A model generated the notes under the pieces. That model was not told the origin of the DNA and ran no database searches. It saw only the letters and a program-made list of their open reading frames with translations. Of a stretch of 64,000 nt of DNA, positions 1 to 64,000 are shown piece after piece. A program made the translations under genes and the position numbers. The stretch covers positions 22,196,001 through 22,260,000 of the forward strand of contig CM060733.1 of NCBI GenBank assembly GCA_030704615.1, in the 5' to 3' direction. Each line of letters opens with the position of its first letter. The first letter of the stretch is position 1. The stretch comes from Takakia lepidozioides. Taxonomy: Eukaryota > Plantae > Bryophyta.

Positions 1-3000
1 CACATACCCCACCTCCTTCATCTGCCCAGACAATCTTCTCAGGTCAGCATGGATTTCCTTAATTTTGGGATGTAACTTGTCATCTACAACGAAGGTGTGC
101 ACCCTGTTGCTAACCTCAATGCCGAAGCAACCTGGCTCCTTTCTAACCCCTCTGACCTTCATCATTTTTCTCACCTTTGCAGTATCATCCCACCTGCCAG
201 CTGCAACATAGATGTTTGATAGCAACACATAGGTCGCGACATCCTGTTCATCCCACTTGAGGATAGATGTTGTTGCACGTTTAGCTATCTCCACATTGCC
301 ATGGATTCTGCAGGCACCAAGCAAGGCCTTCCACACCACAACCTCTGGATTGATTGGCATTTTATTAATCAGGTCCACTGCCTCATCCAGTTGTCATGCA
401 CGTCCAAGAAGGTCCACCATGCAGCCAAAGGGCTTTACTGTCGGAGTAACACCATGATCTTGACTCAGGGAACCGAAGTAGCGTCTTCCTTCATTCAGTA
501 GGCCAGTGTGGCTGCATGCAGATAGAACACAGATAAATATGATACTGTCCGGCTTCAAGCCATTCTTTTACATTCCTTCAAATAGTTGTAGGACCTCCCT
601 ATGACAACCATGCTGGGCATATCCTATGATCATCGCATTCCACGACACCACATTTAATTCAGTCACATTGTCAAATACTCCCTTTGCATCCTCAATGCAC
701 CCACATTTCACATACATGTCCACCAGGGCAGTGTCCATAATGATGTTTGATACAATTCCAGCTTTGAGGATGTCACCATGCACCTCTTTGCCCTTTTCCA
801 GGGCTGCCAGGCTTACACAAGCACTGCAAACGTACACAAACTTGATGTTGTTGCCCTTCACCCCTTCCGCCATCATTTGTTCATAGGTCTCCAAGTCTTT
901 CATTCCACGCCCTGCTGTGCATATCCTGCCAGCATGGCGTTCCATGACACCAAATCTCGTTCAGCCATATTGTTGAACACTCCCTCCGCATCCTCAATGC
1001 TCCCACATTTGGCATACATGTCCACGAGGGTATTGTCCAGAATCACATCTGGTACAAATCCAGCTTTGGCGATGCAACCATGCACCTCTTTGTCCTTTTT
1101 CCAAGGCTGCCAGGCTTGCATACGTACTGCAAATGCACACAAACATGATGTGGTCGGGCTTCACCCCTTCCCCTATCATTTGCTCATAGGTCTCCAAGTC
1201 CTCCATCCCACGCCCTGCTGTGCATATCCTGCAAGCATCACGTTCCACGACAACAAATCTTGTTCAGCCATATTGTTGAACACTCCCTCCGCATCCTCAA
1301 TGCTCCCACATTTGGCATACATGTCCACTAGGGCAGTGTTCAGGATCACACCTGGTACAGTTCCAGCTTTGGCGATGCAACCATGCACCTCTTTGCCTTT
1401 TTCCAGGGCTGCCAGGCTTGCACACGCATTGCAAACGCACACAAACGTGATGTGGTCGGGTTTCACCCGTTCCCCCATCATTTGCTCATAGGTCTCCAAA
1501 GCCTCCATCCCACGCCCCTGTTGTGCATACCCTGCAAGCATCACGTTCCACAACACCACATCTTCTTCAACCATTTGAAAACTCCCTTTGCATCCTTCAT
1601 GCACCCTTTGGCATACATGTCCACCAGGGCAGTGTTCAGGATGACATCTGGTATAAATCCAGCTTTGACGATGTCACCATGGACCTCTTTCCCCTTTTCC
1701 AGAGCTCCTAGGCTTGCACACGCATTGCAAACACAAACAAATGTGTTGCGGTTGGGCTTCACCCCTTCGCACATCAATTGGTCATAGGTCTCCAAAGCCT
1801 CCATCCCGCATCCTTGCTGTGCATATCTTGCAATCATCGCACTTCACGACACCACATCTCATTTAGCCATACTGTCAAACACTCCCTTTGCATCCTCGAT
1901 GCACTCACATTTGACATACATGTCCAGCAGGGCAGTGTTCAGAATGACATCGGATACAATTCCAGATTTGACGATGTCACCATGGACATCTTTGCACCTT
2001 TCCAAGGCTGCCAGACTTGCACACGCATTGCCAATGCAAACAAACGTTATGCGGTTGGGCTTCACCCCTTCGCACATCATTTGCTCAGAGGTCTCCAAAG
2101 CCTCCATCCCACGCCCTTGCTGTGCATATCCTGCAATCATCGCACTCCACGACACCACATCTCATTAAGCCATACTGTTGAACACTCCCTTCATACATGT
2201 CCACGAGGGTATTGTTCAGAATGACTCTTGGTACAATTGCAGCTCTGACAATGTCACCATGGACCTCTTCGCCCTTTTCCAGAGCTGCCAGGCTTGTACA
2301 CGCATCGCAAATGCACACAAATGTGATGTGGTCGGGCTTCACCCCTTCCCCCATCATTTGATCATAGGTCTCCAAAGCCTTCATACCACGTCCTTGCTAT
2401 GCATACCCTGCAAGCATCGTCTTCCATGACACCACATCTCGTTCAGCCATAGTATTGAAAACTCTTTTCGCATCCTTAATGCACCCACATTTGGCATACA
2501 AGTCCACCAGGGCAGTGTTCAGAATGACATCTGGTACAATTCCAGCTTTGACGATGTCACCATGGACCTCTTTCCCCTTTTCCAGAGGTCCCAGGTTTGA
2601 CATGTTGACAAGGGTGTTGAGGAGAAAAACAATTGGCGTGAATCCACTTTGGATAATGTAGTGTGCACCTGCTTTCCAGCTTCCAGACCTTTCATCTTGA
2701 TGCACTTAAGCAAGAGATAGACAAACGTATCTGAATCTGCTGAAATGCCTCCTACATTTAGCATACATGTCCACGAGGATATTGTTCAGAATGACATCTG
2801 GTACAATTCCAGCTTTTGCGATGCAACCATGCACCTCTTTGCCCTTTTCCAGGGCTGCCAGGCTTGCAAATGCGCACAAAGATGATGTGGTTGGGCTTCA
2901 CCCCTTCCCCCATCATTTGATCATAGGTCTCCAAAGCCACCATCCCATGTCCCTGCTGTGCATCGCGTGCCACGACACAACATCTTGTTCAGCCATAGTG

Positions 3001-4030
3001 TTGAAAACTCCCTTCGCATCCTTGGCGTGAATCCACTTTGCTTTCCAACTTCCAGACCTTTCATCTTGATGCACTAGTTAAGCAAGAGACAGACAACCGC
3101 AGTGAAGGCCTTCATCCACTAGGCCCACACACAGAGAGAAGAGATATAAAAGTGATACTGTTTGGCTGCATGCCCTACTGTTGCATGCGTTCAAAGAGAT
3201 GCAGGGCCTCAATACCATGACCATGCTGGGCACATCCAGCAATGATCGCACTCCATGACACCACATTCCGTTCAGCCGTATTATCAAACACTTGATGTGC
3301 ATCGTTCATGCTCCCACATTTGGCATACATGTCAACAAGGGTATTCTCCAAAATGATATCAGATGCAATTTCAGCTTTAAGGATATCAGCATGAACCTCT
3401 TTGCCCCTTTCCAGGGCTCCTACGTTGGCACAACCATTGAGGACGCAAATGAATGTGACCTTGTTTGGTGTCACGCCTTCGTGTCGCAATTGCTCATAGA
3501 TTTTGAGAGCCTCCTCAACATGTCCATGCTTGACACAACCTGCCATCATCTTCGTCCATATATTAATGTCTCGTTCAGTCATTTGATGGAATACTTGGCG
3601 TGCGTCCACCAGGCTCCCGCACTTGATTTACATGTTGATAAACGTTGTTGAGTAGAAAGATGGTTGGCTTGGGTCCTCTTTGAATAATATGGGCATGCAC
3701 CTGCTTTCCCTCTTCTAGTTTTTTCAGGTTGATGCACTCCTGCAAGAGACAGATATAAGTATTTGAGTTGGCCACAATGCCTTGTTGGTGCAAAATGTGC
3801 AGCGCCTCTTTCAATTCTCCTGCCTTACACAGGGTCCTTACATACCCACAAGTGCCCGGAAAGCCCTTGTTGACTTCCTCTCTTGGTCCTCTTTCCAAAG
3901 CAGTGGTGATAGTGAAGGTCCTACCCCTCTTAGCAGTCAGATGTCCAGCAAACAATTGAGCCTGATCCAACCTTGCCAGCCTGCATGACTCCAAAGTACT
4001 GTTGTCGCCAATCTCTGACAAAATACTCAA
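1..4030 (-). pseudogene. PLS-class pentatricopeptide repeat (PPR) gene with E/E+ domain (organellar RNA-editing factor type); multiply frameshifted; runs off the left edge
   Basis: Minus-strand ORF pieces repeat the P-L-S triplet 'VILNTALVDMYAKCGSIEDAEGVFNNMAERDLVSWNAMLAGYAQQG..MEALETYEQM..EGVKPDHITFVCVCNACASLAALEKGKEVHG' about every 300 bp. Bases ~545->1 translate to 'VVWKALLGACRIHGNVE..TYVLLSNIYVAAGRWDD..GVRKEPGCFGIEVSNRVHTFVVDDKLHP..QMKEVGYV' (E, PG-box, E+). Many frameshifts and stops. A DYW domain may follow outside the window. Confidence 0.93.
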
Positions 4031-4249
4031 ATACTCAAATGAATGATCTCTAGAGCAGGTTTCTTATAAATGTTTTGAAAACAGTTTGCAGCAATTCCAT
4101 CTGTTTTAGTTGGAAATCTTAAAGACAATACCTTTTGGATTCCTGACATTGAGCGCCAAGGTGTACATCAACAGTAGAATCATAAGCAGAATATGTTTGA
4201 CAAGGTATAAAGGTCGCTAGCTCCGCTTTCACCCAAGGAGGGTTCGACC

Positions 4250-4610
4250 AACATTATATTCCACGTGATCAAAGATCGTTGAGCATCTGCACGATGGAAA
4301 AACTTCTTCACATGGTACATCAAGCAAAAGTCACACCTTGCGATTGCGGTTGTCCCACCATCGTGAAGGATGTTTAAAAAACTCATGCGAGCTCTGCTCC
4401 GTGCTCCAAGGTAGACGTTTGTGCTCAAAAATCCGACCTCTTTCCCCTTTTCCAGGGCTCCCAGGCTTGCACACGCATTGCAAACACAAACAAACGTGAT
4501 GTGGTTGGGCTTCACCTCTTTGTGCATCATTGCTCATAGGTCTCCAAAGCATCCCATGCTCGGTAAATCCTGCCAACATTATATTCCACGTGATCAAAGA
4601 TCGTTGAGGG
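4250..4610 (-). pseudogene. Isolated PPR repeat fragment
   Basis: 'LITWNIMLAGFTEHG / ALETYEQ / VKPNHITFVCVCNACASLGALEKGKEV', bracketed by a ~35-bp direct repeat (AACATTATATTCCACGTGATCAAAGATCGTTGAG at ~4250 and ~4575). Confidence 0.75.
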
Positions 4611-5052
4611 AAAAGCCACGGTTTGCATTGAGCAGCGAGACTGTTGAGTGCTTGCAGCTTGCAAGGTGAAAACCGCAGAGCTCTTGCAGTTCAAGAACTT
4701 CAAGAACTTCAAGAATCGGGCAGTCCGGGCACATTCCGAAAAACTTGGCGCTTTGGGATTTTCGGGCGGCCAGTCCAGGCAGATAGAAAACATTTGACGA
4801 CGACGATGACATGGCTACGATGATGTGTCTATGAAACGTGGTGACGATGACGTGACGACGAAAACGTGGCACTAAGGTACCCTATTCCTGCTCTATGCTA
4901 AACTAGCTTCCGACCGCTAGAATATATATATTCTAGGCTCCCCAACGTACTGGTCATTTCAAAGGGTCGGGGAAAAAGACGTCCCTTGTCCCTTCACAAT
5001 GGGCGGTCGAGTTTTGCGGCGCACCTAACCAACATGTTTGCCTTTTCCTATA

Positions 5053-5709
5053 GCGGGCCCGGGGGGTTGGTATCGCGTGAGCACAAAGTTAAGAGAAATG
5101 GCGTGAGCACAAAAAAAATAGTCGCGTGAGCATAATCCACGGTTATGGGGTTAGCGGAAATACAAATAATAGGCGGATATAGGGACTTTACTGCACTAAT
5201 AGGCGATACATCGAATCTGAATATAACTTAAACCTGAAGATCAGAATCCACATGCACCTGTCAGATAGTTTGAACCTCTAGCCAAGTTTCGCTGGCGAAA
5301 ATCCAAGTTTCACCGGTAAAACCCTAGTTTCACTGGCGAAAATACAAGTTTTGCTGGCAAAAACCATTTTCATTTCGTTGGCGAAACCCATTTTCTGGGT
5401 GGTTATTGGGGATGTTCTAAACACAATGTTACCAAATGCCACATTGTTTATGTGCGCTGATCTTTGAGTTCTGGCATATATATTTGTGGGTCATTGTGCT
5501 CATGCGACTTAAGCTTTGGACGATTAATTTCATGAATTTTTTCGCGTGAGCACAGTTTTCAGATAGTTTCGTATTTCTTACCGCGTGAGCGCATTTGGGT
5601 TTCGCAATAGCATATTTTCAAGAATATTCTAGAATATGCGGAATATTTCTTTGTGCTCACGCTCGCTAGCGTGAGCCTGCTCACATGCTACCCAACCCCG
5701 TGGGCCCGC
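5053..5709. mobile_element. Non-autonomous TIR element (MITE, possibly hAT-like)
   Basis: Imperfect inverted ends GCGGGCCC-GGGGGGTTGGTATCGCGTGAGC / GCTCACATGCTACCCAACCCCG-TGGGCCCGC; repeated subterminal CGCGTGAGC motifs; internal tandem AAGTTT..CTGGCGAAAA units (5283-5390). No clear TSD. Confidence 0.55.
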
Positions 5710-6710
5710 AGCCTTAAAGAATGCTATTGAGTTTAATCCTAAGTTAGATTTTAGGAGAGGGAATGAATTTTGACATTACCATCTAAGACATATTATTATC
5801 ATTTGCTATGTCATGGGCTCACATGGGAGTTGATGCCATGATTTTAGTGGGGCTACATGGAAAGGCCCAACATCCGGGAAATAATTTCAGTTGAACCAGC
5901 CAATAGCCGCTCATTCCCAGCAGCAATCGGCTAAGTGGGTGGGGCAGTCGGTTGCTGCCCCTTAGTGGTACCTATACCCGGTCAATTTCCGAGATAATTT
6001 TTTTACAACCGGTAATATTGTGATTTATTTTGTGTTCAGCTATAAATCCTGCCCTTATAAATATCAACCTGTTGACAACACAAGTGTCAAATGTACAACA
6101 ATAAGTAAATAATAATAATAATAAATAATCACAACCAGTTTTAAGCAATTCAAACAAGTGAAGAACATTGTATCCTTATAGAAGTTGGACCTGTCAATGC
6201 CCTCAAACCACATGGAGGCCAAGAATTGAACCCGCGTGGACAGGTGAGCTGTGATAGCAGGCAGCGAGTGCAAGCAGGCGTGGGGCTGGGGGCTGCGAGA
6301 GCAACATCCAGACTTAACTTAGTAGGGTTTGCCTGCGGCCCCGCCCTCTTGAGTTCAATATTTTTTCACCTCCTCGGATGTAACCCGGCCTGGCACGTTG
6401 GATTCTGCCATGTGGCGGACTTCGACGGCCATTTCCGTTTTTTGTAATATAAGAAGGGCCAGAATCCGTCCAAGCCTTGCCAACTAAGGCAGATTTCCCG
6501 TCTGTAATGAAATGGAAAGGCAAATATCCTTCCTAAAAGTAGGGCACCCGGTTGATTTCCGCTTCGGCCATTTTTTCCCTCGGATCCATTTCTTGAGGTT
6601 TCATATTTCATTCGGAAATTCTGGAATTCAGTCGGCTAGCATGTAACTGGCTGCCGATTCTCCCTGTTGGTTGGAAAGGCCTCCATGGAACCACCCTCTC
6701 ACGTTTTTAA

Positions 6711-7511
6711 CCCTTAAAGGACGAGCTATTTTTTGGTGGGCCCACTAAAAAAGAGTATATACACTTATGGATGGGGGTGTAACTTCTTACCCGTAATGAT
6801 CCAGGGGGATGAACCTTATACTTATGTGCATATCTACTATGTACACGTCCTGTAAAAAATGTAGGCAAATTGACCATTGCATTTGGGAGATTTTAACAAA
6901 ATAATATGCCCCAATTTGTAAATATATTCAAAAATTGCATGCAAAAAATTGTTTGACCATAAAATTGCAGTATTGAGTTGAATCTTCCTAGACAAAGGCC
7001 CTCCATAATCTGATTATATGGCACCTAAACCACTGCCTCCCACAAAAATCAGACCAAAATTCCAAAAATTCAGATAGGCTGCTTTGTATGTGAAATCTGG
7101 GGGGGTAAATTGTCTTGTTTTGGCTTCTTTCACAATTAGACCCATGAGATGATATTTGTTTTCCAATTCCTCTGGTAAGTAAGTGCCTAGTAACATTTCA
7201 TAGTGCCCTGTCCAAATTTTTTGGGATTACGATAAATTTTTAGATGTTATTTTGAAGATTGCCCATTTGGCTGCCACGTAGGCAGGTCAATGGTGCTCTA
7301 ACACTGGATTTTCTGACCCCTTGGCACTTTGAAAATTTCTAGGGAGCATAGCCTTTATGATTTTTTGGCGCTGTAAATTCCCACACGTGCTCCTCTCTGA
7401 CATCCACAATTTATCTTCAGGGTTCACTTCCATCCACTATCATCCACTATCAAACTGAAGCGTGGCAAAAAACTGACGTGACCTGATTCAGGTCGCGTCG
7501 TCCTTTAGGGG
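6711..7511. mobile_element. piggyBac-like non-autonomous element (801 bp)
   Basis: 14-bp TIR CCCTTAAAGGACGA (6711-6724) / TCGTCCTTTAGGGG (7498-7511), 1 mismatch, flanked by TTAA at 6707-6710 and 7512-7515. No transposase inside. Confidence 0.72.
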
Positions 7512-7998
7512 TTAAGGGGCAATTTCCTCTTGGGGGGTGCGGTTTGTTTGGGGGGCAATTGACTCTTAAACACTTCAAACTAGTTCATATACAAAAGGAA
7601 ACCGGATGTTAGCCCCTAGCTAGTACTCCCTACATAAGTCACCGTCTAGTGAGAGCAATCCACAGTCACCGGCCAAGTAGAACCGTGAGGGGCTCGTCAA
7701 GTTTTGACCCTTGGGCACAACCATGGGGCACATCTTTGTACTAGAGAAAGGGCCGGGTAGGGTTGATTCTGCCCTGTAAGCGGCCCTTGGTTGAGCCCTA
7801 TGGTCGCGCACAAGGCCGAATCGGCCCTAGTACACGGCCCTTTCTTCGGCGTAAAAAGTTAATAGGGCATATTCGTACGTATTCATCGGGATTCTACTGT
7901 TTTCCTCTTGCTCACTTCTACAGTGTCTTTTATTGTGCTTGTAGTTTCATTGTTGTTGCGTGTAGTTGTTGCGTTGATGTTCTATATTTTTCTGCTTC

Positions 7999-9302
7999 GT
8001 GATGGAGAGCATGTCACGTGGAGTTCTAGGAGACATTTCCAATGTGCCTCAAATGACGTCAGATGGTAATATGAAGAAAGCGCATCTATCTGCTACGGAT
8101 TCACAAGTGCTGAATTCATGTATTTCAGATTCTGTTGCACAAAAAAATGACGACGAAGAGGATGCGTTTGATTTTGGTTTTTTTCTGCATACCAGTCTGA
8201 TTCAGGAGTTGCTTCTTACGATGATCCAGCTCTTGAAGATATATGTTCAGTGTTGTCGATACTGGATTTCTCGATGTGGGTGGTAATTCGGTTCCTATAA
8301 TTAAAGACATTCTTGATTTGGATGATCTTGCTGTTGAACCGGAGTGGTTAACAAATGACACTCACGTTTTTAGCGACGCTGCTGAAAATATTTCATGCAA
8401 GAACCAGTTAATGATGGCGTTCAGAATGCCGATTCTGCTAGTACTGCTTCAAGCGCGCAAACAATGGCAAAAAAACTCGACCTACTCCGACGTGGATTTC
8501 GACTGTTTGACAAAGAAGAGGTCGAGGAATTGAAGAAGGGAGGACCACGAGAATTACTGTATATGGAGCGCTAGGGGAGGAACCAGTTTGAAGACTGGAG
8601 GAAGGTCACCAGTGGTATTTGCATGGACTCAATTGAAGAAATGTTTATGCATCGCCTGCCGGAACTTGTCTTTCTTAGTTTATGTTAGAGGTGCAGCGCA
8701 AAGACAAAAAACTTTATCCCGGTGCAACCCTCGTTACACTATTGCGCGCTATTGGACGGATTATTAGGGGGAAATTGGAGTCCGATTCTGTTAAGACTAG
8801 TGAAGTGACAGAGAAGTTTGTGCTCATTGACGATCCTCGCTTTTAAAAAGTGTGCATATCTTGCTTAATTGCTGTGAAGAGGTTTGTGAGGACGGGAATA
8901 GGCCATAAAAAGAAAAATATCTCTCTTCTTACATGCGAGATGGGACAGCAAATATTAGCGTCGCCAATGATGTACAGAACCGACAGAAGGGGCTGTGTGT
9001 TGCGTGTAGTGTACTACGTAATACACAATTTTTGTGTACGTGCACAAACTGAATTGTACAACATAATGGACTATGATTTTTCCATTTGCCGAGACAATAG
9101 CAATGGGAAGCATGTCAGGTTCGACGAGAGAGATACAAAGAATCACAAAGTTGATTTGCTACACTGTAAGCTGGAGAAAATGAGGCGGTCAGTAACTTGT
9201 AATCATCCGGATCTCGTTGAGACCTTCGAGACATATATGTTTCATTGGCCGAAGTGGAATGAAAATGATCATGATTGTTTGTTTTTGATTTTTTGTTTTT
9301 GA
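7999..9302 (+). pseudogene. Degenerate Crypton/DUF3504-type tyrosine recombinase
   Basis: Across frameshifts and stops: 'NQFEDWRK..FMLEVQRKDKKLYPGATLVTLLRAIGRII..LIDDPRF*KVCISCLIAVKRFVRTGIGHKKKNISLLTCEM..RVVYYVIHNFCVRAQTELYNIMDYDF..VRFDERDTKNHK..PDLVETFETYM'. This follows the DUF3504 (Crypton/ZMYM/KCTD1/QRICH1) pattern EVRK.DG..YP..TL / FxLRG..E..L / ER.SKN. Truncated before the HxxR and catalytic Tyr. Confidence 0.72.
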
Positions 9303-9614
9303 GCAATTAATGATAATCTCAACCTGAAAGAGCCTGGCGTCTGTGTCATATATACGACACCTTATGATCTGATATGTGCATATGACATGCACATAGGCAT
9401 GTCAAATTTGAATCTTTCCTCTCCTTGTCAGAAAACCCTAGCTTAAGTGAGGCATAAGTGTCAGAACTTATGGCACCCACAGCCCAAAGCGTGAGAACGT
9501 CATGCAACCTTAGCTTTGTGTCGAGAACATGCACAATATTGTATAGATGACATTCTACAATACTATGAAAAATACATTACATAGTGATTTAATTGCAAAA
9601 CTGCGAGGAATGTT

Positions 9615-9685
9615 ATGGATTCCTCCATTGGGGTCATTCGGTCACATGAACTTTGCAAGGGCGTGGACATTACAAACAAGCAGAG
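9615..9685 (+). CDS. Putative first coding exon of the START/PYL-like gene
   Basis: ATG at 9615 reads MDSSIGVIRSHELCKGVDITNKQ and ends in phase 2 at a strong donor AG|GTAAGC (9686). This is phase-compatible with the acceptor TTGTAG| at 12190. Inference only. Confidence 0.3.
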
Positions 9686-10125
9686 GTAAGCCATCATGAC
9701 TTGGGATCCCGCTCACACCAACATAAGCGCGTCACACGCTACCAGCCTCCCTCTCCAAAGGCAATAGCCCTTTGGGGGTTCAAGAGATACCATAATTTAC
9801 GCTTCCTTAGGAGGTGTCATACATCCGATGAAAAGGGAATAAAATGCTAGACATATTCAGAACAGTTCTTACGAGAAATCAGTTTCTGCACTCGTACCAT
9901 GAGTAGAGGAGGTTATTACATCAGTAGTACAACTGTACTCCAATTCATAATGTGGGGCTGTTGTACTTGAGCAGCGGTATATTGACTTCCATATATGTAA
10001 TACCAGATCATTATAACTGAATATGAATCATGGCTTATCCATGAATTAAGGTAGCATAGTATGATGGCAGCAGTGTTTTGTTTTCTTTTTCATTTTTCGT
10101 TTGTTTTCATCACCGCAGTAAACAC

Positions 10126-10805
10126 CAGTGTTGTTCTGGTATCAATTTGGGACATATCAGATTGGTCCTGGTACTAGACATATCACAAAACTTTCATACC
10201 GGTTTGGTCTATATAATGGTGGATGTATTTTCCAGATACTGGTATGAGAATGAATATCATGCCACAATATTAGTAGAAAATCAGCCTATGAGATATCAAT
10301 TGTGGTATCATTCCAAAGCCATCTTGAATTAAAAGTTCATCAAATAGCAAGATCAAGTGAAAACAAGCCTAAAATGGCGATTGGCTCTCTTGCTTTGGCA
10401 AAACATAAAAGGAAGATGAGAGTGAGGGGCATGACTCAGCACAACACACCAATCGGAGCCTTGACACACGGTGTAAGGTCCATTGACCACATTTTCTCCA
10501 TTGACTTCAACATGATGCAAAGTCTCTCTCTACAAGAGAGCCAACAAATACACAAAGAAGTAATGTACATAAATACAAGTATGTAGGCATATTTACACAT
10601 AAATTAGTATAGTATACATACCAAAGTAAATGAGGAGGAAGACGGCAGGGGAGTATCGGTATTGTGGCTGGTATGAAAAAACTGACACCATCCTGGTCTG
10701 GTATATGACTAAGTATTTTCCCAATGGATACCAGACTAGTTTGGTATCTAATACCAGTGCTAATACATATACCAGTACGTCACCTATATACTAGGTCCAA
10801 CACTG
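10126..10805. mobile_element. hAT-type MITE
   Basis: TIR CAGTGTTG (10126) / CAACACTG (10798-10805); 8-bp TSD GTAAACAC / GTACACAT; subterminal (C)TGGTAT/ATACCAG repeats. Internal 10380-10550 matches 54950-55120. Confidence 0.65.
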
Positions 10806-10877
10806 GTACACATAATACATATATCAAGCTGAAAAGAATATATATACTTGTTATTTGCCTCCCCTTTATTGCAAAAA

Positions 10878-11028
10878 TGTGCCTGGCGGTGTCTCACTCA
10901 TACACCTCCATGGCGCAGTTACTGTGAAAGAGGTTATTTTCTCCTCTCACTATTAAGGGGCCTGATTTGTGAGCTGTCGCTCCCAGGTGTTTCCCTTTAA
11001 AAATAGAAAAAAAAAGAAGAAGAAAAAA
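10878..11028 (+). mobile_element. 5'-truncated SINE copy
   Basis: Matches the 3' half of the SINE at 53178-53398 (CCTCTCACTAT..GGGCCTGATTTGTGAGC.GTCGCTCCCAGGTGTTTC) and ends in an A-rich tail. Confidence 0.6.
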
Positions 11029-11589
11029 ATCGATGTTTTTCATTGTTTGATAATTGGGACTTGAATGCGTGTGGTTGTGGCGGGCCGTGGGTGGCACTAC
11101 CAGGCTGGGTCAGTCTGCTCGGGTGAACAGGGGAGAGGCGAGTATGTTGGGCCCACAAAACACCTGAAATATGTAGATAAATAATTAATTATTTCAAGGG
11201 TTTACATAAAGTAGCATCTAGTGTGATGGTAAAGAGCAATTTGTGATGAACGTGAGGCTTGGCTGGTGACATTGTGGTGGTAATGTGTGTTGATTATAAA
11301 TATATATTTTGTTTGAGGAGGGTCTCAAGGTTGGAGTTAGGCACTCGCCTAGTCCGCTCGCCAGTCCACCGGACCGAGTCAATCCGCTTGCTAGTCAGTC
11401 CGCTCATCAATTGCCAGTCTGCTCGCCAATCCGTTGGTCAGTCATGTTATGTCCACCTCTTTGTTAGGAAAGTACACTGAAGGCCGCCTAAAGTAGGTTG
11501 AAACACAAATATTGCCATTGACATTTCATTAAGAAACAAATAATGCGGAACCACCGACATGTGACGATTAAATTTCTGAATTAATATAG

Positions 11590-12152
11590 GGATGGATGTC
11601 TATCAAATTGGCTCCATATAATGCAATGTAGTTATGGTTCCGACTACGGGGGTTCACGAATTTGTTCATTACGAGGAAGAACACGATTTGAACACTCCAT
11701 ATGCACCTAGGGAAAGCCTAGGAACTCGTTGATCCATGTGCAAACGTTGAAACTGAAGATGACGAAGACGAACCTATTTTAAATCCAGTGGCACAAAGTG
11801 ACATTTTCCAATGTTAAGGAGGAATTCAAAGTGATTAATATGTTTCTAGAACAACAACCCTCGGTGGTTGGTCGAGAGACTTTCTGATAGGGTTAGATCT
11901 GTAGAAAATAGTCTAAGTTATCTACGTTGCAGGTTGCAAATTGTCGACATGACACCATTGACAGAATTTTCAGTCGATTTGACATGCAACTCTGTAAATG
12001 TTAGATTTTTTGAAATCATCCCTGGTTTACTGTTACATGGATAAATGTTAAGAAGAGTCTTGGTCGCCCTCTTTAATTGGTAATATGTTATCACTCTGTT
12101 ATTGTTATTTTTTTCTTACTCCCAAGGCGTAACAATAAAGGAGGGTCGACTG
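11590..12152 (+). mobile_element. pogo/Tigger-like (Tc1/mariner) 3' relic
   Basis: Degenerate acidic tail 'VHEFVHYEEEHDL..VETEDDEDEPILNPVA..KVINMFLEQQPS', typical of pogo/CENP-B-like transposase C-termini. Right end reads TA|CAGTCGACCCTCC on the minus strand (CAGT terminus plus TA at 12153-12154). Left end not found. Confidence 0.5.
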
Positions 12153-12451
12153 TAGATGAGTGAACAGTAGTTAGGATTGTCCTGTTGTAGAGACATTCGG
12201 GGGTCCTTCCTTTGGTTTGTCGAGATCCGTTCAAGTCTTTCGCAGCTGCTTCCAGGAACCCTCCAGGGAAAGGCACAAGGGTGGTCCATCAAGGGGTGGC
12301 GGGGTGGTGGCGTCAGCAGCTGCGAGACTGCAGCCATTGCTTTGGTAGACCAACTAGAGACAACTCGGGTGTATCTGGTGGTAAACCACACTACTGTGCA
12401 AGTTGAAGCCCGTGTTTGCCGCCATGACTGGACACCGAAAAGTTCATCACC

Positions 12452-13291
12452 ATGCTGGGCACTTGGAACACGTCAGGATCGGATGTCGAGGTAAAAGCTG
12501 CTAGACTGGGTGGATCCTTGCAGCTTTCTTTGCAAGCATATGCAACATTCAGTGGCCTAGTTACTCCTGCACGAGCAAAGGTCGTTGAGCAGTTCCAACA
12601 TAAGTTTGCGACAAGTCTTCAGAGGATTTTGACAGAGACAATGTGTGTGTGTCTGAAAATACTTGATCTACACTATATGGCACCCAAAGAGTGCGGGTCT
12701 GTGGTTCGACAATGTATCAATGCTCCGTTGGAGACCGTGTGGTCGGTTCTGCGCAGGTTCGATCGCCCCCAGTCCTACAAGCACTTCGTTCAAGACTGTG
12801 AGATGGAAAATGTGGAAGGTTGCGGAGGGAGTGGTGAATTCAGATCTGATCCAAGCTCGTGGCCTGTGGGAGCGACTCGGCTGCTTCGGCTAAATTCTGG
12901 GTTCCCTGGCACAACAAGCAGAGAGCGTTTAGAGGTTCTTGATGATCAAGAGCATGTGATCACCTTCAAGGTCTTGAATGGGGACTTTCGCCTCCAGAAT
13001 TTCACATCCACTACATCATTGCACCGACACATTGGAAGTCCCGATTCTCCAGAGCAGACAATAGTTGTGGAGTCATTCAAGTCGGATATTCCTGAGGGAA
13101 ACACACAAGAGGACACAATTATTTTCGTTGAGATTCTACTCAAGACACAGCTGCACTCGTTGGCAGATATTGCAGAGCGGATGGCTCTGCAGAACGAAGG
13201 ATCCATGTGTATTGGGCAACCGTCATCAAAGCACGATCAAAATCTAAATTTCTTTGGGGAAGTGGCTGCATTTCTCTCTGAAGAACTGTGA
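12452..13291 (+). CDS. PYL: PYR/PYL/RCAR (ABA receptor)-like START-domain protein, divergent
   Basis: 'CGSVVRQCINAPLETVWSVLRRFDRPQSYKHFVQDC..VGATR..NSGFPGTTSRERLEVLDDQEHV..NGDFRLQNFTSTTSLH..TIVVESFKSDIPEGNTQEDTIIFVE..LHSLADIAERMA' is the PYL family pattern. The true start is uncertain (see findings). Confidence 0.88.
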   Translation: MLGTWNTSGSDVEVKAARLGGSLQLSLQAYATFSGLVTPARAKVVEQFQHKFATSLQRILTETMCVCLKILDLHYMAPKECGSVVRQCINAPLETVWSVLRRFDRPQSYKHFVQDCEMENVEGCGGSGEFRSDPSSWPVGATRLLRLNSGFPGTTSRERLEVLDDQEHVITFKVLNGDFRLQNFTSTTSLHRHIGSPDSPEQTIVVESFKSDIPEGNTQEDTIIFVEILLKTQLHSLADIAERMALQNEGSMCIGQPSSKHDQNLNFFGEVAAFLSEEL

Positions 13292-16200
13292 CTGGCAGGT
13301 GCAATGACCCCCAATATGACCTCTTTGTGGGATGGGGGCAAGAGCAGGATTGTCGCCTAGCATGCGGCCTACATTAGCCTTACGTCGACACTGAATTCAC
13401 CCCAACCGAATTGAAGGGGCTGTGCACAGGTGCTATGTCGTTTATGGGCTCAGTTACCACTGTCTCCATGGGAGTTGATGCCATGGCCAACATTCGCAGA
13501 AACGGCCTATGAGTAACCACGATAATCCTACAAAGCAAGCTACTTCAAAAGATTATGCCGATCATCACCACTCGAAAAGCGCTCTTGCCGTTCATTATCT
13601 GAGATAGCACTGCAATATAGTTTTCTACAGAGAGAGCAACCCGGCTGGTAGTTATGCCATGGATACTGAACCGAGTGAGCTACAAACTCAAGTACACTCA
13701 GGGTTCCCATGTACGAGGTAGAATCCATCTCTGATGTAGACTACTGCTTCCATTTCGAGCTCCATTGATTGCGGACGGTCTTTCGTAATGACAGGCAGCG
13801 TTGTGCAACCAATATTGTCATGAAATTGTCGGCCAGCCTCGGAGTAACCCGTATGGTCACAGATTATCAGGTTCTTTGTTTTGGTCTTACTGTATAGCTG
13901 TATACATGTAGCAAATAACCACTTTGCATTTCTACAACAGTGATCCTAATGAGATGATCACCTGTCCTTACAGACAATAAAGTTTGAAGTTTGTGTAGTT
14001 AAGTAAACGTCCAGCTGCTTATGAAAGGACTTCTGAGGCTCTTTCTTCTCTAGTCTATTGTATGGAATACCTCACACAGACTCGCGTTGTTCAAAGTCAC
14101 AATTCATCTCAAAGAGTATCAGGTGAGCAATTGTAGTAATGGATGCCAACCACCTTCACCATTTCCAAGAAGGGATTTGCTCTTGTGGGGATTACTGGTG
14201 GAGCGAGCATGCATGGAAAAAGTGTCCAAGTCGTGTCAATATGTGAGGCTGTTAATTTAGGCAAAGGTTTACTGGAATTATCTGGCACTTAGGAGGCATT
14301 TCGGTAGAGAGGGCACCAAGATGACTCGCCTAGCGATGACTTGCTAGCGTAGGGAGAACAGGTACTTCCGTGGTCAAACCAAGCATCTTTCCATACGACA
14401 CATCAACACGGTGCCTGCGTGACAAACTTTGTTGGCCTCTGCCAGTAAACGTATGCATCAACTTGGCCAAATGGTCAAATGTCCCAATTGTGTGGGATGT
14501 GTGATATGCAGTACTGGCCAGTGGGTTCCATGAAATTACCTCTTTGGAGGTAAGTATAAACCTAGAGAGAGAGATGACGCCGGCCGAAGCAGCGCAGTGT
14601 AAACCTTTTAGTGCAATAATAAATCAGTCGAGGCTTACTGTGTTGTTTCCGCCCTCCAACTCTCGCTTGGGGCTCGATATTCATCGAGGCATGACTTGAT
14701 GGCGCCCTCTCGACTGCGGTGGGCCTGTTCAGGCACTGCTGCACTTTGATGGTATTTCATTGGTTCGTGTGTATGTGAGTTTTCTTGCCACCTGGTGTTG
14801 ATTGCTTGCTAGTCTACCGGTTTTTGCTTTCGCACTTAGGTGGTTCCTCTCTCTCTAGGATGGAAATAATTGCTTGGTGGTTGTGGCAGTCCCTGGGTGT
14901 GATATTGCAGCTTCGTTTTGGCGGCTGTTTGGGTGGCTCCTTGGACTCTGGTATGGAGGACTCCACATTCTCATTTCGATTTTCCCGCAGTAGGTCTTCA
15001 GTTTTCATTGCATTAATGTGGGTCATCTTCCCCTTGTAAAGTAAATTAGCTGAAGTCCTTGCAGATCTCTGTTTGTTGGATCAGAGAACAAGCTATTACG
15101 TTTTTAGGTTAGTGTCTTTGTTTACAGTAACGTTGAAGTTAAAAGCGTCTGTCTGTCTGTTACTCGGGGTTGAAGCACATCGTGAATCTTGTTGAGCAGA
15201 AATGGCTGTCGGTATTTGCCATGGGATTGATTGCGGCCATTTTGGGTTTTTGCATGTGCCATCTACTTGCCCCCTATTGAAGGGTCACGCATGTGGACTG
15301 TGCATGTCTTCCCTGCCAACCTCACAGCTTTGTTCGTCTCTCTCATCGATTTCTCTTCTCTGTCCAAAGCCAGATGTGGAGTCTCAGGCACAATTCTAGA
15401 CTAGAGGGCTAGAACTCAAGCTTTCTAGTATGATGTCAATGGAGTGGACAAACTAACACTGGTGCATATGAGATGTCTTGGCTCTGCATGTGGGTATGGC
15501 AGTTTCAAGCTTAGAGTCTGGTGGGGTGGCATTTTTTTTTACTGGCAATCTGATTGATTCCCACCCACATGCGTTGAAATTTAGGCCTCACTGGTAAGTC
15601 CTACAAGGTTTATTTGACTTTGCATAGTGTTCCCTGGACTATGGTCAGAGTACTCCAGCTTCCAGAGGACTTTATTCCAGGATCGTTGTCTCACGATTCT
15701 ATGCAGTGTTACCTTCCAACATTGGGCGAGGTCCTGTTGCCACACTGTACAGAGTCCTGGATGGAAATCCGTATTTATTGATCCTGAAGGTTATGTCACA
15801 TGATACCCTGACTATCTGTGGCTGCAACAGAATTAGGAATACTTGTATCTTTGGCTGTGTTTGGTATTAGGTTCTAGAGTAAGATTTGCCATCCAAGGGG
15901 CCATGGAGAAAGGAGGGAGAAAGGAGGGAGAAGATAGCATTTGACCAGAGAGGAGAAATGGGTGTAGTAGCAAGGAGGGGGATACGGGAGAACGTACTTT
16001 TGGATCTTAATTTTCCTGCCAGTACCCACAGAAGAGGGGACGGAAATTTCTCATAGATTTTGCTTAGTGTCTTCTTGTGGCCATGGGACCTGCTACTGGG
16101 TTAGATGGAGCTGGAAGAGGGGGAGAGGATGGGAGCAGAATGTGCTCATTACAATCACAGGAAACTTTCTCAGAAGTTGGAAGTGACCTGAAGGTGATTC

Positions 16201-19200
16201 TGGCCTCCCAGTTTTCTGAAGTCACCTGTTATTTGGCTTCAATTTGAGGTGGGTACTCACCATAGAATTCAGACACAAAGGGGGATACAGCTCTCAACAC
16301 AGATCCAACTGGGTGGAAGGAGGTGCCATGTTCACTTTCCTCACGTGTTTTACTCGCAGCTTGGTTCTCACAGTAATTGATACAGGAAACTCTTATTTAT
16401 GCAATTGTATCAATGGTGGTTTAGATTGAAGTCTTCATGAATAGTATCATCAGTAAGTCATGACCTACTCACGGACTTTGACATATTCAATTACATGTTC
16501 ATTGAGGTGTGTGTGAGACTGTTGTATAAACTCCTTCAACTTTGGAGACCCAGCCTTGTGGTATAGAAGTGGGGCCTAGTTTGGATTGAGCAGGAAAGCT
16601 TGGGAGAGGGGGAAGCGGAACAGAAAGAGAGGAAATCGACCACACTATTGCTGAAGTCTCACTCCAGTACTGTGACCTACTTTGGCAGTGTTTTTGGATG
16701 CTCTGCATTCAAGGACCACAAGAGTCATGTCTGCTGCTGTTCTGGTATGGCTGTTTCGTTTGGTTACCAAAGCTCTCAATGTGGTTGCTTAGACAAATGC
16801 TGAAGAATGGACCAAATTTACACTTGATAATTTAACTCTACAGGGTTTCAATCTTTTCTAAAGATGATAGCAATGAGATGCTCTTTGATGTAGAGAGCAT
16901 TTTCAATAGATATGGACTACAGAAGCAAGTGAGCATGATGTACTTATGTTGCTGTCCAAGCACTGTGCGCTGCACCTGGATGTCAATACTTCTGGTTTGT
17001 TTCCCTAACTGAAATGGGGGTCCAATGGTAATGTAAACAATTAATTTTTAGCTGCTTGGGTGTTTGCTGAATTTTGTTGTGTTGACAAAAGTAATAAGCA
17101 CCTCCTATCAAATATATGCTTTTCTCTGCTGGGATGCATGTTGCTTTCTCCTGGTGAGGGATAGCATGAAGGCAAAAGTTGACCACCCCTTTATCAACCT
17201 GGGATTTATTCTTTAATCAAGCTCTACTGGGATGGCCACTAGTTTCCTCTTGGCTTCCCTTTGTCTCTGCATTTCTCTCTCGGTCTGTCTTTCTCCATCC
17301 AAACAAGTTCTCGAGCCTAAATCCGAAATGTTTAGTCTAAACTGCACACATAGGCGTAGGCCACAAGCTTGGTGAGTCCCTCTCTCTCTCACACACACAC
17401 CTTGTCCATTCGCCAGTTTATGAGACATCAAAACAAGAGGCGTTGAAGTTGCATTCATTCATGGGCTTGGTGATGAGGTATAGACTTTATTCAGTTATCA
17501 TTTTTCTTTGTGACCCATTATAGAAGTCACTGATTGGGTGGCCTATCTGATTAGGATGGTGCAGCTGTTGTTATTGGCATGTGCCCAAATGGAATGATTT
17601 GAGAAACTTTTTGGTTTCCAACTATTCACTGGTAAGGGATCGCTGGGTGAACATTTTCTCCCGTCACATGAGATTTTAGTTCAACTTTGTAAGTGTTCTG
17701 AACTTGCCCCCAACAGAAGCCTGTGGAGGGTGTCTTTACAAACATGTTGGAAGAGCATAGCTAAAAGCCAGGCATAGCAACCCCACGAGTCCAAGTTATC
17801 AGACATATAATGAGGAACTCTGTGGTGTCACCTCTGCACTCTCTCTTTCTTTTTTCTTGTCCCATAAGCTCTTTGAGCTTTCTGCGTTATGAAGTACCAT
17901 TTCAGTTCTCTCTCTCTCTCTCTCTCATTATCCAAGTTAGGCATTAAACTTCCCTGAAATTATTTCCATCTGAATGGCCTACCTACCCTCGGCACTAGAC
18001 TGAGATTTAAACTCAGGGTGGGGAGTCTACCTTAGAACAGTAAAGATTGTAATTGCTCAATGCAAGGGCACCCTGAAGAAAATGTCCGTTCTCTGATACA
18101 ATGTCCAGGGTATTCTCATCAGAGAGCAACTCTCTGCAGGACTCAGGGTCACCAACTTTGAAAATCTCGAGGCTGAGCCTAAAGCCTGGCCCTGTTGGTG
18201 TCTAATTGCTGGCCAGCTCACACATAGGCTAGCTGCAGGACAACTTTGACAACTTTGGGCTAGACTCGCTCACCCTGGTGGGTTTCTAACCCCACACCTG
18301 GCTCCGGGAGGGTTACTCTGTCTTCAAGGGTACATCATAGTCGAACTTTGCAGGGAACGGCCTAAGCCACAAGCATTCTCTCTTTAGGTGCGATTGCATC
18401 CATAAGATGACACACAGGGGTTCTATCCAGCATTGGTGGTGTCACTTTGGAGCAGATTCTTTAGGGTGCTACTTTTTCGGCACGGATCCTTTTCCTTTCT
18501 AATCCACCAATAAAAATGTGGGGGGGCTGGCTACCTTGGAAGAAGTATGTTAGTTGTGAAGCTGATGCGATTATCTGCGCCAAGTCGACAATGAATTGAG
18601 CAGCCAGACCTTGCTCATATTGAGTTCTTGGCCAACACGCCATGGCTTCACCATCACAGCAAGACAAGAAATCTGTTTTCCTTCCAATCAAGCACTGTGT
18701 GAATTGCTTTTTGACAGCAATAAAAGGGAGGTGCAGGCTCATCAATACGAGCGTGGGTCGGTTTTGTCAACCCTGGTTAAATTCACCGCATACACCATCT
18801 CCATGCGATAATGACAATGATTACCGGCCCCAGGAGCGCGATTTATCGGAACCCAAATAAGAGAGTGAGTGTCAAGTGTGAACAAGGCAAGACGGAGCTC
18901 GTCAGAAGGGGAGCTTACACACCGTCAGGCTCAGGTGCTCGGCGCATGACAGTTAGAGTGGAGGAAAGACTCACGTGGGATAATGATGTACACTGTGAGA
19001 GTATGCTACCGACGCTGCGCACGCTCGTCTTGCTCGCCTATATTTGCAACCCCTGCATGTGGCCTCTGCCTTCCTTCCCTCTCTCAGAATCTGAGATATT
19101 CAGAAACTGCTCAGAAACAGGAGGGAATAGCGCAGTATAATATAGAGCAGCTAGTGCTGGCCTCTTTGCTCTTTGCTCAGTGCTCAGACAAGTGCTCAGG

Positions 19201-21698
19201 GCTTGGGCTTCTTCCATCTCCCCTTTACTGATCTGAACTGGGAATGGTACCTAATCTGGATCGTCCCTCAGGTGGGTGATTCACAGATTAAGGGACATGA
19301 CGCAAGGAAGAATATGCTCCCAGCTGGCGCCCGACCGGCTGCGCCAGGTGGGGATGACCGACAGCTGGTACGATCCGGGCAATCGAAAAAAAACCCAGGA
19401 AAATCCACCACAGCAGCGCAGTGCATGATTAGGTCTGAGCTAAGCAGCCGCCCTTCTTCTCACTGGAATAAAATAGCTTCGCAGTGAGCTCACCCCTGCC
19501 TTTCTGGCGCTTTTATGTTGGGCCACCACTGTGGTGGATCGTGCACTTATTCACTGCCTTGGATGTGGCCGAGCTTACCAACATGAGTGCCCATTGCCCA
19601 ACTTGAACTTGGCAATGGGGGTGCATTCTTCTCCTGCGATGGTATATCTGTGGGGCCCGGGATCTCCTTTATTGTGAACCTCCGGTGGTTGCAAGATGAG
19701 CTCTGCCTGCAAGCACGACGGACATGCGACACGACAGAAAGAGAGAAGAGTTAGATTCAGTTTTTGGGAAGAGACAAAACTGGGGGCTCTGAGAGGAGGC
19801 GCAGTGTTTCAGGCAGCTACGTGAATTACGTCTGCGGAGGGTAGCTGATTTCACTTGATGTCAGGCATGCAGCAACTTCCAAAGCATCATATCTGTGTTG
19901 CCAAACTTGTTACATTCCAACAAGAGCTTTTGTCTGGTGGGACGAGAGTTCAAACCTTGTTGTGGATCGACTCTGGGGCCCAAGAGTCCATAATCATCAT
20001 CATCATTGGAGGCTTGGTGATATCATAGCAAACCCATCCCCTCGTCTGGTTAGCGTCAGAGGCTCTGGCTCGCTGGGGTATGTGGCTCCAATCCGTGAGA
20101 CTGGATTTGGTCAGACGCAGTGAAGCCTAGTTGTTGCAGCCCACATTCCAAGCCTGGAGATCAGACATGATAGCTGGGATGGTGCAGCACTGCAGAGGTC
20201 TCGTTGCAGGCCCACCTGGGAATCAAAAGACTGGGCCTTGATGCCCTCAAGACTGCGGCATCTGGACACCGACAGGCTACAGCGTGTGGCTGTCAGCCAT
20301 TCCTTGCAATCCCTCGCCGTGCCTGTTTTGCCCCTCGTGTAGCCTGCTGCTGCTTTCCGCCCTCTAACCTTCTCGCCAAAATCCATGTCCAGCACTGCAA
20401 TGCCCCTTTTGTGGATACCGACTCCTCCTACTGGACAATTATATCCGGTCAGGTTCTCGCACTATTTCTGCTTCCCCATCTGGAATGGGCAAACGCTGAA
20501 AGCTTTTAGGTATGCCCTCTTTGTATTTCTTGCCCCTAATTAGATGTCTTGTTGGATGGAGATATTATAGGAACCACAACCAGGTCTGGGTTCAAAGCAT
20601 GCTGTGGATTCACCTTGTCAATGAAGATCCCCATCTGCAATATACATACTGAAGAGATTAGTGGAGAAAGAGAGAAACCCAGCCCTTGTAGCAAGTTTTG
20701 GGTTGGGTGAGAATTTCTGTCTCCAAGGCATATTTTCCCTCATGTTTTCTTCTTGCCTGCCCGGAGCTGGGTGACACTTATACTGCAGAAAGGGTAGGGT
20801 CCACAGCTGTATCTGGGTCAGGGGCCAGAGACGGTACACGCTGCCCGGGACCATACTCGAGGTTGCGTGGATGGAGGAGATAGCGTATTTGTCTCTCTCT
20901 CCCCACGACTGTTGACACCTGCTCAATGCCGAGTGTGAGGGCCTTGTTCATGTACTAGCTACCACTGTTGAGACTTTGTACTTTATTTGCAGAAGGAGAG
21001 TGCCAAACCCAGTTTGATCCTATTGTACCTTCCCCAAATAACACCTCCTTCACCCAATGGATGGAAAAATGATCATGGAAAAGGATGAAATTGTTATCTT
21101 CCCTTGCCGTTGAAAGCTCTCTTCTTCCGCATAGCCAAAATATGTTGTGTTGCCGATAGTCCGTCCTTTGGCTCCGAATCAAGCTAAAGGGTGCATTATC
21201 CATCCCTTTTCTTTTTGGAGTTGATCCGCACCAAAAGGCCCTACAGGCCGTTCCTTGGAGCCATTCATGGAATGGAGGGTAGGCATGAAGAGGTCTGGTC
21301 TGGAAAAAGGAAGACCATTGTAGCCATCATATAGTTTTATGTTTTTTTTTAAAAGTAGCCAGTAGATAGATCTCTCTATTGACAAAGGCGCAGGACTAGC
21401 AGCTTGGGGTAGACCACATTTGAACGTGTCTAGGGACTGCAGATACGAGGCCAGAATGATGAACCCTCATTTTTTGTGCGTTTGCATTGGCTGCCTCTTG
21501 AGACTCTGTACAATTGGTAGACGATGGTTCAAAGATTACTGAAGAAATGGTTGGTCATAAATTTAGAGAGTTTGCTTCTACACGGAAACCTGGTTAGACA
21601 AAAATTGAGGTCATGGATGACAAAATGCTTGCCCAGGTGGATGGTGGATGGGTTAGTGTGTTACCCCATCAATTTCAATGCCCCCTTATGGAAAAAAC

Positions 21699-22627
21699 TG
21701 TTGTGCAGGCTCCGGGTTTTGAAGGCGGGTACCCGGCGGGTTAGGATCCAGGTTACCCGGACCCACACCCGGGGACCGTGATATCACAAAAAACCTGGAC
21801 CAAGACCCGGGTTCATTTTAGCCGGAACCGGACCCCGACCCGCCTGCTGGGTCCAGAACCCGGTAAACCCGCTCACCACGGGCCAATGTAGCGAATCAGG
21901 GTCCGGGTCTTAATTTTAGATGGGGCATGCGGGGTCCACCTTAGATTTGGTCATATGTGTGGAGGGGACGAGCAGCAATAGGCCAGTGCAGCAGCCAGCC
22001 CCACCACGTTGTAACCCAGTGGTAATGCCCACATACCACCTCAAAATCGGTTGTGGGTTCAATCCACGGAGTGGTGTCACAAAGTTGTGCCCTATGGGAC
22101 CATAATTTACACCTCCCAAAGGAGGCGTCATATATTATTATTAAGCCAGATCCCACACATCCATGCTATAGTGATGTACCCTTGAGGCATATTACTATTC
22201 TTAACATGTTTAAAGAATTGATATTGAAAAATAGAAAATGGAACTCAAACTTCTATTTTAATTCTTATTCGTGGTATACATATTCATATTCATGGTATAT
22301 TTTGAAGGAATGTCTCTTAAAATAAAATTCATTATTAGGATTTAAAGTTTTTTCCAGCCAAAAATAATTTTATCCTTAATTAATCTTATTTTTCTAATTT
22401 ATTTAATCAATAAATTAGGACCCGGATCTGAACCCGTGAACTCGCTAATATTTCCCAACAACTACCCGGACCCTAACCGGAGTCCGTGTTGACAAACCCG
22501 GACCCGAACCCGGAACAGGATTTTCCAAAGTTCAAAAACCCAGATCCGGACCCGGACTTGGCTCCAAAAAAAAACCCGCACCCGGACCCGGGGGGTTCCT
22601 TAAAAAGGAAGAACCCACACAACACTG
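21699..22627. mobile_element. hAT-type MITE with CCCGG subterminal repeats
   Basis: Ends TGTTGTGCAGGCTCC.. / ..GAACCCACACAACACTG; approximate 8-bp TSD GAAAAAAC / GATAAAAC; dense ACCCGG/CCGGAC repeats at both ends. Confidence 0.65.
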
Positions 22628-24044
22628 GATAAAACCTCCTCTCATCCACTTCAAGTACCAAGGGTTGCATACCTGCTACATCACCCACCATGCTCTATAT
22701 TGTTTGTAGGACCTGGCCAAGCCACACTTAACATACGTCCAGGTGCAGGTCTCCCCACTATATGCGGGATCGGGATTATTTTTTAGTTCATAGTTTTGAG
22801 ATTGTGTAAACAATGCAGGCCTCATTTGTGGTTATTTTTTCCACCTCCTACACTGAATTTGGGGCTCCAACCTCTTCACAAAGAAAAAAAAAATTGCAAC
22901 TAGATTTTTGTGACTAGTTTTGTGTTGCTCCTGGACACCTTTTGGACCAGTGGTTGGGTGTGTAACAATTATGATATAGGGAAGAGATGGTCTAGTAGTA
23001 TTACCGCCTTTCATCCTAGCTATATCTTGGTCTACTGTTCACATGTAGTACGTGGACGCTTTCTAGTCCTTAGGGAGGGGATTGGGTAACTGGGTTGCTT
23101 AGATATGGCCGTTGCTTTGAGAAGAATCAAGTCTTTTATTTCATATATAGTGACTCTGTCATAAGCGATAACCTTGAGTAGATTTGTCAACGGGCATTCG
23201 ATTCTTATCTCTCTCCAGTCCGAGCAGTGAGCACAAAAGAAGTGAGCCTTACACCATCTTACAGCACATGGGCATGTCTGACTGTAGGGATTATTCAATC
23301 AAATGTCACGAATTCCTAGTACAGATTATGACAAAATTGTAACCCACTGACCAGTCCTGGACTGACAGTATTTTTATAATGTTTAACAAACCTATGCATC
23401 ATTTAATCTATGAAAGGACAGACGTGACATTTTTTTCAATGGTCATGATCACGCCTGGGGAAGCAGTAATGTTTTTTTTTTAAAGCAAATTGGAGGGTAC
23501 CGAGGCCCTGTAACTCATATTAATAAGAGGAACGAGGAAAAAATAACCTCGCCAGGGCCATGAGGCGCAACAATCGAGGGAAACTTCCCTGTGACCTCTA
23601 CACTGGAAGCAAAGAGACCGCCAAAGGTTCGCTGACAGGGCTCAGCCTGCTAAGACCCTAGCACCAAATAAAACCAGGAACATAAAATACCAACGCCTTC
23701 AAGGGCAGTCCATTCTATACTGACAAGCAACGCAGCTAAAAGGAAAGAAGAGGAGGAGGGAAACGAAATTCCCTGAGACCTCTACATTGAGAGGCAATGA
23801 GACCGCCAAAGGTTCGCTGAGACGGTGTAACAACTTGGATGCACTCTAGTTATCACCATGGTCCCAGAATCACCCATCCGTGGCACATTTTCCATGCGCA
23901 ACCATGGTTTTCATGGACTATACTCTTGTACAAGAATTGAGTTCATTGAAGACAAAAACATTGAGTTTTAGACGAATAGTTGCACTACGGTTTTTTATTC
24001 CACAAGGAGGCGAATTGGCCATATTTGTACCAAGGAATGCAACA

Positions 24045-24137
24045 ATCACCACCAAAAGAAGAAGACCCCGGCCTGAACCGGCGTAACTAAGAGCCACTCG
24101 CCTTGCGGCTACTGCCCTTTTCAAGGGTGGGCCCTAT
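24045..24137. repeat. Dispersed ~90-bp repeat (second copy 54362-54459), probable transposon terminus
   Basis: ACTAAGAG.CA.TCGCCTTGCG.CTACTGCCC.TTTTCAAGGGTGGGCCCTAT is shared by both loci. The second copy lies upstream of a hAT dimerisation relic. Confidence 0.6.
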
Positions 24138-26829
24138 GTAATTGCCACCACACTCCACTACGATACCCGCCAAATACATCCAACTGAGCAAAACAAACCT
24201 CTACATCTACTGGCATAAACGAAGTTGATATGTTTGAAATTAGGTTCTCCTTTGTAGTTTTTATGTATGAAATAAAGTGAAGGAAACCAAAAACACAAAA
24301 AAAAAAAAAAAAAGATGTAAACTTTTAGCCTGGTTGTTTACCGGAGTGCAAGTTGTTTTCTGAAGTTCAAAGTTGAAACCATCCTTGTCGCAAGAATTGA
24401 TCGACATGTTCCAGGGTGCCTTTCGGGGCCTGGTCAACTGACAGCCATTCAATGGTATGTATACCCAGATTCAGACTAGTACTACAGTGAGTGGTATGTA
24501 TAACATTTTGCATTTGGCATTTACAGCACCACGCATGTTTGCAAAGCTCACCAAGGAATCATTGCATGGCGGGCTCAGAGGAGACGTTGCAACAATGCAC
24601 TTGTCGAGCATGTGGTGCACGTGTCTGTACACTTGCATTGTCCATACTGTGGTGGTAGAAACTAGACAAGTTTTTGACATGGCGAATGTGCCCAATTACT
24701 TACCTAGAAAGTATTCCCACTAAAAAAGCACGGAACAGCTACGACGTCCGCGTCCGTCAGCAACTGACCGATTGGAACCCACTGCCTGCCATCGCTTCCC
24801 TGCAAAGCTGTTATGGTATTCTAAACTTGTAAAGGAAATGTTCAATCATAGTGGGCCCTCACTCAACCTAGTTCATAAACAATCACTGTTTCTTATCCAC
24901 ATCAAAATCACATAATTTCAATCAGTGAGCGGTTCAATCAAAGTTGCAGACTCCCCATGTGTGTAGTAGGCATTAATCGATACCCCCGGATCGATCAGCT
25001 TTGGAATCATCTAGCATTGGGCTCATGATCCAATGTGAATTCATGCATGCCAAACGAAATGTGAACGAATTGCTGAATGGCACAAAAATGCCCAGATCGC
25101 ACAGCGTTTGAATGACGATGGGAAGTAAATGGGCGATGGGTGAATGCCGTGAAGGTGTGAATTGAAGTTCGGTGAAATGAAGCAAACTGAAATGAGGAAG
25201 AAGAGAGTTGAGGGTGGCGTGGAGGAACTGCGATGCACGATTTCCAAGCTTTGGCTGCAGCCGCGGTCGCCATGGCAGTGCATTATTAGGCCGGGCCGGG
25301 CCAGTGCGTATTGGGAAGCGCAGGGCGCGGATGGTGACGCCCGGGCTCATCGACGCCCGCCATCACACACACCCGACCGCCCCTCGTGCGATCGCCAGAC
25401 AAGTACCAAAAATAATGCACAAAAGTCCTTTTGAGCTCCTGTTTATTCCTTCCTGCCACCATGCTCACTTGTTTAGTATTGTTCAGTACTTGCTTCCTAC
25501 TTGGATGTGAGTCCAGCCCATAGGATTCTGACTCGCTTGCTGACCGCTCCAAAACAGACTCCGTGCTTTCAGACGTATCCTCAGTATGTGGGTTTGCTTA
25601 TTTCTGGAGTAAAGTTCCTGCAAGCCTTTTACTCCTCCAATCCAGGGAGTTTTCCAAGCAATAAATTACCTTCTGTGCAACACAGATTGGAGACTTATAA
25701 ATGATTGTTTGGAAGGGCTCAGAGGAAGATGATGATGTTGCCAGTACTGGTTGTGGCACTGGGATTGGATTTGTCTTAAAATTTCGTATTATGTAGGGCT
25801 ATCCTGCAGACTATCTGGCTACTGTGATCCGCTCAGTGTCTCATGGTTCTCCTCGTGGAAAATACAAACTGAATGTGTAAGTTGTAAGGCTCAATTCCTG
25901 TACACAACATGCAGTGGCTCTGCTAACAGTATGTGGCGGATATATTTCTGCCAAGTTGGGAGATTTGTTCTTGCCTGTATCTGGTAAACAATGGCTTGTT
26001 TCCTGTGACTGAAAGTCTGAGAATTGTGATTTGATCTCTAATGTTTATTCCTCGGGAATGAGGAGATAGTACCTGTAGTGATGTGTTCGTAGTGTGGCCG
26101 CGTGCGTGCAACACTTGATCGATGGTCTTCCTTTCTACTCTTTCTAGGTGGCATGTGATGGTACTAAATTTGGCATACAGGTATTCTTCATCTACCAAAG
26201 TGGATACAAGCTTGGAAATATTTATCAGCTCTTCCTTGGCGCATTTCAATTTGGGGACGATATATAGAATAGAATGCGGACAACTGAACCTCTTTGTGGG
26301 TTACAGCTAGAGGGTATTCCAAGTTTAACTGTAGTCTGCCCTCCCTAAATGTGTGCCCTAGGGAGGCCAAAAAAATACCTAATAGAGAGGGTTAACTTTT
26401 TCATAGGAAGAGAGATGCTCTAAGACCAGTTAACATTATCACAAGTAACAGAGGGCACGGCAATCTAGAGTACAAACTAATAATCTTCAAATTGATCGAT
26501 GAATAAGCATGGAAAGAAAGAAGCTTAAAAAAAACAACATCTAGCAGTTTTTTTTTTTTCTTCAGACAACGGGAAATAGAGACCCAGAAATGCATTGCAG
26601 GAGGTGGAAAAATAACCATCCTTGAGGTCGTGGAGGCTTACAAAGGGGAAACCACAAACCACCCTCTGGCCAAAGTAACAAGCAAAGTGTTCGAAAGAGA
26701 AAGAGGCAGCAAACAGGGTGTGAAGATAGACCGGTCCCGGATATCATGAAGAACAAAAAAGAGTTTTGAAAGAAGAAAGGGGCGCTAAACCAACAGTAAA
26801 AAAGTCCTGAGCTTCAGGAAAAGCAAGGA

Positions 26830-27880
26830 TTTATTTTTATTTATTTTTAATGAACAGGGAGTAGTGCCCTGGCAATTTACTGCAAAATTTGGGGAAAAAA
26901 ATAAAACCCCAATTGACACCATGAGGATCACACACCCTAGTCAATGAAGGGGGGAACTAGAGAAATGAAGCAGATAAGCCATAATCAGCCGCATGAGTCC
27001 TAAGCCTAGAACTTCAACTGAGTCTTGAGCTTGTGATCCTGTGTGCACTTGTGCCTCCAGTTGCAGTCGCCCTCCTCTCCTTCACCAGGGGACTTCCCAT
27101 TGTGTGGGGACGATGTCTTATGGAAGCGTATGTGGGAAAGATAGGTGCCGAGCAGGCCGCCCTTGCCCCAGGAGAGGTCGAAATCCTGATAAAGCTGCTT
27201 CCTACGTTGGTCCATAGCTTTGGCAAGAGTTGCACATAGGAAGACCCACGCTTTTCGCCCCTTAGTCATCAGATCATCATAGATGTTAAACAGCATTAAT
27301 CTGGTGCTAGGGGATTCCCCTCATAAATCCAAGAGCATCTAGAGTTCCAAACACTCCATAAAGTATGGGCTCTCAAGTACGCCCAAAACAAGGCATTTGA
27401 GCATGGGCCGGCCGGGTAGAATATTCAGGAAAGGAAAGATGGAGAGGGGGCGCTCGTGGGGAGAGAGCCGCAGTAAAAGTATAATTGAAAGACAAATGTC
27501 CAGATTCTACGTGTTCTAGGACATAGAATATACAGACTTGCTCAATTGTTTCATGCTCTCTAGAACATAGTGTGTAGGAAGGGTCAGCCTCGTCAGCGAC
27601 AATTTTGACCGAGAGAATTCTGTGAGCAATATTCCAAAAAAGGGCGGAAACTTTTTGCAGTTTATCATTTTTCCGTATGTCATTCCATATTTCACCTCAG
27701 GCATCGTGAAGGTGTAAACCGGCACCCCACTTTCCATTCCACTTTCTAGAAAATGGCTTTGGGGGGAGAGGAGAAGAGCTTAACCGAATATACAAAGAAG
27801 GGGGAGTGTCATAAGTCCATCCATGACCACTCTTCCAGGTCAAGCGTTGATGGGGACATCAACCTTGGATCGTGGGGGAG
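26830..27880 (-). mobile_element. LINE (L1-like) 3' fragment
   Basis: Degenerate zf-RVT-like region ('FFWNIAHRILSV..TLCSREHETIEQV', 'KAWVFLCATLAKAM') followed by a short hairpin and an A-rich tail on the minus strand. Confidence 0.55.
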
Positions 27881-28540
27881 GAAATGCATGCTTAGTCCGA
27901 CTTAGCTAGCTCAGGAATCCGATTGCAAAAACTTGTGTTGTACAAATTTTGTTTATAAATGAAATGGTTTCCAAAAAGTTGTGCTTCCTATTTTGTTTGG
28001 AATGGTGATGCATGGTATGGTTGGCTAAAGTGTAGAATGCATGCTAGCTTTCAAAAGTGGGGGAGGTAAATTGGATTAATCGTGTGTTTGCACGGTGCCG
28101 AAATCAGGTGACTCCCATCCAAGGGGCAATGAAACTTGCGCCTTCTTTGGGAATTCACGTGCTAGTGCGCACCTAGCACGTGCGCGTACTATAACTACGC
28201 TACCGAGGGGGTTGCCTTATAGTGCAGGCTAACGCGGAAGCTACCTGCTTCCGTTCACATACTATAATCATGTAGTTTCGGGACGAAGTCGTAATGCGTC
28301 ATCGGCGTGTTCCCGTACCTCAGACCAACATTCCAAGGCGGACCCAATTGTAGTGATTGGGGCGCACGGTTGGTTCAAGGTTATCTTCCTAGTAAAAAAA
28401 TGTTCAAAGTGAACCTTTGCTCAAGGTGATGCCAAGAAACGACATCATGAGCAGTCGCAAGCAATATTGTTGTAGTAAGGCGATTCGATCCTCGGGGAGG
28501 ATCGTTCCTTGCCCTTGAAGTGGGCCACGAAGAGTGCATT

Positions 28541-28764
28541 CACTACAACAAATAAGGGGGGTTTGTGACGTCAGTTGCGCTCCCACGCCCCGCGTGGCGC
28601 TAAGCCCGCGACGTCGAGCACGCGGCGTTTTTTTTCGAAGGGGGAAAGAGGGCCCTCGCTGCGACGGATTTTTTTCTTTGCGACGCCCCGACGTCACAAA
28701 AGCGTCACTGAGGGCGCCCCAACGCCTCTGCGACGTTAGGGCGTCGCAACAACATCACCATAAT

Positions 28765-28795
<31 letters not shown>

Positions 28796-29549
28796 GGCTT
28801 TGCGGCCCTCAACTTCACAAAAGTGTCGCTGGGGGCGCCCTGCGCTAGGACGGCCAATGCTGCGACGTCAGGGGGTCGCAATGTTGTTGTAGTCAGCTTA
28901 GGTTATCACAAGGACGTCGCTTGGGGTGTCTGGCGGTGGGGGGGGTGCAACAACAGCGACGACGCTGGGCACTAAGGTTGTGGAGGTTGCAACTCACAGG
29001 CGTCACAAGAGGGACCCCCTTAGAAAGAACTTGAAGAAAATTTTCATATGTATATATATATTTAGATTGCTTTTGTGATACATAGGTGTAGCGTAGGTGT
29101 GTTGGTTAGTCTGTAGTGTCTTAGAAATGTTATAACTTGGAGGTCTTAGGTTCAAGTATGTATTTGTATGATATATGTAGAACAATGAGCATATCGCCAT
29201 TAGATAGAACCGAAGTCAATGGTCAACAAGTTTTTGAAATTCAATTTTTTTTGGCCTAAATTCAAATGTACCCCCTTAAATTGTGACGTCCGGACATCGT
29301 ACTTTGCGAACCCCGGACGGTGCTAATTCTGCAATGTAGAATAGGTTTTTATTTATTTATTTTTTATTGGGACGCCAGGGTGTCGCAAATCGCGTCGGCG
29401 TCGCTAATCGCGGTTTCGTTTTTTTTGTGACGTTTTTTTGACGACGCCCGGGTGTCGCAAATTTGGTTCTCCCCCCTCCCCGAAAATGGTTGTTTTACGA
29501 CGTCGCAGCGTGGCCGCGGCGTCGAAAACCCCCCCATTTTCCTGTAGTG
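28541..29549. mobile_element. Non-autonomous CACTA (En/Spm) element
   Basis: Termini CACTACAACAAATAAGGGGGGTTT / AAAACCCCCCCATTTTCCTGTAGTG; 3-bp TSD ATT/ACT; numerous GCGACG/CGTCGC subterminal repeats. Confidence 0.85.
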
Positions 29550-29689
29550 ACTAGATGGAGCTTGAGAGACTCCACCCTTGGCCGGGACTTGGAGGATGTC
29601 GGCCGAACTAGTTAGTGGAGAGTAGAGTCAAGTGGGGGTTTGGTTTTTTGTCATGGGACGACATGGTACGGAAACAAACTCGTTGATGT

Positions 29690-30483
29690 GGGATGCCACA
29701 ACTTGGATGTTAGTTTCCACAAAAACGGACAAATCGATGAGGACATCGACTCCTCATTGGTAGGGGTGTGTGTCGCGGGCGGGGGGTCGGGACACAAGAA
29801 GGGCTGCCCGTGTGGTAGGGGCAGTGGCAGCAAATAGGAAAGGGGGCTGAAACACCCTTGAGTATCGAAGGCACTCAAAGAGGCGGTGGCACTCACTAGG
29901 TGGAGCCTTGCAAACCGGGTGGCGGTGGTGGGGCTCCACGAGGGGTGGTGGTAGTGTAGGGAGTCGTAGTGGGGGTGACATAGGACTCACCATAAGGCTG
30001 ATGCCTTTGTGGTGGGAGTCGTGGGGAGTCTCAAGAGGCTCATCACGGTCCATTGGGGCCGTTGTGGGTGGGCCAAGACTCACAGCGGCTCACCACAGGG
30101 ACGATCGAGGGTCTAAAGTGGTGGTGCACCAGATTTGGACGTGGCTACTTGTGGAACCCTCGCGGATACCTACAGAAGTATATATAGGGAGTAGTAACCC
30201 CGAGAACGGTGCAAGCCCGTTGGTGACCAAAAACTAGTGAGTAAGCGTGCGAGCCGAAAAGGACCAAGATGTGGGGAGCTATTCCGGACTGCCATCTACT
30301 AAAGGGAATTTTCACTGAGCCCAACAGGTCGAGGGTCGAGTGGGAGTGTGAGGGGGACCGTTATGCCCCGGTGAGCAGCCGAAGCTCCGAGTTGGCCCGG
30401 CGGCCAGTGTGGGAGTTAGGCGCGCGCATCAAAGCGAGTAACTATGACTCAAATGGGAGCTTACCGAAGTGAGGTGCGCAACA
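29690..30483 (-). mobile_element. LTR-like sequence, family B, copy 1
   Basis: Begins TGTTGCGCACCTC on the minus strand at 30483; reverse-complement homologue of 30935-31698. Confidence 0.65.
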
Positions 30484-30747
30484 CAAGGAATAAGGCAGAA
30501 AAATCTCACCGTAAAGAAAAAGCTTTAACCAAATGCCTCCTGGTTTGTCAATAGGAGCTACAATCTGGCATAGAGGGATCTCAAACTATGTTATTTTACA
30601 AAACGGCCAAAAGAAATTTAACATCATTTCTACTCTGTAAAAAACAACACTCCAGGATTAAAGCAGGAGTCAACGGCAGTAGTGACAGTTCCTTCGCCAT
30701 GAAGCCAACTATCAATAAGGACGTTCTGAAATACCCATATTCAGATC

Positions 30748-30934
30748 GAGGGGGGATGTTGTTACATCAGATTCATCTAGGGTATTGTAATTGACCCAGC
30801 GGTTAGTTTAGTTACATGCTAATGATGAAGCATGACCCCCCACTAGGACAAAAAGATGTACTGAAGTACTGGAGTTACAGAGCAGTAGTATTCATGGTGC
30901 ATACAACTTGAGATAGTGGGGAGGGGGAGCATAA
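30748..30934 (+). mobile_element. Polypurine tract plus first 178 bp of Copia LTR A
   Basis: GAGGGGGGA|TGTTGTTACATCAG.. is the reverse complement of 32346-32521. Confidence 0.75.
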
Positions 30935-31698
30935 TGTTGCGCACCTCATTTCGGTAAGCTTCCCTTTAAGTCATAGTTACTCGCTTCGATGCGCGCGCCT
31001 AACTCCCAAACTGGCCGTCGGGCCAACTCGTCGCTTCGGCAACTCACCGGGACATAACAGTCCCTCTTTGCTCTTCCACAAGACCCTCTCTCGATTTGGA
31101 CCTAGTGGAAATTCCCTTTGGTTGTTGGCAGTCCGGAACAGCTATCCACACCTTGGTCGCTTTCCGGCTCGCACGCTTACTCACTAGTTTTTGGACATCA
31201 ATGGGCTTGCACCGTTCTCGGGGTTATTCTTCCTTATATATACTTCTGTGACTGTCCGCGGGGGTTTTACAAACAACCCAGTCAGTTTATGGCGAACCAC
31301 CACGAAAACCCTCAATTCCCGGTGATGAGTCGCGGTGAGTCTTGGCCCACCTACCACGGCCCCATTGGACCGTGATGAGTCCCAAGACTCCCCACGACTC
31401 CTACCACAAGGTCGCCGCCCCCATGGTGAGTCCTATGCCATCCCCACTAAGTCCCATTAAGCTACCACCACCCCTTGTGGAACCACCCCCACCGCAACCC
31501 GGTGTGCAGGGCTCCACCTAGTGAGCGCCTCTGCCTCCTTGAGTGCCTTGGGCACTCACGGGTGCTTCGGCCCCCGTTCCTATCGTTGCCACTACCCCCA
31601 CCACAGGGGCAGCCCCTCTTGTGTCCCGACCCCCCGCCCTTAAGGCAAAGGGCCGCGACACACACCCCTACCAACAGGGAGTCGATGTCCTCATCGAA
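30935..31698 (+). mobile_element. LTR-like sequence, family B, copy 2 (truncated)
   Basis: Starts TGTTGCGCACCTC and interrupts LTR A; inverted relative to copy 1. Confidence 0.65.
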
Positions 31699-32521
31699 CA
31701 ACACGAACTCACAACGTCTGCTGCTCAAGAGGAGGATGGTCAATCTGAAGTTCGAAGAAGACACTGGATCCATGACCGAGTTCCTCACGAAGTTGAAGGA
31801 GCTATTGAACGAGCTAGCTACATGCATTGGAGAAATTGTAACATCTCTTTCAAGATTGCCCAACAGTGGTGAGGTTTGGTGATATTGGCCAGATGTGGGA
31901 TTATATTGTCTTTCACAAACAAAGCAATCATCGTTAGTGCCTTCTGTCTACGCACTTTGAAAGCAACCATCTCTTCGTCTGTGGCTGGGTTCAACGTTCT
32001 TCGTGTAGGCTCCACCACCTCCCAGAGATCTTCACATGTAAGTATGTTCTTGAGCTTGAAGCTCCAGACACTGTAGTTCTGGGCTCCTTCTAGCTTGGAA
32101 GCATCGCCAACTGAAAACTCTCTGAAACTCATGGTGGTTTGAGATTGTGGAGCTAAGCTTGACACAGATAGTCTACTTCTACTGTTCCCCTGCAGCTAAG
32201 TCTGACACAGTTTCCTCTAGAAACGAACTTCGCTACACTGATCACTCGGCTCTGATACCATATAGAGATAGGAACAGAAGCAGATTCTTTCATTCACGTA
32301 ACTCCCCAATATATACAGTGGCCCCACAACTTTGCTTTGTCTGTTTATGCTCCCCCCCCACTATCTAAAGTTGTATGCACCATGAATACTACTGCTCTGT
32401 AACTCCAGTACTTCAGTACATCTCTTTGTCCTAGTGGGGGGGTCATGCTTCATCATTAGCATATAACTAAACTAACCGGTGGGTCAATTACAATACCCTA
32501 GATGAATCTGATGTAACAACA
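31695..32521 (-). mobile_element. Ty1/copia 5' end: LTR (32521-32261), tRNA-Met PBS and gag, with the distal gag segment inverted
   Basis: PBS TGGTATCAGAGC on the minus strand at 32260-32249. Gag 'KLEGAQNYSVWSFKLKNILTCEDLWEVV..WAILKEM' is on minus; its continuation 'TNSQRLLLKRRMVNLKFEEDTGSMTEFLTKLKELLNELATCIGEIV' is on plus at 31695-31840. Confidence 0.85.
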
Positions 32522-32924
32522 AAGCTTTTGTCCAGAATAGTGGGGGTAATGTGCCGCAATTCATAAGTGTACTCCGAGGAAGGCTCGCAGCTGACAAAAG
32601 GTGGCGCAGCAGCATGCATGCATAATTCTATGAGCATTTAACAGCTCAATCAAGGAGATTAGATCTAAAAAGAAGATGGCAGCACAAGACTCCGGAGGGA
32701 GAGTCATGGTGGATGAACAGAAGAGGTGAGGGGACTAGACCAGAGGGGACCATGGAGGGCTGAGAAATTCTAAGTCCTGCCGAGCCTCTCACCGCAAATA
32801 GCGGAGCTCCCCTAGCAAATTCTACATTGTGAGCTTGATTAAGGTAACTTGGGATAGGGTTTGTGTGGATCCAAAAATCAAGTATCTAGTATGTACCTCT
32901 CTGTACTTGTTCCAGTAGTGGCAG

Positions 32925-33325
32925 GGTGTTTGAAGTTTGTACCTTGTGGGTGAATCTCCTGGAGTGTCTTCAACCGCATTGAGCAAAAGGCTATGTAAAA
33001 TCCAACTTCAACGTTATCCTCTATAGTGTATGGACTAGAGTGGGTGCAGGACCAACAACTCCAACACTCAGAACTTTAGAAAAACTAGACTATTTTACTA
33101 TAAAATTGATGGTTTGCAAGCTGCAAGTCTTGGTGAGGTTTTAAGTTTCTCTTGTACCTTGTGGGTGACCCTGGAGTGTCTTGAACAATAGGATCTGTAA
33201 ACCCGTTGGACGTCAAACGAACTTTAACTTTATCCTGTAAAGCTAGTTTATGGGGCTACACATGGTAACAACTCCAACACTCATAGTTAAGAGCAAGTTG
33301 GCAAGTCTTTGTGAGGTTTTTAATT
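32925..33325. repeat. Diverged ~200-bp tandem duplication
   Basis: ACCTTGTGGGTGA..CCTGGAGTGTCTT, ACAACTCCAACACTCA and CAAGTCTT.GTGAGGTTTT each occur twice, about 180-215 bp apart. Confidence 0.6.
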
Positions 33326-34588
33326 GTTGTTAACACTTGTAAAGGTTTATTCACGTGTTTTTGTTTTTTTCCTAAGAGGGGACCGAACACTGAACATGTT
33401 AACTGTATTTTTGTTGGTTGTTAACACTTATGGTACTTGTCAAGTTGTCAACACGTATCCGGGAGAGCTCGAAAAATATGGTCATTGGTGTCACAGGGAA
33501 GAGGGAGGCGTCAAGAAAGGAGCTCACTTATGGGTCTGCGTGTACGTTGCTGTGGCCTTTACAGATATAAATATCGTCATAAAGCTAATCATTTTCAGAC
33601 ACTTGACAACATTGTGACAACTTTCAGGAACAGTAAGTAGATAGTTTTTATTAATGGGCCAGGGATTGAAGACGATTATGATGCTACCACTCCTTCATTT
33701 GCCTCTATATTTACTCCCTACGTCTGACCCAACGCGTTTTGTTAACCACGGTTACGGTCTGCAGTCTAATCCAGGCTCGGAAAGTGGGACCCTGCGATGA
33801 AACATTTCTAGATTCAGGTGCGGCGTTCCATCTTAGCCACGGTATTAGGCCCGGTTGGGTTGTACCCCTTCCACTTGCAGGCCTGGGAGAGCCCTAACTG
33901 AGGCACGTTACGGAGCGGTGGGCGGTATGACGCCAAACATTTGGATTCTGGGGAGCAGAGCGGCGCGCTCGCACCTCAGCGCAGGCGCAGGGAATCTGCG
34001 CAGGTGACGGCGCCATCGCCGTGATGCCACATCGCTTGCTTCGACCCGGGGCCGTTTTTCCCGGCCCGCGGCCTGGGCGCCCGGGTCGGCCTGGCCGCCG
34101 GGCCTCGGGGCCGCGAGACCGGCCGGGTGGGCCCATTCGCTGAGGGACGCCGTCCGCTCGTCCGCTCCTCGCCGTCGGTCCGTGGACCGTGACAGACCGC
34201 AGAGCTATTTCCCTTACAGGTGTCCTCTCTTTGACAGATCGCAACATGGCGAGCTGCACATGCATAAATTATTGGCTCGAAAATTCAGCTCTTAGCTGTG
34301 CCACATGGGTAGCCATGAGCAAGTGTGAACAGCAGATTTTCACACCTGCAGATACATAGCATAGGTATTAGTTATGTCCTGCAAGTGTGAATGAAACATA
34401 TTTTGATTTTGTTTGTTTGCGGGGAAAGGGCTTGATTTGGGATTATGAGGATTGTTCTTGGCTTACTCAGAGGTTTGATGCTGTGGAACGAGTTTGGTGA
34501 TTTCTACAAGGAGTAGGTACTGAAGGGATTTCCATATCGACAAGGTCCACGCCAGTCTAGTCTTGAGGTACTGAAGGTATCAAGGGTA

Positions 34589-35079
34589 CCGTCCCTTATC
34601 AACCGTTTAGGCATTTTTGCGCCTAATAATTATTAAAAACCAAACAGACTACTTAGGCGCGTTTCTCAAACCATTTCTCGCATTAGGTGTCCTCATGCTA
34701 CAAGTTTTTGAATTAGGCAAATCTCCTCCAAGCTAGCAGGCTCCAGCTACCCTTCATTTCCGTGCAAACCCTAAATATGCACCTCTTTGTTGTACGCGGT
34801 GCTCCATGGCTCAAGCTGGTATAGTGCTCACTTAGTCACTAGCGTGGGATTTGTAGGAAGTTATCTCCGCACACATATATTTGTATTGATTTTTGTTCAA
34901 TGAAATTTTCATCTTATTACAAACAACATGAGAAGAGGCTTGAAAGTTTTTTGCTGGAATTTTTAGGCATTTTGGTCCCATAATTTCCATGCAATTAGGC
35001 CAAATTTTGAAAAATTCCCAAAACGCGTTAGGCACTTTCAATTTGAATTAATTATTGCCTAAAGGGTTGATAGGGACGG
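34589..35079. mobile_element. Tc1/mariner-type MITE (491 bp)
   Basis: TIR CCGTCCCTTATCAACCGTTTAGGCA / TGCCTAAAGGGTTGATAGGGACGG; TA TSD at 34587-34588 and 35080-35081. Confidence 0.85.
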
Positions 35080-36170
35080 TAGTGTCTAGGAGAGTCCAGT
35101 GTCCCCAGAGTCATGGACTTTATCCATGGGGATAACAAAACTTGGCAGTATTCGGAACTTGATGGATGGCTAGTTACTTAGATGGCGGCAAGGGGATCAT
35201 GATAGTTGAGGAGATAGTGGGCGGAGTGTCAATTTATGTTGCCGTGTTTTTTTGATTAATACACCGCGCTTCTGACTGCTAGTCGTAGATTGCCAGGCTG
35301 GGGCATTGGCACCATCAAATATTTGCATGAAGTCGAGCAGCCAAAGGACATTCTGGCAGGGTCGAAAACCCACCAATTTTCTCGGCTGCATGGAGAGGGT
35401 GGCTTCCTTTGCTCAATCCCCATGGCTGCTTGGTGAAGGGACAGCGATGGCCAGATTGGCAAGGAGATGGGCGCTTCAGAGCGCCTAATCCCCCGCTATC
35501 TTTAGTGAGGATGCCAGAGCACACTCCACTAAATTCACTAGAGGTGTTTTGCATACATATAACATTCTTTTGTCAGTTTGTTTCCGTCACGTGAAGGAGC
35601 TTTCTTTAGCATGTGTGAAGCATCACGTTGCATCAATTCCAAGCTAGTAAATCTTCTGACGGCACAGCTCAGGAATGTCGCAAGAATCTGACGCAATAGT
35701 GAAGGCATGGCTTCAAGATCATGTAAGCAGGGGGGATGATCCCACTCTTATGATACACCGAACAGCCTGCAAGTTTTTGAAAAGTAACCTCTCACAAGTT
35801 TCTGTACGTCTGTCTGTCATCACTGTGGAGGATCACATCGGCACTGAACAATCTGCATTGATGATGTGCACAACTTGCTGGCTTCTAGGTGTGCTAAATA
35901 CAAAAAAAGCAAATGCAGTGTGAGAGTTTTGGGCGATTTCCTTGCTGCTACTCCCAGAAAAAGCAAAGATATCTCGTTTTTGGACAATTTAGGGACGTTA
36001 ATCTCCAGGCCACTCACAGCCAATTACGAAGAGGGAATGTCGTTACCTGCCGCCAGCCTTTGGCAACCCTTTTGCTACGCCACCCAATTGCACTGGAGGA
36101 TCAGTGTCTGCTTATATCTGGCACCCCTTCATTCCTCTATGTTGCTCAATTCAATGTCAAGCTTCCATCA

Positions 36171-39100
36171 TGTTGTAGAAATATACCTATAGCGCATATA
36201 CGGTATGAGGTTGGTAGTGTACCGACCTGTAGTTGGGTAGCTTCTTGGCATAGCAAATATAACGATGAGCTTAGATGAGCTTGTGCCGAGAGTTCTGATC
36301 ATTGTGCTTAGGTGGTGCAGTGGGTGTGAGAGAAAGTGAGCGATAGCAGTGTACACTTGGATTGTGAAGCTATGTGTATACTTTCACAATCAGTGTTAAT
36401 ACAATCTCTTTGCTATATCGTTGTGCATAATTCTTGGAGTCAATTGAGTGCACTACTTCAATAGGTTATGGGCCCACGAATCTCTTCCGGGTTAGTGCAT
36501 TGGTCTAAAAGCGGTATTGCATTGTTTTAGTTTCTTTCTCGTTTATGTTACGTTAGATATTGTGTCTACAGTATCTGTGTCAATCAAGCCGTTGAGCTTA
36601 AATACAGTGAAGTCATGTCGTCGCACTTGCAGTACACAGGATAGGGTTTCTTGTCCCCAGTATAGAGCTCTTGTGAGTAACTTTGCAACAGTGGGAGCAC
36701 TTGGGTTATGTCTTTTGGGTTTTAAGTTCAAAGTGTACGTCGTCAGTTGTTCCTTTTCTTTGCTTCACTTGTCGTCAAACGTAGCAAGCATGGTTGATCT
36801 TCGAGATCTGGGCAATATTAGGAGGTTCTCAGGACAAAATTTCCATATGTGGCAGTTTCAGATAAGAGCTCTCTTTCTTGGAAAGAAGCTGATGGACATA
36901 GTTGATGGCACCACAACGAAACCTTCCAATGATGCCGAGGGTTTAGCTGCATGGATCAAGAAAGATAATCAGGCAGTTTTTCTTTTGTGCCAAGCCGTGG
37001 AGGAGAAGATATCCAAATATATCATGGGATGCAAGACCTCCAAGGCGATCTGGGATAAATTGAGGGAGATACACGATCAGCATTCGCATGAAAGCATTCA
37101 CTATGTTCAACAGTGTTTCTTTGATATTACCATAGATGAAGGTGATAGCATTGCAGATTTCTTGGGTAAGATCGAGGAGGCGCGATGTGAGCTCACAAAT
37201 CTTGGAGATAATACATTCACTGACAACACAGTCATGGCCAAGATTTTAAGTCAGCTGCCAGCAGCATATGGATCGTTTCAATCATCACGGGAAAACGTCC
37301 CTGCAGTTGAGCGAACGATAAGTATCATGACTGGGAGGCTGATCAGAGAAGAATCAAGAATGCGACCAAGAAAGCAGAGCCAATGGCAAAAGTGCAAGTG
37401 TAACCGCATATGCAGCATCGTTCAAAGGAAAAGGTGGCTCACAGTTAGGAAAACCACCGCTCACGCTTGAGCAACGTGAACAGCGCAGGAAAGAAATAGT
37501 AGAGCGAAAGAAAACAACAGAATGCTGGAACTGTGGAGCCACTGGACATTGGAGCAGGGAATGTACAAAGCCAAGAAAGTCACTGGAAAATAAAGAAGTG
37601 CAAAAGACTGACACTGACTCATCGAAGGTGCATCGAGCCTTCATGGCTTCAGAGTCAGGACCCTGCTCACAACATTGGTACATGGACAGTTGCTGCTCAC
37701 AGCACATGTGCCAGAATCGAAGTTGGTTCTCAACTTACAGCGATATCTCAGAAGAGAAGCAAGTGGTGGAAGGGATCGGAGGTGTGGTGCTGTATACACA
37801 AGGGATAGGTGACAATATTTTCCACACCTGGGTTGATGGAAAACAAACCACAGGAATTCTCAAGGATGTTGTCCATGTGCCCAAGCTTGGCAGAAACTTA
37901 TTCTCTACCTCTCGAGGAGCCCAGAAAGGAATTGATACCCTACACACCAAATGAGGATGTTGTCTTATGGCTGATAGAGAAGTCGTGATGAAGGGAGTGG
38001 AAGAGTATGGAATCTATAGACTGTCAATGACGGTGGTATCCTCGTTGGAGTCCTCAAGAAACACCGCATTCTCCGCCAGTACAATTGGTGTACAGAGCAA
38101 AAAGGGCTGCACTCAGAGCTTGGACGTTTGGCACAAAAGACTTGGTCATGTCCATCATGGAATGATCAAGCATATGGAGAATAGAGACATGGTTGATGGA
38201 TTGTTTATTTCAGGGCGAAGGGAGGATCCACCCTTTTGCGTGGGCTGTGCTTATGGAAAAAGCCACAGATAGCCTTTTCCTTGGAATGAACACAGGGAGA
38301 AGACCACAGAGATTGGAGATTTGGTGCATTGTGACCTATGTGGCCCAATCAACGTGATCAGCATTGGTGGCACAAGATATTTCGCATTATTTAAGGATGA
38401 TCACAGCGGGTTTAGGGTCATTTTTTGCATCACACATAAAACAGCCACACTGGATTGTCTGCGTCGTTTCTATGGACAGATGCAACGTGAGACAGGCAGG
38501 ACCATCAAGATCCTCCGATCAGATAAAGGAACAAAATTTTGCAATGGAAAATTTGAAGAGTTCATGAGCCAGAAAGATATCAAGCATGAGCTCACTTGCG
38601 TTTACTCCCCTGAGCAGAATGGGGTGGCGGAAAGAGACAACCGTACTATTATTGAGTCTGTGTGCAACATGATACACGCTAGCAATGTTCACCCACAGTT
38701 TTGGGGGGAGGCTGCGCACACTGCAGTGTATTTGCTCAATCAAACCGGAAGCCATTTGCTGGACAACGTCACACCATACCAGCTCTGGTACGGCGTCAAG
38801 CCCTCTATTGCTCATGTGCGAGTTTTTGGCTCCAGTGCATATGTTCACATACTTTCTGAGCTCAGGAAGAAGTTGGACCAGAAAAGCAAATATTGCATCT
38901 TGATGGGTTACAGTGAGACAAGCAAAGCTTATCGTTTGTGGGATAATGAGTCCCGTCGCATTATTGAAAGCCGTGATGTGCTATTTGATGAGCTTAGTCA
39001 TGAGAGTGGCTCATCTGGAGAGGCCCCATCTAACAGCTCTTATGTCTGTTTGAGCGGCATTTTATTTGATCCACAGGCGCCAGTACCATTGGGACCAGTG

Positions 39101-40235
39101 GGAGGTGCTGATATTGATCCATTGCCCCATGTGCTTCAACCAGTGGGAGACATCATGGCTAGCAGCCCCGAACTACTCACTCCTCTCGAGCTCACCCACT
39201 TTGGAGACGACGAGTGTGACCAGCAGAAGGTGACAGACCCCACAGGTACTAGAGTTTTGAATGAGCAACAAGCTTTTGCTTCTTGGGATGACACAAGTGG
39301 CGATCCCTCCAGTAGCCTTCCAGAATTTTTGGTGTCAGAACCCGCACACCCTGGTGGCTCGTCCAGCCACGTTGAGCCTCACATGCAGCCCATGCAACTC
39401 GAAAGTCACGTATTTCCTGAGGAACGCGCCACTCGATCTAGGCATCCCCCGGAACGCTATGGCAATTGGGTTGTCCCGATTGGACATGGTAGCTACACTT
39501 GCAATGTTGCCACCACCCAACTACCTACTGGATACTTGCCAGTCGAACCCCTGACGACTGATGCAGCCCTCAAGTCTCCGGAACGCCAGCAATGGATCGA
39601 AGCAATGCAAGAAGAATATGATTCATTAATAGAAAATGGAACTTGGCTCTTGCAAGATTTGCCAACAGGAAGAAAGGTTGTGTGTTCCAAATGGGTCTAT
39701 AAGGTCAAGCTTGCAGCTGATGGAAGCGTGGCCCGTTTTAAGGCTCGTTTCGTCGCAAAGGGGTTCACCCAAAAAGAAGGTTTGGACTACACTGAAACTT
39801 TCAGCCCAGTGGCCAAGTTTGATTTGATTCGCACCATTCTCTCTATAGCTGCAGCAGAAGACATGGAGATCACTCAATTTGACGTACGAACAACCTTTCT
39901 GTATGGCGAAATTGATGAGGAGATATACATCCCGAGTGGGAGTGTTGTAGAAATATACCTATAGCGCATATACGGTATGAGGTTGGTAGTGTACCGACCT
40001 GTAGTTGGGTAGCTTCTTGGCATAGCAAAGATAACGATGAGCTTAGCTGAGCTCGTGCTGAGAGTTCTGATCACTGTGCTTAGGTGGTGCAATGGGTGTG
40101 AGAGAAAATGAGCGATAGCAGTGTACACTTGGATTGTGAAGCTATGTGTATACTTTCACAATCAGTGTTAATACAATCTCTTTGCTATATCGTTGTGCAT
40201 AATTCTTGGAGTCAATTGAGTGCACTACTTCACCA
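36171..40235 (+). mobile_element. Ty1/copia LTR retrotransposon, internally deleted (most of RT and all of RNase H missing)
   Basis: 293-bp LTRs at 36171-36463 and 39943-40235 (about 9 differences by eye); 5-bp TSD CATCA (36166-36170, 40236-40240); PBS GGTTATGGGCCCA at 36464; PPT GAGTGGGAG at 39934-39942. Confidence 0.96.
36790..39930 (+). pseudogene. Copia gag-pol (gag, zinc knuckle, protease, integrase, RT N-terminus); frameshift and stops
   Basis: 'FSGQNFHMWQFQI', 'CWNCGATGHWSREC', 'WYMDSCCSQHM', 'WHKRLGH..CVGCAYGK', 'VHCDLCGP..LRSDKG..NGVAERDNR', 'FKARFVAKGFTQKEGLDYTETFSPV..QFDVRTTFLYGEIDEEIY', then directly the PPT. Confidence 0.93.
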
Positions 40236-42940
40236 CATCAGCAGATGGATCACCCTCGCATTAGCCCCCATAATGGCCGTACGGATACATTTTAGCAAGA
40301 GTTTCGCCACCTCAGGGTCCTTCGCCCATCATTCATTCGTTCAGAGAAAATGGACGTAATCCGTCCATTGGGATCTATCGCTAACGGAAACTTTACCCGA
40401 GTATGGATGAAGATATGTTTAGATATATTTCATTCGTCCAACTAGTGCAGAGTATCATTTTAACTTAAAACTTTAAAGGTAAGTAGTAGACTGGAGCCCT
40501 TGAAAATCATATTCAATAAAGAGCAAGGGAAAGAACCATGCAGGCGAAAGAGAAAGGGAAAGGGAAACTGCTGGTTAGAGCCTACAACATGTCTCCTTAA
40601 CAGATTGTACTCATAAGACGTTGTTTGCCGTAGCCTTGTGGCCATTGACCCCGCGCCCAGTTTGAGCGGGAACAAAAGGGACAGAACCTACCTCTGTCAC
40701 GGGCTGTGTTGGTAGTAAGACTTACCTCCATATAAAGAATTAATCCGGGTTTTCCAGATATCCTCTAGAAATCCCTTCACACAAGCATCAATATGCTCTG
40801 CGTGATTTGCCCAAAAACTAGGCCTCAGGAGGGCATGGGCTTTTGGCTCAGCCTCGAGACTTTCAAAGTTGGTAAACAGGGTACAGGCACAATTCCCTTA
40901 ATAGATTTGAAGAGAGCGTCTCTTTGGTGAGAGAACCCCGGACAGTGTATCAGAAAATGAATATTGTCTTCAGATTGCCCACACAGAGTTAACTAGCCAA
41001 TGCGACCGCCCAACACTTGAGCACCAAGAAGAAGGTATGGAGTGCACCATGGAGGCAAGGATCCTAAACGTGAGTTGCCGGAGAGGCTCAAAGTTCAAAT
41101 TTTTTGAGTTCCAATTTCTCTTACACTGTGCGGTTGATGGCGTATGCCTAACTTAGGCGATTCTGTAGCACAAAGCCAGCTAGTGTATCCTCCGGACCGA
41201 GGGACAGCTGCATAACTTAGTGTTGCAAGCAAAACCCAAAGCCCTCCATTCATCACCCATAAAGCACTGCCAAAACATTTTGTTTATATTTATCGTGCCA
41301 TTAAAAAGTAAAATTCATCGGGGTGCTTTTCTTTACGTAAGGTAATGCCCCTCTTGTGGGGCATTCCCGGATTTTTGATCGACTTGTTTTGGACTCCAAT
41401 TGACTTGCCAAATGAATGTCATTTCAGCAAGGTTATTTTTTCCTTGCTTCAATAAAGTTTATAAGGGCCTCTGTCCCCTTTTCTTTTAATAAACAAAAGT
41501 CGTTTCTAAGTGTGGATATTCATGTCTTGCTTCTATGTTACACATGAAGAACGGATTCTGTGGGGCCATGGAATCTACTCTCAAATTTCGCTTCATTTTA
41601 TATTTAATTTTAAAGAAAGAGGCGGACCCTGTGGATCAAACAACTTTTTTCTGTTTTTTTGTTTTTTTAATGAACAGGGGACAGAGGGCGGCCCTGGATG
41701 ATTTTTATTGAGTTTATTATAGGGGAAAAAAATTAAAATCCCGGGGGTACACCATGAGGCACACATACCGTACAACATTCATAGCTGCACTTGCACAGTT
41801 CTCGCTTTACTCTAATTCCTTTCTATAATCCTGGAATTGAGAGTCAGCGTGCCCTGAGGGCAGACTCGAAAATCCAGGAAAGACAGAGTGTCAGAATTTC
41901 ACCTGTCAGATATTTCCCCCGCCACTGCCCGGATTATAAAAAAGCCCCAGGTTCAGGATCCTAATCCAGAATTGTCCGGGCAGAGCGACCAAATGAAGTT
42001 CTGCTTAGGGAGGTCATTATAGGGAATTTCCGAGCATTGCTTTACGTGGTGAAAAATGGCGAAAAAATCTGAGTAGGGCCCAGTGGGAAACCTGGGAAGT
42101 GATGTCCCTTGCATTATGTTTGCACCTCATAACGTGGCCACTTTGGCAACATAGGCCATGCCGCAATCCGAGGGGCCCTTCTTGGGATGCACAAAAGGGA
42201 TGACTAGGCTTCGTGCTTCTGCTTTTGTTTCTTTCCCTACACTTGTTCATCCCTCGGTGGTCCCCTTCCCCTCGCGACTCACACTCTGTGTTCACAATTC
42301 TTGTTGCCTATGGAAGGGAAACAAGTACATTGAATGTCTTTTTTGGTGTTCAACCAAGACATCTATTCACATACACATTTTGGGTTCCAGAAGCTGCCTC
42401 GTGTAAAGCGATGTTGGGTTCAAAGCTGTCACATTGTCCAGCGGGTTGGGAATATTCCATGAATGGAGTTGGTTTGCCTCCCTCCCCATGTAACACCCAA
42501 GTTTCCTTTTGATTTTATATTAATGGAGGATGGAATTTGAGTAGAAAGAATCTTGCTGATTCAAAGTGAGCGTCATACTCTCATGACTTGTGAAGGAAGC
42601 GCACCTGCGCAATTTCAACGCTATCTATCAGGGCAAGGAAGCAGATAGAGTGTGCGAGTGTGCGAGTGTAAGGTGGGAGTGAGATATGGGGGTGTGATCC
42701 CGGGACAGCGGCCTAAAATGGTGGGACAGCCAGACACGCAAATCGGGGCGGATACTGAGGCGGCCTTTGCTGTCAGTAATCACACTCCAGGAAAGGAATT
42801 TTGAACTTTGAAGCTTCCTCTTATAGCCCTCTCTTTTGCGCTCTGGGATCTCATCCTTTCCCGCTGGTCTTAATTTCAGGTATTACCGCCACAGCTTGCC
42901 ATAACTTCATAGCATATGCCAAAAATGTATACTTATATAC

Positions 42941-42970
42941 GTGTTTGTTTGTTTGTTTGTTTGTTTGTTT
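42941..42970. repeat. (GTTT)n microsatellite
   Basis: About 7 GTTT units. Confidence 0.9.
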
Positions 42971-44199
42971 CAAAATCTTTGCGGGTTTTGTTGCATGCAC
43001 ACATTTTTGGGCTCCGGTGGCCGTTGGTGTTTCGGGAGTCGCCATAAAACGTGGGAGGATGGTGGTGGGTCGCTTTTCCAGGTGACAGCCTGCATGAATA
43101 AGTAGCCAAGCCCGTGACATGAAAGCCAAGATATTTGCGTTTATCCAAGGCCTCGAAGTTCAAAAAAGCCTGTTTAGTCTGAAGAATGACAATCTATTGA
43201 GGGATTCGCAGAAGCGTGAGTCACATTCTTGGCTAGCTATTTCGAGCCTCATCCTTCCACGAACCTTCATTACCTAGTCAACGTTGGGAGCTCCCCAGAA
43301 AATGTTCCCATGTTCTTGGAGTTCCTTTGTCTTGCCTGCTCGAGTTCTTTTGCTTCCTCTCATTCCTATCGGAGTTCCCCAGAGTAATCAGCTCCTTTAC
43401 ATGAACCGTGACACTAATTGATGAGATGACATTCGATCACACAAATCTTGGTAGAAGAATGTTCCCGAATCTGACCGCTTTACATTGCAGATCCATATAC
43501 ACGAGAGACGGTCCCTCCATACGGGTAGATAGATAAGGCAGTAGAGTGGCAAGTCCCGTGGTGCTTCAAGGCGGTAGACCGTATTGACCGAGCTGAAGCT
43601 CTGTCTGTGGCCGCTTCTCCCCTTGGGTCCCACACTCACCGCTTCTTGTACTTGAACTACTAGTAGGGCCGCTTACTAGCATTGACCTCATTTCGATAAC
43701 CCGTACCAATTGCAAAAAAAACTTGTGTTGCGAGGGCAGTGGAAGCCTATGCTCGGTCTGATGGGTGTTCCAAGTTTTACTTTGGATGAAGGGTTTCGTT
43801 GACTAGTTCGGCGGAACTGTATAAGCAATTCACGTAGGAATAGAAGTACCAGTGTTTGAAAAGCAATGCCGCAGCCAATGGAATTGGGTATGTGGGTTGT
43901 TATTACCGCGGTCGTCGCCTCCAGTCATATGCTATTTTTCCATGACTCCCTCGTAATATATGATCAAGGCTCCCCGAGTCCCCTTTCCCCAAAAAAAGAA
44001 AAGAAGGGGGTGGTTGAAAGTAGAATATTGGATGCTTGCAATCATCCGTTCGTCTTTATAAAGAGCTTCCCCCAAGAAAAACGGGAAGAGACTTGTCATC
44101 ATCTGCAAACATGCAAATAATTCCACCGTAGGAGCTGGATGAAACGTACGTAGTGGATGATACCCACCACACTCGCTCGATGATTCATTCAGTCGGGCG

Positions 44200-46260
44200 A
44201 GGCGGTATTGAGTATTGGTTGGGCCAACGCGGGTCAATCTCCGCGTCGACGGTGGCGATTGACCAAACCTGGTTCCTGGTTCCTGGTTCGGCGCCTGCCG
44301 AACCTAATGTCGCATGACCATGGTTAGCGCACACCGGCCGGCTACCTGGAGCCGGTCAAGCGACTCACGAACGTCCGCGCGGTCAACCACGCGTGTTTGT
44401 ACAGTCCTGCGGTGACCGTGCGGTTGGGCCGAGGTAGGCGTGCCCGCCCAAAGCGAGAGCACGAAAATCTAGGAGAGTACCTTACCAGGTGCGGTGACCG
44501 CACCCCGCGACGTCATCCGCTTATCCTGCCCAGGTTTTCTCGGCAGCGCCGGAGCTGACCGGCCCGGAATCCACACGCGCGAAGCGAGCATGTGTGGGGC
44601 ACGTTTATTCCAGTGCCAGTAAATCGGATCTGATCTACATTCTGCTTTTACTCTGCATCGATCCCTTTTCGCTCCCACTTCTTCCCTGTGCCAACCCGAC
44701 AGTAAAGAGGTTTCGGGTGGATTTGAACCCGAGATCTCCTCATTTGGAGCGTGCACGCAGGAGCTGTGGCAGTACAGGCGAGTAAAGTCGAGTTATCCGA
44801 CACACGGCGAAATGAACGCCTGAAAATTGAAGCGCGCAAACCCGGCAGGTGTCCCGGTAGCTCCCTAAAACCGGCAGGGTGCAGAAAGGCTAAAGTTGGG
44901 CGAGGCCAGCCGTACGAGACGGTCGTACGACTGCCGGTCGCCAGCATTCCCGGCCGGCCTTTCCCCAGATTCCGGCCGTGCCCACTTGGCCACCCTGGAT
45001 CGCGGGCAGCCCCCCTGGAATCGGCGGCCGCCCAGACTATCCGCGCGAGTGGTCCCCCATGCCCCCCCCATCCCTGCCTACCATACTTACTCGTAGCTTT
45101 TCCGTGAGGCTTTCCTCTAGAGGAGGCCCGTAGGCCGGATGATATTTAACGGGTCGACCTGGGATCGTTCGTTCGTTCGTGGGGAAGAAATGTATTGGAT
45201 TTGTGTTGTTGGTAGGGTCCCAATGAGAGACAAGGAGGCAACAAAAGCAGCATTTTATAAATAGGGAATTGTTGTGGGAAAACTTGAAAGGGAGGCGTGC
45301 ATGGAAGTGCGCGCCAGATTTGATGCATGGTCCCTATTATGGGCAGGCGCTTCCCAATATATACTACGTGGATTGTTTCCGTCTGCCCGTCTTCCGTCGG
45401 GCACCTACTCCCAATCATCCGCAATTATTCTTTAACCGGGGACACGCGGCGATGAAATGACGGCCTGGCTAACCCGCGATGGGTTGGCGAAGTTGGCCAC
45501 CCGATAGAACGTGGGGTGGATTGAAGGCAGGGCAGCGCTGGAGCGTCAGTTAATCATTAACCCTGGTACAGTTACGAAACTGGTTGATTATCCTGTTTTG
45601 GATTCTCTCTAACCAGCCCTCTCGTTAACTAACCGTGCTTAACGTACCAGCGTCCCCTAACCCAGGATGGTTAGCCGTCGAACCAAGCGTGGACGTTCAG
45701 TCCACGCTATCGGTCGCCATACACGACGCAACAGAGACTGGGAAATCGGGTTCGGCTTAGGCTCGGAGGATTGGTGGGGACATCCTCTAACCTGATGTCT
45801 AACCGGGGTCAGCTACGGTTGACCGTAATGGCCTCGGTCAAAAGGGTCGCAGTCCTGCACTTAGATCGCAAGTCCGGACCTCTAGGTCCGGCTCGTGGGC
45901 TATCCTTGGAGGTATCGCAAATCTGTAGGCTCGGTAGGCAGAAGAGAGAAGGGCGAGCATTAAATTTGTCGAGATTAACGCGGGTGTGCGAGACAAGTAG
46001 AAGGAGGAGGCCCAGTGCAGAGTGACACGAAGAGGAAGGTGATTAGTGAGGTAATTAGGGGTGATTATGGCGGGGTATGGTGGGTAGGAAGGCAAGGAAG
46101 GCGAGGTTCGGCAGGCTGGCAGGGTGGGCGGAAAGAGACGGCCGCGTGGGGGCAGGGGGAGAAGGAAGCGGGGGGCGCAGCGCTGCATAGGCTGCGGGCC
46201 CCGGCTGTCTGCCCCTTTAGACAGGACACCTCCTTCTCCTCGCTCGCATTCACATCGCTT
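44200..46260 (+). promoter_or_regulatory. GC/CpG-rich upstream region of the RAV gene
   Basis: Visibly CpG-rich with no credible ORF, followed by a pyrimidine-rich 5'UTR-like tract from ~46220. The function is inferred from position. Confidence 0.4.
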
Positions 46261-47742
46261 TGCTACGCAGACACACCCTTGAGCATCTGTGGAGCTTCCT
46301 TGTAGTGTTCTGTGAGGCGGCCCTGCGTTTTAGAAGTCTATGTGGTGCCCTTTGTGGTGCCCTTTGTGGTTCTTGTCAGGTTGTCTTTGTCTCTGTTTTC
46401 CTGTCTCTCTCTTTCTGTGCTGGTTCGGTTTTCTCTCTTGGTGGGCGTTGGGTAGACTCTGTGGATTCGTTTATGCGTGTTGATGCGAAGGGCAGAAGTA
46501 GAGGGGGACTGAAAGGCACAAGGACAGACAGATGCTATTGAAGAGTTGTCTTCAGAAAGTGAAAGGCGGGAGTTACAGTGCACCTTACACTTACTGGCAC
46601 AGTTGTGGCATTTGGAGCTTCAAATTACTCAGTTCCACTGCTCGCAAGCTGAAGGTGCCCTATCCTTTCCCTCTCCTACTTTTCTGTCTGTGTCTTGAGA
46701 CTCTTCTCCTGACACCACCCACACTCGGATGAATCTCTACTTCAACTCAGTCATGAGGTTTCCCTTGCCGCGAGAGATGAGACTGCTGTGTCTTTGCCCA
46801 TTCCCCCGTCTCTCTCGTATCATGTTCTGGCATTTACACCTAGAATCGATACAGAGCTGGTGAGACTTTGCATAGCTAAAAGCAGGGAAGTGTAACGTGT
46901 GATGGGTTGTGTAAACAGGAGGGAGCATTGACGACCCAGCAGCAGTATGATCGCTGCCACTGCCTTCATACCAACCCTCCTCATGTTACCAAAGGTTTGT
47001 ACACCTGTTCACACTATATATACCATGGAAGTGTGTTTTCAACGTCTCAAACTAACCTGAATGTCTTACAAAGAAGATGGCGCCCGACGATCTGTAACTG
47101 AAACCTCGAAGCATACACAGTCCCGATGCATGCATCAACCACTGTTAGGGGCGAGTCTGGACAGTTCGTTACGGACTGTGATTTCCTCCCTAGCTGATCA
47201 AGGCCCCACGGTTCCGTTTTTGGGGCTGCCACCAGCCAAATGTAGCATCCGTGCTAAAGCATTTGAAAATGCTGAATCAGAGAATACAGACTACTCGAAG
47301 AAGTAAGACACTCACAAGATTGAAGTATGATACCGATTTGTCTTATATAAGACTAAAGTTTTCAGTTTTCATGCATCATTGGTACACGAAAGAAGAGGTT
47401 TACTATCATTCGAAACCTGTTGAGTTCTGTTAAAGACTGTCGCTGTCTACCTAACCCAATAGATAGCTTTGTATAAAGTTCTGAAATTGCGCGAGTTCGT
47501 CATCTCTAGCGTTCTCTCTCTTCGTACGAGCTTCAAAATCCTAGCCAGACGAAGTGCAACGTGGATGATGTATTCGACTTTTCTGTTGTGGATCGAACTG
47601 CCCTTAGGGCTCACGAAAGGAAGACTTGAAGTAGGAAGCCAAGCTTACCAATGTTGAGTTAACATTACAACTTTAACTCCCTGTTTTTCAGGAGGAAAGA
47701 ACTGTTGATCAGTGGCAAGAATCCAGGTGGCCACTTCTGCGG

Positions 47743-50700
47743 ATGGCATCTGAGCGGTACCAGGAAGTAAGAGACCAGTGTGCCGCGGGCCCTGATGTGA
47801 CCCTTCGATTGAGTAACTTGGACCCCACAGTTTCATCATCTGACAGCGATCTTTCAAGCTCTAAGAACTTGGGAAGCCCCAGTGCAGCAGATGAAGACAT
47901 CAACCCTCCTGCTGAAGTGGGCCGGTATTGGATTCCCACAAGTGGGAACCCAGAGGTTTCATCAATGGAGAGGAAAACAGCGTTGCTGGGTATCACAGAG
48001 TCTAAGGCAGGGGCGGTGTCAACAGGTGGGTCTGTTGATCCAAACCTCAAACTGGAGCCTTACAGTGATCAGGAGCGTAGCAGGTTGATGAGCTTACTAG
48101 TGGTACCCAGCACTATCAATTTGCAAACTACGGTGCCAAATTCTCCAAGTAGAGCTACGGACAGCGGGGAATTGGCACGCATGGCAGCTGAAGAACGGGA
48201 GTGTTCCAGTGTTGACCCGCGTATCTATGATGCACTTCCGAGAGAAGGCAGCCATACATTGCGTGTGAGAGGTACTTCCTACCCAAGGGTAGTGAAATAT
48301 AGCTGGAAATTTTAATTAATGTTCACCTTCTATGATTCTGTGCATCTCGTTCTCTAGCTGGTTTTGACGGGCTTAGTTTGGGCTATCCAATGTTGAACGC
48401 CTCAGCATTGCTATGAGGACCACAGGGATTGAATCTGCCTGAAGATCTTTCCTCAGTCAGCTGGTAGCAGTGAAATTTTGTAGCCGAGTAGCCGAGCTAC
48501 ATTTTCATGCGAGCTGACCTCAGTCACCAATTAAGAGTCCTATATCACATTCATGATCATGATCTAGTTAAAACTTCACAGTTTGATGGACAGTCCTTGG
48601 AAGTTATACCACATCTTCAGATGCTGTTCTTGTATGATACACAGGTCCTTGCTTAAAGGGAGAGCTCACGAGCGGGGGAGATTTGCAGTCCTGGCCAACA
48701 GGAGCATGGGATCTAGTCAGGCGAGGGAGTCTGGAGCGCACCACCAGTGGGCCTAGCCTCTCAGGCTCAGGAGACTCAGACAACGGGGATGATCGAGGGC
48801 GAGAACCCAGCAGCAGTAAACTCCCTTCCTCCCAGTTTCGGGGAGTAGTGCCTCAGTCCAATGGACGGTGGGGTGCTCAGATCTATGAAAAACACCAACG
48901 TATTTGGCTGGGAACCTTCAACACTGAAGAGGAGGCTGCGTGCGCTTACGATAGGGCTGCAATCAAGTTCCGAGGGCGTGATGCAATGACGAACTTTCGA
49001 CCTGTCCAGGACAACGATTTTGAGGCAGAATTTCTTCGTAAGTACAGCAAGGTGCAAATAGTAGAGATGTTGAGGCGACATACATACGATGAAGAGCTTC
49101 AGCAAAGCAGAACTGTAGCAAACACGGATGCAAGGCATGATGCCGTCGCAGCACATCGGGGGGCCCTTGACACCCGCACAACTGCAACCCCTGGGATTGG
49201 GAACGCAGCTGGTTCTTCCACTGTGGTATCAAACCGATGCATAGGCGATGCCACCAACAACATTCCCAGTTTACCAAGTTCTAGTGGAAGCGGACCCGTT
49301 CGAGAACATCTATTTGATAAGGCGGTTACGCCCAGTGATGTGGGGAAACTGAACAGATTAGTTATTCCAAAGCAGCATGCTGAACGGTGTTTTCCTCTTG
49401 ATCTGTCCGCGGCCACACCCGGGCAGACCCTCTCATTTGAAGATGTCTCAGGAAAGCACTGGCGGTTTCGGTACTCTTACTGGAACAGCAGCCAGAGTTA
49501 TGTGCTCACCAAGGGATGGAGTAGGTTTGTAAAGGAGAAGAAACTTGACGCTGGGGATATTGTCTCTTTTGAGCGGGGACCTAACCAGGAACTGTACATT
49601 GGTTTTAGGCGGAAGCAACCAGCACCCGGAAGCATTTCGGCCTCTGAGAGACCTCCATTCAGAGGTGCATGGACGGGACAACCTTGTAACGGTGCTTACA
49701 TGCTTTCAAAGACGGGCTCACCTTTCAATCTTTCAAGCTGGCAAACCTTCAATTTTTCCTCGCAACAAAACCTGCCAAGCCTTCCCTCAAGTCTACAGCC
49801 GGCTTTAGACAGGATGCTCTACGGAAATATGTATAACACGATATTTCAGCCATCTTTGGGAGCATCCTCGGTCATCCCAGGGCTTGTAAACCCAGAATTA
49901 ACTGCCTCCAAGGATCTGCCGTCCTCACTAACTTCCCGCTTAGGAGTAAGTCCCACTGCTCACCAGACTTTGCGGTTGCAAGGTGTGACAACAGAAGATT
50001 ATCTGGGGGCTATTGAGCTCGGGCTAGGACGACCAGGGAGGCCCGGAACAGAGGGAGGGATAATTCGAGACCGAGCCGTGGGCTCCAGCAGCAGAGACGC
50101 TCCAAGAAATGAAGAAGCTCCCACCACCAACAGTGGCACACGGCTGTTTGGAGTAGATCTCGAACGACCAGCTTCCACTCCCATCCAAATCTCTCAACCG
50201 CCTGGAACGAGTTCTGTGCCTGGTGTGCCATCAGCATTGACCGAGGTGTATGCCCCTTCATATGGGGGCCTTTCTCCTTCTGCCCATTCTCAAGCATATG
50301 TGCAGTTTGCAAGGTCGGTTCCAACAGCTGCCCAACCATCTCTACTGGCCAGGGACTTGTCTCCGTCACGGCTTAGCCAACAATATCAACACAGTCCCAG
50401 TCTGTTGAGTACCTTTGAGTTGCTTCGAACCAAACAGCAAACTCATCAGCAGGCAGAGTCAGGAGTGGGTTCCCAAATTGGCTTGTATGGAAGCACTACT
50501 AGCTCTCATAGTCTTGATTCTTCACAACTCACAAAGAATTCACTAGAGGCATGGAAAGGTAGGGAAGAGCTTCAAGCAAAATGCTGCCACGAAAACATGG
50601 CCTCAGCGTCGGACCCCCACTCAAGTAGGTCAATCCCAGTAGAGAACAGGAAACGGAAGGTTCCAGGGATTCTAGAAAATCTAAAATTGAAATCAGATCT

Positions 50701-51334
50701 GGGGGGAAACCGAGATGACGTGACCGACACATCCCTTAGTCTGGCTCATGCGGATTCTCTTCAAGGTCCTCAAGACACTAGTTGTCTGCAGCCATGGACG
50801 AGCAACCAAGAAGGAGGCCCCTTGGTTGGGAATCCCCTCGAAAGCTCTGGTGTAGAGCAAATGCCCAAAAGACATTGCTCTCCTGTTCGTGCCCCAGTAC
50901 AGCGCCAAGGTAGTGCGCAGTTGGAGGGTTCCTCTTTGCACCAAATTGGGGTACAGCAGATTATGTTGGGCCAAGGTGTGGGACATGAAGATCAGCCTTC
51001 TTCCAGCTCAAGTGGAGCACAAAGAGAGGTTCAAACCTCCAGAGGAGCAGCTTCAGATTCAAGCTCAAAGGAAGCACATGTCCATTTTAAGAGCCCTATT
51101 GTGAAACCAGGAGTTCAGAGGCTCATCAAATGTAGCATGGAGGGGCAAGAAAATTCAATCTCGATTTCAGTTGGGCAGTTTAATTCAACAAAGGAGCTTA
51201 AATCAGAGCTGCTCCACCTCACTAAAGGAAGCGACGTTGTCTACAAGGACGAAGAGGGGGACATGGTGTTGCTCGACAACCAAGGATGGGACTTCTTCAC
51301 AAATTCGGTTCAAGAGATGCTGATCCGAAGGTGA
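47743..51334 (+). CDS. RAV: RAV-family transcription factor (AP2 + B3 + RLFGV repression motif + C-terminal PB1); exons 47743-48271 and 48645-51334, ~1072 aa
   Basis: AP2 '[31 protein letters not shown]' (~48830-49005); B3 '[46 protein letters not shown]' (~49303-49615); 'TRLFGVDL'; PB1 '[29 protein letters not shown]'. A GT-AG intron at 48272-48644 (phase 1) joins the two ORFs in frame. Confidence 0.93.
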
Positions 51335-52459
51335 CTGACGAGAGCTCTCCACACCCATGTTTGCTCCCATTGAATTGTTTGCTGATGCTGTCCGTCCTCT
51401 TGATCCTTGGCTATTATTGATTTTATCAGCATCACTATAAGCCAACATCGATATTGCAAACCGCCTTTTTTGTACCGGAACTTCCAGCTGTGCAGTTTTT
51501 CACTACTATTGCTAGAATTGAAGGAACCTGGCAAGCATGGTTAATTGACCAGCTTGAATGCTCCTCTATCCGGGAGCAAATAAGTTCCACCGATTATTCA
51601 GAAGCAAGGTGTTCATCCCTAGCGCTAATGTACTGCGATGGACTGGGTAGAAGTCAGCAGCAGTACTTAAGCTCTTGTCTAATTCAAAAACTGTACAATA
51701 TGGGGGTATGTGAAAACATAGGATCATTTTTGTGCAGTGGGGAAAGTTTGTTTCATAGTTGTATAATATAGTTACAGTAGGAGATTATATGCCCTAATAG
51801 ATAGGGGCGCAGAGTATACAAGCGGGTCACCCCCCCCTTCCCTTTTCATCATTACTTTGTATGCTTTTCAGAAAGCCGTGGGGTTATTCTTTTTACATGG
51901 CATGATGCTGTAAATTCATTTTTTGGTATGGATTCCACTTCGATCTCAGGGCTTTCCTTCCTGTGTCTCAGACTTAATGTTCCTTCCTTTCTGGAACTGT
52001 TTCTTCAGCAGTTGATCTGGTGTGTTTCCTGAGTACTCTCTCTGAATTCTTTTACTAGGTAGTCCAACCGGCGATGTTCAGAACCCTCTCTTGACCTGCT
52101 GTTTATGGACCCATGCCTTCTGGATTGTGTTGAACTGGTCCCATTCTCTTTCTAAGGTAACTGCTTGCATGTCCTGTCATGCAAATCCAGGAACCTTTTT
52201 GTAGAAAACGTTCGTCGCTACGTTCCCAGATTTATGTAAAAACACACCAGTCTCACAGTAGCTCGAGTAGCTGATCACTCTCCTTCCGGTACTAAGCTGC
52301 CAGCCTGCAGGACTCAGACTCTACCAAATTCTGAACCGATTCCCAAAGGGCCTTTTCTGCCTAGGCGTGGGGTATTCAGCAATCCCAAAAGACAAAAACT
52401 GTGATGAGCTCATGCATGCAACTATTTACATAAGACTCCACGAACCCAAATCCACCACT

Positions 52460-52462
<3 letters not shown>

Positions 52463-52492
<30 letters not shown>
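52463..52492. repeat. (AT)n microsatellite
   Basis: About 15 AT units. Confidence 0.9.
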
Positions 52493-52501
<9 letters not shown>

Positions 52502-53177
52502 CTAGGTAGCATCCAATGGATGGCATGGCAGTCGAATTATATGTGGGTGTGGGTTGAAAAGCCACGTAGATGTGTGTTGGATTCACACATGACTAAGTTA
52601 GGGTAGCCTGTGCCGTCCCAAGTGTCCAGTGTCATCTAGGTCCAATTGCAATCCCCTATGGATCCAGAGACCCTACAGTTTGGGAGATCTCCACGTCATT
52701 GTTCCAAGAAATCCCACCTTTGCTATTTTCACGAATTTCCAGCCACCAAAAGTACTTGAAATTCCATATCTCCCATATGACAAGTCCAAAAATTATGACA
52801 AGTCCGAGCTTTCCAAGGGTACCGCTGGCTACAAAACAAACAAGCAAACTACTTGCTTCATATATTGATAGCCCACCAAACTATAAAAAGAGGTCCCTGG
52901 GTCAATACCTGAGTTAATGTGGGGTACCTCATGACTTTCGAGTCCTTTGGCGAGGTTTGGCATCTGAGTTAGAAACCTTCCAAGTGGAAGGCCAGTAGCT
53001 TTTTAGGGTGAAGTGACACCATAAGTTACGCCTCTTTCTGTAGGAGTTTCCCTCCTCTCTATATTTGCACGTGACCAAACATTTGTAGGGGATCTTCATA
53101 AGTGGTGTATTTTTTATAGGTTGGCCTACCTTTTTGTGTGACATTTTTTTTTTTTTAAATCATTGTGATAAATTAAT

Positions 53178-53398
53178 TTTAATTTTTTTGAAAAAAAGAA
53201 ACACCTGGGAGCGACGGCTCACAAATCAGGCCCTTAGATAGTGAGAGGAAAAAATAATCGCTTTCAGAGTAACCGCACCCTGAAGGCTTACGCATGGGAC
53301 ACCGCCCAGAACATACCACATCCATCAAGGTAGCAAGATTTGACCCCAGAACCATCTTGGTGGCACTAAGTGCACTTTCCAACTGAGCTACCAACTTT
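53178..53398 (-). mobile_element. tRNA-derived SINE
   Basis: Minus-strand A-box TGGTAGCTCAGTTGG and B-box-like GGGTCAAATC, then a non-tRNA body and A-rich tail. A second partial copy is at 10878-11028. Confidence 0.7.
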
Positions 53399-53635
53399 TG
53401 GTGCAACTTTGAAGAAAAGCCTTTCATCTCACATGTTGACAAAATTTTGACCTTTCACAAAACCATATCATATCAAATTGGAAATTAAAAATGAAAAGAA
53501 ATGTCAACTTCTTACATTTAGTCCAAAGTAAGAATTTGGTTTCTCATGGTGCGCCACATTTCGAACACCGCCCTCCACCGCCCTCCAATCCATATTCTCC
53601 AACTCAATCCCGCATAGTTACACTCGCATCGAACT

Positions 53636-53880
53636 TAAGTATCCAACTTTAAGCAAGATTGCAAATGGCTTTTGATAGCATTTTGTTTTGAGACACCTTT
53701 CTCACAAATTGCCGTATTTTTAGGAATCACGAGTAACTTGTACCTTTTGCCAAAGATGCATGAGGTGTGGCCAATTAATATGCCACTCATTGGGGCCTCC
53801 ACACAATTGTCAATCCTCAAACAATGAATTGTTTTTTCATTCATGCCTTAAAGGTTTCTACAAACTTAAGCAAATGAGCT
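53636..53880 (-). pseudogene. hAT transposase C-terminal dimerisation domain relic
   Basis: 'NEWHINWPHLMHLWQK / LLVIPKNTAICEKGVSKQNAIKSHLQSCLKLDT' matches WP.L..L...LL.IP.STA.CERGFS.QN.IK...R..L. Confidence 0.7.
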
Positions 53881-56119
53881 CTACTTATATTCCACCCTGC
53901 AATTTTAAGAGAATGAAAAAGAAAACAATGGTTAATCAAAATTTCAAGATCAACCAGCATAACATCACTGTTGAAGAGCAGGTCTCATCATGTACCAGCG
54001 ACCACTATTCAATATTGAAGTTTGAGAGTCATGGGAGAGGTTGCTTGAAGCACATACAGTAAATAGGGATAGGTTTAGGGTTTGAATGAAAAGGAAGGGC
54101 AGCTGGTAGTGACTCGGTGACCCTCCCCCAGCTGGACTTAGTAGTAAGATTACTGATAATTACTAGTAATTTGCGCCTTACTTTTGTAATTTATTTCTTT
54201 TTTAAATAGGTTTTTCTTTTCTTTGTATTTCATTGTGAAAGGCATTTTTTGGTCATTGTCTTTCTTTGGAGAAGCAATGTTTTAGTTTTTTTGGCCTTCT
54301 TTTACTTTTCAAATTCGTTGTGAAAGACGCAAAAAAATAACCCTGATTTTCATCCATAATCACACTACCAAAGAAGAAGAGATGACTCCGACCAAAGCCG
54401 GAGTGACTAAGAGTCAATTCGCCTTGCGACTACTGCCCATTTTCAAGGGTGGGCCCTATAAGAGTGGAAGGCACTGGCGCGCCTACACTACTAAATCTCT
54501 TTTGCTCTAGAAATAGATCTACAAAAGTTTGATGATGCCTCGAACTCCAATGATTGCATGAGGCCTCCACAAATTTGGAGTTGGTTAATACCACATTGAA
54601 ATGATTGAATTGTTCTTAAGTGGAAAAAACCAAAAAATAAAATCAAACGAAGACTTCCAACCATGAACTCTAAGAGACAACACACCCTAGGGTAGAAAGC
54701 CCCATTTTGTACACATTTTATAGTAGATCACCCAAAATAGGAAGTTAAAAAATATATTCGAATTTTTTTGTTCCGATGTATGACGAGTGGCAAGTTGAAG
54801 CAAATGTGAAAAAATTAAGGAAAACCAACATTTGTAAATATGTATGTCCAGCCATGTGGTTCTTTGGCCACGTTGAACCAATCACTTTGTAGGAAATCAC
54901 CACATTGATGTGCATATGGACCAATCATTTTGTAACAAGCCTCAAACAGCATTGAGCTCTCTTCTTTTGGCAAAACGTAGAGGGGAGGTGAGAGTAAGGG
55001 GCATGACTCAGCACAACACACCAATCAGCGCCTTGACACGGTGTAAGGTCCTTTGACCACATTTTCTCCATTGACTTCAACATGATGCATAGTCTCTCTT
55101 CTGCAGAAGAGAGGCAACAAATGCCTTGATGTAGCAGATAAGCATCTCCACGCATTGTGAGAACCCTAACCGTCTATTTGTCAGCCGCTCGTCCCAACAG
55201 AAAGCAAATTGTTCAAAAGTCCAGCAATCACATCATCAATGTGGTGGTTGATCACTTAAATTACTAATTCATCGATGATAGACTAGTTTTATTTGTAATA
55301 TGCAAACCAAGTACACTTATGCAGGTTTGGTCTTTCTCTTCAACAGGCAAGCTGAAAAACGTGCTTGCTTTTGTCTATTATACTAACCATTCTAGTCAAA
55401 TAACCACCGGGATCAACACGTGATCCATATTGACGTAAGTGACAAAATCTTTGGTTCAATATAACAACATCATCATTTAGCCTGGTCTCTGCAGCATTGA
55501 ATACTGCTAATTTGGCTTGTTTTCTATTATCCCTGTTTTTTTTTTCCTTGCAACTTCTAAAGCTTTCAAGGCTCTAGCAACAATTTTAGCAACTTTTCTC
55601 TTGTTGTTTGTCTTTTTTTCCCCTATATTTGTAGCTATCATTTGAGAAGCAATCACTAGCCTACAAAATCGAGCACTAATATGGGTTGATTGCTTCAATG
55701 GTGGAATAATTAGATGTGCCGCAAAGAGAAGATTTAATGTGCAAGCTTTGTGGTATTGGCTCACCAATTTGATGACTTGATGTGTTTACCGTTGCACTGA
55801 TTAGCAAATCCCTTGAATTGAAGTTGCATTTCATCCGATATTCTTGATGACAATCCATGGTCATTGCAGTCTCTTACACAAAATAGCTCGTCTTCATCGT
55901 AAATAGTTTCATCATTGATCACAAAAAAATGCGTCGAATGCGTAATTTAGTATTTCATAGGGTCACGTCCGTCACATCACATCGTGTCAGAATTGATGCT
56001 GATACAACCCATGTCAAGTCCGTTTTGCTGGAATAACAATAAACATATATGGGAGATGAAAAATTATCACTTCAGCAGTCATGTCGTCTTGACAGAAACG
56101 TTGGCAGAGTAATGGCATG

Positions 56120-56700
56120 ATAGCTGAAATCCGACAGTCGCATATAATATTTTTGGAAAATATACATGCAACTACCGGAATTCAGCGGTCACATGTAATT
56201 TTTTAATTAAAACAATTGATACAAACGCCAGAATTCTACGACTGCAGCAGATTTTGTGATTTATTTATTTATTAAAAAATGAGACCGCCACACTTTTAGA
56301 GATTGTATGTATGTTTTTAGAAAATAAAATTGGTGTGACCGCCAAAATTCAGGTAGTTGCAGTAAGAAAAAAATTAACATTAAAATTTTAATTAATTAAA
56401 ATTTGGTGGTCGTATCTTTCAAAAATGCAATCGCCAAAATTCGGCGGATGCATATAATTTTAATTCAAAAATATGTAGACGACCACTCAACTTTGATAGT
56501 CATACATGATTCCTTAAAAGAAAATATAGACAACCGCTAAAATTTGACCAATAACAAGAAAAAAAACAAATGTGTGATCGTCAATATTTTAAGGTCATGT
56601 AATTTTTATTTCAAATTTAACAACAATCGTCAAATACTGATGGTCGTGACTAATTATTAATTATAAAAAATAGATGCGACCAATATTTGGAAGTTCCATG
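56120..56700. repeat. Array of degenerate palindromes (~50-55 bp period)
   Basis: About 10 copies of a GCGACCGCCRAAWTTYGGCGGTCGC-like hairpin (e.g. 56170, 56335, 56427) in AT-rich spacers. Confidence 0.55.
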
Positions 56701-58704
56701 AAATTAAGTAGATTGATAAAAATAAAGTTAAATCCACCTGTACAATCCACTTAGGCCGTCACTTTGTTACCTGGAATAAAAATAAGATATTAAGAATTTT
56801 AAAAATAAAAATTACATATGGTAACATCCGCTTTGAATGTAACGTTGATGTGGCGTCGAGATGGCATCACGTTGTCCATATATGCAACTAAGTCTGGATA
56901 TCATCCTATGCTTAAAAATCTTATTACATGTATATTGTAACGTCAATATGTTTTGTTCTTCGATGAAACTCTCGATTTAGGATTAAACAAATTGCACTTT
57001 GATTGTCCAAAAACAAGATAGTAGGCTCAATCTGTTTGAGCTCAAAACTAGATATCAATCTTTGTACAAGTTGTCTTGTTGGCTGTTAGGCGGGTTGCTA
57101 AATACGGAGTACTCTAACTTCGCAGTGGAACCTATGGTGCTCATCAGTTTTTTGCTCACCCATGTAATTGTTGCTAGATTGAGGTAATACAACACACCCA
57201 CTATTAGATCATCAATCGTCCATGTCATCTACGTAATAACATCAGCAAAACTTAAAAGCTATGAGAGTATTTGAATTTTTACAAAATAAATAGCATAGAC
57301 GATAGTCTGTTGTCCTTTTTAGATACTTGAATATCCTCTTCATGGTTGTGCAATGAATTCACTCTCTATGAATAGTTAGTCACAGTGATGAGTGCGTATG
57401 CAATGTTAGGTTATGTATCAATCTTTGTGAACATCAAGTTCCCGATTACCTACTGATATAAAAACTCGTGTTTATTAGTTTCAACTCCACCTTTTGACCA
57501 GCGGAGCTAGAAGGGTAGCATCGAGGCGGCCTAGAGCCAGGGAATATGCATGAGAAGTGCAAGTACACCAAGGGTACAAAGGTGTGTGATTTCAGCTTCA
57601 TTTTGTGAGTTTCATGGAGTAAGAGAGTTTGTTGGAGAGCAAAGAGCTTCTTTGGTGAGTTGGGGGCGCCTCTGGTGGGCCGTGAGAGCCCTAGAGAGCA
57701 GGACAACAGATCTGATGGCTCCGTAAAAGCCATAGTTCGTCGACAGCAGGTGCAAAAGCAAACCCCAGCTCAGGGAGAGCTCGGGAACGCGTGGGAATGC
57801 ATGGGAACTCGTGGGGAGTTCCTGGGAACACAGGGAACCGTGGTCGTGGCCGTGATGGGTCGTGGGGCGATATCACGAGATACCACGACCCAGGCGTTTG
57901 TTAAGATAACTTATCATGTCGTCCAGCAGAGATAATCTTGTTGGCTTCATCCATTAATCTCCTTTGCATTGCCTAATTATCTTTAGGATCCTAAGGTCAT
58001 TGTGGGACAATAGAAGATAATAGACAGATTGATAAAGTCGTTGGCTGAGATAAAACTAGCAAATTATGCTATTAAATTAGCTAGCAAGCATCTCACACAT
58101 GCACTTATGAATGCAGTTGTTAGTGGGGGATTTATTACTTCTTTTTTATCTAAGGCTTTTTTTTTAAATGACACTATTTTAAATGCAGTGAAAGCAGTGG
58201 TTGTTTTCTGATCAGTATTGCAAACCAGTGTCAACCCCAATAGAAAGGATGTGACAAGAAAACGACTAAAAACTTTTCATTATGACACGAAGCCTATACA
58301 ATACCTCATGGAGCCTCGAGTAATTTTCTAGCACTACATCATGCTCACATTGCTCTTGTTTTCAGAAATCTATCATGTGGAGGTAACTTGGTATTTAATG
58401 TCCAATGAATTTAGAAGAGGTTTTTCTAACTAGGCAAGTTGAACTTGATAATGCTGTTGTTGAGTAGTTGAAGGATGCTTTGAATGATTGACCATTGTAT
58501 GCACTTCCATCAAAGTAAAAGGCAAGCTAGACACATGATTTATTGTAGATAAAACTCAGCTAAAGATGGTATCAAGTGGATTTTCTTAGATATTCTATTG
58601 CACTGCATATGTCTTTAGAAATTAGTGAGCTGCTAAACACTAGATATGGTTGTGTATTGCAGGGAACTAATTACTATACATCTAGTGTCTCTTAGATGTG
58701 TTAT

Positions 58705-58895
58705 GATGAGATGAAATGTAGCCAAGGTTACTACACACGTCAGTAGTCTCTTTGATATCTTGGCATACAACGAGAGCTTCAAGGAGACGGAGGTTGATGG
58801 TACGGATTTGTTGGATTTGACACAAGAGGATCTGAAAGACTTCGGTGTTAAAGTCTTTAAACATGTCAAAACCCTAATGAGTTGGATTGGTCAAT
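58705..58895 (+). pseudogene. SAM (sterile alpha motif) domain relic
   Basis: 'MR*NVAKVTTHVSSLFDILAYNESFKETEVDGTDLLDLTQEDLKDFGVKVFKHVKTLMSWI'; the conserved Trp position is a TGA at 58712. Confidence 0.75.
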
Positions 58896-58989
58896 ATGCA
58901 ACAATCCTTTCAAATGATGAAGGACATGATGGTGCATTTGATATTCCAACTTCAGTCATGGAAGACACTATTTTTCCGGCATTCAAACG

Positions 58990-59678
58990 TTGGAAGAAAT
59001 TCATAAAGAAGTGGCTGGAGGTCATTTTGGAGAGGAGACTACCAGTAGAAAAATATTACTTGTAGGATACTGGTGGCCTACTTTGTTCAAATATGTGCAC
59101 AAGTATTGCAAGAGTTGTGATGAGTGCTAGAGGCTAGGACCTTTGCAAAGATCTGGGAAGATGGCTTTGCATCCGACGATGCCTACTGAACCATTTCAGA
59201 AATGGGAACTAGACTTTGTTGGACCAATAAACCCACCAGCCAAAAATACACAGAACAAGTATATAATCACGGCCACTGATTATACTACAAAGTGGGTGGA
59301 AGCTAAGGCTCTGAGGGACAACACAGCTAAGATTCATGTATGAGAACATACTTACAAGATTTGGCTGTCCCCTGGAATTTATCAGTGACCAGGGAAGTCA
59401 CTTCATTAATGAGACCATAGAACTATTGACTAAAGAGTTCATGATTGTGCACAGGAAGAGTACAACCTATTACCCACAGGGCAATGGGCAAGCAGAGGCC
59501 ACCAATAAAATATTATGTACTATCTTGGCTAAGATAGTCAATGCAAACAGAACGGATTGGGATACAAAGCTGTTGACAGTTTTGTGGTCATACAAGACTT
59601 CATATAAAGTCACCACCAAGTATACACCATCCCAATTAGTTTATGGTCTGGAAGCTTTACTTCCAGTAGAATTCTTAT
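58990..59678 (+). pseudogene. Ty3/gypsy integrase fragment
   Basis: 'LEEIHKEVAGGHFG..GYWWPTLFK..CKSCDEC*', '[24 protein letters not shown]', 'RFGCPLEFISDQGSHF..YYPQGNGQAEATNK..LVYGLEALLPVEF'; contains a stop and a frameshift. Confidence 0.92.
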
Positions 59679-60633
59679 TTTTGCGATGCCAGCCGCATCC
59701 CCACGCCCCGCGCGGCGCTTTTTTGCGATGCCCCGGCGTCGCAATCCCCCACTGCGACACCATTACGACGCCCAGCCGTCGTAAGGTGGCATGAAGGAGG
59801 AAAGAAGGCCCTCGTTGCGACGGATATTTTTTCTTACGATGCCCCGGCGTCGGAAATCCAAAAAATGACGTTGCGACGCCTCGACGTCGCAAAAGCGTCA
59901 CTAAGGGCGCCCCAGCGCCTCTGCGACGCCAGGGCGTCGCAACAGCATCATCACAGTGGGAGTTTTTTTTTTGGGCTTTGCGGCCCTCAACTTCACAAAA
60001 GCGTCGCTGGGGGCGCTCCGCGTTGGGAAGCCCAACGTTGCGACGTCAAGGGGTCGCAATGGCGTCGCCACAGGGGGTCGCAATGGTGTTGATGTCAGCT
60101 TAGGTCCACACAAGGATGTCGCTTGGGGCACCTGGCGGTGGGGGGTACAACAACGGTGACGATGCTGGGGCTGGGGCTGGGGCTGGGCACTAAGGCTGTG
60201 GAGGTTGCAACTCCCGGCGTCATAAGAGAGACCCCCTTAGAAGGAACTTGAAGGAACTTGAAAGAAATCTTTATATATATATATATATATATATAGTTTT
60301 TGTGATACATAGATGTAGCGTAGGTGTGTTGGTTAGTTTGTAGTGTCTTAGAAATGTTATAACGTACAGGTCTTAGGTTCAAGTATGCATTGCATGATAT
60401 ATATATAGAACAATGAACATATCGCCATTAGACAGAACCGGAGTCAATGGTCAACAAGTTTTTGAAATTCAAATTTGAAATTCAAAATTTCCCGCCTAAA
60501 TTCAAATGTACCCCCTTAAATTGTGACATCCGGGCGTCGCACTTTGCGACACCCGGACGGTGCTAATTCTGCATTGCAGAGTAGGGTTTTTTTTTTTTTT
60601 TTTTTGTCCGACGCTCGGGCGTCGCAAATCGCG
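59679..60633. mobile_element. Second copy of the CACTA non-autonomous element, termini missing
   Basis: Colinear with ~28570-29395 (GGGCGCCCC.ACGCCTCTGCGACG; TAGCGTAGGTGTGTTGGTTAG; GGTCAACAAGTTTTTGAAATTC) but no CACTA/TAGTG ends. Confidence 0.85.
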
Positions 60634-61462
60634 TGGCCCCCTTACCTCAAAAGTTCAAAGCAATACACCAAAGGCATAATGGCTTATTTTGAGTCCATGT
60701 ATTTCTATTTGCAAAGGTTACAGTCCATAGTTGTCATGTTCAAAAGTCCATAGCTCTTGGATATTTTAATTGATTGACAATTTGACGGTTGATATAGGTA
60801 GATATTGAAGTTAGAAATCCAGCATGGAAAATGTTTCTCAACATTATTGACTCTATTTAAAGCAATTCATGATATCCTGCACGACAATCACTGAAAACTG
60901 TGCCAGTTACGTCAATTTTGGTCCACCTTACCTTATATCTACCCTCGTTAAGAAATTTGGCATGCTTCACATTCCAGGTGTACGAAGTCTGGCATGCTTT
61001 TCCATTTGTGAGATGTTGAGCAGCTTTTACTCACCCATCCCTTTACTATCCGAGGTGGAAACCCAAAATAAAAGAGTTGGATATCACTAAGTACTCCTCC
61101 CGCTCAGAACAATCAGTCATGACCTACAACTACTGTATCATGGGGGTGTTTTCCTAATTCTATTCTTTCTTGCATTCATGTTTAGTAAGTTACCTTACTG
61201 CCATCAGATTGCTTCTGCAATCTACCATGTTCCATCTACTTAAGCATTCATTCCACAGCTTCACTCAGATCTCTCTACACAATGTGAATATGAAATATGA
61301 ATCATATTAATGCCTATCAAAGTATCAGGCCAAAGCCATGGTGTCTCTATTTTACCCTATAGTATATCTCTACAGCTTGCATGTATCAAGCATCGTCAGA
61401 TCGTGTCTCCTTCTCCACTATGCTCTCCATCCCTATGCTCCAGATCGTGCTTCCCTCCCTAA

Positions 61463-61906
61463 TGTTAGTCGTGATCCAAGAAGTGACCCCCTCCATGTAG
61501 CTACTCTGCCTATTCTACCTGCAAGCTATTCTAACCGCCTAAAGAACTAACTGTCATCCAAGACAGAACCCACGTTCCCTCTGCAGATGTCGTTCCCTCC
61601 CGTGATGATAGTTCTCTGTGAACGTTGTGACGGCCTGTGACCGTTGTGACGGCCTGTGACAGTTGTGACGGACTGTGTTGGCTGTGTTGGGCTGTGAAGG
61701 CTGTGTCGGGCTGTGATACCATGACAGGCTGTGTCGGGCTGTGTAAGCCTGTGACTGTTGACTATGTAAGCCTGTCTGCCACCCCTAAGGCCTGTGTTAG
61801 TCTGAGTCTACCACCCTTAAGTCTGCGCAAAATTAAGGGTATCCCACAAAACCCATAAAATTATATAAGTCCCAGACGACCCTCTAACATTATCCCTCCC
61901 CCTCTC
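61463..61906 (-). mobile_element. 3' LTR and polypurine tract of a probable Ty3/gypsy-type element extending to the right
   Basis: Minus strand reads GTGAGGGCACGACTTTTTGAGAGGGGGAGGGATAA|TGTTAGAG, with the LTR starting at 61889 and containing tandem CTGTGA/CTGTGT repeats. A candidate end ..CTAACA is at 61463, but the LTR may extend further left. Confidence 0.65.
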
Positions 61907-62279
61907 AAAAAGTCGTGCCCTCACGGTTTACTGCTTAGGATCAGCAAACCTTTGTGAACGAACACCCTTTTGCTAGTGAGAGTCCCTCAAAGGGCTCTGT
62001 GTATGAGCCCGAGCCGTGTCTTTGGCTAGTGGGGATGATTGTCGACTAGATGGAGCTGACTGCCCTGCCTTTGGCTGATAAGTAGACAATTTCTCAGGCA
62101 TAGGAGATCCCCGTGAGGTTTACTATTTCATGAGCGCATGAGCCCATGAGCCTATGAGCCTATGAGCTCATGAGCGGGCATCCGCGGAATTGGAATTTTC
62201 CTGCCTTTATTGACGGTGTTATGTCCTCTTACCTCGGTAATAGGGTCTGTTTCTCCTGGTCCAGGATGCGGAATGAGGA

Positions 62280-62560
62280 ATTTCGGCGCCGTTATTCCCA
62301 AGAGCAGTGTGCTAAAATGGTGTTTTGAAGACATCCACCGGGGTATTTCGGCACCGAAATTACCTCTTAAAATGTGATATAGTGCGGTATTTAAAGGCGC
62401 AGAACGGGCTATTTCGGCGCCGAAATACCCAAGTGGAATGTGGTGAAGTGCCTTGTGTTGAAGGCTTCCATCGCGATATTTTGGTGCAGTAATTCATCCG
62501 TGGAATTTTTGAGGCCCATATAACGAAGGCGGCAAACTGGGCTATTTCGGCGCGCCAAAT
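62280..62560. repeat. Five ~66-bp units, each carrying an ATTTCGGCGCCGAAAT-like palindrome
   Basis: Copies at 62280, 62345, 62411 (perfect 18-bp TATTTCGGCGCCGAAATA at 62410-62427), 62478 and 62544. Confidence 0.8.
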
Positions 62561-63119
62561 TTCCCAATAGGAATGTTAGAAACGGCAGTGGTTTTCATGG
62601 CTTCAAGTTCCGGCTCGATGGTTGCTGGCATAAATTACTTGTAGGGTTCTTCACTGAGTTTGCGTCTCTTCTGCTTTTATTATAGTTTTGGTTGGCGGAA
62701 GAAAATGTAGGGAATGGACAGCAGTCTGAACACAATGATTTTTAAATCGTCAATATTTTCATTAAGTGTTGTCAGAACTGTACAACAAAAGGATCCAAAT
62801 GAGACTTTGCTATGGTGAGGATCCGCTATCACTGTCCGATGCATCCCCGGCCTCATGCAGGATGGCTGCCTTCCACCTGCCTCCGAACCTGCACTGCCGC
62901 TACCGCTGTTACTCTGAGAAGCCCTCCCCTCAAAAATACCATCCTCACCAGCGGAACTGTCCACCTGGGTGCGGAAGTGTCCTCAACATTCCCTCGCTCT
63001 CGGACGCGGATTCTATTACGAACTTCCCTACTCTGCCTTTCACAATTCTATGTTTGGCCTCACGCCTCATTATAATTCTCTGCTCATTCCCGTATGTCAA
63101 TTGCTCTAACCGAGTAGGC

Positions 63120-64000
63120 CTATCCTCCCTCCTGATGGCTTCTTGGCAGCCGTGTCTGCATAGGCTGGTAGAAAAAAGGGCTTCTGGGGACTCGCGAGAA
63201 ACGATTTTCTGGCAAAGAATGGCCGATGCATGCGACTGTCTCCTCCTCTGCAACAGGGTCCGATTCGGGCAAGTCTCCCAGCTTCTCCTCGTCGGACGAC
63301 TCTGCAAGGCTGAGTGTACGCACAAACATAGAATGAAGTACATAGAGAATTCAAACAGGGAATCATCGGCAGGTTGCATGGTCCCTACAACCGAAACCAA
63401 TACACTTACTATGGTGCAACTCACTCGAAGACAGGCATTGGGGGAAGCGGCTTCGGGCGCCCCTGCATCGAACGAATTTCCGGACTTCCTCCTCTCATCT
63501 TCCTCCTCTCTTCCACGTCCTCTTCTGCGTTTTTGGGATCCTCAGTCGGAGGCAGACGCTGAAGGCCCGCCAAATTGTAATCGTACAAGGCCGTATACCC
63601 CTCAAATGAGAACACAAATCGGTTCGACATCCTTCCCGCCCACATACAGGCACCTGCGAATTCATACGACACAACCACAGCCAAACTCAAGAATGAGTCG
63701 CTTCCTCGCACAAGCAAACATACAGAAACGGAAATGGTGTCAATTTCGGTGCCGCATTCAATTAACGTTCTCACCTGTATTTGCAGTGACGTCAAGGACC
63801 CTGCCTTCAACATCCGTACACGTTTCCATGAGCGTCTGGATGAATGCAGGACTCCTGGTCCTGCCATACCTCCATGGCTTGCCCGACAAATCACAAAGAA
63901 TGTCCTTCTCTCCCACATGGTTGAACAGGACGTTATACTCCAGTGGATCAACTGTGGAATCAACAAGTCTTCCTGCTTCACGTAATTTGAATTTCGAATG
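63120..64000 (-). CDS. 3' exons of a spliced gene encoding a beta-class DNA amino-methyltransferase-like (N6_N4_Mtase) SAM-binding region; partial at the window edge
   Basis: Exons 64000-63775, 63653-63425 and 63309-63120, joined by GTGAG..CAG introns (121 and 115 nt), give 'GKPWRYGRTRSPAFIQTLMETCTDVEGRVLDVTANTG|ACMWAGRMSNRFVFSFEGYTALYDYNL..' followed by an acidic tail. This matches KP..L...LI...T..GD.VLDPF.GSGTT..AA....R..IG.E. Confidence 0.7.

What the first reader, a model, noticed from the sequence alone, without database searches (positions are those of the whole stretch)
61463..64000. Intron-containing DNA amino-methyltransferase-like gene apparently carried in the 3' region of an LTR retrotransposon
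Seen: the ORF track misses this gene because the key motif is split by an intron. The open frame 64000->63775 ends 'SPAFIQTLMETCTDVEGRVLDVTANT-G' at a GTGAG donor, and splicing to the CAG at 63654 continues in frame with 'ACMWAGRMSNRFVFSFEGY'. Downstream on the same strand lie a palindrome array, a polypurine tract and an LTR start. Established: beta-class N4-cytosine/N6-adenine methyltransferases (Pfam N6_N4_Mtase) end with KP..L..LI...S..GD.VLDPF.GSGTT..AA...GR..IG.E; they are mainly prokaryotic, with eukaryotic 4mC enzymes known from bdelloid rotifers and Marchantia. Inference: a plant retroelement carries its own spliced amino-MTase-like accessory gene in the extra-ORF position, perhaps to mark its own DNA or resist silencing. 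Sense-strand introns in a retroelement would also imply regulated splicing. The catalytic motif IV (DPPY/SPPY) would lie beyond the window, so activity cannot be judged, and motif I is atypical (DVTANTG).
Basis: partly seen in the sequence, partly recalled or inferred. Interest (0 to 1): 0.88.

Follow-up and report, generated by a model that had tools for sequence, protein, structure and literature searches.

The report
Spliced methyltransferase-like plant gene, no LTR
The window edge holds the last exons of a real, intron-containing plant gene whose tail descends from the cofactor-binding half of a bacterial-type DNA amino-methyltransferase, but the supposed retrotransposon LTR next to it is a small cut-and-paste transposon, so nothing shows the gene is retroelement cargo.

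Summary
The sequence observation is right. The frame, the GT/AG sites and the in-frame continuation across a 121-nt intron are as described, and the palindrome array is real.

The methyltransferase (MTase) resemblance is also real. Profiles of the two exons, searched separately, match adjacent segments of a profile built from seven genuine beta-class N6/N4 MTases. These segments are the helix before motif I, motif I itself and the GR-FIG-E strand. Both matches beat all 300 column shuffles, and they meet at the exon junction.

The similarity is limited. No curated family model is reached, the glycine loop of motif I is degenerate, and no catalytic (D/S)PPY half was found in fuller homologues.

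The retroelement reading fails. The "polypurine tract plus LTR start" is a 433-bp element with perfect 9-bp terminal inverted repeats and a perfect 8-bp target-site duplication, which is the hAT-type MITE pattern.

Six homologues exist among 1.8 billion cluster representatives. All are unnamed fragments on environmental contigs. Those with enough DNA show a gene of about ten coding blocks with its own start codon and no pol within about 1 kb upstream, or 0.2 kb in one, with the motif-I intron at the same codon and phase in five loci.

Best reading: a rare, unannotated, spliced gene family with a probably non-catalytic MTase-derived module. Whether it is a host gene or a mobile one is open.

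The parts
63775..64000 (-). Coding exon, cut by the window edge. It holds the helix equivalent to the KP..L..LI..S helix and the strand equivalent to VLDPF of beta-class MTases (SPAFIQTLMETC at 63853-63818, RVLDVTANT at 63802-63776). It ends in phase 1.
   Evidence: Open frame. Six homologues at 34-49% identity all end at this point. hhalign against 7 real MTases gives P=7.5e-4 and score 28.6, versus 12.3+-2.5 for shuffled columns, 0 of 300 reaching it.
63654..63774 (-). Intron of 121 nt (GTGAGA...CAG) that splits motif I. It contains a 2-mismatch match to the palindrome pattern at 63744-63757.
   Evidence: Same codon and phase 1 in L001, L006, L014 and L003.
63425..63653 (-). Coding exon: the remainder of motif I plus the GR-FIG-E-like strand (RFVFSFEGY at 63621-63595), then a charged, proline-rich tail. 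It ends in phase 2 before GTGAGT.
   Evidence: Homologous exons in L001, L002, L003 and L014. hhalign P=0.01, score 18.9 versus 10.1+-2.0, 0 of 300.
63300..63424 (-). Second intron. The donor is GTGAGT. The acceptor is ambiguous: AG at 63311-10, 63303-02 or 63301-00.
62945..63299 (-). Probable last coding exon, including the stop at 62947-62945, in the frame that carries the family's C-terminal motif (KFVIESASESE at 63025-62993).
   Evidence: The motif K.F[VLM][DI].[ES]AS recurs at the C-termini in L001, L002 and L014. Coordinates. The model is unverified without RNA.
62281..62561 (.). Array of four 16-nt palindromes with core CGGYGCCG, at spacings of 65, 66 and 133 nt. It begins about 390 nt downstream of the stop codon.
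   Evidence: Comparable arrays of different palindromes lie beside the homologous genes.
62128..62173 (.). Short run of GCTCATG-type units forming an imperfect palindrome.
   Evidence: inverted repeat I3.
61460..61892 (.). 433-bp non-autonomous TIR element (hAT-type by TSD length) with an internal 19-nt tandem array at 61616-61729.
   Evidence: Perfect 9-bp TIRs. Tandem array.
61893..61900 (.). Target-site duplication GGGAGGGA, copy 1.
61452..61459 (.). Target-site duplication GGGAGGGA, copy 2.

Best explanation
Window 64000-62945 (minus strand) holds the 3' exons of a spliced nuclear gene from a rare, unannotated plant family.

- What it encodes: a large protein, about ten coding blocks in fuller homologues. 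Its C-terminal part descends from the AdoMet-binding half of a beta-class N4/N6 DNA methyltransferase (the helix before motif I, motif I, motif II).
- Why activity is doubtful: the glycine loop of motif I has decayed and no catalytic (D/S)PPY half is detectable in fuller homologues. The module most likely no longer methylates. It probably serves as a binding module, for example for AdoMet or DNA. That step is inference.
- Context: the gene is not shown to be cargo of an LTR retrotransposon. The neighbouring 'PPT + LTR' is a 433-bp hAT-type MITE that inserted into a purine-rich site about 1 kb downstream of the stop codon and duplicated 8 bp.
- Palindrome arrays: they lie beside the gene here and beside its homologues, with a different palindrome in each. 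They are candidate cis sites (promoter or terminal elements, or binding sites for the protein). That is also inference.
For: Shown:
- Frames and splice sites are as described.
- Six true homologues in 1.84 billion representatives all end at the same exon boundary.
- Homology extends over about ten collinear coding blocks in L001, L006, L002 and L014, with a conserved Met start in L001, L006 and L014 and a conserved C-terminal motif in L001, L002 and L014.
- The intron inside motif I sits at the same codon and in phase 1 in five loci.
- The exon-1 and exon-2 profiles hit adjacent segments of a profile of seven genuine MTases (template columns 201-229 and 229-253). Each exceeds all 300 column shuffles; adjacency arises by chance in 22 of 300.
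- A weak PF01555 hit falls at the expected profile positions, 148-188 of 221.
- The TIR + TSD structure is established.
- No pol or gag lies upstream of the start codon in L001 (1.5 kb), L014 (1.1 kb) or L006 (0.9 kb).
Against: - No curated model is reached. Pfam gives nothing for the window exons; the best hit is 12.2 bits against a cut-off of 26.7 for one homologue. NCBIfam and PADLOC give nothing.
- The single-exon fold was poor (pLDDT 56) and Foldseek found nothing.
- The upstream exons of the window copy lie beyond 64000, so a catalytic motif there cannot be excluded.
- The search for motif IV in homologues used raw ORF pieces, not a verified transcript.
- Several copies look damaged: L002 has a frameshift and L006 lacks the last exons. 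Paralogues at 93% identity lose homology about 170 nt after the stop codon. Both fit a mobile or decaying family as well as a host gene.
- The 3' gene model in the window is ambiguous, with three acceptors.
Confidence: 0.6

Rival explanations
1. One reading: an LTR retrotransposon carries this spliced MTase-like gene as an accessory ORF between pol and the PPT/3' LTR.
For: A purine run and a TG...CA-bounded segment lie downstream on the same strand. In L001 a gypsy gag-like ORF lies 0.9 kb downstream in the same orientation. Retroelements with DNA MTase domains do exist: alpha-class Dam in DIRS and some LTR elements (bioRxiv 10.64898/2026.05.21.726589).
Against: - The 'LTR' has 9-bp TIRs and an 8-bp TSD, so it is a DNA-transposon derivative.
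- No LTR pair is in the window.
- Homologues start with their own Met after 0.9-1.5 kb of non-coding DNA in L001, L014 and L006 (repeat arrays in L001 and L014), not after pol.
- About ten conserved introns are hard to keep through RNA-mediated copying.
- The preprint reports no DAM-LTR elements in Streptophyta and concerns a different MTase class.
Confidence: 0.04
2. The gene belongs to a different, undescribed mobile or selfish unit, DNA-transposon-like, whose ends carry arrays of short palindromes recognised by the encoded protein.
For: - Arrays of palindromes lie beside the gene in every locus with flanks, and the palindrome differs in each. Window core GGCGCC; L001 CCGCGG-type, 8 sites against 0.03 expected; L014 64-nt tandem array; L006 TTCTAGAA; L002.
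- L006 has 142-nt inverted repeats, 96% matched, flanking the gene.
- Diverged paralogues occur in one sample (L001 and L006), and 93% paralogues have a sharp homology end.
- Damaged copies exist, and the family is absent from annotated proteomes.
Against: - No transposase, integrase or RT domain is in any piece.
- No TSD or shared termini were identified.
- The arrays lie upstream in L001 and L014 but downstream in the window and L002.
- The L006 right arm runs into the contig end and may be an unrelated repeat.
- The arrays could simply be promoter or satellite-like repeats.
Confidence: 0.22
3. It is an active 4mC or 6mA DNA methyltransferase whose catalytic motif lies in exons beyond the window edge.
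For: The acidic residue ending the GR-FIG-E strand and the Asp of the VLD strand are kept. One homologue keeps a TGTG loop. Beta-class MTases do function in eukaryotes, in bdelloid N4CMT (PMC8885841) and Marchantia DN4MT1 (bioRxiv 10.1101/2021.02.12.428880).
Against: Those enzymes are described by their authors as carrying the N6_N4_MTase domain (PF01555) or clustering with prokaryotic N4 MTases and carrying TSPPY. This family does not reach the Pfam model. The FxGxG loop is lost in most members. No match to the catalytic half was found in L001 or L006 upstream pieces.
Confidence: 0.12
4. The MTase resemblance is chance, and the locus is a decaying pseudogene or non-functional ORF remnant.
For: No database model reaches significance. 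hhalign probabilities are low (25% and 4%). The 3' model is ambiguous.
Against: Two independent exon profiles hit adjacent template segments in the right order, each above all 300 shuffles. Exon-restricted conservation at 30-55% identity across five or more loci, with the intron position kept, implies selection on a protein.
Confidence: 0.06

Closest known systems
Beta-class (permuted) N6-adenine/N4-cytosine DNA methyltransferases, Pfam PF01555 (e.g. E. coli YhdJ and phage orphan MTases)
   Same: The C-terminal order matches: helix (KP..L..I..S), then strand VLD-x-x-x-G (motif I), then GR-x-F-x-G-x-E (motif II). The profile-profile match lands exactly on these columns.
   Different: The glycine loop FxGxG is replaced by T-x-x-T-G or similar. 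No (D/S)PPY half was found. The Pfam threshold is not reached. The family is eukaryotic with about ten coding blocks, embedded in a much longer protein whose other parts match nothing.
Eukaryotic beta-class enzymes: bdelloid N4CMT (PMC8885841) and Marchantia MpDN4MT1a/b (bioRxiv 10.1101/2021.02.12.428880)
   Same: Bacterial-type amino-MTase modules resident in eukaryotic genomes that have acquired introns.
   Different: Those keep a domain their authors identify as PF01555 or as clustering with prokaryotic N4 MTases, plus the TSPPY catalytic motif, and they methylate DNA. This family is far more diverged and shows no catalytic motif.
DAM-carrying retrotransposons (DIRS and DAM-LTR elements; bioRxiv 10.64898/2026.05.21.726589)
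   Same: The general idea of a mobile element carrying a prokaryote-derived DNA amino-MTase domain.
   Different: Those carry alpha-class Dam inside pol or next to RT or a tyrosine recombinase, and DAM-LTR elements are reported absent from Streptophyta. Here the class is beta-like, no RT, IN or YR is linked, and the LTR evidence is void.
hAT-superfamily MITEs (for the 433-bp element only)
   Same: Short perfect TIRs, an 8-bp target-site duplication, small size and no coding capacity.
   Different: No other copy is in the window and no transposase relative was identified. The superfamily is assigned from TSD length alone.
VANDAL (Mutator-like) VANC anti-silencing proteins with arrays of cognate short motifs (recalled from the literature, not tested here)
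   Same: An element-linked protein with rapidly diverging arrays of short DNA motifs in the non-coding parts of its own locus.
   Different: No sequence relationship was tested or expected. Binding of this protein to the palindromes is pure conjecture.

Membership tests
Beta-class N6_N4 DNA methyltransferase (PF01555) | Match to the family model above its gathering score | tested here: not met
   Window exons give no hit at E<=10. The best family member scores 12.2 bits, E=0.16-0.17, against a cut-off of 26.7.
Beta-class N6_N4 DNA methyltransferase (PF01555) | Collinear C-terminal block: pre-motif-I helix, motif I strand, motif II (GR.FIG.E) | tested here: met
   hhalign of the exon profiles against 7 genuine enzymes gives P=7.5e-4 and 0.01. 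The template segments 201-229 and 229-253 abut. Both scores are above all 300 column shuffles.
Beta-class N6_N4 DNA methyltransferase (PF01555) | Glycine-rich AdoMet loop FxGxG(T/S)T in motif I | tested here: not met
   The window reads D-V-T-A-N-T-G. Homologues read T-S-T-G, C-N-T-, V-E-T-; only L006 has T-G-T-G.
Beta-class N6_N4 DNA methyltransferase (PF01555) | Catalytic motif IV (D/S)PPY N-terminal to the AdoMet half | tested here: inconclusive
   For the window copy this lies beyond position 64000. In L001 and L006 upstream ORF pieces there is no match to the catalytic half, but the exon models are unverified.
LTR retrotransposon with accessory gene | 3' LTR (TG...CA) directly preceded by a polypurine tract, with a matching 5' LTR | tested here: not met
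   The segment is a TIR element with an 8-bp TSD. It has no second copy in the window. The 5' side beyond 64000 cannot be read.
LTR retrotransposon with accessory gene | gag-pol upstream of the gene in the same orientation, with the linkage kept in other copies | tested here: not met
   Not testable in the window itself. In L001, L014 and L006 the gene has its own Met preceded by 0.9-1.5 kb of non-coding DNA (repeat arrays in L001 and L014), with no RT, IN or gag domain.
DAM-TE (DIRS / DAM-LTR retroelements) | Alpha-class Dam domain (NPP-aromatic pocket) within or beside RT or tyrosine recombinase | tested here: not met
   No Pfam hit of that kind was found. The similarity is to the beta-class C-terminal arrangement. 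No RT or YR is in the loci.
hAT-type MITE (433-bp element) | Terminal inverted repeats flanked by an 8-bp target-site duplication | tested here: met
   The 9-bp TIRs and 8-bp TSD are both perfect. This is the only such case in 64 kb, with 0 in 20 shuffles.
hAT-type MITE (433-bp element) | Multiple dispersed copies; relation to an autonomous hAT element | not testable with these tools
   No other copy is in the window, and the source genome is not available.

The most novel reading that the evidence does not exclude
The family is a methyltransferase-derived, sequence-specific DNA-binding protein that recognises the short palindromes arrayed beside its own gene. These are type-II-site-like cores such as GGCGCC, CCGCGG, TCTAGA and CCATGG, a different one in each paralogue. 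Protein and sites would then form a self-recognising, possibly mobile or anti-silencing unit in land-plant genomes.
Probability: 0.1. Interest if true: 0.8.

Novelty: new variant of a known kind. Interest (0 to 1): 0.45.

Why it matters
Bacterial-type amino-methyltransferase modules are very rare in eukaryotic nuclear genes. The documented cases (bdelloid N4CMT, Marchantia DN4MT1) each opened a new chapter of eukaryotic DNA modification.

This is a second, much more diverged plant lineage of such a module. It has old introns and is absent from annotated proteomes. It is therefore a candidate pseudo-enzyme or DNA-binding derivative worth expressing and testing.

The result also removes a tempting false lead. 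There is no evidence here for a plant LTR retrotransposon carrying its own DNA methyltransferase. The case is a reminder that a purine run next to a TG...CA segment should be checked for TIRs and a target-site duplication before it is called a PPT plus LTR.

Tried and rejected
- Family and structure searches on single exons all returned nothing usable. This covers Pfam, NCBIfam and PADLOC scans of the window exons and of eight L001 pieces, and PDB sequence-profile searches with the exon-1 profile and with the N-terminal block. The one exception was a sub-threshold PF01555 hit.
- The word-index protein search with exon 1 found no candidate.
- The JGI metagenome scan with the exon-1 alignment failed twice. 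The first alignment was too diverse. The second gave 144 pattern matches, none confirmed.
- AlphaFold2 on the single large exon gave pLDDT 56. Foldseek against the PDB gave only noise.
- A ParB/DGQHR-like reading of the N-terminal WDGNHR block was a lead from memory. No tool supports it, and the H-R pair is not kept in L014 or L002. Dropped.
- A candidate motif IV ('SSHPY' in L001, 'SPVPY' in L006) was not supported by hhalign.
- The 27-nt inverted repeat 'flanking' L002 lies inside a coding exon and is chance.
- Extending the window failed. Ten window ORFs were looked up by exact sequence and none is in the collection.
- No second gene copy and no copy of the flanks was found elsewhere in the window.
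- No nucleotide similarity exists between the flanks of different loci.
- The joined (spliced) protein was never built, searched or folded. Every search was exon by exon and by reference.
- No contig looked human.
Full report
**1. Observation**

On the minus strand the frame starting at 64000 is open through 63776. GT follows at 63774-63773 and AG lies at 63655-63654. The junction codon is G+GT (Gly), and the next exon starts ACMWAGRMSNRFVFSFEGY. Exon 2 ends at 63425 before a consensus GTGAGT.

The window comes from a land plant. It also holds an AP2+B3 (RAV-like) ORF, a PYR/PYL-like ORF, PPR-like repeats, and copia and gypsy remnants.

**2. Is it a real gene?**

An exhaustive HMMER search of 1.84 billion cluster representatives with exon 1 gave 18 hits. 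Twelve are not family members: eleven match only short internal stretches (the two I read are C2H2 zinc-finger proteins) and one listed no aligned stretch.

Six are true relatives at 34-49% identity. All are short, unnamed ORF fragments from environmental assemblies, and all stop being similar at exactly the window's exon end.

Their contigs (L001-L006, L014) show that this exon is one of about ten collinear conserved coding blocks spread over 3.4-4.8 kb:
- a conserved Met start (L001 1519, L006 916, L014 1099);
- a homologue of exon 2;
- a shared C-terminal motif, K.F[VLM][DI].[ES]AS.

The intron that splits motif I sits after the same codon, in phase 1, with a GT donor, in the window, L001, L006, L014 and L003. 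L002 is off by one codon and also carries a frameshift.

Conservation is confined to the coding blocks. Introns and flanks do not align. This is therefore a protein-coding, spliced gene family under selection, with some decayed copies.

In the window the C-terminal motif lies at 63025-62993. It is in frame only if the acceptor AG at 63301-63300 is used, giving an exon start at 63299. RNA is needed to settle this.

**3. Is it methyltransferase-like?**

Curated libraries say nothing for the window exons. One homologue's exon gives a sub-threshold PF01555 hit: E=0.17, at profile positions 148-188 of 221.

I built a reference alignment of seven genuine beta-class enzymes, all taken by reference from annotated records: E. 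coli YhdJ and six phage MTases. I then compared the exon profiles with it, one exon at a time.
- The exon-1 profile aligns to template columns 201-229, which are YhdJ residues 198-226 (QKPEALL...VLDPFAGSF), with P=7.5e-4.
- The exon-2 profile aligns to columns 229-253, which are YhdJ residues 226-250 (the GR-FIG-E strand), with P=0.01.
- The two matches are in order and meet at the same template column, which is the exon junction.

As a control I shuffled the alignment columns 300 times:

| Profile | Observed score | Shuffled mean +- sd | Shuffled maximum |
|---|---|---|---|
| Exon 1 | 28.6 | 12.3 +- 2.5 | 25.2 |
| Exon 2 | 18.9 | 10.1 +- 2.0 | 17.1 |

Such adjacency arises by chance in 22 of 300 shuffle pairs.

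It stops there:
- The FxGxG loop is not conserved.
- Relaxed alignment adds nothing upstream with any confidence.
- ORF pieces upstream in L001 and L006 do not match the catalytic half.
- A fold of the single large exon was too poor to use.

That remains the decisive computation.

**4. Is it inside an LTR retrotransposon?**

No evidence remains for this. The supposed LTR (61893 down to 61463) is bounded by perfect 9-bp inverted repeats, TAATGTTAG...CTAACATTA (61892-61884 and 61468-61460). These are flanked by a perfect 8-bp direct repeat, GGGAGGGA (61900-61893 and 61459-61452). This is the only such arrangement in 64 kb, and none occurred in 20 shuffles.

That is the signature of a cut-and-paste element with an 8-bp target-site duplication, which is hAT-type. 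Here it is a 433-bp MITE with an internal 19-nt tandem array. The 'polypurine tract' is the purine-rich target site, half of it duplicated by the insertion.

Other points against the LTR reading:
- No second copy of the segment exists in the window.
- The window could not be extended.
- In three homologous loci the gene starts with its own Met after 0.9-1.5 kb of non-coding DNA (L002 begins inside the gene); no RT, integrase or gag lies upstream.
- L001 has a degenerate gypsy gag/integrase downstream, but that is an ordinary neighbour in TE-rich DNA.

**5. What else is there?**

Beside the gene lie arrays of short palindromes, and the palindrome differs in each locus:

| Locus | Palindrome or array | Position relative to the gene | Statistics |
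|---|---|---|---|
| Window | ATTTCGGCGCCGAAAT-type sites at spacings of 65, 66 and 133 nt, plus a looser match in intron 1 | Starts about 390 nt after the stop | 9 matches on both strands (2 at unrelated sites 5287 and 5373) vs 0.5 expected |
| L001 | Eight TCCGCGGYGCCGCGGA sites | Upstream of the start | 15 matches vs 0.03 expected |
| L014 | 64-nt tandem array carrying CCATGTGC...GCACATATGG | Upstream of the start | 4 matches, 3 of them in the array, vs 0.03 expected |
| L006 | TTCTAGAA repeats | After its last recognisable exon | 3 matches vs 0.18 expected |
| L002 | CCATGG/GGGAACATG-type repeats | Downstream | not tested |

Further observations:
- L006 is also flanked by 142-nt inverted repeats, 96% matched, one of which runs into the contig end.
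- L003 and L014 are 93% identical paralogues whose similarity ends about 170 nt after the stop codon.

These facts fit a gene with repeat-rich regulatory flanks. They fit equally a gene that is part of an undescribed mobile unit. I could not decide between the two.

**6. Mechanism and verdict**

Most likely (0.6) this is a spliced nuclear gene encoding a large protein whose C-terminal module is a decayed beta-class amino-MTase AdoMet-binding half. It probably acts as a binding module rather than as an enzyme.
- Shown: the gene, the conserved intron, the homology of the module, and the MITE.
- Inferred: loss of catalysis, and any link to the palindromes.

The LTR-cargo model is at about 0.04. 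An undescribed mobile unit is at about 0.22. An active enzyme with upstream catalytic exons is at about 0.12. Chance resemblance is at about 0.06.

**7. Comparison with known systems**

The module works like, and descends from, PF01555-type enzymes. It fails the membership tests that define an enzyme of that family: the model threshold and the glycine loop are not met, and motif IV was not found.

It differs from N4CMT and MpDN4MT1, which keep an intact catalytic domain. It also differs from the DAM-carrying DIRS/LTR elements, which have an alpha-class domain linked to RT or YR and of which the LTR class is reported absent from streptophytes.

I rate it a new variant of a known kind, of moderate interest (0.45). 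The striking claim, a plant retroelement with its own methyltransferase, does not survive. What remains is a genuine, rare, unannotated family with a bacterial-type MTase relic.

Noticed in passing
window 594-3623: About nine tandem copies of a ~300-nt unit (60-89% alike) that carry ORFs. A minus-strand ORF at 3575-4030 has weak PPR/TPR-like hits, so this is probably a repeat-protein gene or its remnant.
   Followed up: partly
window 48683-51334 (+): An 883-aa open frame with AP2 and B3 domains (RAV-like) and a weak C-terminal AUX/IAA (PB1-like) match, E=0.0024. That combination would be unusual. The first Met lies after the start of the AP2 domain, so an upstream exon is likely.
   Followed up: partly
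window 36171-40232: A short copia-type LTR retrotransposon with 290-nt LTRs 98% identical, containing gag (36517-37470) and integrase plus a partial RT (38321-39964). It is internally deleted but young.
   Followed up: partly
window 28678-29365 and 59871-60605: A dispersed repeat of about 700 nt at 87-94% identity. The second copy abuts a plus-strand gypsy integrase remnant at 58990-59794.
   Followed up: no
window 29834-32521: Nested inverted repeats (arms 63-144 nt, 79-98% complementary) forming a ~2.7-kb foldback structure.
   Followed up: no
window 12452-13291 (+): A 279-aa ORF with a Polyketide_cyc2 (PYR/PYL/START-like) domain, E=4e-11. It is longer than typical ABA receptors.
   Followed up: no
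L014 1468-1840 and 10153-10563; L002 1478-1928 and 3118-3530: The same unidentified repeat occurs within or near the homologous genes on two environmental contigs, in opposite orientations. This suggests the two contigs come from related genomes that share a TE family.
   Followed up: no
L001 6190-7413: A gypsy-type gag (weak PEG10_N-capsid hit) is followed directly by integrase-like pieces. This is a rearranged or deleted element just downstream of the homologous gene.
   Followed up: partly
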